Part shown: positions 1 through 43,879 of the stretch, in pieces | How positions within the stretch are numbered: the stretch's first letter is position 1 | Layout: every line of letters starts with the position of its first letter | NCBI GenBank assembly: GCA_022771715.1 | Contig: JALELF010000081.1 | Coordinates: forward strand, 1 to 43,879 | From: Bacillota bacterium | Lineage (GTDB): Bacteria > Bacillota_I > Bacilli_A > RF39 > UBA660 | Reading direction: 5' to 3' | DNA length: 43,879 bases | Notes under the pieces: generated by a model | The model's input: only the letters and a program-made list of their open reading frames with translations | What the model was told of the DNA's origin: nothing | Databases searched by the model: none | Translations under genes and position numbers: made by a program

Positions 1-1
1 T

Positions 2-835
2 ACAAGTAGTAGTGCATCAGCAGCAACATATACTAATGGTCAAAGTGTTACTAATATAAATAATGGTTCAAATACTACTTTATATGCTGTATGGAAAAAC
101 TTATTTAGTTATACAGGAAGTAAAAATGTAATTCATGATGGAAATGGAAATTGGCGAATTAAGTTCTATACAAGTGGAACATTTGTAGCTAATTATAATG
201 CTAGTCTTGACGTATTCGCAGTAGGAGGCGGAGGAGCTGGAACTTATGCTGCTAGCGACCGTGGAGGTGGAGGCGGAGGGGGCGGTTATACGACCACTTC
301 AAAGGGATTTACAGTATTCAGTGCAACATCATATAGTGTTGTAATTGGTGCAGGTGGAACTAATAATTCTAGTAACACAGGTGGAACAGGAGGAACAAGC
401 AGTTTTAGTTCAGTGCGTGCTGCTGGGGGGACATCAACAATACCAGTTGAAACAGCGGCTGGTAATGGTGGTAATGGTGGCTCAGGCGGTGGTATGAGTG
501 GTTACTATAATAGAGCTGGTGACGCTTTAAAAGGTGGCAGTAATGGAGGGAATGCTGCTTATACTTGGGCTGAATCAGGTCGTCGTGGAATTGGACAAGG
601 TACTACTACTCGTGAATTTGGGGAATCTACTGGTGATTTATACTCAGGTGGTGGAAGTGGCGCTGAAAGGGGTAACACTACTACCATAATCGCTGGTGGC
701 TCAGGCGGTGGTGGAACAGGAGGAAATGGTGGAGCTGGAACCGCTAACACTGGAGGTGGAGGTGGAGGCTCAACAGCCCAAAGTGGAGGTGGAGCTGGTG
801 GTTCTGGCATTGTTGTAATTCGCAACCATAGATAG
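2..835 (+). CDS. Glycine-rich domain protein, C-terminal part (5' end outside the window)
   Basis: Frame 2 is open from base 2 to the TAG at 833-835; the track lists it only from an internal Met at 413. Translation: ...LYAVWKNLFSYTGSKNVIHDGNGNWRIKFYTSGTFVANYNASLDVFAVGGGGAGTYAASDRGGGGGGGYTTTSKGF...GGAGGSGIVVIRNHR. GGxGG blocks alternate with short beta-like segments. The GGT/GGA/GGC run forms a local GC-rich island. A terminator hairpin follows. Confidence 0.7.
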   Translation, partial: TSSSASAATYTNGQSVTNINNGSNTTLYAVWKNLFSYTGSKNVIHDGNGNWRIKFYTSGTFVANYNASLDVFAVGGGGAGTYAASDRGGGGGGGGYTTTSKGFTVFSATSYSVVIGAGGTNNSSNTGGTGGTSSFSSVRAAGGTSTIPVETAAGNGGNGGSGGGMSGYYNRAGDALKGGSNGGNAAYTWAESGRRGIGQGTTTREFGESTGDLYSGGGSGAERGNTTTIIAGGSGGGGTGGNGGAGTANTGGGGGGSTAQSGGGAGGSGIVVIRNHR

Positions 836-840
836 ATATA

Positions 841-868
841 AAAAAAACAGAGATTAATCTGTTTTTTT
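841..868. terminator. Bidirectional intrinsic terminator between convergent genes
   Basis: AAAAAAACAGA-GATTAA-TCTGTTTTTTT: a hairpin flanked by an A-run and a T-run. It lies between the stop of the + strand glycine-rich ORF (835) and the stop of ponA (854-856) and overlaps the last ponA codons. Confidence 0.55.
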
Positions 869-3817
869 AGTTATTTTAACTGTTTGAGTTATCTTATCAG
901 CAAAATCTTTATATTTGATACTATAAGTAATTGTATATGTATTCTCATTATCAGTCTTAATTTCTTTAACTTCATTGCCAGTTTTATCTTTAATTACCTT
1001 AACTATAGTAGCATTTTTAGTAACATCAATTAAGTTTTCTGTAACGATAATAGGATTAATTAGCTCTTTATATTCGTCACCAACATTTAATTCTACTATT
1101 TCATCATCATTTAAAGTTGCTGTTATTAAATCTTTAACATCTTTTAAATCGACTGTTATTTCTACACCTTTACTTTGATTAGCTTTGAATACAGTGTAAG
1201 AAGCTTTAACAACATAAGTAATTGCTTTAGATTTTCCTGATAAATTTATATCAATAGTAGTTTTATCAGTTGTATCAATTAATACTAAATCACCTTTGCC
1301 ATCTTTATAGTAAACATTGTAAACAACAGAACCTAGTTGTTTTTTATTATAAGTTAGTATATCATCTACTTTAGCTTCTAAATATCCTTGATTAGTAAAT
1401 ACAGGTTTAAAGTATTCTCTAATTTTATCTCTATTTAGAGCATCAGGCTCTTTAATACCTTCCCAAACTAAAGTTAAAACATTTTTATTTATTTTACTAC
1501 TTAAGTTAGTAACATCATTTAAAATGCTAAATCTCTTAGATACTTCAGTAGGCTCAGTACCTTCTTTAAATAGTTCTACTATTGTCATATCACTTGGTGT
1601 AAATTCACTTGGTAATGAAGCAGGGTAAGTATCTCTTTCTACAGTGACACTTTTAACATTACTTGGTTGTGTAAATCTAGATGAATCAGTAAATACACCA
1701 AGACCAACTGCATTAAATAATCTACCATGAACACTAGTAGGTAATTTTGTATAATAACCATTATCAACGTGTTCTTTTGTAAGACCATCATATCCATACC
1801 AAACAGTAACAGTATATTCTGGATCATATCCCGCAACCCATAAATCATTAATAGCTGTAGGAGCTAGGTTAGTGTATCTATCCCATGTATCAATTGCAAA
1901 GTTAGTTGTACCTGTTTTAATAGCAACAGAAGCATCATTAATTTTTGAGTAATTGTATCCAATAGCAATAGGACCAGTATCAAGAAGCATACTAGTTATC
2001 ATATAAGCAGTATCTTCGTTCATTGCTTTAACAGGTGTTACTTTATTTTCATAAACTTCTTTAGTATCTCTAAATACTACTTTAGTAAAACTATAAGGAG
2101 CATTATAGACACCTTTATTTCCAAAAGCAGCATAAGCAGCGGCTAGTGTAACAGGACTTTCTCCATTATAACCACCAATAGAATGAGCTTCATGAATTTT
2201 GTTACTTTCTATTTCAGGACTTAATCCCAAATTAGTAACAAATTCTTTAATTTTACTGTTATCAACACTTTTGAATGTCTTAAGAGCAGGAATGTTTCTT
2301 GAACCCATAAGAGCATAACGCATTGTAATTAGTCCTTGAAATGCACCATCCCAATTATTTATTGTTTGACCTGAAGAATAAGAATAAGGTTCATCGGCTA
2401 TTAAAGTATAAGTACTAAAGTTGTTATATTCAATAGCAGGACCGTAATCATAAAGTGGTTTAGCAGTAGAACCAATTTGTTTCTTTATGTCAGTTGCGTA
2501 ATTATAGTTTTTTTCGCCAGTTTGTTCACGATTACCACCAATGGCAACAATAGCGCCTGTTTTAGTATCAAGAACAGCTATACCAGCTTGAACAGCATCA
2601 TTTTCCCAATTAAATGTTTCGCCACTCATAATTGAATCTATATGTTTTTGTTTTGCTGTATCTAAAGTTGTATATATTTCCATAGGTACTGTATAAGGGT
2701 CTTTCCCAGTCTTTTTAATAACTTCGGCAGCTACAGTATCTATAAAGTTTTGATATGATTCTGTTTGATAATCTTTTGTTAAAAGACTTTCAACACTAAT
2801 AGAATCAGCTATTTCTTTTTCTTCATGAGATATATAACCATGTAATTCCATTAGATATAAAACAGTACTTCTTCTTTTAGTAGCGCCTTCAGGATTAACT
2901 AATGGGTCTAATCTTCTTGGAGCATTAAACAATCCAGCAATTAAAGAAGCTTCAGCAAGATTAATGTCTTTAACACTTTTTCCAAAGTAAGTTTGACAAG
3001 CTTGCTCAACTCCGTAAGCTCCACCTCTAGAACCAGCTCCTAAATAGTTGTAGTTTAAATAAAATTCTAATATCTCTTGTTTTGTATATTTTTTCTCTAT
3101 TTTGAAAATAGACATATATATATCAGTGAATTTTCTAATAATTCCTTTTATTCCTTCATCTTCAGTTGAAGTATAGATGTTTTTAGATAATTGCATGGTT
3201 AAGGTAGATGCACCACCAGCCCCAGCTTTACCTAATACTTGGCCAAATGACGCTTTTAAGAAACGTGGTAAGTCAAATCCATTATGTTGGAAAAATCTTG
3301 AATCTTCAGTTGCGATAATTGCGTCAATTAAGACTTGTGGCAAATCATCATAAGTAATTGTCTCTCTTAATTGAGCACCAACCTTACGGACAATTTCACC
3401 ATTTTTATCATAAATGATAGATGCTTCCTTTGAATATAGAAGCGATGGATCAAAATCAGGTGCTGTTTTAGCAATATAGATAAAGAATGCAGCAATCATT
3501 AATAACACTAGTGTTCCAAAAGAGAAAATAATTGTTAAAATTACTTGCCATACAGAATATTTTTTCTTACCTTTTTTCTTTTTTCTATGCATTAGTAGCC
3601 AAATTATAGTATCAGTAATAGCGACTAATATGAATGAAAATAAAAATCCAATTACAAATGACGCCACTACAAGTATAATAATACTTATTAGAATCATTAT
3701 TAATGAATCTTTATTGTCTTTTATGAATTTGTTAATATCAAATTGATTTTTTCTTACATTTTTTTGGGTATTTTTATTTACCTTATTTTTTGATTTTTTC
3801 TTTTTATTCTTTGACAT
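854..3817 (-). CDS. ponA: Class A penicillin-binding protein (bifunctional glycosyltransferase/transpeptidase, PBP1A type)
   Basis: GT51 motifs IIATEDSRFFQHNGFD and GASTLTMQL. Transpeptidase motifs STAK (SxxK), SRN (SxN) and KTGT. Lys-rich cytoplasmic tail plus one TM segment. Directly downstream of recU, as in Bacillus. ATG 3817 is preferred over 3823 because AAAGGAGA lies 6 nt upstream of 3817. Confidence 0.93.
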   Translation of the reverse strand: MSKNKKKKSKNKVNKNTQKNVRKNQFDINKFIKDNKDSLIMILISIIILVVASFVIGFLFSFILVAITDTIIWLLMHRKKKKGKKKYSVWQVILTIIFSFGTLVLLMIAAFFIYIAKTAPDFDPSLLYSKEASIIYDKNGEIVRKVGAQLRETITYDDLPQVLIDAIIATEDSRFFQHNGFDLPRFLKASFGQVLGKAGAGGASTLTMQLSKNIYTSTEDEGIKGIIRKFTDIYMSIFKIEKKYTKQEILEFYLNYNYLGAGSRGGAYGVEQACQTYFGKSVKDINLAEASLIAGLFNAPRRLDPLVNPEGATKRRSTVLYLMELHGYISHEEKEIADSISVESLLTKDYQTESYQNFIDTVAAEVIKKTGKDPYTVPMEIYTTLDTAKQKHIDSIMSGETFNWENDAVQAGIAVLDTKTGAIVAIGGNREQTGEKNYNYATDIKKQIGSTAKPLYDYGPAIEYNNFSTYTLIADEPYSYSSGQTINNWDGAFQGLITMRYALMGSRNIPALKTFKSVDNSKIKEFVTNLGLSPEIESNKIHEAHSIGGYNGESPVTLAAAYAAFGNKGVYNAPYSFTKVVFRDTKEVYENKVTPVKAMNEDTAYMITSMLLDTGPIAIGYNYSKINDASVAIKTGTTNFAIDTWDRYTNLAPTAINDLWVAGYDPEYTVTVWYGYDGLTKEHVDNGYYTKLPTSVHGRLFNAVGLGVFTDSSRFTQPSNVKSVTVERDTYPASLPSEFTPSDMTIVELFKEGTEPTEVSKRFSILNDVTNLSSKINKNVLTLVWEGIKEPDALNRDKIREYFKPVFTNQGYLEAKVDDILTYNKKQLGSVVYNVYYKDGKGDLVLIDTTDKTTIDINLSGKSKAITYVVKASYTVFKANQSKGVEITVDLKDVKDLITATLNDDEIVELNVGDEYKELINPIIVTENLIDVTKNATIVKVIKDKTGNEVKEIKTDNENTYTITYSIKYKDFADKITQTVKITKKTD

Positions 3818-4400
3818 AATCATTCTCCTTTAAGATAAATTTATCTATGATTTCTAGATAGTCAATAACTGGATTATATTTATCTCTTATAATATAACCA
3901 AAATTTTCTATATAGTCAAGTGGTATAGATTTTCTGTTATGACTATTAATATAATCTAGTACTTTATCTATTTCAATTAGAAATGTTTTATTTAAAACAG
4001 TAAATCTAATTATTAAAAAACCAATACCGCCATGAGTAACTATTTTTTTTAAATGTTCTATTTGATGAGCATGGATGTTATTTAAGTTAAATGAAGTAGA
4101 ACTTTTAGTTTCTTTAGCTTCAAAGTCAATATATTTTCCTTTATATATACCATTGTAATCGGTAGTTGATGGTATTTTAAAGAAAGCTTCAGTTATTACC
4201 GCATCCATTCTTGATTTGTAGTTTACTTTAGTTATAGTAATAGGAGTAGGCTTTTTATGAATAATAGCAATATCATTTATTAAATAATATTCATTCGAAC
4301 TATTTAATTCACTCTCTAAACTCATTCCTCTATTTCCATAATTAGTTTCCTTAATATTATTTTTCTTTATTTTGTTTGGATAATTCAATCTAACCACCAT
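3804..4400 (-). CDS. recU: Holliday junction resolvase RecU
   Basis: The translation aligns by eye along its full length with Bacillus RecU: NRGMSLE..., IHKKPTPITI, STTDYNGIYKGKYIDFEAKET, NIHAHQIEHLKK. Its 3' end overlaps the ponA start (recU-ponA operon). Confidence 0.9.
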   Translation of the reverse strand: MVVRLNYPNKIKKNNIKETNYGNRGMSLESELNSSNEYYLINDIAIIHKKPTPITITKVNYKSRMDAVITEAFFKIPSTTDYNGIYKGKYIDFEAKETKSSTSFNLNNIHAHQIEHLKKIVTHGGIGFLIIRFTVLNKTFLIEIDKVLDYINSHNRKSIPLDYIENFGYIIRDKYNPVIDYLEIIDKFILKENDYVKE

Positions 4401-4740
4401 ATTAATTATACACTAAATATTATGTTTTATCTATTACTATTTTGTAATAAATTTGTAATGTGTAAAGTATAGGAAAAAGAAAGACTAGTTTTGTCGATTT
4501 ACAACACAGGCGTTATTATTTGTGTTAGATTATATAAGAGGTGACTTATGAAACATCATTTAGATAGTGTATTTGAAAGTATGATTGATGATGTTAAATA
4601 TATAAAAAGGGCTACTTGTTTCATTGAGAAAAATAAGTAGTTTTTATTTGTTTAAAATTAATATAAAAAGTTGGTGTAAATTTGACAAAAAGTAAAAAAA
4701 GTATTATTATAGGTATCAATTTAAAGAAGAAGGGGATTTT

Positions 4741-5484
4741 ATGGAAAAGAGAAAAAAAATAAAAAATAGAGTTTTTGCTGGCTTTTTAGCACTTACTTTA
4801 ATGGGGTGTAATCCAGTAATTGTCAAAGGTGAAGAACAACTAGTACAAGAAGAAACACAAGTAGAATTAATAGACATGTTTAAAGTTGATTACTCTAGTC
4901 CTGAATATCAATTATATGAGCATAAATATGTAAGTGATGATGGTAAAATAGAAAAATGGTATGTTAGTTATTTACCAGAAATAGAAGGGTTAAAAAGAAC
5001 AGATGAAAAAAGACAAATAGAATCAGCTATTTATGAAGATGGAGAACAACTAGAAGGAGATTATACATATTTATATTGTAATCGTAAAAACTTATATGTA
5101 ATGCCATTTGATAGCGAAGATAATAATATTTTATATAATATTACGCCATATGTAAAAACACAAATGGTGACAGAAATAAGTGATGAGGCTTTAAAAATTT
5201 TACACGATTATGGTGTATGTCGTATCGTAGATAATGCTATATTTTTTAAAAAAGATATGGAAATAATAAAAGAACAAGGTAAAGCTGGTATGGCTTTATT
5301 AAAACCATTATTTATAGATGAAAATGGTTTACATGTTGAAATAATAGGAATACCTACTACAGTAACAGAATATAATCATGAAACAATGAACGGTTTATTA
5401 GTCTTACCTGAATTAAATAGTATTAATGATAATTATTTTAAAGCAACTGAAGAACAAAAACAATTTGTAATAAAGAAAAAATAA
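4741..5484 (+). CDS. Putative lipoprotein, unknown function
   Basis: N-terminus MEKRKKIKNRVFAGFLALTLMGC has a basic n-region, a hydrophobic core and the lipobox L-M-G-C. SD GAAGGGGA precedes the ATG. TTGACA-17-TATTAT promoter at 4682-4710. Confidence 0.7.
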   Translation: MEKRKKIKNRVFAGFLALTLMGCNPVIVKGEEQLVQEETQVELIDMFKVDYSSPEYQLYEHKYVSDDGKIEKWYVSYLPEIEGLKRTDEKRQIESAIYEDGEQLEGDYTYLYCNRKNLYVMPFDSEDNNILYNITPYVKTQMVTEISDEALKILHDYGVCRIVDNAIFFKKDMEIIKEQGKAGMALLKPLFIDENGLHVEIIGIPTTVTEYNHETMNGLLVLPELNSINDNYFKATEEQKQFVIKKK

Positions 5485-5582
5485 AATATAGCCATGATAG
5501 AAATATTGTGGCTTTTGTTATAATTGACAAACACTTGATAATTTTATATAATTAATAATGTAAAGAAGAAAGGGTGGCTAGT

Positions 5583-5909
5583 ATGTATCAAGAAAGGATT
5601 CTTTTAACTGTAAAAGATATTTTAGAAAAAAATTTTAAAATTGATACACGTGGGTTTAGACCACAGGAAGTTGATAAGTTTTTAGATATTGTTATTAGAG
5701 ATTACGAAGAATGGGCTAACATTGTTAATGAGTTAGAAGCAGAAAAGAATGATCTTTTAAATGATAACATGCGTCTTAAACAAGAAATAAGATTACTAAA
5801 GACTAAACTTGATGTAGCTTCTACTAGTGAAACTAACGTTGGTAGTAGTAATGCTGATGTTTTAAGACGTCTTTCTAATTTAGAAAAAATAATATATGGT
5901 AAGGAATAA
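5583..5909 (+). CDS. gpsB: Cell-cycle protein GpsB (DivIVA-domain protein)
   Basis: LTVKDILEKNFKIDTRGFRPQEVDKFLDIVIRDYEEW matches the GpsB/DivIVA N-terminal domain and is followed by a coiled coil. ATG 5583 is preferred (SD AAGGGTGG 5 nt upstream) over the GTG at 5574. TTGACA-17-TATAAT promoter upstream. Sits beside rnpB, as in B. subtilis. Confidence 0.85.
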   Translation: MYQERILLTVKDILEKNFKIDTRGFRPQEVDKFLDIVIRDYEEWANIVNELEAEKNDLLNDNMRLKQEIRLLKTKLDVASTSETNVGSSNADVLRRLSNLEKIIYGKE

Positions 5910-6254
5910 TATTTTGGCAAACGCTGTATTCTAGTAATATAGAGGAAAGTCCATGCTCGCACTATCCTGAAATGGTAGTAGTGTTCATGCATAGGGAAAA
6001 AATAACCTATGGTAGTTTATACTAACGGCGCTGATTAATCTAAACTTTAAAGCATGATTATAAGCATAAAGTGTCAAAGAGACGAGTTCTTGGGAAACTA
6101 AGAAAGTGGAACGTGATAAACCCCATGAGCGAGAAACCCAAATTAGGTAGGGGAACCTAATAGATGGGAAATGAACCGTCTATGGGATTACTTCGGTAAT
6201 AGATAAATGTTTGCCACCTAGAAATAGGGACAGAACATGGCTTATAAAATATTA
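5907..6254 (+). ncRNA. rnpB: RNase P RNA, type B (Bacillus-like)
   Basis: Universal blocks GAGGAAAGTCCATGCTCGCAC (5942-), GTGATAAACCCCATGAGCGAGAAACCCAAATTAGGTAGGGGAACC and ACAGAACATGGCTTA. P1 helix TAATATTTT (5907-5915) pairs with AAAATATTA (6246-6254). A T-run follows. Confidence 0.9.
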
Positions 6255-6279
6255 TTTTGTTTTTTTAAGGTGGTGAAGA

Positions 6280-6774
6280 ATGAAAGAGATAGGCGACAAA
6301 TTAAAAGAAACCAGAGAAAGTATGGGGATTTCTTTAGAAGAGGCCGCAGAAGATTTAAAACTTAGACCATCCCAAATAGAAAATATAGAAGCTGGAAACA
6401 TAGAAGCTTTTAAAGATGTTTTTTATTTGAAATACTTTATTCGTGATTATTCAAAATACTTAGGCTTAAAATATGAAGATATGGTAAATGAATTTAACGA
6501 ATTTTTATTTGATTACACATCTAAAATATCAATTAAAGATATAAAAGAAGCGCAAAAACATAATGTAAAAAAAGAAGAAGAAAAAAGAATATTTTCTCCT
6601 TATACAGTAAGTACTAAAAAGAATTATAATTTTGTACCTCTAATATATGTATTAATTGTAATTATAGTTTTTGTAATTGGTTATTTTGTCTATAATGCTT
6701 TAGGAAAAAATGATAAAAACGATAAACCAATTGAAGCTATCTATATTAGGAGGGCTTATGAATTTACCAAATAA
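6280..6774 (+). CDS. rodZ: RodZ-like cytoskeleton protein (XRE-type HTH plus single TM)
   Basis: N-terminal HTH IGDKLKETRESMGISLEEAAEDLKLRPSQIENIEAGN. Central Lys/Glu linker and C-terminal TM (FVPLIYVLIVIIVFVIGYFVY). Located directly upstream of pgsA, as ymfM/rodZ is in Bacillus. SD AAGGTGGTGA. Confidence 0.75.
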   Translation: MKEIGDKLKETRESMGISLEEAAEDLKLRPSQIENIEAGNIEAFKDVFYLKYFIRDYSKYLGLKYEDMVNEFNEFLFDYTSKISIKDIKEAQKHNVKKEEEKRIFSPYTVSTKKNYNFVPLIYVLIVIIVFVIGYFVYNALGKNDKNDKPIEAIYIRRAYEFTK

Positions 6775-7345
6775 ACTTACTTTATCAAGAATAGTTATTG
6801 CAATAATTATAATAATGCTTTTGCTTTTTCCATTTGATGCTATGGGAATAAGCTTACCAAAGATCTTTGTTAATGAAACTATTGTTATAGATACTAAATA
6901 TATTATAGCAGGCGTTCTTTTTGTAATAGCGTCTATTACGGACTTTCTAGATGGTTATATTGCTCGTAAAAGAGATTTAATAACTGACTATGGTAAAATG
7001 ATGGATAGTATAGCTGATAAAATATTAGTTAACTCTGTACTTGTTATACTAAGCGCATATGGATTTGTTCATCCAATTATTCCAGTTGTTATTATAATAA
7101 GAGACAGTGTTGTTAATTCAATGAAAATGATTGTTGGAAATAAAGGCGTAGTAGTTGCGGCTATAAAGACAGGTAAAGTTAAAGCTTTCCTTCTAATGGT
7201 TGGAATTATTTTAACATTATTTTACAATTTACCTTTTGAACTACTTAATTTAAGAGTTTCTGATTTTCTTTTAATAGTAGCGACTGTTCTTTCCTTAGTT
7301 TCAGCATTTCAGTATTATGAATTAGCTAAAGATTATTTAAAATAG
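6758..7345 (+). CDS. pgsA: CDP-diacylglycerol--glycerol-3-phosphate 3-phosphatidyltransferase
   Basis: CDP-alcohol phosphatidyltransferase motif DFLDGYIARKRDLITDYGKMMDSIADK. Multi-TM protein. Start taken at ATG 6758 (MNLPNKLTLSRI; SD TAGGAGGG upstream) rather than track start 6710. Overlaps the rodZ 3' end. Confidence 0.9.
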   Translation: MNLPNKLTLSRIVIAIIIIMLLLFPFDAMGISLPKIFVNETIVIDTKYIIAGVLFVIASITDFLDGYIARKRDLITDYGKMMDSIADKILVNSVLVILSAYGFVHPIIPVVIIIRDSVVNSMKMIVGNKGVVVAAIKTGKVKAFLLMVGIILTLFYNLPFELLNLRVSDFLLIVATVLSLVSAFQYYELAKDYLK

Positions 7346-7365
7346 AGTTTATAACTCTTTTTTTA
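7344..7365 (+). terminator. Intrinsic terminator after pgsA
   Basis: AGAGTT-TATA-AACTCT followed by TTTTTTT. Confidence 0.65.
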
Positions 7366-7425
7366 TTAAAATAATTTACAAATTTATTATAATTATATAT
7401 AATATTAAATGGAAAGAGTGATTTT

Positions 7426-8142
7426 ATGGGAAGAGCTTATGAAGTAAGAAAAGCAAGTATTCAAAAAACAGGAGCTGCTAAAGCAAAATTATATTCAATG
7501 TATGCGAGAGAAATATATCAAGCTGCTAAAAATGGTGGAGTTGAACTAGAAAGCAATTTAACATTAAAAAGATTAGTTGAGAAAGCTAAAGATGAACAAG
7601 TTCCATCAGATATTATCAAAAGAGCAATTGATAAAGTAAACAGTGGAGTAGATGAATCATATGAATCAACTAGATATGAATTATTTGGGCCAGGTGGATC
7701 TACTTTAATAGTTGATTGTTTAACTGATAATGTTAATCGTTCTGTAAGTAGTATAAGAGCAGCTTTAAATAAAACTAATAGTAAAATGGGTGTTAGTGGT
7801 AGTGTAAGCTATATGTATGATAATTTATGTATTGTTAGTTTTAAAGGTTTAACAGAAGAAGAAACAATTGATTTAATGATTGAAAGTGATATAGAAATAG
7901 ACGATATAGAAAAAGATGAGGATAACATTGTTATATATGGTAACCCCACATCACTTTATGAAATAAAAGAAGCAATAACAAATAAAATACCTAATGTTAC
8001 ATTTGATGCCTCAGATATTGTAATGATTCCTAAAGATAAAGTAACTTTAAGCGGTGAAGATTTAGAATATTTTAATAAATTACTTGCAATGTTAGATGAT
8101 ATAGAAGATGTAAGACAAGTATATCATAATGTAAACTTATAG
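7426..8142 (+). CDS. YebC/PmpR (TACO1) family DNA-binding regulator
   Basis: Typical family N-terminus MGRAYEVRKASIQKTGAAKAKLYSMYAREIYQAAKNGG, typical length (238 aa), and acidic C-terminal domain. Confidence 0.88.
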   Translation: MGRAYEVRKASIQKTGAAKAKLYSMYAREIYQAAKNGGVELESNLTLKRLVEKAKDEQVPSDIIKRAIDKVNSGVDESYESTRYELFGPGGSTLIVDCLTDNVNRSVSSIRAALNKTNSKMGVSGSVSYMYDNLCIVSFKGLTEEETIDLMIESDIEIDDIEKDEDNIVIYGNPTSLYEIKEAITNKIPNVTFDASDIVMIPKDKVTLSGEDLEYFNKLLAMLDDIEDVRQVYHNVNL

Positions 8143-8166
8143 AAACTTAATTGGTTTCTTTTTTTT
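8141..8166 (+). terminator. Intrinsic terminator after the yebC-family gene
   Basis: AGAAAC-TTAATTG-GTTTCT followed by a T8 run. Confidence 0.6.
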
Positions 8167-8184
8167 CGACAAAATTCGACAAAA
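8165..8184. promoter_or_regulatory. Two tandem perfect Spo0A-box heptamers (TTCGACA = reverse complement of TGTCGAA), 10-bp register
   Basis: Exact direct repeat TTCGACAAAA TTCGACAAAA. On the minus strand it reads TTTTGTCGAA twice, containing the canonical 0A box TGTCGAA. It overlaps the -35 region of the likely kinase promoter (TG-extended -10 TGATTATAT at 8187-8195). Confidence 0.45.
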
Positions 8185-8215
8185 TGTGATTATATACTAA
8201 TATTGGTGATAAAAA

Positions 8216-9466
8216 GTGACAGTTTATGAAAATATTTTATTAGATAGTATATATATTATTTCTCCTATTTTAATGTATCTTTTTTTTGTAGCATACAATA
8301 AAAATGTAGATAGAGACGAAAGTGGTATAATTCTAGAAATTTGTTTAATTACATCATGCTATTTTGTTATTAGATTTGGACATACTATGATGTATATAAA
8401 ACCAGTATTATTAGTTAATATACCATTATTAATAGCGTATTATAATAAAAAGTATGCTTCAGTTTTAGTTATATCTTTATATATTATTTTTTATCAACAT
8501 AGTGATTTAAATTTAAATGTAATACTATTATTTGTTGAATACTTTAGTTATATGGTTGTTTATTTTATTATAAAAAAAATAAAAACTGATAAGACTAATG
8601 AAATATTTGCTTTTTTCTATTCATTAATAAATAGCCTTATATTTGTGAGTGACTTTTACAAAACTATGACTTTACAAATGATTACAGTACAAATACTATC
8701 ATTTTTATTAATGCTTTTAATTGTTAAAGTTATTTTAGAAAAGGCAAGAAGAACAATTAAATATCATATGACTGTAAAAGAATTAATAGAAGAAAAACAA
8801 ATAAGAAAATCTTTATTTAAAATAACTCATGAAATAAAAAATCCATTAGCTGTTTGTAAAGGATATCTAGATATGTTTGATGTAAATAATGTAGAACATG
8901 CTAGGAAGTATGTACCTATTTTAAAAGAAGAAATAGATAGAACTCTTATATTATTACAAGATTTTCTTAGTTTTACTAAAATAAAAATAGAAAAAGATAT
9001 ATTAGATATAAATTATTTGTTAGAAGAAGTACTTGATAATTTACATCTTTTATTAAAAGATAAAAACATAGAATTAGAAAGCAATATATTAGATGAAGAA
9101 GTTTATATAGATGGTGACTACAATAGACTATGTCAAGTTATGATTAATTTAATAAAGAATAGTATAGAAGCAATGAAGGATGTTAAATATCCACAGATAA
9201 ATTTAAGTTCAGTTTTAAAAAAAGATTATATTGAAATTGTAGTTGAAGATAATGGTACTGGTATAGAAGAGGAAAATTTAAAAAAAATTTCTGAACCATT
9301 TTTTACTACAAAAAAACATGGTACTGGTTTAGGAGTATCCATGTCTTTTGAAATAATTGCTTCCCATAATGGAACTATTAAATATTTTTCAGAATATGGT
9401 AAAGGTACCAAAGTCGTAATTAATTTACCATTAAATAAAGAGTTTAATAGTAATTGTGCTCATTAG
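8216..9466 (+). CDS. Orphan sensor histidine kinase with polytopic membrane N-terminal domain
   Basis: About 170 aa of TM helices, then H-box ITHEIKNPLAV, N-box NLIKNSIEAM, G1 VEDNGTGI and G2 GTGLGVSMS. No response regulator gene adjacent on either side. GTG start with GGTGA 6 nt upstream. Confidence 0.85.
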   Translation: MTVYENILLDSIYIISPILMYLFFVAYNKNVDRDESGIILEICLITSCYFVIRFGHTMMYIKPVLLVNIPLLIAYYNKKYASVLVISLYIIFYQHSDLNLNVILLFVEYFSYMVVYFIIKKIKTDKTNEIFAFFYSLINSLIFVSDFYKTMTLQMITVQILSFLLMLLIVKVILEKARRTIKYHMTVKELIEEKQIRKSLFKITHEIKNPLAVCKGYLDMFDVNNVEHARKYVPILKEEIDRTLILLQDFLSFTKIKIEKDILDINYLLEEVLDNLHLLLKDKNIELESNILDEEVYIDGDYNRLCQVMINLIKNSIEAMKDVKYPQINLSSVLKKDYIEIVVEDNGTGIEEENLKKISEPFFTTKKHGTGLGVSMSFEIIASHNGTIKYFSEYGKGTKVVINLPLNKEFNSNCAH

Positions 9467-10349
9467 TATCAAGTTTCTTTAATTCTTCATCAGTTACTAA
9501 AAAGAAAGTATAAATAATCATGTCTTCTTTAGTATTAGTTACTGGGTCATCCCAAGTTAAATCTAAATGTAACCATTTATTATTTAATAAAACGTAATTC
9601 CAAACATGCATATCACTAGTTAATTTATAATTAGTGATGTTTAATTTGTTTAAAAATACCGCCATAGCATCACTATAACCACCACATATAGCTTTTCCGT
9701 TAATTAAAGCACCAGTTGCTTTATGAGAAATAAAGTCATATTCTTTAACATTATTCTTTACTTTTTCAGCACTTTCTTCATCGTATTTAGTATTATTTAT
9801 TATATAATCATGAATAACTTTAATTTTTTCACGTTCATTCATGTCATCAGTAATGTATTCATTTATTATTTCATTTACTTTTTCGTTTATCAAAGTAATA
9901 TCATTATTATCATATAATCTTTCAATAGATATTGTAACTTTTCCTAAACTATTATAGTTTAAAACAATTCTTTTATAACTATTAAATGGATGAACATAAT
10001 TATTTATTTTCGTAAAAGTAATACTGTTACTAGCAAGATCTTCAACATCAGCCAAACAGTTTTTATAATTTTTGGTACAAAAAAATGTTACATCGTTCCA
10101 ACCACCATTTAAAGCAGTGAAGAATATATTAGTTATATCTTCTTTTGATTTTGGATAAAAATTATCTGTTGCTTGATAATCTATTGTATTACTTTTAGCA
10201 TACTGATTATTTTCATAAACAACAATCATTTTTTCATTAACATATTTCATTAATATGTAGTCAGTTATATTGTCTTTATAAACACAAGTTAATAATAAAA
10301 GCCCACATAAAAATAAAAAAGATAGAAATTTCTTCACTAGTATCACCAT
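9444..10349 (-). CDS. Secreted transglutaminase-like (Cys-His-Asp) domain protein
   Basis: N-terminal signal/TM FLSFLFLCGLLLLTCV. Transglutaminase-core pattern GKAICGGYSDAMAVFLN ... MHVWNYVLL ... HLDLTWDDP. Confidence 0.72.
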   Translation of the reverse strand: MVILVKKFLSFLFLCGLLLLTCVYKDNITDYILMKYVNEKMIVVYENNQYAKSNTIDYQATDNFYPKSKEDITNIFFTALNGGWNDVTFFCTKNYKNCLADVEDLASNSITFTKINNYVHPFNSYKRIVLNYNSLGKVTISIERLYDNNDITLINEKVNEIINEYITDDMNEREKIKVIHDYIINNTKYDEESAEKVKNNVKEYDFISHKATGALINGKAICGGYSDAMAVFLNKLNITNYKLTSDMHVWNYVLLNNKWLHLDLTWDDPVTNTKEDMIIYTFFLVTDEELKKLDTNEHNYY

Positions 10350-10413
10350 TAATATTATACACTATAAAAGCGAAAAATCATCTAAAATTATTGTAAATAA
10401 CAAATTTGTTTAC

Positions 10414-10438
10414 AAAAAAATACCTATGTAGATAGGTA
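10414..10438 (-). terminator. Intrinsic terminator of rpsT
   Basis: On the minus strand, TACCTAT-CTAC-ATAGGTA is followed by T7. It abuts the rpsT stop codon. Confidence 0.6.
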
Positions 10439-10702
10439 CTATTGAATTTCGTTAACTTTTTTTGTTAGACGTGATTTATTACGAGCAACAAAGTTTTTTT
10501 GTGCAACACCTTTAGCAGCAGCTTTATCGATTCTTTTAATTGCGACTTTTAAAGCTTCATTAGCTTTTTCTTTATCTTTGCTTAATACAGCTCTTTCAAC
10601 ATTTTTGATAGCTGTTTTCATACTAGCTTTGAAATTATTATTGCTTTCTTTTCTTTTAGCTGTAGTTATAACTGCTTTTTTAGCGTTCTTCATATTTGGC
10701 AT
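10439..10702 (-). CDS. rpsT: 30S ribosomal protein S20
   Basis: MPNMKNAKKAVITTAKRKESN..., an 87-aa basic helical protein typical of bS20. SD GGAGGTGAA upstream. Confidence 0.93.
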   Translation of the reverse strand: MPNMKNAKKAVITTAKRKESNNNFKASMKTAIKNVERAVLSKDKEKANEALKVAIKRIDKAAAKGVAQKNFVARNKSRLTKKVNEIQ

Positions 10703-10808
10703 AAATTCACCTCCAACTCACTTACAACTAACATTTTAACAAATTTCTTTATAAAAATCAATAAAAATCTTTATTTTTAAAGGCTTTTTTACGGTTATTA
10801 ACTATTTC

Positions 10809-10837
10809 GAATATAATTTGATTTTTAAATCATTATA
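10809..10837 (+). promoter_or_regulatory. Forespore-type (sigmaG/sigmaF-like) promoter upstream of gpr
   Basis: GAATA (10809-10813), 17-nt spacer, CATTATA (10831-10837). This fits the sigmaG consensus GHATR-17/18-CATXHTA. Caveat: it leaves only a very short leader before the SD at 10842-10847. Confidence 0.4.
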
Positions 10838-10852
10838 AAATAGGTGATATTA

Positions 10853-11875
10853 ATGCATAGAATTGATTTAAAAAATTACGAGATTAGAACAGATTTGGCT
10901 ATAGAAGCAACTTCTAATTTAAATAATATAAAGAAAAATGAAAAAATAATAGACAATATTAAAGTAACGAATATTTATTTAGATAAAAAAACTCATAAAC
11001 TAATAAATAAAAAAATAGGCAATTATACTACTATTGAATTTGATGATATAACTGATTACAACAAAAAAGAAACCGTAAAAAAAGTATTTAGTAGTGAATT
11101 AAGAAAATTATTAAAAAAATTATCAATAAGAGAAGATGATAGTTGTTTAGTAATTGGTCTTGGAAATATATCATCAACTCCTGATGCACTAGGACCACTT
11201 ACTATTCAAAATATCCTTGTTACTAATCATTTATTTGATGTCGCTAATGTTGAAAACGGTTTTAGAAGAGTAGGAGCTATATCGCCAGGAGTAAAAGGGA
11301 GTACCGGTATTGAAACTAGTGATATTATAAAAGGAATTGTAGATAAGGTAAAGCCTAGTTTCGTAATTGTAATAGATGCATTAGCAAGTCAGTCTATAGA
11401 ACGAGTAAATAAAACAATTCAAATGACTGATGCAGGTATTCATCCAGGAAGTGGAATAGGAAATAATCGAAAAGAAATTAGCAAAGAAACTTTAGATATA
11501 CCTGTTATTGCTATTGGGGTTCCAACGGTAGTAGATGCAGTTACTATTGTAAGTGATACAATAAACTACATGCATAAACATTTTACATATATGAAAAATA
11601 ACATTAATAAAACTAACAAATTAATACCTATAAATAAAATAAATTATTTGAAGGAACAAATAGATGTAACTATTGAAGATAAAAAGAATTTGCTTGGAAT
11701 GATTGGTAATTTAAATGAATCAGAAATAAAACAACTTATATATGAGGTGTTAAGCCCAATTGGTTATAATCTAATGGTAACCCCTAAAGAGATAAATTTT
11801 GTTATTGATAAACTGAGTGATGTAATTGGAAATGGTATTAATAGAGCGCTTCATAAAAATGTGAATAATCTCTAA
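10853..11875 (+). CDS. gpr: Germination protease (spore endopeptidase) Gpr
   Basis: N-terminus ...YEIRTDLAIEA, VIGLGNISSTPDALGP and DAGIHPGSGIGN match the GPR family. ATG 10853 is preferred (AGGTGA upstream) over GTG 10844. Adjacent to rpsT, as in Bacillus. Confidence 0.88.
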   Translation: MHRIDLKNYEIRTDLAIEATSNLNNIKKNEKIIDNIKVTNIYLDKKTHKLINKKIGNYTTIEFDDITDYNKKETVKKVFSSELRKLLKKLSIREDDSCLVIGLGNISSTPDALGPLTIQNILVTNHLFDVANVENGFRRVGAISPGVKGSTGIETSDIIKGIVDKVKPSFVIVIDALASQSIERVNKTIQMTDAGIHPGSGIGNNRKEISKETLDIPVIAIGVPTVVDAVTIVSDTINYMHKHFTYMKNNINKTNKLIPINKINYLKEQIDVTIEDKKNLLGMIGNLNESEIKQLIYEVLSPIGYNLMVTPKEINFVIDKLSDVIGNGINRALHKNVNNL

Positions 11876-11939
11876 TTAGTGGTTGCTAAAAAAATAAATA
11901 AATGATAAAATTATATTGTATTCATGAGTAGGTGATATG

Positions 11940-12182
11940 ATGGGTGAAACAAAAATTTTTGATAGTGGCAAATTTGAAGAAGCTTTAATCGAAGACACTG
12001 TTAAAGAAGTGTTTACGATTCTTGGAGATTGTGGGTATAATCCAGTTAATCAAATAGTTGGCTATTTAATAAGCGGAGATCCTGGCTATATTTCTAATCA
12101 CAAAGAAGCTAGAAAAAAATTAACTAAATTTAATCGTAATCAAGTATTAGCTGTAATATTAAAGAAGTTTGTAGAAAAATGA
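11940..12182 (+). CDS. ireB: IreB-family regulatory phosphoprotein (UPF0297/YrzL)
   Basis: GYNPVNQIVGYLISGDPGYISNHKEARKKL is the signature core of the family. Either start, 11937 or 11940, is possible. Confidence 0.85.
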   Translation: MGETKIFDSGKFEEALIEDTVKEVFTILGDCGYNPVNQIVGYLISGDPGYISNHKEARKKLTKFNRNQVLAVILKKFVEK

Positions 12183-12601
12183 GATATTTAGGTTTAGATT
12201 TAGGTACTAGAACATTAGGAGTATCTATAAGTGATGAATCTAAAACATTAGCTAACACTTTAACAACTCTACGTTTTGATGGTAATTATGATAACTTATT
12301 AGAGCCATTAAAAAAAATTGTTAATGATGAAAATGTAGAAAAGATTATTTTAGGTTTACCTATTAATATGAACTATACAATTGGTGATAGAGGAAAAGTA
12401 ACTCTTGAATTCAAAGAAAAATTAGAAAAATATTTAAATATTGAAGTTATTATGCAGGATGAGAGGCTTTCAACAGTAGAAGCTACTAACTACTTATTAC
12501 AAGCTGATATGTCACGCAAAAAAAGAAAGAAGCACGTAGATAGTTTAGCTGCTAATATAATTCTTCAAACATATTTAGATAAAATGAAAGGAATGAAATA
12601 A
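12179..12601 (+). CDS. ruvX: Putative pre-16S rRNA nuclease / Holliday junction resolvase-like RuvX (YqgF)
   Basis: MRYLGLDLGTRTLGVSISD... and DERLSTVEA motifs. ATGA overlap with ireB. Confidence 0.9.
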   Translation: MRYLGLDLGTRTLGVSISDESKTLANTLTTLRFDGNYDNLLEPLKKIVNDENVEKIILGLPINMNYTIGDRGKVTLEFKEKLEKYLNIEVIMQDERLSTVEATNYLLQADMSRKKRKKHVDSLAANIILQTYLDKMKGMK

Positions 12602-12894
12602 TGACAAACGAAAGAATGACTTTTAAAGTTAATGATGAAAATGGTAATGAAATTGAATGTGAAGTATTATTTACATTTGAAAGTGATGAAACTAAGAAAA
12701 ATTATATAGTATATACTGATAATACTACTGATGAAGGTGGAAACACTAAAGTATATGCATCTATTTATACACCAGGAGAAGAAAGTACTACTTTACTTCC
12801 TATTGAAACTGAAAAAGAGTGGAAAATAATTGAAACAATCTTAGAAGAAGTTCAAGCTGAAGCTAAAAAAGCAGTAGAAGGAGATAATGAGTAA
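12601..12894 (+). CDS. DUF1292 family protein (YrzB-like)
   Basis: Acidic 97-aa protein with ECEVLFTFESDETKKNYIVYTD. Conserved position between ruvX and mltG. Confidence 0.82.
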   Translation: MTNERMTFKVNDENGNEIECEVLFTFESDETKKNYIVYTDNTTDEGGNTKVYASIYTPGEESTTLLPIETEKEWKIIETILEEVQAEAKKAVEGDNE

Positions 12895-12913
12895 TAATAC
12901 TCATTTTTAATGT

Positions 12914-13963
12914 ATGAAAAAGATAGTAGTTGGAATTGTCGCATTACTTTTTATTGTAATTGGTGCTTTTTTTACATTGTTTACTCTTGAAACTACTGCT
13001 GTTAGCAGAGATACAACTCCTATCGAGTTTGAGATTAAAAAGGGTGAAACATATTTAACAATCGCTTCTAGATTAAAAGAAGATAATTTAATTAAGTCTG
13101 AATTGTTTTATAAAATTTTTATAAAATTGACTAATCCAAGTAAAATAGAAGCAGGAAAGTATGAACTTTCAGAATCAATGAGTGTATCTGATATTGTAAA
13201 AAAGTTTATGAAAGGTAACATTTATAATGCAGAAACTGTAACATTCACTGTTCCGGAAGGAAAACATTTAGAGGAAGTAGCAACTATTGTTTCTAAACAG
13301 ACTAATTATACTGAAAAAGAATTAATAGATGGCTGGAATGATACTAAATTTATAGATGATGTAATAGAAAAGTATTGGTTTGTTACTGATTCTGTTAAAA
13401 TGGATGGTATTAGATATGCTTTAGAAGGTTATCTATATCCTGATACTTATGAAATTTATGTAAATGCTAGTATAGAAGATATAGCTTATAAAATGTTAGA
13501 TAAAATGGATAAAGTTTTAACTGAATATAAGTCTGATATAGAAAATAGTGAATATAGTGTTCATGAATTACTTACAATGGCTAGTATTATTGAACATGAA
13601 GCTATATTAGATGATGATAGAAAAATAATTGCAAGTGTGTTTTATAATAGGTTAGAATCTAATATGAAGCTTCAAAGTTGTGCAACTATAGGATACGCAA
13701 CTAATGAATGGAAACTTACTTATAGCAGTACTGACTTAAAAGTAGATTCACCTTATAACACTTATTATTATAGTGGTTTACCTGTAGGACCTGGTAATAT
13801 GCCAAGTGTTAAATCTATTGAAGCTGCTTTATATCCAGAAGAAACAGATTATTTGTACTTTTTAGCAAACGTTTGTGATAATAATGATAAAAAAACATAT
13901 TTTTCTAAAACTTATGACGAACATGTTGAAAAGAAAAATAAATATTTAACTTGCGTTAATTAG
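12914..13963 (+). CDS. mltG: Endolytic murein transglycosylase MltG (YceG-like)
   Basis: N-terminal TM, LysM-like segment, TMASIIEHEA, LQSCATIGY and SPYNTYYYSGLPVGPGNMPS. Confidence 0.9.
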   Translation: MKKIVVGIVALLFIVIGAFFTLFTLETTAVSRDTTPIEFEIKKGETYLTIASRLKEDNLIKSELFYKIFIKLTNPSKIEAGKYELSESMSVSDIVKKFMKGNIYNAETVTFTVPEGKHLEEVATIVSKQTNYTEKELIDGWNDTKFIDDVIEKYWFVTDSVKMDGIRYALEGYLYPDTYEIYVNASIEDIAYKMLDKMDKVLTEYKSDIENSEYSVHELLTMASIIEHEAILDDDRKIIASVFYNRLESNMKLQSCATIGYATNEWKLTYSSTDLKVDSPYNTYYYSGLPVGPGNMPSVKSIEAALYPEETDYLYFLANVCDNNDKKTYFSKTYDEHVEKKNKYLTCVN

Positions 13964-13986
13964 GTAGATTTTCTACCTTTTTTGTT
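13962..13986 (+). terminator. Intrinsic terminator after mltG
   Basis: AGGTAGA-TTT-TCTACCT followed by TTTTTGTTT. Confidence 0.7.
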
Positions 13987-14050
13987 TAAAATTAGCAAAA
14001 AAACTATACAATATAATAGTTTTGTGTTATAATCAGTACGTAAGAAGCAG

Positions 14051-14081
14051 ATGAGTGGGACATAATCCCACTCATTTATTT
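14051..14081 (+). promoter_or_regulatory. Leader hairpin / candidate attenuator of the rimP-nusA-infB operon
   Basis: Perfect 10-bp stem ATGAGTGGGA-CATAA-TCCCACTCAT followed by TTATTT. It lies between a TG-extended -10 (TGTTATAAT, 14025-14033) and the rimP SD (14083-14090). Confidence 0.4.
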
Positions 14082-14094
14082 AGAAAGGAATTGT

Positions 14095-14346
14095 ATGGAA
14101 GTAGAAAAAACGGTAAAAAATTTAGTAGAAAATGTAATAATCGACAATGGTTATAAATTGGATGAAGTTAAATATGAAAAAGAAGGAAATATTTATTTCT
14201 TAAGAATTATTATTGATAAAGAACCATATGTTGATGTAGAAGATTGTGTCAAAATAAGTAATTTAATAAATCCTATATTAGATAAAGAAGACCCAATCCC
14301 AGATAGTTATATTTTAGATGTTTGTTCAAAGGAAAGAGGAAATTAG
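14095..14346 (+). CDS. rimP: Ribosome maturation factor RimP, N-terminal domain only (83 aa)
   Basis: Aligns by eye with the first half of Bacillus RimP/YlxS (...GNIYFLRIIIDKE..VDVEDCVKISNLINPILDKEDPIPDSYILDV...). It stops where the SSPG(x)ERPL motif would begin. nusA starts 2 nt later. Confidence 0.7.
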   Translation: MEVEKTVKNLVENVIIDNGYKLDEVKYEKEGNIYFLRIIIDKEPYVDVEDCVKISNLINPILDKEDPIPDSYILDVCSKERGN

Positions 14347-14347
14347 T

Positions 14348-15436
14348 ATGAATGGTAAAGAATTCAAAGAAACATTAAGAATACTTAATAAAGAAAAAGG
14401 AATTAGTGAAGAAACAGTATATGAAGCTATGGAATTAGCTCTTACATCAGCTTATAAAAAACAAACAGGATTACCTAACGTTAGAGTTGACATAGATAGA
14501 GAAACTGGCGATATTCATATGTATTCATTTAAAACAGTTATGAATATCGATGAAGTAGATGAAGATGGCGACTTATTGTTTGATGATAGAGTTAATTTAA
14601 CTTTAGAAGATGCAAGAAAGATTGTTCCAGGTATTAATTATGGCGAAACTATAGAAAAAGAAGTTGATCCAAAAGAATTTGGAAGAGTTGCGGCAGCTAC
14701 TGCTAAACAAGTAGTTATTCAAAAAATGAGAGAAGCAGAAAAAAATATAATTATTGATGAATATCAAGATAAACAAGATGAAATGGTATCAGGAATAGTA
14801 GGTATGGAAGATGCATATAATTATTATATCGATTTTGGAAAAGCACAAGGACTACTTCCTAAATCTGAAATAATACCTGGGGAAACAATAAAAATGGGTT
14901 CTAACTTAAAAGTATATATTACTAAAGTAGAAAGTGGTAGTAAGGGCCCAGTTATTCTTTTATCAAGAAAACATTATGGTTTTGTAAAAAGATTATTTGA
15001 ATTAGAAATTCCTGAAATAACAGATGGTATTATCATGGTATATAGCGTTGCTAGAGACGCCGGAAATAGAACAAAAATAGCTGTTTATTCAGAAAATGAA
15101 AGAGTAGATGCAGTAGGTTCTTGTATTGGTGAAAAAGGAACTAGAATCGCTAATATTTTAAGAGAATTAAATGGCGAAAAAGTTGATATAGTTAAATACG
15201 ACAAAGATCCTGCTAAATTTATAGAAAATGCTTTAGCTCCTGCAAAGGATGTCCATGTATTCATAACTGATGCTAAAAAACAAGAAGCTTTAGTTGTAGT
15301 AAATGATGAAAACTTGTCACTTGCTATTGGTAAAAAAGGCTTAAATGTTAAATTAGCAAGTAAACTAACACATTATAAAATAGATGTTAAAACATTTGAA
15401 CAAGCTAAAGAAATGGGTATCAATATAATAGAATAA
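14348..15436 (+). CDS. nusA: Transcription termination/antitermination factor NusA
   Basis: Typical N-terminal domain, S1 domain and two KH domains (e.g. GSCIGEKGTRIANILRELNGEKVDIV, LAIGKKGLNVKLASKLT). Start ATG 14348 with SD AGGAAAGAGGA. Confidence 0.93.
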   Translation: MNGKEFKETLRILNKEKGISEETVYEAMELALTSAYKKQTGLPNVRVDIDRETGDIHMYSFKTVMNIDEVDEDGDLLFDDRVNLTLEDARKIVPGINYGETIEKEVDPKEFGRVAAATAKQVVIQKMREAEKNIIIDEYQDKQDEMVSGIVGMEDAYNYYIDFGKAQGLLPKSEIIPGETIKMGSNLKVYITKVESGSKGPVILLSRKHYGFVKRLFELEIPEITDGIIMVYSVARDAGNRTKIAVYSENERVDAVGSCIGEKGTRIANILRELNGEKVDIVKYDKDPAKFIENALAPAKDVHVFITDAKKQEALVVVNDENLSLAIGKKGLNVKLASKLTHYKIDVKTFEQAKEMGINIIE

Positions 15437-15450
15437 GAAAGGAGTATAAA

Positions 15451-15720
15451 ATGAAACAAAAAAAAATACCAATGCGTACTTGCGTTGTTACTAAAGAAAA
15501 GTATCCTAAAATGGAACTAATTAGAATTGTTAGAACTCCTTCGAATGAAATTGTAATTGATTTAAAAGGTAAGACTAATGGTAGAGGTGCTTATTTAAAA
15601 AAAGATAAAGCTGTTTTTGAAAAAGCTAAAAAAACAAAAATATTAAATAAATATTTAGAAGTAGAAATACCTGATGAAATATTTATAGAATTAAATAATT
15701 TATTAGAAAGAGGTGAATAA
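15451..15720 (+). CDS. ylxR: YlxR/RnpM family RNA-binding protein (DUF448)
   Basis: PMRTCVVTKEKYPKMELIRIV ... GRGAYL. Conserved position between nusA and infB. Confidence 0.88.
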   Translation: MKQKKIPMRTCVVTKEKYPKMELIRIVRTPSNEIVIDLKGKTNGRGAYLKKDKAVFEKAKKTKILNKYLEVEIPDEIFIELNNLLERGE

Positions 15721-15721
15721 T

Positions 15722-17815
15722 ATGATGACAGTATTAGAATACGCAATTGATGTAAACAAAACTGTAGAAGAAATATTAAAAAAATGTAAGGAGCTTAACA
15801 TTGATGTAACTAGTGAATCTGATTTATTAGATGATACTGCTATTACTGAACTTGACAATACAATCGATAATACAGAAGAATTAGAAGATTTAGTAGAAGA
15901 GATAATTGAAAAGAAAGATATAGAAGTAGATAATGTAGTAAAAAAAGAAAAACTAAAGAAAAAAAATGATTATGTAAACAAGAAAAACCAAAAAGAATTA
16001 GCCAAAGAAAAAAAGGAAATGTATAAACATAAAGAAAAATTGATGTCTAATAAGCCTGTTACTGATGAAAAAGTTATATTGTATAAAGATAATATGACAA
16101 TAGCTGAACTTGCAAAAAGTCTTGGTGTACCTAGTGCGGAATTAGTAAAAAAACTCTTTAATTTAGGAGTTATTGCTACTTTAAATACTAGTATTAGCTT
16201 TGAAAATGCTGAGTTATTGGTAGTTGATTATGATAAGGAATTAAAAAGAGAAGAAACAGTCGATGTTACTAATTTTGAAGAATATGAAATAAAAGATTTA
16301 GATTCAGATTTAGTTACTAGACCTCCAGTTGTTACAATAATGGGACATGTTGATCATGGTAAAACTACTTTACTTGATAGTATTAGAAAAACAAAGGTAG
16401 CTGATTTTGAAGCTGGTGGTATTACGCAAGCAATAAGTGCATATCAAGTTGAACTTGATGGTAAAAAGATAACATTTATTGATACTCCAGGACATGCTGC
16501 TTTCACAGAAATGCGTGCTCGTGGGGCAAAAATAACTGATATTATTGTTATTATTATTGCTGCTAATGATGGTATTATGCCACAAACAAAAGAGGTAATA
16601 GATCACGCTAAAGCTGCTAATGTACCAATTATAGTGGCACTTAACAAGATAGACTTAGGTAGTGAAAATGTTGAAAGAATAATGACTGAACTTACTGAGT
16701 ATGGACTTACTCCAGATGAGTGGGGTGGAGATACGTTATATAACAAAATATCTGCTAAACAAGGAACTGGTATTGATGGATTACTTGAAAATATTTTACT
16801 CATTGCAGAAATGCAAGATTATAAAGCCAATCCAAATAGATATGCGATTGGAACTGTAATAGAGTCAAGACTTGATAAACAAGTTGGACCTGTGGTAACT
16901 GTTTTAATTCAAAATGGTACTTTAAGAATTGGAGATCCTATTGTTGTTGGAACTACTTATGGTAAAGTTAGAACATTAAAAGATGATATGGGAAAAGAAA
17001 TAGTAGAAGCGCTTCCTAGTACACCAGTTGAAATAACTGGTATCAATGAAGTACCTATTGCTGGTGATAAATTTATGGCTTTTGAAAGTGAAAAAGAAGC
17101 TAAAAATGTGGCTATGCAAAGAAAAGAAAAACAAAAAGAAAAAGAAAATAGAAAGAATAGTTCTGTTACATTAGATGATTTATTTGCTAAAATACAAGAT
17201 GGCATTAAAGAAATAAATGTTATCATTAAATCTGATGTTCATGGTTCTGCTGAAGCTGTAAAAAGCTCTTTAGAGAGTATTGATGTAGAAGGTGTAAAGG
17301 TAAAAGTAATCAGAAGTAGTGTAGGGAATATTACTGAAAGTGATGTTGTCCTAGCGAAAGCTTCTAATGCTATAATTATTGGATTTAATATTAGACCTAA
17401 TAATAGCGTAAAAGATTATGCTAAGCAAAATGGCGTAGAAATTAGACTTTACAATATTATTTATAAAGCAATGGAAGATATGGAAGCTGCAATGAAAGGT
17501 ATGTTAGAACCTACTTATGAAGAAAAAGTAATCGGTGAAGTAGAAGTTAGACAATTATTTAAGTTTTCTAAAGTTGGTACAATTGCTGGTTGCTATGTAA
17601 CAGATGGTATCGTTAAAAGAGATGCTAAGGTAAGAGTAATTAGAGATGGCATTGTTATTTATGATGGTGTTATTAATTCTTTACAGAGAGAAAAAGATTC
17701 TGCAAAAGAGGTAAAAAAAGGATTAGAATGTGGTATTACTGTTGAAAACTATAATGATATTAAAGTTGGAGATATCTTAGAGTGTTATGAGATGGTAGAA
17801 GTAAAGAACGTTTAG
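15722..17815 (+). CDS. infB: Translation initiation factor IF-2
   Basis: G-domain GHVDHGKTTLLD, DTPGHAAF and NKID. Lys/Glu-rich N-terminal region. ATG 15722 with AGAGGTGA 5 nt upstream. Confidence 0.95.
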   Translation: MMTVLEYAIDVNKTVEEILKKCKELNIDVTSESDLLDDTAITELDNTIDNTEELEDLVEEIIEKKDIEVDNVVKKEKLKKKNDYVNKKNQKELAKEKKEMYKHKEKLMSNKPVTDEKVILYKDNMTIAELAKSLGVPSAELVKKLFNLGVIATLNTSISFENAELLVVDYDKELKREETVDVTNFEEYEIKDLDSDLVTRPPVVTIMGHVDHGKTTLLDSIRKTKVADFEAGGITQAISAYQVELDGKKITFIDTPGHAAFTEMRARGAKITDIIVIIIAANDGIMPQTKEVIDHAKAANVPIIVALNKIDLGSENVERIMTELTEYGLTPDEWGGDTLYNKISAKQGTGIDGLLENILLIAEMQDYKANPNRYAIGTVIESRLDKQVGPVVTVLIQNGTLRIGDPIVVGTTYGKVRTLKDDMGKEIVEALPSTPVEITGINEVPIAGDKFMAFESEKEAKNVAMQRKEKQKEKENRKNSSVTLDDLFAKIQDGIKEINVIIKSDVHGSAEAVKSSLESIDVEGVKVKVIRSSVGNITESDVVLAKASNAIIIGFNIRPNNSVKDYAKQNGVEIRLYNIIYKAMEDMEAAMKGMLEPTYEEKVIGEVEVRQLFKFSKVGTIAGCYVTDGIVKRDAKVRVIRDGIVIYDGVINSLQREKDSAKEVKKGLECGITVENYNDIKVGDILECYEMVEVKNV

Positions 17816-17818
17816 TTC

Positions 17819-17863
17819 TCAGGATAAACGCATGAGTTTTAAAAACTTATGTGTTTATCCTGA
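17819..17863 (+). other. Long RNA hairpin immediately after the infB stop (3' stabiliser, processing site or weak terminator)
   Basis: 21-bp stem TCAGGATAAACGCATGAGTTT / AAACTTATGTGTTTATCCTGA with a 3-nt loop. Both imperfect positions are G.U on the + strand RNA and would be C.A on the minus strand. There is no T-run directly after it. Confidence 0.5.
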
Positions 17864-17948
17864 TAATAATAGTATTTCTGTTTTACAAAGATATATGAAA
17901 TATGTTAAAATGTATATGTGAGAAATTTCATATAGAAAGAGTGATAAC

Positions 17949-18296
17949 ATGAGTGTTAAAATAGAAAGAATTAATAATATGCTAGTAGAAGAAATAAGCT
18001 ATATTCTAGCAACAGAAATAAAAGATGAAGATATAAAATTTGTAACAATAACAGGGGCTAATACAACCAATGATTTAAGCTTTGCTAAAATATATTTTAC
18101 GACTTTAAAAGAAAAAGAAAAGACGCTAGAAGCTTTAAATAATGCTAGTGGATTTATTAGAAAGATGTTAGCTGATAGAATTGAAATAAGACATATTCCA
18201 GAACTTACTTTTATTTATGACGAGTCTATAGAATATGGTAAAAGAATAGAACAAATAATAGAAAATATAAATGAAAATAAAGAACAGTTTAAATAA
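17949..18296 (+). CDS. rbfA: Ribosome-binding factor A
   Basis: RINNMLVEEISYIL...DIKFVTITGANTTNDLSFAKIYFT...IRHIPELTF matches RbfA. Own TTTACA-18-TAAAAT (TG-extended) promoter at about 17882-17911. Confidence 0.9.
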   Translation: MSVKIERINNMLVEEISYILATEIKDEDIKFVTITGANTTNDLSFAKIYFTTLKEKEKTLEALNNASGFIRKMLADRIEIRHIPELTFIYDESIEYGKRIEQIIENINENKEQFK

Positions 18297-18312
18297 GCTG
18301 TTCTTTTGTTTG
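18281..18312 (+). terminator. Intrinsic terminator after rbfA
   Basis: AGAACAG-(10-nt loop containing the stop codon)-CTGTTCT followed by TTTTGTTTGTTT. Confidence 0.55.
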
Positions 18313-18315
18313 TTT

Positions 18316-18338
18316 CAAAGTGCAATTTTTGCACTTTG
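18316..18338. repeat. Perfect 10-3-10 palindrome CAAAGTGCAA-TTT-TTGCACTTTG, plus a third half-site at 18348-18358
   Basis: Read directly from the sequence. TTTTGCACTTT recurs 21 nt downstream as a direct repeat of the right arm. Confidence 0.6.
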
Positions 18339-18389
18339 GATACATTCTTTTGCACTTTAAAAATATCATCAAATTTATACAATACAACT

Positions 18390-18427
18390 AAAAAAGGAAA
18401 GTCTATATATTCATACTTTCCTTTTTT
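18390..18427. terminator. Bidirectional intrinsic terminator
   Basis: A6-GGAAAGT-(12-nt loop)-ACTTTCC-T6. It can serve the + strand read-through from rbfA and the minus-strand gene ending at 18470. Confidence 0.6.
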
Positions 18428-18469
18428 CTAACATATTATTTTTTATAATGTACTCTAAATGTTTTTATA

Positions 18470-18949
18470 TCAAACATATTTAGGTTGCTTTTTAGTTAAA
18501 ACTTTTACTCCGATTTTTCTTTTTGCTTTTTCTTGAGCAATATATGCACATTCAAAGCAATTTTCAGTTTTTAATGTAATAATTAAATCAAATCTTGTAT
18601 TTCTTAAATGATGACAATTAATGTAGTTATAGTTAGTGTTATTTATTCTTATAGGCATAGGTCCTATTTCAGGAATGGTTATACTGTGATTTTCTATAAA
18701 ATTATCTCTGATGTAGTTTATAGCTTCAATAGCCTCTAAATAATTACACTTAGCATTTAATACTAATTTAAAACTATTATTTGCTTTACTAACCATCGAA
18801 TAACTATCACCATCAATTACTTGAAGAAATAAACAACCACTAATTTCATTATAGTTTATAAAAATTGTATAGTTGTTATTGTCATCTCTTAAGAAATTCA
18901 TATTGCATAAATACTGATTAATTAATCTTTTAACGTTTTCATTTTCCAT
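18470..18949 (-). CDS. Hypothetical protein (159 aa), no recognisable motif
   Basis: Intact ORF with SD GAGAGGAGATTGATTAC-ATG on the minus strand and a TTGACA-17-TAATAT promoter. It is Cys/Asn-rich with a basic C-terminal tail (AQEKAKRKIGVKVLTKKQPKYV). One of the few minus-strand genes in the window. Confidence 0.6.
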   Translation of the reverse strand: MENENVKRLINQYLCNMNFLRDDNNNYTIFINYNEISGCLFLQVIDGDSYSMVSKANNSFKLVLNAKCNYLEAIEAINYIRDNFIENHSITIPEIGPMPIRINNTNYNYINCHHLRNTRFDLIITLKTENCFECAYIAQEKAKRKIGVKVLTKKQPKYV

Positions 18950-18999
18950 GTAATCAATCTCCTCTCAAAATAGCGAAAACTTCATAATATTACCACTTT

Positions 19000-19024
19000 A
19001 TAAACGATTTGTCAAATCGTTTAT
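19000..19024. promoter_or_regulatory. Perfect 25-bp palindrome spanning back-to-back -35 boxes of divergent promoters
   Basis: ATAAACGATTTG-T-CAAATCGTTTAT; all 12 arm pairs were checked. On the + strand, TTGTCA-17-TATAAT leads to hemW. On the - strand, TTGACA-17-TAATAT leads to the 159-aa ORF. Confidence 0.55.
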
Positions 19025-19053
19025 TTTAATATATAATATTATTAGGTGGTAAT

Positions 19054-20142
19054 ATGTCGATTTATATACATATTCCTTTTTGTACTACAATATGTTCATA
19101 TTGTGATTTTTGTAAAAGAATATATGATAAAAAATATGTAGATAAGTATTTACTTGAATTAAAAAACGAAATAGAGAGTAATTATAAAGAAGAAGTAGTA
19201 AAAACAATATATATAGGTGGTGGAACACCTACGTCACTTGATTTAGAACAATTAGATAAATTACTCACAATAACTAATATATTAAATAAAGATAAAAATT
19301 ATGAATTTACTATCGAATGTAATGTAGATAGTTTAGATGAAGAAAAAATAAGATTATTTAATAAATATGGAATAAATAGAGTAAGTATAGGAATAGAATC
19401 ATTTGATAAAAATAACTTATCCTTTTTGAATAGGACATGCAATTATAAAGAAGTAAAAGAAAAAATAAAGTTATTAAATAAATACAGTATAAACAATATT
19501 AATGTCGATTTAATATATGCGATTCCTTGTGAAACGTTAAAAGTGTTAAAAAAAGATTTAGAATTAATAAGCAAGCTAAAAATAAAACATGTTTCAACTT
19601 ATTCATTAATAATAGAAGATAATACTTGTTTAAAAATAAAAGGAATTAAAAATATAGATGAAGAATTAGATTATAAAATGTATAATCTTATTTGCTCTTA
19701 TTTAAAAAAACATGGATTTGTTCACTACGAAATAAGCAATTTTGCTAAAAAATGGTATTTTTCTAAACATAATTTAACTTATTGGAACAATAATGAATAT
19801 TATGGTTTTGGACTAGGGGCATCCGGATATATAAATAATGTAAGATATTCTAATACAAGAAGCCTTACTAATTATTTAAAAGGTTGTTATAGATTAGAAG
19901 AAGAAAATATGACAAAAGTAACAAACAAAGAAAATGAATTAATGCTTGGTTTAAGAAAAATAAAAGGAGTAAATAAGAAAGAATTTTATAATAAATATAA
20001 TGAAAAATTAGAAGAAAAAGAAATAATAAAAAAATTATTAAAGGAAGGTAAATTAAAACAAAATAAAGAATATATATACATAAATAAAAAGTATATATAT
20101 ACATCAAATAATATTTTGGTCGATATAATAGGTGAGATATGA
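19054..20142 (+). CDS. hemW: Radical SAM heme chaperone HemW (HemN-like, oxygen-independent coproporphyrinogen oxidase family)
   Basis: IYIHIPFCTTICSYCDF (CxxxCxxC) and YIGGGTPT. Family-typical length and a HemN_C-like tail. Confidence 0.9.
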   Translation: MSIYIHIPFCTTICSYCDFCKRIYDKKYVDKYLLELKNEIESNYKEEVVKTIYIGGGTPTSLDLEQLDKLLTITNILNKDKNYEFTIECNVDSLDEEKIRLFNKYGINRVSIGIESFDKNNLSFLNRTCNYKEVKEKIKLLNKYSINNINVDLIYAIPCETLKVLKKDLELISKLKIKHVSTYSLIIEDNTCLKIKGIKNIDEELDYKMYNLICSYLKKHGFVHYEISNFAKKWYFSKHNLTYWNNNEYYGFGLGASGYINNVRYSNTRSLTNYLKGCYRLEEENMTKVTNKENELMLGLRKIKGVNKKEFYNKYNEKLEEKEIIKKLLKEGKLKQNKEYIYINKKYIYTSNNILVDIIGEI

Positions 20143-20711
20143 ATAAAACATTTGAAAAAGAATACACATATATTAAGAATAAAAAATATAGAGATAATCT
20201 AGATATTCTAGTTAATCTGTTGCCTGATTATTTTTTTAAGGTAGCAGCTAGTTCTACTGGCAAATACCATCCTTCATTTTCCTTAGGTGAAAACGGTTTA
20301 GTAAGACATACTAAAGTTGCGGTTAAAATCGCTTATGACTTAATGAATGATGAGGCAGTAACCAGTGTTTTTACGTCTGATGAAGAAGATATGATGATTT
20401 TTGCTTTAGTTTTGCACGATGGACTTAAGCATGGATTAAATTTTAGTAAATACACAGTTTTTGAGCATCCAGTTTTGATGGCTAATTTTATTAAAGATAA
20501 TAAGACTAAACTATCTTTAAATGATGAAGAAGTAGAATTTATTAGCAGTCTAATTGCTTCACATATGGGTCCTTGGAATACTAATCCATACAGTGATATT
20601 ATTTTACCAAAACCTAAAAACAAATATCAAAAATTTGTTCATATGTGTGATTATTTAGCAAGTAGAAGATATTTAGATGTCAAATTTGAAAATAATGAAA
20701 TAATAGAATAG
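20139..20711 (+). CDS. HD-domain phosphohydrolase
   Basis: SSTGKYHP ... GLVRHTKVAV ... ALVLHDGLKHG ... HMCDY provides His/HD metal-ligand spacing. ATGA overlap with the hemW stop. Confidence 0.78.
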   Translation: MNKTFEKEYTYIKNKKYRDNLDILVNLLPDYFFKVAASSTGKYHPSFSLGENGLVRHTKVAVKIAYDLMNDEAVTSVFTSDEEDMMIFALVLHDGLKHGLNFSKYTVFEHPVLMANFIKDNKTKLSLNDEEVEFISSLIASHMGPWNTNPYSDIILPKPKNKYQKFVHMCDYLASRRYLDVKFENNEIIE

Positions 20712-20721
20712 AGGTATATTT

Positions 20722-21156
20722 ATGAATAAAGTTAAATTAATAACTTATAGTAAGTTAGAAGATTATAATAGTGATTTAGTTTTAAAGTGGCTTAAAGTAT
20801 TGTTAAATAAAAATGTTATTAATGATGAAGTAATCAAAGAAAAATGTAAAAACTTCTTTGAAAATATTGATTTTTCTTTTATAGTTAGTTGTAAAAATAC
20901 AATAGTTAAATATGCGCTATTAGAACAAATTAGCGATTATTTAAACGTAACAAATACTGATTTAATGTTTACAATGAATGTAAATGAATTAAATGATTTC
21001 TTTAATAGAAATCACACTAATGATAATTTAGAAATGAAAGATATTTCCAATCAAATGTTAAATTCTTGTTTAGAGGTAGTACCAACTTTCTTTAACAATC
21101 CAGCCATTAAAAATCATTACAATAAAGTAAAAGTATTAAAAAAAAGCAATGATTAA
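20722..21156 (+). CDS. Hypothetical protein (144 aa)
   Basis: ORF with SD AGAGG 8 nt upstream. No recognisable motif. Its 3' end overlaps the next gene by 8 nt. Confidence 0.55.
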   Translation: MNKVKLITYSKLEDYNSDLVLKWLKVLLNKNVINDEVIKEKCKNFFENIDFSFIVSCKNTIVKYALLEQISDYLNVTNTDLMFTMNVNELNDFFNRNHTNDNLEMKDISNQMLNSCLEVVPTFFNNPAIKNHYNKVKVLKKSND

Positions 21157-21793
21157 TTTTTATTCTCATCGTGCTAGAGATAGTCATAGTTTTAAAGATA
21201 ATAGTAAAGAAGCAATTAATTTTGTTTTAAATAAAAGCTATATTGCAGGTGTTGAATTAGATATAAGATTAACAAAAGATAAAAAACTAGTTATATATCA
21301 TAATCCATTTGTAATATTAAATAATAAGATAAAAGTAATTTATGAAACAAAATATGTGGATTTATACAAAGCTAATATTTATAGATTAAAAGATATATTA
21401 GCTTTTTTTAATACAAATAAAAGAATAATATTAGAAGTTAAATATGAAAACAAATTTAATAAGAAAGATGCAGATTTAATAATAGATGAAGTTAGTAAAT
21501 ATAATTTAGACATATATTTATGTAGCTTCAATACTAAATTAATAAAGTATATAAAAAAGAATTCTAATTTAAAATGTGGTATTATTATTGGAAGTATAAT
21601 TAATAAGTTTAAAAGTAAATTAGACTTTTGTTTAATGAAATATAGTTTAATCTTTAAAATACCTAAATATGAATATTATATTTGGACTATAAATGATAAT
21701 AATTTATTAAATAAAATAAAAAAGAAAACTAAAAATATTAATATAATTACAGACAATGCTTATAAGCTTAATAATATCCACCAGTCGCATTAG
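21149..21793 (+). CDS. Glycerophosphodiester phosphodiesterase-like (GDPD family, divergent)
   Basis: N-terminal FYSHRARDS...DNSKEAINF...GVELDIRLTKDKKLVIYHN parallels the GDPD pattern HRG...ENT...E.D...TKDG..V..HD, with substitutions. Confidence 0.65.
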   Translation: MINFYSHRARDSHSFKDNSKEAINFVLNKSYIAGVELDIRLTKDKKLVIYHNPFVILNNKIKVIYETKYVDLYKANIYRLKDILAFFNTNKRIILEVKYENKFNKKDADLIIDEVSKYNLDIYLCSFNTKLIKYIKKNSNLKCGIIIGSIINKFKSKLDFCLMKYSLIFKIPKYEYYIWTINDNNLLNKIKKKTKNINIITDNAYKLNNIHQSH

Positions 21794-22274
21794 CGTTTTC
21801 AGTAATTATCATAGCTTCATTATCATATTTTTTTACTATATTAAAAACTTCATTTCTTAATTTCCTTTTAACAACTATAATTAAAATCGTTTTAAAATCA
21901 TTTTTTCCTTTACCTTTAAAAGTTGTTAAAGCAAATCCTCTTTTTCGAATACTTCTTATCATATTTGAAGCATATTTTTCAGTAATTACCATTATCAAAT
22001 TAGCGCCAAGCGCTAATTTTTCTTCAATTATACTTCCTACTAATGAACCAATATAAGAGCCAAGAATGAAAGCAATTATTTTAAAATAATCTTTTATTAT
22101 ATTAGTAATTACCATACTAGTAGATAAAATCCAAATAAGAGAAATGACTAATTGTAGAATAGCTCCTATTTGTTTTTTTCCATTAGCAATCAAAATCATT
22201 CTAAGTGTTCCTAAAGCATTTTCTAAAACTTTAAATGTAAAAATGAGTATATATATTAACACTCCTATCACCAT
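21768..22274 (-). CDS. UPF0316 family membrane protein (YebE-like; DUF2179 C-terminal domain)
   Basis: Three N-terminal TM helices (LENALGTLRMILIANGKK...) plus a soluble C-terminal domain ending in GGY, as in Bacillus YebE. Confidence 0.8.
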   Translation of the reverse strand: MVIGVLIYILIFTFKVLENALGTLRMILIANGKKQIGAILQLVISLIWILSTSMVITNIIKDYFKIIAFILGSYIGSLVGSIIEEKLALGANLIMVITEKYASNMIRSIRKRGFALTTFKGKGKNDFKTILIIVVKRKLRNEVFNIVKKYDNEAMIITENANATGGYY

Positions 22275-22351
22275 TATTATTATGGATTTAAATTCTTATC
22301 TTTACACTTACAAATAAATGTTGTAAAATATCAAATGGTTAGGAGAATTAT

Positions 22352-23386
22352 ATGAAAACAGAAGATTTTGATTTTTATTTACCAGAAGATTTAATAGCGC
22401 AAACGCCTTTAAAACAAAGAGATTCATCAAAATTACTTGTTCTTGATAAAAAGACAGGTGAAATAGAACATAAACACTTTACTGATATAATTGATTATTT
22501 AAAAAAAGGAGATGTATTAGTTTTAAATGATACCAAAGTAATACCAGCTAGAATAATAGGTGTTAAAGAAGAAACTAATGCAGTAATTGAACTACTTTTA
22601 CTAAAAGATGAAGGAAATAATGTATGGGAGTGTTTAACTAAACCTGCTAAAAGAGTAAAAGTTGGTACTATCATTAATTTTTCTGATGCTTTAAAAGCTG
22701 AGTGTATAGAAGTGAAAGATGAAGGAATTAGAATATTTAAATTAATATATGAAGGTATTCTATATGAAATATTAGATAAATTAGGTGAAATGCCATTACC
22801 ACCATATATTCATGAAAAATTAAAAGATAAAGATAGATATCAAACTGTGTATGCTAAGAATATAGGAAGTGCAGCTGCTCCAACTGCAGGTCTTCATTTT
22901 ACTAAAGAATTGATGGAGAAAATAAAAGAAAAAGGTGTAATTATTACTTATGTTACTCTACATGTAGGTCTTGGTACTTTTAGACCAGTTAATGTAGAAG
23001 ATGTTACAAAACATAAAATGCATAGTGAATATTACGTAATGAATAAAATAACTGCAAATATTTTAAATAATGCTAAAAAAAATAATAATAAAATAATTAG
23101 TGTTGGAACTACTTCAACAAGAACATTAGAAACAATTATGTCATTATATGGCGAATTTAAAGAATGTAGTGGGAATACTGATATATTTATATATCCTGGC
23201 TATAAATTTAAAGCAATAGACTCATTAATTACTAATTTCCATTTACCTAAATCAACATTAGTAATGTTAGTAAGTGCTCTTGCTGGAAAAGAAAATATTC
23301 TTAATGCTTATAAAGTAGCTGTTCAAAATAAATATAGATTCTTTTCATTTGGTGATGCTATGTATATAGGAGATATTAATGAATAA
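22352..23386 (+). CDS. queA: S-adenosylmethionine:tRNA ribosyltransferase-isomerase
   Basis: [45 protein letters not shown] and [10 protein letters not shown]. Confidence 0.93.
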
Positions 23387-24266
23387 AGTAATTGTAATTA
23401 CCGGTCCTACTGCTACTGGGAAAACTAAATTAAGTATTGAAATAGCAAAACACTTTAATGGTGAAATTATAAATGCTGACAGTACACAAGTTTATAGAAA
23501 TCTTGATGTTGCAACTGCTAAAGTAACAGAAGAAGAAAAAGAAAATATTCCTCATTATTTGTTTGATATTAAAGATATAACTGATGATTATACAGTGTTT
23601 GATTATCAAAAAGATGGTAGAAATAAAATAAAAGAAATATTTGGTAAAAATAAAACACCAATTGTAGTAGGTGGTACAGGTTTATATATAAAAGCACTAT
23701 TATATGATTATAAATTTAATGAAGAAAAAAATAATAATGATTTTGATAATTTAACAAATGAAGAAATATATAATAAGTTAAAAGAATTAGATAACAATAT
23801 AGAAATACATGTTAATAATAGAAAAAGATTAGTTAGAGCTTTAAATTATGTATTAAATACTAACAAAAAATATAGTGAAAAAGAAAAAACTGATACTTTA
23901 TTATATCCTACATTATTTATTGGTTTAACTACATCTAGACATAATTTATATGATCGAATTAATAAAAGAGTAGAAGCAATGATAAATAATGGTCTAATAG
24001 ATGAAGCAAAAAAAATATATGACACTAATATTAGAAGTAAAGCTGTTATGACGCCAATAGGTTATAAGGAATTATTTATGTATTTTGATAATGAAATATC
24101 ATTAGAAAACGCTATTGATTTAATTAAACAAAGAAGTAGAAAATATGCTAAAAGACAGTATACGTGGTTTAATAACCAAATGAATATCAAATGGTTTAAC
24201 ACCGATTATGATAATTTTTCAAATACAATTAAAGAAGTAGTTGATTACATAGAATGTCAAAAATGA
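23379..24266 (+). CDS. miaA: tRNA dimethylallyltransferase
   Basis: P-loop [30 protein letters not shown] and RQYTWF. Confidence 0.93.
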
Positions 24267-24316
24267 TATTCTTTTTTTTTGAATTTTGGTATAATATATT
24301 TGAAGGTAGTGATTAT

Positions 24317-27300
24317 ATGAATACACAAAGAATAGATAATGTATTAGAAAAAATGAAAGAAAGTAAAAATTATAAAGATTTTACTAATTTATTGTCATTT
24401 GATGAAAGAAAATATATATTTTATCATTTAGAATCGTATGCAGAAACTTATTCTTTTATAGCAAGTTCTAATTTTTGTTCAAATATTTTTAAAGAAGAAG
24501 AAGCAGAAGAAATATATAATAATGAATTTAATGAATTAGATGGATTACTAAAGCAAATTTTAATATGTTCTTTAAATATTGATTTAGCCAAAGAAGTAAT
24601 AAAAAAAATAGCTGAACCCGATACATCAATTGTATATTCTTCTTTTTTGGCAAAACTATCTTCAGATAAAGAAAGAATAGAATGGATTAATAATACGGAT
24701 TTATCTTATTTAGATGCAGGAAGCATATTTGTTTTATTAGTATCTAATTTAGAAGACTTTGATTTAAAATTAGAGTATATGAAAAAACATCCAGAATATA
24801 AAATTCGGTTTGCCAATATTTTTAAAACTATAAATAATGATGCAGATTTAAAAAAAGCTATTGATTTTTATAAAGAAAATTTCCTTGAAAAAAATGATTA
24901 TAACATCGTTACCTTGATTGAACAATTTAATGATGATAATCTAAAACTACAGTACTTAAATATTATTGAATATGGTGGTTTTAAATCAGAAATAATAGCA
25001 AGCCTAAAAGATGAAGATTTAAAAATTAGTCTTTTAGACACTTTAGATGATGGCACAATTTATTCAGATAACTATAAATATGATGTAATTATAAGTATAA
25101 AAGATATGAAAAAAAGAATGGCTTTATTATCTACTATAAATAGTATAACTTTAAAACTTATCCATGCTGGTTGGTTAGATAATGTTAAAGAAATATATCC
25201 TGAAATAATTAAGAAAGTAGCTATAGAAAATGATTTAAATTATGATAATCTTTTAGCGCTTTCTAATAAATTAGGATATAGTGTTATTAGAAATTTAAGC
25301 GTAAACCTAAAACAAATAATAAATTTAGATAAAGATGAATTTAACAAATTATTACAAATAATAGATGTTGAAAAATCTCATCAACTAGAAATGAAAGACG
25401 TTGATAACATAGTTGAAGCAATTATTCAAAGAGAGTTTAGAATTAAAAATAGAGAAGTTATTTCCGTATTTCCAAAATTAGAACATTTAATTCAAAATAA
25501 AGATGTAAATGGAATAATTGGCATTTTAGCTGATATTAATAACTATATTGATATAAATGAGATGTTAAACGAACATAATCTTAATTTAGAAGTATTTATT
25601 AATAGGTTATTAGAAAATGAAAATATTAATATTTTACATGAAATTACTAATAAATATATAGAATCATTGAGAAAAAAATACTTATTAGAAAGACAAAAAA
25701 AAGTAAAAAGTGAGTTAAATTTAGAATATGCTTTTGAAAAAAACTACTTAATTTCTAAATTTTTCCAAAAATATAATAATGAAGATATTTTTAAATTACT
25801 TAATCGTGAGATAGATAAGAGCAATTTATCTACTGAACAATTAGAATTATTAAATAATGAATCTTTACTTATAGAATGTCTAAAATTTAAAAGAGATCCT
25901 AAAAATTATAGTGGAGACAATTTAGCTAGAAGTAAAGCTAAACAATTAAATCAAATTTTAACTATTTTATATTTAGATAAGAAATTAGATTTTTTAGGCA
26001 ATAAAGAAGATGAGAATGCTGAAATTATTTATAAGACAAAAAAAGTACCTAATGATGTTTTTATTGGTTTAATGAAAGAATTAGATATAAATGTATTAAA
26101 AAATAAGATTTTTAATGATTCAGAAATGTATAGTAAACTACTTAATGTATTTAAATCATATAAGTTTATTGGCTGGTCTAATATTTTTGAAAAATTATTA
26201 GAAGGCGCTGATTTATCATTTGGTGAAAGAGATGTTGCGGTATTAATTAACTATTTTTATAGTTTTTATCCAAAACTAGAAGAAAGACTTAAAAATGGTT
26301 TAATAAGTAATATAAGTTTAACAACTATTCTTGATGAAATAGGAACATATGGTAGCTCTTCAGTAAAATATGATTATTTACTTGGAAAAGAAGATTCTAA
26401 ACTTATTATTTCTAATCCAAGTCCTAATGCAGCTCATTTGACAGTAGAGCAGAGATTAAAAATAGTTCCTGAAGAAGTAAAAAAACAATTTAGCAGAAAA
26501 CATATTACAGTTCCTAATATAGATAAAGAGATACCATTAAAAAAAGGAAAAACAATAAAAGCAAATATTGGTGATGTAACTAGTCCTATTAATTTGACTT
26601 ATGGTGAAAGAACAGGTGCTTGTATGAGAATAGGAGGTGCCGGTAGTACATTGTTTGATTTTTGTTTAGAAAATGAAAATGGTTTTCATGTAAGATTAAC
26701 TGATTCTGTTACTAATAAACTTATAATTAGAGTAAGTGGGTTCAGAAACGGTAATACAATATTTTTAAATCAACTAAGATATAGTTTAGATGAAAATATA
26801 ACAGCTTCCGATTTGATAGAAGCAATTAAAGTAGTAGCAAAAGAGCTTGTAGAATTAACTAAAACGAGTGAGTATCCTATTAAAAATGTTGTTATATCTG
26901 ATGGATATGTTATGGAAGGTAAAGAAAAAAATTTACTAAATGTAGAAAATGTAAAAGAAGGTTATAAGTATTTTTACTCTGATGTACAAAATAATAATGC
27001 AATTTATTTAGAAAACAATGATAAAATAGAGTTAGGACCTGAAAAAGCTGTAAAGTATGAAGTTTCTAGAAAAAAAGCAGTACGTTACGAAAATTTATCA
27101 GAAATAAACGAGCAAATTCAAAGATTTAATCTTATAAATGGACTATTATTAGGAACCTCTTTAGGAGATATACCTTTAGTAGATGAAAACAATATAGGAA
27201 ATATTCAAAAATTATATGTAGGTGAAGACTTTTTATTAGCGTTTGACTTTGCTGGCAATATTATTATCGAATCAATTTTAGAAAGAGATGAATATTTTAA

Positions 27301-27370
27301 AGAAAAAGCAAAAAAAGAAATAGATGAAATTAAAAAGTCCTTAGTTAAAGCAGGAGGTAAAACTATATGA
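24317..27370 (+). CDS. Large hypothetical protein (about 1017 aa): helical repeat N-terminal part plus unknown C-terminal domain
   Basis: Uninterrupted ORF. Start placed at ATG 24317 (MNTQRIDNVLEK), downstream of a TG-extended -10 (TGGTATAAT, 24287-24295). The track start at 24254 lies inside miaA. Recurrent xDxxLK[LI]xY[LM] motifs occur in the N-terminal third. The C-terminal part contains GERTGACMRIGGAGSTLFDFCLENENGFHVRLTD. I recognise no family. Confidence 0.65.
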   Translation: MNTQRIDNVLEKMKESKNYKDFTNLLSFDERKYIFYHLESYAETYSFIASSNFCSNIFKEEEAEEIYNNEFNELDGLLKQILICSLNIDLAKEVIKKIAEPDTSIVYSSFLAKLSSDKERIEWINNTDLSYLDAGSIFVLLVSNLEDFDLKLEYMKKHPEYKIRFANIFKTINNDADLKKAIDFYKENFLEKNDYNIVTLIEQFNDDNLKLQYLNIIEYGGFKSEIIASLKDEDLKISLLDTLDDGTIYSDNYKYDVIISIKDMKKRMALLSTINSITLKLIHAGWLDNVKEIYPEIIKKVAIENDLNYDNLLALSNKLGYSVIRNLSVNLKQIINLDKDEFNKLLQIIDVEKSHQLEMKDVDNIVEAIIQREFRIKNREVISVFPKLEHLIQNKDVNGIIGILADINNYIDINEMLNEHNLNLEVFINRLLENENINILHEITNKYIESLRKKYLLERQKKVKSELNLEYAFEKNYLISKFFQKYNNEDIFKLLNREIDKSNLSTEQLELLNNESLLIECLKFKRDPKNYSGDNLARSKAKQLNQILTILYLDKKLDFLGNKEDENAEIIYKTKKVPNDVFIGLMKELDINVLKNKIFNDSEMYSKLLNVFKSYKFIGWSNIFEKLLEGADLSFGERDVAVLINYFYSFYPKLEERLKNGLISNISLTTILDEIGTYGSSSVKYDYLLGKEDSKLIISNPSPNAAHLTVEQRLKIVPEEVKKQFSRKHITVPNIDKEIPLKKGKTIKANIGDVTSPINLTYGERTGACMRIGGAGSTLFDFCLENENGFHVRLTDSVTNKLIIRVSGFRNGNTIFLNQLRYSLDENITASDLIEAIKVVAKELVELTKTSEYPIKNVVISDGYVMEGKEKNLLNVENVKEGYKYFYSDVQNNNAIYLENNDKIELGPEKAVKYEVSRKKAVRYENLSEINEQIQRFNLINGLLLGTSLGDIPLVDENNIGNIQKLYVGEDFLLAFDFAGNIIIESILERDEYFKEKAKKEIDEIKKSLVKAGGKTI

Positions 27371-27582
27371 AAAAAGAAGGAATAGTAACAAAATATGATG
27401 GTTATACAGGTAGTATTAAAGATAGTTTAGGGAAAGACTATTTATTGCTAAAAAAGGAAACATTAGAAAATATCAAAGAAAAAGATATAGTTTTGTTTGA
27501 TCCAGAAGTAGTAGTTACTACATATGAAGATAGACACATAGCACGATTTGTAAAGAAAAAAAATACTGTTAAGCACTTTTAA
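27367..27582 (+). CDS. Small OB/cold-shock-like beta protein (71 aa)
   Basis: ATGA overlap with the upstream stop. Strong SD CAGGAGGT 9 nt upstream. GIVTKYDGYTGSIKDSLGKDYLLLKKE...DIVLFDPE has cold-shock-domain-like spacing but lacks the RNP1/RNP2 aromatic motifs. Basic tail. Confidence 0.6.
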   Translation: MKKEGIVTKYDGYTGSIKDSLGKDYLLLKKETLENIKEKDIVLFDPEVVVTTYEDRHIARFVKKKNTVKHF

Positions 27583-29293
27583 CAGTATTTTTTACATCCA
27601 TAATAATTGGTAAAATTATAGGTTTTCTACCAGTTTCTTCATAAACAAAATTAATAACTTTATTTATGATTTCAGATTTAATTTCTGTGTAGCCACCTTT
27701 TGTTTTTAAAACATTATTTATAACATTTCCACTAATTGTTTCTATTTTTTGAATTATTTCTTGATTATCATTAACTAAAACAAAACCTCTAGTAATTACA
27801 TTTGGTTTATTTAATTGTTTATAATTAGTCATATCTATATTAGAAATTATAACAACGATACCATCATTAGCCATTGCTTTTCTATCTCTCATAACAGCAC
27901 TAGATACTTCACCAATTCTATTACCATCAATATAAACATCTCCAGCTTGGATTTTATCATCTTTGCTTATTACACCTTTATTAATAGATAAGACATCACC
28001 ATTTTCTAAAACAAAAGTATTTTCTTTTGGAATACCACAAAGGACACCAATATCAGCATGTCTTTTTAGCATTCTATATTCGCCATGAAAAGGCATAAAA
28101 TACTTTGGATTAATTAATCTTAACATTAACTTAAGTTCCTCTTCAGAACCATGACCAGATGTATGAATGTCTTTAAGTAAAGTATTTGTATAAACTTCGA
28201 CACCTCTAAGATATAGCTTATTGATAGTTTTAGAAACACTTAAGGCATTTCCAGGGATAGTAGATGATGAGAATATTACAACATCATCGTCTTGTAAGCT
28301 AATTTGCTTATGAGTTCCATTAGCAATCCTAGATAGAGCAGCCAGTGGTTCACCTTGGGTACCAGTACATAAAATACAAATTTTATCATTTGGATATTTT
28401 TTAGCTTCCTCAGGTTCAATAAAAATACTTTTATTACTTATATATCCACCTTCAATAGAAATTTCAATATTGTTTTCCATACTTCTACCAAAAGTAACAA
28501 TTTTACGATTATTTTTTTTGCAAGTATCAACAATATGTTTTAATCTATATATATTAGATGCGAAAGTAGCAATTATTATTCTACCTTTATGGCGAAGAAA
28601 TATTCCTTGCAATGCTTCGTCAACTTTAGATTCACTCATTGAAAATCCACTATTCAAAGCATTAGTACTATCACTTAATAATAGAGTTACTCCTCTCGAA
28701 CCTATTTCTGCCATCTTATATAGATTAGCACATGGTCCAATAGGTGTTAAATCGAATTTAAAGTCACCTGTAGTAACTATAATACCATTAGGTGTAGTAA
28801 TACATATACCATGAGAATCTGGAATAGAGTGAGTAGTTCTAAAAAATTCTACTTTGATATTCTTAAACTTTACGATAGTCTCTTCAGTATACGCAATTAA
28901 ATTATTATATTTAATTTCCCGATCAATTAATTTTTTCTTAATAAGACCAACTGCTTGTTTAGGTGCATATATATAAGGTATGTTTACAGTTTGAAGCAAA
29001 TAAGGAATTCCTCCTATATGATCTTCATGTCCGTGTGTTATAAATAAAGCTTTAATTTTACTTTCATTATTTTTTAAGAATGTATAATCAGGTATTACAT
29101 AGTCAACGCCAAGTAAGTCATCTTCTGGAAAAGTAACACCAGCATCCGTAATAACTATTTCATCACCATGCATTATACAGTACATGTTTTTACCAACTTC
29201 ACATAGACCACCTAAAGCAAAAACTTTATTATCTATATTTTTTACAGTTTTCAAATTTTTTCTCCTTTCTTTCATTAAATTTAACTCTAACAT
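27569..29293 (-). CDS. rnj: Ribonuclease J
   Basis: FALGGLCEVGKNMY, the metallo-beta-lactamase motif ITHGHEDHIGGIPYL, and beta-CASP and C-terminal domains at J1/J2-typical length. The true start may be the Met at 29275 (MKERRKN...). Confidence 0.93.
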   Translation of the reverse strand: MLELNLMKERRKNLKTVKNIDNKVFALGGLCEVGKNMYCIMHGDEIVITDAGVTFPEDDLLGVDYVIPDYTFLKNNESKIKALFITHGHEDHIGGIPYLLQTVNIPYIYAPKQAVGLIKKKLIDREIKYNNLIAYTEETIVKFKNIKVEFFRTTHSIPDSHGICITTPNGIIVTTGDFKFDLTPIGPCANLYKMAEIGSRGVTLLLSDSTNALNSGFSMSESKVDEALQGIFLRHKGRIIIATFASNIYRLKHIVDTCKKNNRKIVTFGRSMENNIEISIEGGYISNKSIFIEPEEAKKYPNDKICILCTGTQGEPLAALSRIANGTHKQISLQDDDVVIFSSSTIPGNALSVSKTINKLYLRGVEVYTNTLLKDIHTSGHGSEEELKLMLRLINPKYFMPFHGEYRMLKRHADIGVLCGIPKENTFVLENGDVLSINKGVISKDDKIQAGDVYIDGNRIGEVSSAVMRDRKAMANDGIVVIISNIDMTNYKQLNKPNVITRGFVLVNDNQEIIQKIETISGNVINNVLKTKGGYTEIKSEIINKVINFVYEETGRKPIILPIIMDVKNTVKSA

Positions 29294-29391
29294 TATAAAC
29301 TTTTTTTTTATATTTGTCTAGTAGTAGTTTTTGATTGAAATACAAATTGATATTGTGCTATAATTAAATAGGTAGTATAAAGGAGGGTAAT

Positions 29392-31578
29392 ATGGCTAAA
29401 AAGAAAAAAAGAAAAGAACCTTCTAAAAAAAAGAATAGTTATTCAGTAGAATTACGTGGTTTAATATTAATTTTGTTTGCTGTAATTGGCTTTGGTAGAT
29501 TTGGAATAGTTGGAGAAATGGTAAGTGCATTTGCGGCATTTTTAGTTGGTACTTGGTATAATGTATTACTAGCTATGTTATTAATAGTTGGAATATATAT
29601 GATGGTAAAAAGAGAAGCGCCAAACTTTTTTACTTCAAAATTGTTTGGACTTTATGTGTTTATAATAGGTATTCTTGTTTTATCACATCTTAATTATGTC
29701 ACAGATACAACTTTAAAAGGTTTCGATATGGTAAAAGAAACGATTGATAATTTTATGTTATCAATTAAAAATATTGATATAATTCAAGGTGGAGGTATCA
29801 TAGGTGCTTTATTTACACTTTTAAATATATCATTATTTGATGTAAAAGGTACTGATATAGTAATAGTAGTACTATTAATTTGTGGCGTTGTTATGTTTAC
29901 TGGTGTATCAATTATGGATGCATTAGGTAAAATAAAAGAAAAAGGTAAAAAAGTAATACATCATAATAAAGAGAAAAAAGATAAACAAGAAATAAAAGAA
30001 GTAGAAGAAAAATATGAAAATGATAATAAAATTGTTGTTTCTAGCTATGACGAATTAGTTCATGTTGATGAGAAGGAAGAAGTAAAGGAAGAATCTGAGC
30101 CTGTAAAGGAAACTGATATTATAGTTAATAGTAGTTATAAACTACCACCTTTAACTTTGCTAAATAATCCTCCTAAAAATAAAACTAATGAAAATCAAAT
30201 GCACGCTAAGGAAAATGCTGGTTTATTAATACAATTACTTAAAGACTTTGGAATAGAGAGTGAAGTAGTTGGTATTAATATAGGTCCTAGTGTAACACAA
30301 TACGAGTTAGAAATAAAAGGTGCGATTAAATTAAGTAAAATTCTTAGCTTAAATAAAGAGATTGCTTTAGCTTTAGCAGCTGAAGATGTTAGAATTCAAG
30401 CTCCAATTCCAGGTAAAAGAACGGTAGGAATAGAAATACCTAATAAAGTAATATCAATGGTTAGTGTAAAAGAAATTCTTCAAACCGTACCTGCTAATAT
30501 GGAAAGCAGTAAATTATTAGTTACATTGGGTAAGAATATAATGGGTAAACCAATATATGCTGAAATAAATAAAACTCCCCATCTTTTAGTTGCGGGTGCG
30601 ACTGGTTCTGGTAAATCAGTATGTATTAATAGTTTTATTATTTCTATTTTGATGCGTACTAAACCAGATGAAGTAAAACTTGTATTAGTTGATCCTAAAA
30701 AGGTAGAACTTTCTATGTATAATGGAGTTCCTCATTTATTGGCGCCAGTAGTAACAGACCCTAAAAGAGCTAATGTCGCTTTAAAAAAGATAGTTTCTGA
30801 AATGGAACGTAGATATGATTTGTTTGAAAAAAGTGGAACTAAAAATATTGCTGGATACAATGCTTATATTGACAAATATAATGAAACAGCTAGTGAAGTA
30901 GAAAAACAACCTAAATTACCATATATTGTTGTTATAATCGATGAACTTGCAGACTTAATGTTAGTTGCGGCTAAAGAAGTAGAAGATAGTATTATGCGTA
31001 TAACACAAATGGCTAGAGCAGCAGGTATTCATTTAATTGTCGCTACACAAAGACCTAGTACAGATGTCATAACTGGTGTTGTTAAAGCTAATATCCCATC
31101 ACGTATTTCATTTGCTGTTAGTAGTCAAATAGACTCTAGAACAATATTGGATGCAGGTGGAGCAGAAAAACTATTAGGTAAAGGTGATATGTTATTTTCA
31201 CCAATGGGTTCATCTACTCCTATGCGTGTTCAAGGAACATTTATCTCTGAAGAAGAAATAAAAAGAGTAGTTGATTATGTTATAAAACAGCAAATAGCTC
31301 GTTATGATGAAACATTATTAATGGATGATGAAGAAATGCACGCTACTACTATGGTAGAAGAACACGATGCTAATGAAGAACCTCTATATAATGAAATTGT
31401 AAAATTTGTAGTTGAACAAGGAAAAGCTTCAGCATCCTTATTACAAAGAAGATTTAGATTAGGATACAATAGAGCAGCTCGTGTAATAGATTTATTAGAA
31501 GAACGTGGAATAATTGGTCCAAATAATGGTTCAAAACCTAGAGAAGTATTAGTAAAAGTTGAAAATAAAGAGGAATAA
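29392..31578 (+). CDS. ftsK: DNA translocase FtsK/SpoIIIE
   Basis: Basic N-terminus and 4-5 TM helices, an acidic linker, Walker A GATGSGKS, Walker [11 protein letters not shown], and a C-terminal winged-helix gamma domain ([27 protein letters not shown]). Confidence 0.93.
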
Positions 31579-31592
31579 AAGTAGGTGAATAT

Positions 31593-33686
31593 ATGAAAAA
31601 TAGAGGATTTACTTTGATAGAAATGCTAGGTGTTATGATAATACTAACATTTCTTGCTTTTATCGTTTCAGAAGTTATTATAAATAATATTAATGATACT
31701 AATAGTAAATTAGAAAAATTAGCAAATGATATTTTAATATCTTCAGCTCGTGATTACGTTAGTAAAAATGAATTTGAATTTGAAAAAAAAATTAATAATA
31801 GTTATTGTATTAGTTATAGATCACTAGTAGTAGGGGGATTTATAAAAGATGAAATGTTACCGAAAATTAAAAATATAAAAGACATTGATTCTAGAAGTGT
31901 TAGTGTTAGTTATAATGGTAGTTTATTTGAGTATAATGTTTTAACTAATGAATGTGAATATAGTGTAAGTTATGAGTTAAGAAATGTTCAGGCAAATAAA
32001 ACTATTACTAGTCTAAAAGTAGGAGAAAAAGCAGAGTTAATAATTACTGCTAACTCTAATTATGAACTTCCTGAAAAAGTTGTGGTTAAGGGCGCTGATT
32101 ATACTTGGGATAAAAGTACTGGAAAACTAGTTTTAACATATATTTATAACAATGTTGTAATTAGTGTTCAAGGAGTAAGTTTAGTTGATGCAACTAAGCC
32201 AATATTAACTATTGACCCTAAAGATGGTATTTTTAAAAGTAGTGTAAATATAACAGTAACAGTTCGTGATGACGAAAGTGGCTTATCAGATAATAATAAA
32301 TATCAGTATTGTTTATCAAAAAACAATTCTTCTCCTACTGATTGTACATGGAATGATTATGTAAGTGGAACTCCTTTTGAAATAACAGGCGATAATGATA
32401 CATATTATTTATGGATTTATCCTATAGAAGACAACTATGGAAATATAAATGATGACAATATAAATTTAAGCCCTTATGTTATAGGTACATATAAGTTTGA
32501 TTCAATAGCGCCAACTCTTGATATAATTACTAGTGCTTCTAATTGCTCTCAAACGACTGCTGTTACTATAAGTATTTCTGATTCAGGTACTGGTCTATCT
32601 GATGAAAACAAATATCAATATTATTTATCAACAAGTAATACATCACTTGAAAATGGTAGTTTTCAAACTTACAAAAGTGGTAGTAGCTTTTCATTTAATA
32701 CTGATATTAATAATTATACACCAGGTACTTATTATTTATGGATATACCCGATTAAAGATAATGTCGGTAATGTTACTAATAATGTAGAATTTGGAAACCC
32801 TTATAATGCTAAAACTATAACATTAAAGTATGAAAAGTGTTTTTCCTATAATGGTGGTTCACAAACTTTTACAGTTCCTCATGCAGGTAATTATAAAGTA
32901 GAGGCTTGGGGAGCTCAAGGTTCTGGTAATGATGGAGGTAAAGGTGGCTATACTAAAGGCAATATTGACATGAGTAAAAGTGAAGTTTTTTATGTTTATG
33001 TTGGTGGTCAAAATGGTTATAATGGCGGTGGAACTGGTTGTTCAAGTACTTTGACTGGTGGCGGCGCTACTGATTTAAGATTAATATCTGGTGCTTGGAA
33101 TGATTCTAAATCACTAAATAGCAGAATAATGATTGCTGGTGGTGGTGGTGGGAATAATTATGATATAGTTACACCAGGCCATGGTGGAGGATTAAGTGGA
33201 ACTACAGGTATTCCTAATGGTAATTATACGGCTTATACTTCTACAGGTGGTACTCAAACTTCTGGTGGAATTGTAAATAATCATGGGGCTTCTTATACAC
33301 CTGGAACGAATGGTTCTTATGCTAAAGGTGGAACTGGTGGATGTGATTCAGGAGCTTATGGTGGCTCATATGGTGGCGGCGGTGGATTATATGGTGGAGC
33401 TGGAGGCTCACGACTTTATGGGGGTCAATGGAGCGGTGGTGGTGGCTCATCATATATATCTGGTCATACCGGCTGTGTAGCAGTTACATCGCAAACTAGT
33501 AGTACACCTAAATCAGGATGTAGTAATGGTACTACTGATATAAGTTGTTCATATCATTATAGTGGTAAAAAATTTACTAGTACACAAACTATTACTGGTA
33601 ATAATACAATGCCTAATACTACAACAGGGACTTCTGTTGGACATTTAGGTGATGGTTATTTAAAAATAACTTATTTAAATTCTTAA
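31593..33686 (+). CDS. Prepilin-leader protein with two Ig-like repeats and a C-terminal ALK/LTK-like glycine-rich domain (697 aa)
   Basis: MKNRG/FTLIEMLGVMIILTFLAFIV is a type IV prepilin cleavage/methylation motif (G-1, F+1, E+5). Tandem repeats of about 105 aa (nt 32190-32501 and 32502-32837) share GLSDxNKYQYxLS and YYLWIYPIxDNxGN. From nt 32838: CFSYNGGSQTFTVPHAGNYKVEAWGAQGSG..GGKGGY..VYVGGQNGYNGGGTG..TGGGATDLRL..IMIAGGGGGN... Starts 14 nt after the ftsK stop. SD AGTAGGTGA. Confidence 0.8.
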   Translation: MKNRGFTLIEMLGVMIILTFLAFIVSEVIINNINDTNSKLEKLANDILISSARDYVSKNEFEFEKKINNSYCISYRSLVVGGFIKDEMLPKIKNIKDIDSRSVSVSYNGSLFEYNVLTNECEYSVSYELRNVQANKTITSLKVGEKAELIITANSNYELPEKVVVKGADYTWDKSTGKLVLTYIYNNVVISVQGVSLVDATKPILTIDPKDGIFKSSVNITVTVRDDESGLSDNNKYQYCLSKNNSSPTDCTWNDYVSGTPFEITGDNDTYYLWIYPIEDNYGNINDDNINLSPYVIGTYKFDSIAPTLDIITSASNCSQTTAVTISISDSGTGLSDENKYQYYLSTSNTSLENGSFQTYKSGSSFSFNTDINNYTPGTYYLWIYPIKDNVGNVTNNVEFGNPYNAKTITLKYEKCFSYNGGSQTFTVPHAGNYKVEAWGAQGSGNDGGKGGYTKGNIDMSKSEVFYVYVGGQNGYNGGGTGCSSTLTGGGATDLRLISGAWNDSKSLNSRIMIAGGGGGNNYDIVTPGHGGGLSGTTGIPNGNYTAYTSTGGTQTSGGIVNNHGASYTPGTNGSYAKGGTGGCDSGAYGGSYGGGGGLYGGAGGSRLYGGQWSGGGGSSYISGHTGCVAVTSQTSSTPKSGCSNGTTDISCSYHYSGKKFTSTQTITGNNTMPNTTTGTSVGHLGDGYLKITYLNS

Positions 33687-33687
33687 G

Positions 33688-33713
33688 ACAAGATAAACAA
33701 ATCTTGTTTTTTC
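33688..33713 (+). terminator. Intrinsic terminator after the pilin-like gene
   Basis: ACAAGAT-AAACAA-ATCTTGT followed by TTTTTT. Confidence 0.7.
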
Positions 33714-33757
33714 TTTTATTTTATTATATAATCTAATTACTTGAAGTAGGTGTAATT

Positions 33758-36703
33758 ATGTATTTAAAGGAAATAAGAGCTCATGGCTTTAAATCATTTG
33801 CGGATGATATAAAAATAGAATTATCAAAAGGTACTAACGGAATAGTAGGACCTAACGGTTCTGGTAAAAGTAACATTGTAGATGCAGTAAGATGGGTATT
33901 AGGTGAACAATCAGTAAAGTCACTTCGTGGTGATAATTCTATGACAGATGTTATATTTTCTGGATCTAAATCAAGAAATGCAGCTGGTAGTGCTTCAGTA
34001 ACATTAGTTTTTGATAATAAAGATAGATATTTGAAAATAGATAATGATACTATTTCAATTAAAAGAAAGTTATATAATGATGGTACTAATGAGTTTTATT
34101 TAAATAATGAAAAATGTAGATTAAAAGATGTAGTTGATATATTACTTGATAGTGGTATAGCTAAAGAAAGCTTTAATATAATTTCTCAAGGTAAAATTGA
34201 AGAAATTTTAAGTACTAAACCAACTGATAGAAGAATTATTTTTGAAGAAGCAGCAGGTGTTTTAAAATATAAAAAAAGAAAAGAAGATGCTTTAAGAAAG
34301 CTCGATAAAACACATGATAATATGACAAGAGCAGAAGATATTATAAATGAACTTGCTATTCAAGTAGAACCATTAAAACGTCAAAGAGATACTGCTTTAA
34401 AATATGAAGAATATAATGAAGAATTAGAAAAAACAGAAATAGCTTTAATGACTCATGATATAACTAATTTAAATGAGAAACTAATTAATACTAAAGCTAA
34501 AATAGATGATATTAGTCATGAACTTACAACTATAAATAATAGTAATTTAACTAGTACTACTAAAATAACTAAATATAAATTAGATTTATCAAAATTAGAA
34601 GATGAGATTAATGAAAAACAAAAAGAATTAATTAAACTAACTACTAATGTAGAAAAGATAAATAGTCAAAAAGAAATAATAGTTGAAAGAAAAAAATATG
34701 AAGTAGATGATATTAAATTACATGATAGTTTAATAGAACTAAAAGAAAAAGAGTTAAAATTAAAAAATAGCATACTTAAATTAGAAAATGAGTTAAATCT
34801 ATATAATGATAAATTAATAGAGATTAATAAAAACATAAATGAATTAGAAGAAATATTAAAAAAAATAAAGAGTGAAAAGCAGGAAGTAGAAAATAAATTA
34901 TCTATTTTAATAAAAAATAATAATAGTTTGAAATATAAAATAGATAGTTTAAATGATAATATTGAAAATAATTCTTTATTACCTTTACCTGTAAAACAAG
35001 TCTTAAATAATCATAATTTAAAAGGAATACACAATATTCTAGGTAATTTAATAGAAGTAGAAAATGTTTATTCGCTAGCTATTTCAACTGCTTTAGGTGC
35101 ATCTTCTAGTAATATTGTTGTAGATAATAGTGAATGTGCTAAAACAGCAATAAAATATTTAAATGATGAAAAAATAGGTAGAGTTACATTTTTACCACTT
35201 GACACGTTAAAACCTAAAGAAATTGATATTGATACTAAAAATACATTAAATAACGAAATAGGCTTTATTGGGATAGCTTCTAATTTGATAAAATATAATT
35301 CTCTTTATAGTAATATTGTTTCAAATATATTAGGGAATGTTATTGTAGTTGATAACATTGATAACGCTAATAGGATAAGTAAAATAATAAATCATCGTTA
35401 TAAGATTGTTACATTAAATGGTGAAGTTTTACATGTTGGTGGTTCTATTACTGGTGGTTTCAATAAAACAAGTAATATTATTACAATAAAATATGAATTA
35501 GAAAATTATATTAAAGAATATGAAAATAAAACAAATGAAATTAAAACATTAGAAAATTTGCTAAATGAATTTGATTATAAATTTAAATCAAAAGAAGATG
35601 AATTATATTTAGCTAATAAAGAAAAGATAGAAATTAATACTCTTATAGAAAATACAGATACTAGACTAATAGATAGTAAAGAAGAACTAACAGTTACTAC
35701 TAATAATATATCTGGAACAAATAGTGTATTAAATAAAACTGTAAGTATTGAAGAAGAAAAAATAATAAATAGTTATTATTCAGAATTAAGTAAAAAAGAA
35801 CAAACACAGAATGAATTAAACATACTACAAGATAAAAAAAATAAATTGAATGAGGAATTAGAAGAATTTGAACATGAAAGATTAAAAGATAATACACTTT
35901 ATAATACTAAAAATAAAGAATTAAAAAATTTAGAAATTGAACTTAATAGATATGATGTAAAAATAGATATGTTACTAAATTCTTTAAATGAAAATTATAG
36001 TATTACTTATGAAAAGGCAAAAAGTGAATATATTCTAGTAGATGAAGAAGACGTTTCTAGAAATAGAGTAAATGTTTTGAAAAACAAAATAAAAGATTTG
36101 GGTCCTGTTAATTTAAATGCACCGATAGAATATAATAAAGTAAGTGAAAGATATGAATTTTTAATTAAACAAAGAGATGATTTAGTTAATGCTGAAAATA
36201 TTCTTTTAAATATTATTAAAGAATTAGATGAAGTTATGGAAAATGACTTTTTAAAAACATTTAATTTAATTAAATCTAAATTTAATGAAACATTTAGAGA
36301 ACTATTTAAAGGTGGTTTTGCTGATTTAAGATTATGTGATGAAAGCAATATTTTGACGACAGGAATTGAAATTATCGCTTCTCCTCCAGGTAAAAAGTTA
36401 ACAACGATTTCTTTACTTTCAGGTGGCGAAAAAACTTTTACAGCGATTAGTCTTTTATTCGCAATTTTAAAAAGTAGAGAAGTTCCTTTTTGCATACTAG
36501 ATGAAGTAGAAGCAGCTTTAGATGAAGTCAATGTTTCTAGCTTTGGCGAATATATAAATAAATTAAAAGAAAAAACACAATTTATTTTAATAACTCATAA
36601 GAAGAAAACTATGGAATATGTTGATGTTTTATATGGAATTACTATGCAAGAATCTGGTGTTAGTAAACTAGTTAGTGTTAAATTAGAAGATATTATAAAA
36701 TAG
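33758..36703 (+). CDS. smc: Chromosome partition protein Smc (short form, 981 aa)
   Basis: Walker A GPNGSGKSNIVDA, long coiled coils, a hinge (GIHNILGNLIEV...GRVTFLPLD), signature LSGGEKTFTAISLLFAI and Walker B CILDEVEAALD. Confidence 0.93.
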   Translation: MYLKEIRAHGFKSFADDIKIELSKGTNGIVGPNGSGKSNIVDAVRWVLGEQSVKSLRGDNSMTDVIFSGSKSRNAAGSASVTLVFDNKDRYLKIDNDTISIKRKLYNDGTNEFYLNNEKCRLKDVVDILLDSGIAKESFNIISQGKIEEILSTKPTDRRIIFEEAAGVLKYKKRKEDALRKLDKTHDNMTRAEDIINELAIQVEPLKRQRDTALKYEEYNEELEKTEIALMTHDITNLNEKLINTKAKIDDISHELTTINNSNLTSTTKITKYKLDLSKLEDEINEKQKELIKLTTNVEKINSQKEIIVERKKYEVDDIKLHDSLIELKEKELKLKNSILKLENELNLYNDKLIEINKNINELEEILKKIKSEKQEVENKLSILIKNNNSLKYKIDSLNDNIENNSLLPLPVKQVLNNHNLKGIHNILGNLIEVENVYSLAISTALGASSSNIVVDNSECAKTAIKYLNDEKIGRVTFLPLDTLKPKEIDIDTKNTLNNEIGFIGIASNLIKYNSLYSNIVSNILGNVIVVDNIDNANRISKIINHRYKIVTLNGEVLHVGGSITGGFNKTSNIITIKYELENYIKEYENKTNEIKTLENLLNEFDYKFKSKEDELYLANKEKIEINTLIENTDTRLIDSKEELTVTTNNISGTNSVLNKTVSIEEEKIINSYYSELSKKEQTQNELNILQDKKNKLNEELEEFEHERLKDNTLYNTKNKELKNLEIELNRYDVKIDMLLNSLNENYSITYEKAKSEYILVDEEDVSRNRVNVLKNKIKDLGPVNLNAPIEYNKVSERYEFLIKQRDDLVNAENILLNIIKELDEVMENDFLKTFNLIKSKFNETFRELFKGGFADLRLCDESNILTTGIEIIASPPGKKLTTISLLSGGEKTFTAISLLFAILKSREVPFCILDEVEAALDEVNVSSFGEYINKLKEKTQFILITHKKKTMEYVDVLYGITMQESGVSKLVSVKLEDIIK

Positions 36704-36758
36704 TATTGACTTTTACTTTTTGTTTTGTTAATATATCGTGTAATTAGGGGGATATATA

Positions 36759-37052
36759 ATGAAAGATTTAGGTGTAAAAGATTACGGCATTCTTTTTTGT
36801 TTTGCTTTTGTTAGCTTTTTAATTTATTCTATTTATTCTTTACTTTCAATAATAGTTATTGGTGATATTTCTTATTTCAGTGGCATTGTATTATTATTTA
36901 CAATGATTTCATCAATATATTTTGTAATAAAATATCAAAGTAAGAATAATAAAATAATTATTAAAGAAAAAAAGAAAGTTGTTAAAAGAAACAAAATATA
37001 TAATATGAATAAAAGATATAATTATGAATTTAAAGAGAAAAAAACTTTTTAA
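36759..37052 (+). CDS. Small membrane protein (97 aa) with Lys-rich tail
   Basis: Two or three predicted TM helices followed by KEKKKVVKRNKIYNMNKR. SD AGGGGGA. TTGACT-17-TAATAT promoter upstream. Confidence 0.5.
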   Translation: MKDLGVKDYGILFCFAFVSFLIYSIYSLLSIIVIGDISYFSGIVLLFTMISSIYFVIKYQSKNNKIIIKEKKKVVKRNKIYNMNKRYNYEFKEKKTF

Positions 37053-37054
37053 TA

Positions 37055-37082
37055 TTGACATTTTATTTAATTATTATATAAT
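37055..37082 (+). promoter_or_regulatory. SigmaA-type promoter of the GNAT leader transcript
   Basis: TTGACA (37055-37060), 16-nt spacer, TATAAT (37077-37082). Confidence 0.55.
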
Positions 37083-37145
37083 TTTAGTGAGTGAGGAAAT
37101 ATAAGCATTATGCGAGCTATTTCGGGTATAAACTTACACGTATAA

Positions 37146-37184
37146 AACACGGAGTCACTTAAAGTAGTGGCTTTGTGTTTTTTT
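37146..37184 (+). terminator. Leader terminator (attenuator) upstream of tandem GNAT genes
   Basis: 13-bp stem AACACGGAGTCAC / GTGGCTTTGTGTT (three G.U pairs, valid only on the + strand RNA), an 8-nt loop, then T7. It begins immediately after the stop codon of an 11-codon uORF (37110-37145, MRAISGINLHV). Confidence 0.55.
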
Positions 37185-37217
37185 CTATTTTAATAAAGCT
37201 ACTTAGAAAGGAGAATT

Positions 37218-37745
37218 ATGAAATATTTTAAGAAAATTGAAGGAAGAAATCTTTACTTATCACCCATTAGTGAAGAAGATGTAATTAAGTATACTGAATG
37301 GATGAATGACTTTAAAGTAACCGATGGCATTAATATGAGTACTAAACTAATAGACATTAAGTCCGAAAAAGAATGGTTTAATAATAACAAAGATATGGTA
37401 TTTGCTATTGTTAAAAACAACGATGAATTAATAGGAAATGTTAGTCTTAACAAAATTAATTATTTAGACAGAACTGCTGAAATTGGTATTTGTATTGGAA
37501 ATGAAAACAATCGTGGTAAGGGTTATGGTAGTGAAGCTTTAAGTTTAATAATCAAGTATGCTTTTGATTATCATAATCTTAACAATATTATGCTTAGGGT
37601 TTATTCATTTAATAAGCAAGCAATAAAATGTTATGAAAAAGTAGGATTTAAAGTATTCGGTGTTAGAAACAATTGTCACTTTTGTAAGGGTGAGTATTGT
37701 GATGAAATATACATGCAAATAATTAATGAATTTAGAAAGGAGTAA
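37218..37745 (+). CDS. GNAT family N-acetyltransferase (RimJ/RimL-like)
   Basis: Acetyl-CoA binding motif NRGKGYGSEALSLIIKYAFD, with GNAT-typical length and beta-alpha pattern. SD AAAGGAGA. Confidence 0.85.
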   Translation: MKYFKKIEGRNLYLSPISEEDVIKYTEWMNDFKVTDGINMSTKLIDIKSEKEWFNNNKDMVFAIVKNNDELIGNVSLNKINYLDRTAEIGICIGNENNRGKGYGSEALSLIIKYAFDYHNLNNIMLRVYSFNKQAIKCYEKVGFKVFGVRNNCHFCKGEYCDEIYMQIINEFRKE

Positions 37746-37746
37746 T

Positions 37747-38310
37747 ATGAAATATATAGGAACTAAAAAAATAGAAACAGAAAGATTAATTTTAAGAAAA
37801 ATAGAAAAAGACGATTATAAGATGGCATATTATAATTGGTGTAATAGTAGTATAGTATGTAAATACACTATGTGGGATAAGCATAAAAATATAGATGTTA
37901 CTAAAGAATTATTTGATGAATGGATTCAAGATTATAAAGATTTAGATACATATAAATGGATAGTAGAAATTAAGGATACTAAAGAATTAATTGGAACTAT
38001 AGATGTTGTTTCTAAAAAATTAATGTCATATGGTGCTTGTGAAATTGGCTATTGCTACGGAGAAAAATACTGGAGACATGGTTATGCGACTGAAGCCTTA
38101 AAAGGTGTTATTAAATTTTTATTTGAAGAATGTGATGCTGAAGTAGTATATGCAGAATATATGAGTAATAACATAGGAAGCGGAAAAGTTATGGCTAAAG
38201 CTGGTATGAAATTTGAAGGATTTTTAAGAAACAGAATAGTTGATAAAGATGGTATAAGAAATGATTTAGGAGCTTATTCAATTACAAAAGAAGAATATTT
38301 TCAAAAATAA
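37747..38310 (+). CDS. GNAT family N-acetyltransferase (RimJ/RimL-like)
   Basis: ETERLILRKIEKDD..., YWRHGYATEALKGVIKFLF and AGMKFEGFLR. ATG 37747 with SD GAAAGGAG, preferred over track start 37726. Confidence 0.85.
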   Translation: MKYIGTKKIETERLILRKIEKDDYKMAYYNWCNSSIVCKYTMWDKHKNIDVTKELFDEWIQDYKDLDTYKWIVEIKDTKELIGTIDVVSKKLMSYGACEIGYCYGEKYWRHGYATEALKGVIKFLFEECDAEVVYAEYMSNNIGSGKVMAKAGMKFEGFLRNRIVDKDGIRNDLGAYSITKEEYFQK

Positions 38311-38361
38311 TTGCTTAAATTAAAATAATGTGTATAATATATTAATTATGGGGGTGTAGGT

Positions 38362-38595
38362 ATGCAATTAGATGAACTTACTTATAATGAAAAAATTGAT
38401 TATTTAAAATTAGTTATTGGTGAATTAAATAATGTTGATTTAAATAAAAAACTAGAACAAAGTTTTTTAAAAATAGTAAATCGTTTATCTATTATTTTAT
38501 GTTCTAGAAAATTAACAAATAATGAGTTAAATGGCTTTATATCTTGTTTGTTAACAATAAAAGAAAATAGTATTCAAATGATTAAAGCAAGATAA
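38362..38595 (+). CDS. Hypothetical small protein (77 aa)
   Basis: ORF with SD GGGGGTG upstream. Helical. No motif recognised. Confidence 0.45.
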   Translation: MQLDELTYNEKIDYLKLVIGELNNVDLNKKLEQSFLKIVNRLSIILCSRKLTNNELNGFISCLLTIKENSIQMIKAR

Positions 38596-38629
38596 TTGAC
38601 AAAACATTTATTAAGTGTTAAAATTTGAC

Positions 38630-38860
38630 TAATGGCGATGAAAATATTTAGTAGTAATTTAATACTATCACAGAAATCTTTTATATAGTTGAGAATAGAA
38701 GAATAAAGGTTAAATTATGAATTTCACTATTGGAGCTACAAAACGATGGTTTTGCGTATAAATGCGTTAAATTTTTAAAGAGCTGAATTTTTTCAGAATT
38801 TGGGTGGTACCGCGGATTTTAAACAGTAATTCGTCCCTTAGTGGATATTACTGTTTTTTT
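38630..38860 (+). promoter_or_regulatory. T-box riboswitch leader, Phe specifier, controlling pheST
   Basis: Promoter TTGACA (38596-38601), 17 nt, TAAAAT (TG-extended). Stem I base GCGATGA...AGTAG. Candidate specifier UUC followed by A at 38723-38726. T-box sequence AATTTGGGTGGTACCGCG at 38797-38814. Terminator AACAGTAAT (38822-38830) / ATTACTGTT (38847-38855) plus a T-run. Confidence 0.9.
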
Positions 38861-38877
38861 ATTTGGAAAGGATTAGT

Positions 38878-39921
38878 ATGGAAGAGAAAGTATTAAAAAT
38901 AAAAGAAGAATTACAAAATAAATTAACAAATATTAATAACTTAAAAGAACTTAATGATTTAAAAGTAGAATATTTAGGCAAAAAAGGATTAGTAAGTTCT
39001 TTATCTAGTATGATGTCTTCATTATCAATTGAAGAAAAGAAATCCTTTGGAAAACTTTTAAATGATTTAAAAAATGAAGTGACTAGTAAAATAGATGAAT
39101 TAAAAGAAAAGTTAGAAAAAGAAGAATTAAACAAAAAACTAGAAAACGAAAGAATAGATATAAGTTTACCTGCTACTAAAATAAGTTGTGGAGCACCTAA
39201 TATTTTAGAAAAAATAATAGAAGAAGTAGAAAGTGTTTTTATGTCTATGGGTTATGATGTAGTAGATGGACCTGAAATAGAATTAGATCACTATAATTTT
39301 GAATTATTAAATATTCCTAAAGGACATCCTGCAAGAGATGCTCAAGATACATTTTATATAAAAGATGAAGAAGTATTACTTAGAAGTCAAACTTCGCCTG
39401 TACAAGCACGTGTTATGTTAGAAAATGGTGGAAAAAAGCCAATAAGAATGATTTGTCCAGGAAAAACATATAGAAGAGATGATGATGACGCAACTCATTC
39501 ACATCAATTTATGCAAATAGAAGGATTGCTAATTGATAAAAATATAAGCTTATCAGATTTAAAAGGAACATTTGATGTAATATCTAAAAAATTATTTGGA
39601 GAAAATGTTGAAACAAGATTTAGACCAAGTTATTATCAATTTACAGAACCATCAGTAGAAACAGATATATCTTGCTTTGTTTGTGGTGGAAAAGGTTGTT
39701 CACTTTGCAAAAACACTGGCTGGATTACAGTAAGTGGAGCTGGAATGGTACATCCTAATGTACTTAGAAATTGTGGATATGATCCAAAAGAATGGAGTGG
39801 CTTTGCTTTTGGATTTGGCGCTGAAAGACTTGCTATGCTTAAATACGGTATTAATGACATTAGAACATTTTATCAAACTGATTTAAGAGATAGTAAGAAC
39901 TTTGATAGAAAGGAGGTATAG
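38878..39921 (+). CDS. pheS: Phenylalanine--tRNA ligase alpha subunit
   Basis: N-terminal coiled coil, class II motifs (HPARDAQDTFY, FRPSYYQFTEPS, GAGMVHPNV, GFAFGFGAERLAM). ATG 38878 with SD GGAAAGGA. The track's TTG start at 38863 lies inside the T-box terminator tail. Confidence 0.95.
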   Translation: MEEKVLKIKEELQNKLTNINNLKELNDLKVEYLGKKGLVSSLSSMMSSLSIEEKKSFGKLLNDLKNEVTSKIDELKEKLEKEELNKKLENERIDISLPATKISCGAPNILEKIIEEVESVFMSMGYDVVDGPEIELDHYNFELLNIPKGHPARDAQDTFYIKDEEVLLRSQTSPVQARVMLENGGKKPIRMICPGKTYRRDDDDATHSHQFMQIEGLLIDKNISLSDLKGTFDVISKKLFGENVETRFRPSYYQFTEPSVETDISCFVCGGKGCSLCKNTGWITVSGAGMVHPNVLRNCGYDPKEWSGFAFGFGAERLAMLKYGINDIRTFYQTDLRDSKNFDRKEV

Positions 39922-39922
39922 T

Positions 39923-42292
39923 ATGATTAGTTTAAATTGGGTAAAAGAATATATTGATTTAAAAAATGAAAACTTGAAAGATTTAGCTGTTAAAGTAACA
40001 GAAGCTGGAATTAATATTGAAAAAGTAATAACTAATCATATCGATAATTTAGTTGTTGGAGAAGTTATAGAGTGTGTAAATCATCCTGATAGTGATCATT
40101 TACATGTATGCAAAGTAAATGTGGGCGAAGTTATTCAAATAGTATGTGGAGCTAGTAACGTAAGAAGTGGTATAAAAGTAATAGTAGCGCTACCAGGAGC
40201 TGTTTTACCAGGCAATTTTGAAATAAAAAAAGGTAAAATTCGTGGTGTAGAATCTAATGGTATGATATGTGCTTTATTTGAACTAGGTTTAGAAGAAAAA
40301 AATGAAGAAAACTATAATAAAGGAATTACCGAATTAGGAAGCGATGCTATAGTTGGAACTGATGCTTTAGAGTATTTAGGATATGATGACACTGTATATG
40401 AATTAGATGTGCATAAACATCGTAATAATGATTGCTATTACCATATTGGTTTTGCTTATGAAATAGCGGCAATTTTAGGTAAAAAAGTTACTTTACCAGA
40501 AGCTAATTATAGTGAAATAGAAGAAAATATAAAAGATTATTTTAGTTTAGAAGTTGCTACTAAAAAATGTCCTTATTACTTAGCCAAAATGGTAAAAGAC
40601 GTAAAAATAAAAGAATCGCCTGAATTTATAAAAAGACGCTTAATATCAGTTGGAATGAGACCAATTAACAATGTTGTTGATATTTCTAATTATGTAATGC
40701 TTGAATATGGTCAACCAATGCACTTTTTTGATAAAGACAAGTTAGGAAATAAGATTTTAGTAAGAGATGCATCTGATGAAGTAATTACTACATTAGATGG
40801 AAAAGAAAGAAAATTAAATCAAAATGATATTGTTATTACTGATACTATAAAACCAGTATGCATAGCTGGTGTTATGGGTGGCGAAAATACTGAAATAGAT
40901 GAAAATACTAAAAATATTCTTATAGAAAGTGCTATATTTGATGCGACTAGCATAAGAAATACAGCAAATAGACTTAACTTAAAAAGCGAAGCTTCTATTA
41001 GATATGGAAAAGGTTTAAACTATGAATATACTTTAAATGCTATAAATAGAGCTTGCTATTTATTAGAAAAATATGCTGATGCTAAAATACTATCTGGTAT
41101 TGTTTGCCATGATGAGGTTGATAAAACACCTAAAAAAGTTTCCTTTAAAACAGAAGAAATTAATAAAATGTTGGGTATTAAAATAACAGATGAAGATGTA
41201 ATTACTGAACTTAATAAATTAGATTTTCCATTTGTACATGATAATGATTTATTTAGTGTTACTATACCTAATAGAAGACTTGATATAGATGCTAATATAA
41301 ATGATATAGCAGAAGAAATTGGTAGACTTTATGGATATCATAATTTAGTAGCGACCTTACCTAGAGTACCGATTAGACGTGGTGTTTATGTAAAAGATGT
41401 TTTACTTAGAAAAGAAGTTTCAAAGCGTCTTCGTTCATTAGGTTTAAATGAGTGTAAAACATATACTTTAGTTAGTCCTAGTATGAGCAAACAATTCGTT
41501 TATGAAAATAAAGAAAACATTGTTTTACCAAATCCAATGAGTGTCGATAAATCAGTTATAAGAACTACTTTAATACCATCTTTATTAAATATATATGACT
41601 ATAATAAAGCTCGTAATGTTAAAGATATATTCTTATATGAAATAGCTAAGACATATGATGTTAATTTTACAGAAGACGTAAAAGTTGCTGTTTTAATTAA
41701 AGGTAATTATATTGTTAATGAATGGCAAAATGTAAAAGTTAATGCAGATTTCTATGTATTAAAAGGTATTTTAGAAAATTTATTAGATTATTTAGGATTT
41801 AAAAATAGATATGATTTAGAAGTAGAAAGTATTAGTGATATGCATCCTGGTATATGTGCTAGAGTTTTATTAGATAGAGATTCTATCGGTATTATAGGTA
41901 GAGTAAATCCAATGATATCAAAAGATGATATTTATGTATTAGAATTATCTTTAACTAAAATATATGATAAAAAAATAAAACCATTAAAATACAAAGAACA
42001 ATCTAAATTTCCAAGTATTACTAAAGATTTAGCGTTCATAGTTAAAAAAAATATAAGTGCTAAAGAAATAACAAAAGAAATAAATCATGCTGGTGGTAGA
42101 CTTCTAACTAATGTAAATGTTTTTGATGTTTATACTGGTGATAAAGTAAATGAAGATGAGAAGTCTCTTGCTTTCTCTTTAACATTTATGGATAGTACTA
42201 AAACTTTAACAGATGAAGAAGTAATGTCAGTGTTTGATAAAATAATTGCTGGTGTTACTAGTAAATTTAATGCAGTATTAAGGGATAAGTAA
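39923..42292 (+). CDS. pheT: Phenylalanine--tRNA ligase beta subunit
   Basis: tRNA-binding domain (HPDSDHLHVCKVNVG), B3/4, B5 and FDX-ACB domains at typical length. ATG 39923 with SD AAAGGAGG. Confidence 0.95.
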   Translation: MISLNWVKEYIDLKNENLKDLAVKVTEAGINIEKVITNHIDNLVVGEVIECVNHPDSDHLHVCKVNVGEVIQIVCGASNVRSGIKVIVALPGAVLPGNFEIKKGKIRGVESNGMICALFELGLEEKNEENYNKGITELGSDAIVGTDALEYLGYDDTVYELDVHKHRNNDCYYHIGFAYEIAAILGKKVTLPEANYSEIEENIKDYFSLEVATKKCPYYLAKMVKDVKIKESPEFIKRRLISVGMRPINNVVDISNYVMLEYGQPMHFFDKDKLGNKILVRDASDEVITTLDGKERKLNQNDIVITDTIKPVCIAGVMGGENTEIDENTKNILIESAIFDATSIRNTANRLNLKSEASIRYGKGLNYEYTLNAINRACYLLEKYADAKILSGIVCHDEVDKTPKKVSFKTEEINKMLGIKITDEDVITELNKLDFPFVHDNDLFSVTIPNRRLDIDANINDIAEEIGRLYGYHNLVATLPRVPIRRGVYVKDVLLRKEVSKRLRSLGLNECKTYTLVSPSMSKQFVYENKENIVLPNPMSVDKSVIRTTLIPSLLNIYDYNKARNVKDIFLYEIAKTYDVNFTEDVKVAVLIKGNYIVNEWQNVKVNADFYVLKGILENLLDYLGFKNRYDLEVESISDMHPGICARVLLDRDSIGIIGRVNPMISKDDIYVLELSLTKIYDKKIKPLKYKEQSKFPSITKDLAFIVKKNISAKEITKEINHAGGRLLTNVNVFDVYTGDKVNEDEKSLAFSLTFMDSTKTLTDEEVMSVFDKIIAGVTSKFNAVLRDK

Positions 42293-42909
42293 TGAATTAC
42301 CAAGTAGAGTTAGAACATATTTTGGATATTAACAAAGGTAAAACACCAAGTTTATTACTTCACTCTTGCTGTGGACCTTGCAGTACTTATGTACTTGAAT
42401 ATTTAAGTAAATATTTTGATATAACTGTATACTATTATAATCCTAATATGGATACTGTAGATGAATTTAAAAAAAGGCTTACAGAACAAATAAAGGTTAT
42501 AAATAAATTACCTTCTACTAATCCTATTAAATTAATAGAAGGTAATTATGATAGTCAAAAATATTTAGATTATATAAAAGGTTTAGAAAGCAATTTAGAA
42601 GGTGGTAATAGATGTCATAAATGTTACTATCTTAGATTAGAAGAAACAGCTAAATTAGCTAAAGATAAAAATTTCGATTATTTTTGTACAACTTTAACAG
42701 TAAGTCCTTATAAGAATGCAAAGGTAATTAATGAAATTGGTTCTAAGCTAGAGAGTATTTATAATGTATCTTATTTATATTCTGATTTTAAGAAAAAAGA
42801 AGGATATAAAAGAAGTATAGAATTATCTAAAGAATTTGATTTGTATAGACAAAATTATTGTGGATGTATTTTTTCTAAAAAGACAGGGGATTTGAATGAA
42901 GAAAAATAA
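42292..42909 (+). CDS. queH: Epoxyqueuosine reductase QueH (DUF208)
   Basis: LLLHSCCGPCSTYVLEYL, YYYNPNM, RCHKCYYLRL and YRQNYCGC are the Cys clusters typical of QueH. TAATG overlap with pheT. Confidence 0.88.
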   Translation: MNYQVELEHILDINKGKTPSLLLHSCCGPCSTYVLEYLSKYFDITVYYYNPNMDTVDEFKKRLTEQIKVINKLPSTNPIKLIEGNYDSQKYLDYIKGLESNLEGGNRCHKCYYLRLEETAKLAKDKNFDYFCTTLTVSPYKNAKVINEIGSKLESIYNVSYLYSDFKKKEGYKRSIELSKEFDLYRQNYCGCIFSKKTGDLNEEK

Positions 42910-43216
42910 AATTTTAAAACGTCAAGTATTACTATATACTAAACAGTTGGTTTTAGCTTTAAGTAATTATGCTGAAAAGAAAATAAGTAAAGATGATTTA
43001 ATTAATTTAGTAAGTGATGTTTCCTTAGCTAACGAACTTATAAGTGTTTCAAATATGAAGTTTTCTATGGAATTGGCTTTTGAAAATCTAATGAATTTTC
43101 CATTAGGAACTGAAAGAATAAACTTTTCTATAGAAGATTATACTAATGTTTGCAAATATTATAACTTATTAATAAACGAAACTGTTAAACAAAAATATAA
43201 AAGTAAAAAAATGTAG
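42896..43216 (+). CDS. Hypothetical protein (106 aa)
   Basis: ORF overlapping the queH 3' end by 14 nt, with GGGGA upstream. No motif recognised. Followed by a weak AT hairpin plus T7. Confidence 0.45.
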   Translation: MKKNKILKRQVLLYTKQLVLALSNYAEKKISKDDLINLVSDVSLANELISVSNMKFSMELAFENLMNFPLGTERINFSIEDYTNVCKYYNLLINETVKQKYKSKKM

Positions 43217-43333
43217 TTTAAATAAACTATGTTTTTTTGTAAATAAATTGTCTAATTAAGTCTTAATTTGGCTTTAAGGTTGTTTGTAAATAAAATATTT
43301 TGTATAATTAATTTTAGAAGGGTAAGTGTTAAT

Positions 43334-43879
43334 ATGAAAAATAAGGGATTCACATTGATAGAATTATTAGGAGTAATAATAATACTAGCGTTAGTTGCTG
43401 TTATTACAACTCCAGTAATAACAGGAATAATAGAAGATTCTAAAAAAGAAACTGTTAAAAGAAGTGTTGAAAATATAATTAGTGCAGCACAAATATATAT
43501 AGCTAATGAAGAACTAGCTAACAAAAAAGTTCCCAAAGGCAAGAATATATATGAAGCTGTTTCAAAAGAGATAAGTGGAAGTAAGCCTGAATATGCTGAA
43601 ATAATAAGTGATGGAATAGGAAATATAGCTTATGCTATATTATTTAGAAATAATTGTTATAAAAAGTCTTACGATGGCGTTCAGACAATAACTGAAAAAA
43701 GTACTATTAAAGATTGCAAAATCGTATATGCAGAAACTATATTAAATGGGGCATATCCAGTATTAGATGAAAAGATGATAGCTATTACGTATACTGAAGC
43801 AGGTATACCAAAAGTAGCAGATGAATCTAGTGAATGGTATAGTTATGCAAGTAGAAAGTGGGCTAATGCAGTAGTATTA
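43334..43879 (+). CDS. Prepilin-type N-terminal cleavage/methylation domain protein, N-terminal 182 aa (3' end outside the window)
   Basis: Not in the ORF track because it has no stop in the window. ATG 43334 with SD GAAGGG, in frame to 43879 with no stop (translated by hand). MKNKG/FTLIELLGVIIILALVAVITTPVI has G-1, F+1 and E+5. TTGTTT-17-TATAAT promoter upstream. Confidence 0.8.
   Translation, partial: MKNKGFTLIELLGVIIILALVAVITTPVITGIIEDSKKETVKRSVENIISAAQIYIANEELANKKVPKGKNIYEAVSKEISGSKPEYAEIISDGIGNIAYAILFRNNCYKKSYDGVQTITEKSTIKDCKIVYAETILNGAYPVLDEKMIAITYTEAGIPKVADESSEWYSYASRKWANAVVL

Follow-up and report, generated by a model that had tools for sequence, protein, structure and literature searches.

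Proteins in which a type IV pilin module is joined to an unrelated domain are already described. Raynaud et al. in 2021 defined modular pilins as proteins with the IPR012902 motif and at least one domain that is not specific to pilus biology (PMC8179133). Two such proteins of Streptococcus sanguinis are PilB, a pilin with a vWA domain, and PilC, a pilin with a lectin domain (PMC8179133). In addition, CofB of ETEC, ComZ of Thermus and the T2SS protein GspK combine a pilin module with bulky extra domains and are thought to be located at the tip (PMC8179133). The other half of the architecture considered here is found in phages. [quoted passage not shown] As cited in the same article from Dunne et al. 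2018, gp38 of the Salmonella phage S16 is a glycine-rich receptor binder at the fibre tip. A resemblance to ALK of C. elegans is described as well (PMC9608196). A role for the ALK/LTK-type glycine-rich domain is known only in animal receptors and phage tail fibres. The gene described below puts one such domain on what is probably a type IV pilin, and this suggests a testable role, that of binding a ligand where the filament ends. An initial annotation of the locus had presented the gene as part of an undescribed system. This claim was abandoned, as Dataset S1 of the 2021 study lists the architecture IPR012902-PF12810 for two proteins, plus one with three copies of the domain (PMC8179133). Since both concept and architecture are published, the gene extends a known theme and does not open a new one.

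The gene lies in a contig stretch of 43.9 kb, hereafter the window, and its features are collected in Table 1. The contig occurs in the samples ERZ28617073, ERZ28617333, ERZ27245040 and SRR29467301. It probably encodes a modular (minor) type IV pilin that displays a glycine-rich binding domain by the mechanism proposed below. The N-terminus, MKNRG/FTLIEMLGVMIIL, matches the Pfam family N_methyl PF07963 (aa 2-25, 25.1 bits, E 1.2e-5, cut-off 21.2 bits) and the NCBIfam model TIGR02532 IV_pilin_GFxxxE (19.3 bits, cut-off 16.3). Both curated cut-offs are thus exceeded, which bears out the prepilin motif recognised by the initial annotation. In class III signal peptides, a short basic leader that ends in Gly precedes a hydrophobic stretch of about 20 residues, and the fifth residue of the mature protein is Glu. 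The sequence MKNRG/FTLIE has the short basic leader, its final Gly and the Glu, and in the predicted mature protein Phe would be residue 1 and Glu residue 5. When the N-terminal module was compared with the PDB as a profile, all 20 matches were pilins or pseudopilins (best E 3.7e-10). S. sanguinis PilE1 was among them, aligned over 80 residues. With the full-length sequence as query, PDB sequences gave one chance match only (E 0.26). The alpha-1 helix is 51 residues long in both AlphaFold2 models. It is followed by a head in which three antiparallel strands (aa 70-74, 102-107 and 112-117) and short helices are predicted. Cys72 and Cys121 fall within this predicted head, and the pair is partly conserved, recurring in several homologues. 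Pilin heads have an alpha/beta fold, pack on alpha-1C and in many cases have a disulfide that closes them. Foldseek with aa 1-190, a poor query in that it joins a long helix to a very small sheet and a further beta domain, gave no significant match to a solved pilin (best PDB match E 0.11), so the pilin head is assigned from secondary-structure topology and alpha-1 homology only. The segment that follows, aa 122-199, is missing from the P0008 orthologue. Like ComGC-ComGG and GspG/H, the protein has a short leader and a homologous N-terminal segment of alpha-1, the match being limited to alpha-1. Identity with a Com pilin (ComGC/GD/GE/GF) or with GspG/GspH was rejected on scores of 12.9-22.7 bits against NCBIfam equivalog cut-offs of 49-88.85.

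Table 1. Positions of the pilin gene, its predicted protein domains and other features within the window.
Feature	Position	Strand	Remarks
3' end of a Gly_rich_2 (PF21722) surface-protein gene	2..835	+	66 bits; N-terminus outside window
Best putative sigma-70-like promoter, TTGAAA-18-TATAAT with extended TG, upstream of ftsK	29335..29364	+	11/12 consensus matches
ftsK, 728 aa, upstream neighbour	29392..31578	+	FtsK_alpha, FtsK_SpoIIIE and FtsK_gamma domains
Ribosome-binding site AGGTGA	31583..31588	+	Read straight off the sequence
Probable modular type IV pilin gene, 697 aa, ATG start	31593..33686	+	Stop codon 33684-33686
Predicted leader peptide MKNRG, aa 1-5	31593..31607	+	Cleavage after Gly5 inferred from the motif
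Alpha-1 helix, aa 8-58	31614..31766	+	AF2 models; hydrophobic first half, predicted membrane anchor and filament-core segment
Small globular pilin head (predicted), aa 59-121	31767..31955	+	AF2, pLDDT 70-93
Low-confidence linker and small beta domain, aa 122-199	31956..32189	+	AF2
Ig/FN3-like repeat 1, aa 200-303	32190..32501	+	Repeat statistics; pLDDT >90, all-beta; FN3/Ig fold matches
Ig/FN3-like repeat 2, aa 304-415	32502..32837	+	Repeat statistics; AF2; fold matches
TNF-like beta-sandwich and glycine-rich domain, aa 416-697	32838..33683	+	Pfam ALK_LTK_GRD; proposed ligand-binding module
Weak intrinsic-terminator-like hairpin (33685-33710), then U-rich tract	33685..33725	+	Folding
Second prepilin-type gene, cut by window end	43334..43879	+	N_methyl 28.6 bits

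The middle of the protein is made of two tandem repeats, as had been noted at the outset from the motifs GLSDxNKYQY and YYLWIYPI common to both. The alignment of aa ~202-295 with aa ~306-404 contains 38 identities in 98 columns (39%), and its local score of 177 compares with 34.6 +/- 6.3 for 500 shuffles (z = 22.5). A Pfam scan of aa 199-416 returned no family at E<0.1, Bact_surface_Ig-like (PF16403) included; the latter does match homologues, for example the protein of the relative L015. We therefore describe the repeats as Ig/FN3-like by predicted fold only. The C-terminal part belongs to a known family: PF12810 ALK_LTK_GRD covers aa 430-695 with 127.2 bits (E 1.4e-36, profile positions 6-243 of 243), far above the gathering threshold of 24.5 bits, and Gly makes up 26% of aa 417-697 and 5% of the residues before. 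The N_methyl, IV_pilin_GFxxxE and ALK/LTK profiles, by which the initial annotation had meant its reading to be checked, have therefore all found their match. According to the whole-protein AlphaFold model (pLDDT 88.8), a helix, a small beta head and two beta-sandwiches precede a compact glycine-rich domain, and most of aa 416-697 have a pLDDT above 90. The predicted folds are Ig-like in the middle and compact and confident at the C-terminus. In the PDB, ALK/LTK TG/GRD structures take the first 18 places among the Foldseek matches (probability 1.0, E 1e-6 to 3e-5). Identity is 14-18%, and the TM-scores, taken on the target for a query of several domains, are a modest 0.29-0.42. The ALK/LTK-type nature attributed to the last 280 or so residues is upheld by these folds as well as by the Pfam score. 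Foldseek and AF2 together reveal the TNF-like beta-sandwich and compact glycine-rich domain that characterise ALK_LTK_GRD, with predicted beta strands at aa 414-515 and 631-696 flanking the glycine-rich core. This core (aa 516-630; block pLDDT 80-98) is almost without helix or strand according to DSSP, which, taken alone, is also how polyglycine II appears to this program. Polyglycine-II helices have phi/psi angles near -75/145 and pack hexagonally. In BFVD, the best local structural matches are phage glycine-rich proteins (rmsd 3.8-6 A, 27-32% identity).

The protein carries N_methyl and ALK_LTK_GRD on one polypeptide and so falls within the definition of a modular pilin. Like the S. sanguinis modular pilins PilB and PilC, it begins with an IPR012902/N_methyl module and continues with a module not specific to pili, and adhesion at the tip would be expected in a monoderm. 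It differs from them in its TNF-like/glycine-rich effector, in the two Ig-like spacers and the extra small domain after the head, and in the position of its gene outside any pil locus; here incorporation and binding are putative. The extra domains of CofB, ComZ and GspK are unrelated in fold to those described here, and GspK has no Glu5, whereas our protein keeps it. Some homologues with the glycine-rich domain have degenerate 'KGF...' leaders and lack Glu5 as well. With the TG domain of the ALK/LTK ectodomain (7NX4, 7NWZ, 7NX1, 7LRZ, 7LS0, 7LIR) it shares the Pfam family and the best PDB folds, but neither a kinase, EGF or MAM/LDLa context nor an ALKAL-type ligand accompanies it. As in phage fibre tips, conserved glycine stems alternate with variable segments; however, the carrier is a pilin helix instead of a trimeric shaft, no fibre chaperone gene is adjacent and the context is not that of a phage. 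A tail-fibre receptor-binding protein is therefore not what we find, the N-terminus being a prepilin signal. A literature search on PF12810, ALK_LTK_GRD or polyglycine II in connection with pilins or bacteria found no paper on bacterial members, which agrees with the earlier view that these are essentially uncharacterised.

The mechanism that we infer comprises processing by a peptidase, incorporation into a filament, a position at the tip and, by analogy, a role as adhesin. A prepilin peptidase whose gene would lie elsewhere in the genome would remove MKNRG and N-methylate the new N-terminal Phe, while the hydrophobic half of alpha-1 would anchor the protein in the membrane. A PilB/PilC-type machine would then lift it into a type IV filament, most likely at or near the tip because the protein is bulky. 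The small head, the flexible segment and the two Ig-like domains might act as a stalk pushing the TNF-like/glycine-rich domain off the filament. This last domain would be the working end: like the equivalent domain in phage tail-fibre tips and ALK/LTK receptors, it would bind a ligand, here on the surface of a host, a food particle or a microbe. Altogether, the protein is most likely an adhesin carried by a pilus, and its family, large and catalogued, is one of uncultured gut Bacilli.

Homologues were informative about this scenario. A single-protein scan of representative genomes retrieved relatives only, with 34-60% identity in the best segment and about 40-44% over the full glycine-rich domain. 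The family is found chiefly in uncultured low-GC Bacilli of the gut and rumen. The strict G-F-T-L-I-E leader is present in 43 of 106 homologues (~40%), and several more have Ala(-1) or a degenerate form. The glycine-rich domain family as a whole counts 6052 cluster representatives, some in proteins of more than 7,000 aa; among the closest 144 new ones, about a third have pilin-type leaders, 32 strict and 12 degenerate. In the window, all larger ORFs were scanned and none encodes an assembly ATPase, a platform protein or a prepilin peptidase, as stated previously; this counts against the pilin reading. In the relative L015, by contrast with the window, the gene order is pilC (T2SSF), prepilin peptidase (A24), PilB/GspE-type ATPase, a 184-aa pilin and a 537-aa homologue with Ig and glycine-rich domains. 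In L031, pilC-pilD lies 2.5 kb upstream of an 830-aa homologue, and dnaG-rpoD-trmK synteny is common to both pil loci, with pilC-pilD on the downstream side of these genes. A homologue is therefore found within 3 kb of pilC-pilD in two relatives, with pilB also there in L015 only. Two elements of the initial annotation stood: the reading of the protein in three parts, and the idea, backed by this linkage, of a pilus or pseudopilus subunit that displays the glycine-rich domain with its machinery acting in trans. Other pilin genes often adjoin homologues (L011, L008, L032, L012), and small conventional pilin genes of 133-184 aa are found near them in L011, L015 and L019. In L012, nine homologous genes stand in tandem, with 32-50% pairwise identity; this number far exceeds the handful of minor pilins in a typical type IV pilus and counts against the minor-pilin reading.

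The alternative that survives best, although we consider it unlikely, is that the class III signal serves only to secrete the protein and anchor it in the membrane, so that the cell would bear an unpolymerised, varied surface coat of glycine-rich binding proteins. Non-polymerised class III anchoring has an archaeal precedent in some sugar-binding proteins, those of the Sulfolobus bindosome; we know of no bacterial precedent for such a coat. The dispersal of the genes among housekeeping genes, where most homologues examined do not adjoin pilus genes, speaks for this possibility, as do the very large number of paralogues and the L012 array. In other proteins, the same domain is borne by plain Sec-type, TasA/SipW-like or T9SS anchors, and hence behaves as a generic surface module. 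On the other hand, Glu5 and the full alpha-1 are conserved here, as packing in a filament requires, and the proximity to pilC-pilD in two relatives, with pilB added in L015, also argues for assembly. One could also imagine a wider scheme, to which we give only tentative and rather low credence: in uncultured gut and rumen Bacilli with small genomes, the class III signal may be a common chassis on which a wide and rapidly evolving set of glycine-rich binding proteins is carried. Paralogues by the dozen would be scattered or arrayed around the chromosome, and modules (ALK-type GRD, Gly_rich_2) would be swapped at fixed slots. This would amount to a variable adhesin system instead of a single accessory minor pilin, perhaps partly without filament assembly.

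The nature of the machine in L015 raises the question of whether a T2SS-like pseudopilus might export the protein as cargo, or release it after cleavage, so that it ends as a soluble or loosely attached binder. The L015 ATPase and platform protein score best against GspE and GspF (490 and 280 bits), but both fall short of the equivalog cut-offs, and PilB and PilC come close behind. Moreover, T2SS cargo normally has Sec or Tat signals and not prepilin leaders, and the protein sequence shows neither an evident second cleavage site nor a release motif, which makes this explanation very improbable. Slightly less credit still is due to the idea of an unusual thick filament made up wholly of large pilins, with this protein as its major subunit. 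Many paralogues do fuse the pilin module straight to the glycine-rich domain without a spacer, for example those of 402-434 aa in L012. However, one may deduce from PMC8179133 that subunits with four bulky domains each would collide in the type IV helical lattice, and the small conventional pilin genes near homologues in relatives also speak against it. Finally, phage and giant-virus proteins often contain the glycine-rich domain, but a prophage tail-fibre remnant with a coincidentally pilin-like N-terminus is extremely unlikely and was rejected on genomic context: the larger ORFs scanned in the window include no phage gene, the leader scores above the curated thresholds and is met again in dozens of homologues, and the gene is intact and 99% conserved across 6 contigs and a cluster of 92 member sequences.

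The start codon of the pilin gene lies 14 nt past the ftsK stop, as originally reported (31578 to 31593). A consensus scan of the final 600 nt of ftsK found no comparable promoter on the + strand, and the promoter upstream of ftsK is, by its consensus match, the likely start of an ftsK-pilin transcript; the two genes are probably co-transcribed. The terminator that had been called clean is weaker than this suggests. A hairpin followed by a U-run is present, but it is weak: 10 bp, AT-rich, -8.7 kcal/mol (z = -3.1), and not called by a consensus terminator scan that requires at least 3 G-C pairs. The functional tie to ftsK that had been suggested found no support. Only in the close relatives L034 and L035 (FtsK 92-100% identical) does the gene still follow ftsK, while more distant homologues adjoin thiF/rpsP, secE-nusG, valS, frr or dnaJ. 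A functional ftsK-pilin unit was therefore rejected; the position reflects the gene order of the lineage and not a shared function, and the link with ftsK is positional. Compared with L034, the two genes have similar dS values (0.91 for the pilin and 0.75 for ftsK), whereas dN is 0.27 and 0.065, respectively. At non-synonymous sites the pilin gene thus changes about four times as fast as ftsK among close relatives; that the overall dN/dS stays below 1 and dS is close to saturation counts against the adhesin reading. In L035, the pilin in the same ftsK-smc slot shares the head and the Ig repeats but carries a Gly_rich_2 module. Fast divergence and module exchange at one slot are the behaviour expected of an exposed surface adhesin, and they make it probable that contact with a host, a phage or some other microbe is made through this protein. 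The GC content is also raised in the 3' half of the gene (39% versus 26%), but this is due to the Gly codons and is therefore not evidence of transfer.

The neighbours of the pilin gene in the window include RNase J, ftsK, smc and GNAT acetyltransferase genes. Two further genes had been overlooked by the initial annotation, both cut by the window and listed in Table 1. One is the Gly_rich_2 surface-protein gene at the beginning. The other is the second prepilin-type gene at the opposite end, whose closest full-length homologue is a protein of 303 aa; the sole longer contig ends 107 bp past this homologue.

The 697-aa product of the gene lying between ftsK and smc is probably a minor type IV pilin of the modular kind defined by Raynaud et al. 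(2021, PMC8179133), which would be loaded into a filament and bind a ligand. Two families passed the Pfam curated thresholds: the prepilin leader N_methyl (residues 2-25, 25.1 bits for a cut-off of 21.2) and the glycine-rich domain ALK_LTK_GRD (PF12810; residues 430-695, 127.2 bits for a cut-off of 24.5), whose entire profile is covered. The generic NCBIfam prepilin model TIGR02532 was passed as well (19.3 for a cut-off of 16.3), and the NCBIfam models dedicated to ComG or Gsp pilins scored far under their own cut-offs. The leader is MKNRG, and predicted cleavage after its glycine would give Phe1 and Glu5 in the mature protein. Two internal repeats (residues ~202-295 and ~306-404) are identical at 38 of 98 alignment columns, their score lies 22.5 standard deviations over shuffles, and glycine makes up 26% of the final 281 residues versus 5% elsewhere. 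The initial annotation, which had proposed a prepilin leader, two Ig-like repeats and an ALK/LTK-type glycine-rich domain, was thus essentially right.

In an AlphaFold2 model built on a 67-sequence alignment (mean pLDDT 88.8), a helix (residues 8-58) is followed by a small sheet (strands 70-74, 102-107 and 112-117), an ill-defined segment enclosing a small beta domain (122-197), two all-beta domains (204-302 and 308-411) and a compact C-terminal domain, where a glycine-rich core lies between strands at 414-515 and 631-696. This core is modelled with confidence, yet DSSP assigns it next to no structure; the model is consistent with a polyglycine-II lattice. When the PDB was searched with Foldseek, ranks 1-18 were all TNF-like/glycine-rich ectodomains of ALK and LTK (E 1e-6 to 3e-5). 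FN3/Ig arrays came next and account for the two internal repeats. Among viral models, the top local fits were phage "glycine-rich domain" proteins (rmsd 3.8-6 A, 27-32% identity). In the BFVD matches, numerous proteins of phages and giant viruses with this domain bear the label "receptor protein-tyrosine kinase", which looks like an annotation artefact inherited from the name of the ALK/LTK family. A profile of the N-terminal module gave 20 matches in the PDB, all type IV pilins or pseudopilins, and a fold search with the isolated residues 1-190 gave no significant match. According to these results, the homology of alpha-1 is firm, and the globular pilin head of the model is only topologically plausible.

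Two relatives, at loci L015 and L031, tie the family to the pilus machinery. In L015, dnaG-rpoD-trmK-yqfQ are followed by pilC (T2SSF, 161 bits), a prepilin peptidase (A24_N_bact and Peptidase_A24), a PilB/GspE-type ATPase (T2SSE, 411 bits), a 184-aa pilin-like gene and a 537-aa protein composed of N_methyl, an Ig-like domain and ALK_LTK_GRD. L031 has the same dnaG-rpoD-trmK-yqfQ-pilC-pilD block, with an 830-aa homologue 2.5 kb further on. The L015 PilC is 722 aa long, and its resemblance to T2SSF starts as late as residue ~320; ahead of this, a stretch of ~310 residues combines a Lys-rich region with several hydrophobic segments, an unusual arrangement in a PilC. Other homologues sit amid unrelated housekeeping genes (thiF/rpsP, secE-nusG, valS/htpG, frr, dnaJ), often paired with a second pilin gene (L008, L011, L032). 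In Bacilli bacterium RGIG7548 (L012; JAFYYX010000001.1, a 1.04-Mb contig), nine consecutive same-strand genes encode proteins of 402-747 aa, each with a prepilin leader and a pilin head joined directly to the glycine-rich domain, which is duplicated in two of the nine; their pairwise identity is 32-50%. Such scattered genes and the nine-gene array favour the main rival reading, in which the prepilin signal would do no more than anchor the members of a large variable repertoire in the membrane for display, and no filament would be assembled. We consider this reading unlikely; the conserved Glu5 and the two cases of pilC-pilD linkage speak against it.

We propose that the protein acts as a modular minor pilin. 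After leader cleavage and N-methylation, alpha-1 would anchor it in the membrane; a PilB/PilC machine would then insert it in the filament, probably at the tip, where the Ig-like domains would form a stalk and the TNF-like/glycine-rich domain would bind a ligand. We infer this binding role by analogy with two precedents, one of them ligand binding by ALK/LTK. In Streptococcus sanguinis, the pilin PilB bears a vWA adhesin module, and the catalogue of modular pilins runs to over 1,200 proteins with 264 architectures, IPR012902-PF12810 among them (Raynaud et al. 2021, PMC8179133). The gene is an uncharacterised new addition to the known modular pilins and not, as first suggested, an undescribed system. 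Of interest to specialists would be how large the unstudied family of bacterial glycine-rich domains is and how it is concentrated on pilin leaders in gut Bacilli that are uncultured, together with the arrays of paralogues and the swapping of modules within one conserved slot of the chromosome.

Positions of the pilin gene, of related genes and of neighbouring features
Sequence	Feature	Position	Strand	Details
Window	Pilin ORF	31593-33686	+	697 aa
Window	Predicted ftsK promoter	29335-29364		
Window	Gly_rich_2 (PF21722) protein, 3' end	2-835	+	66 bits over 277 visible residues
Window	Second prepilin-type gene	43334-43879	+	MKNKGFTLIELLGVIIIL...; N_methyl 28.6 bits
Window	ORF downstream of queA-miaA	24254-27370	+	1038 aa
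Window	Overlapping ORF	27367-27582	+	71 aa
Window	rimP-like ORF	14095-14346	+	83 aa
L035	P0008	157-2160		between ftsK and smc
L015	PilC/T2SSF platform protein	4269-6437		722 aa
L012	Nine-gene array	841-15421		402-747 aa

The order RNase J, ftsK, pilin gene, smc is kept on contigs with a 99%-identical gene, and the slot is kept in two close relatives. In L034 (FtsK 92% identical across the 579 aa present) it holds a 65% identical orthologue, with rnfC downstream instead of smc. The L035 contig carries 51 C-terminal residues of FtsK, all of them identical, and SMC there is 92.7% identical over its first 177 residues. The occupant of the L035 slot, P0008, has the same leader and pilin head and both of the Ig repeats; it lacks residues 122-199 and ends in Gly_rich_2 (71 bits), a different glycine-rich module, in place of ALK_LTK_GRD. 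The effector module has been exchanged at a fixed locus. Relative to L034, synonymous divergence is similar for ftsK and the pilin gene (dS 0.75 and 0.91) and non-synonymous divergence is 0.065 and 0.27. Broken down by region, the value for the pilin gene is 0.43 for the pilin head, 0.30-0.36 for the spacers and 0.21 for the glycine-rich part; these figures are rough because dS is near saturation. The pilin start codon was confirmed 14 nt past the ftsK stop, with AGGTGA just upstream. The "clean terminator" reported 3' of the gene proved to be a weak AT-rich hairpin (-8.7 kcal/mol) that the consensus terminator scan did not call. We conclude that transcription from the ftsK promoter probably continues into the pilin gene, that the two genes are associated by their order inside a single lineage, and that ftsK is a bystander. 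What is striking in this slot is the speed at which its occupant changes.

A word-indexed search returned 106 homologues, 43 with a strict G-F-T-L-I-E leader and further ones with Ala(-1) or degenerate "KGF" leaders. An exhaustive search gave 6052 cluster representatives, 479 of them at E<=1e-30. Among the closest 144 new representatives, the strict pilin-type leader was found in 32 and a degenerate one in 12; the remainder began with some other hydrophobic segment (a Sec-type signal or a membrane anchor) or with no such segment, and some of them were giants of up to 7,663 aa with 9-10 domain copies. Giant proteins of ~6,700-7,700 aa (P0227-P0231, P0249, P0271, P0319) aligned with the query in as many as 10 distinct stretches, and several bear Sec-type signals. 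T9SS tails or TasA/SipW-like signals occur on other members (word-indexed search and genome scan). In the MAG CAUAFL01 (ERR9578261_bin.45; L018, L019, L021, L023, L026), at least five dispersed paralogues of ~500 aa have a different N-terminus, MTKRKELVLIIVGL...ITYAAFSYS, ahead of ALK_LTK_GRD, which by eye only resembles TasA/camelysin SipW-type signal peptides. All genome-scan loci belong to uncultured "Tenericutes", Bacilli, Erysipelotrichaceae or Firmicutes MAGs, from gut or rumen wherever record titles give a source. Their identity over the full glycine-rich domain peaks at about 44%, so the window's species is absent from the scanned collection. In the family alignment, conserved Gly motifs alternate with variable stretches, a pattern that agrees with variable loops on a stable scaffold.

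Two related genes in the window had been overlooked. One, cut by the window start, ends ...GGGAGGSGIVVIRNHR and is predicted to encode a second glycine-rich surface protein. The other, the second prepilin-type gene, has its own upstream region and runs past the window end; its closest full-length homologue is P0108 (303 aa), and no contig carries the sequence any further. Elsewhere, the rimP-like ORF has RimP_N as its sole domain and shares sequence with the beginning of nusA; the product could be a RimP that was truncated or split. Pfam gave no family above threshold for the 1038-aa ORF, and its pairing with the 71-aa ORF is conserved in a relative (L001) as 1035 aa and 71 aa.
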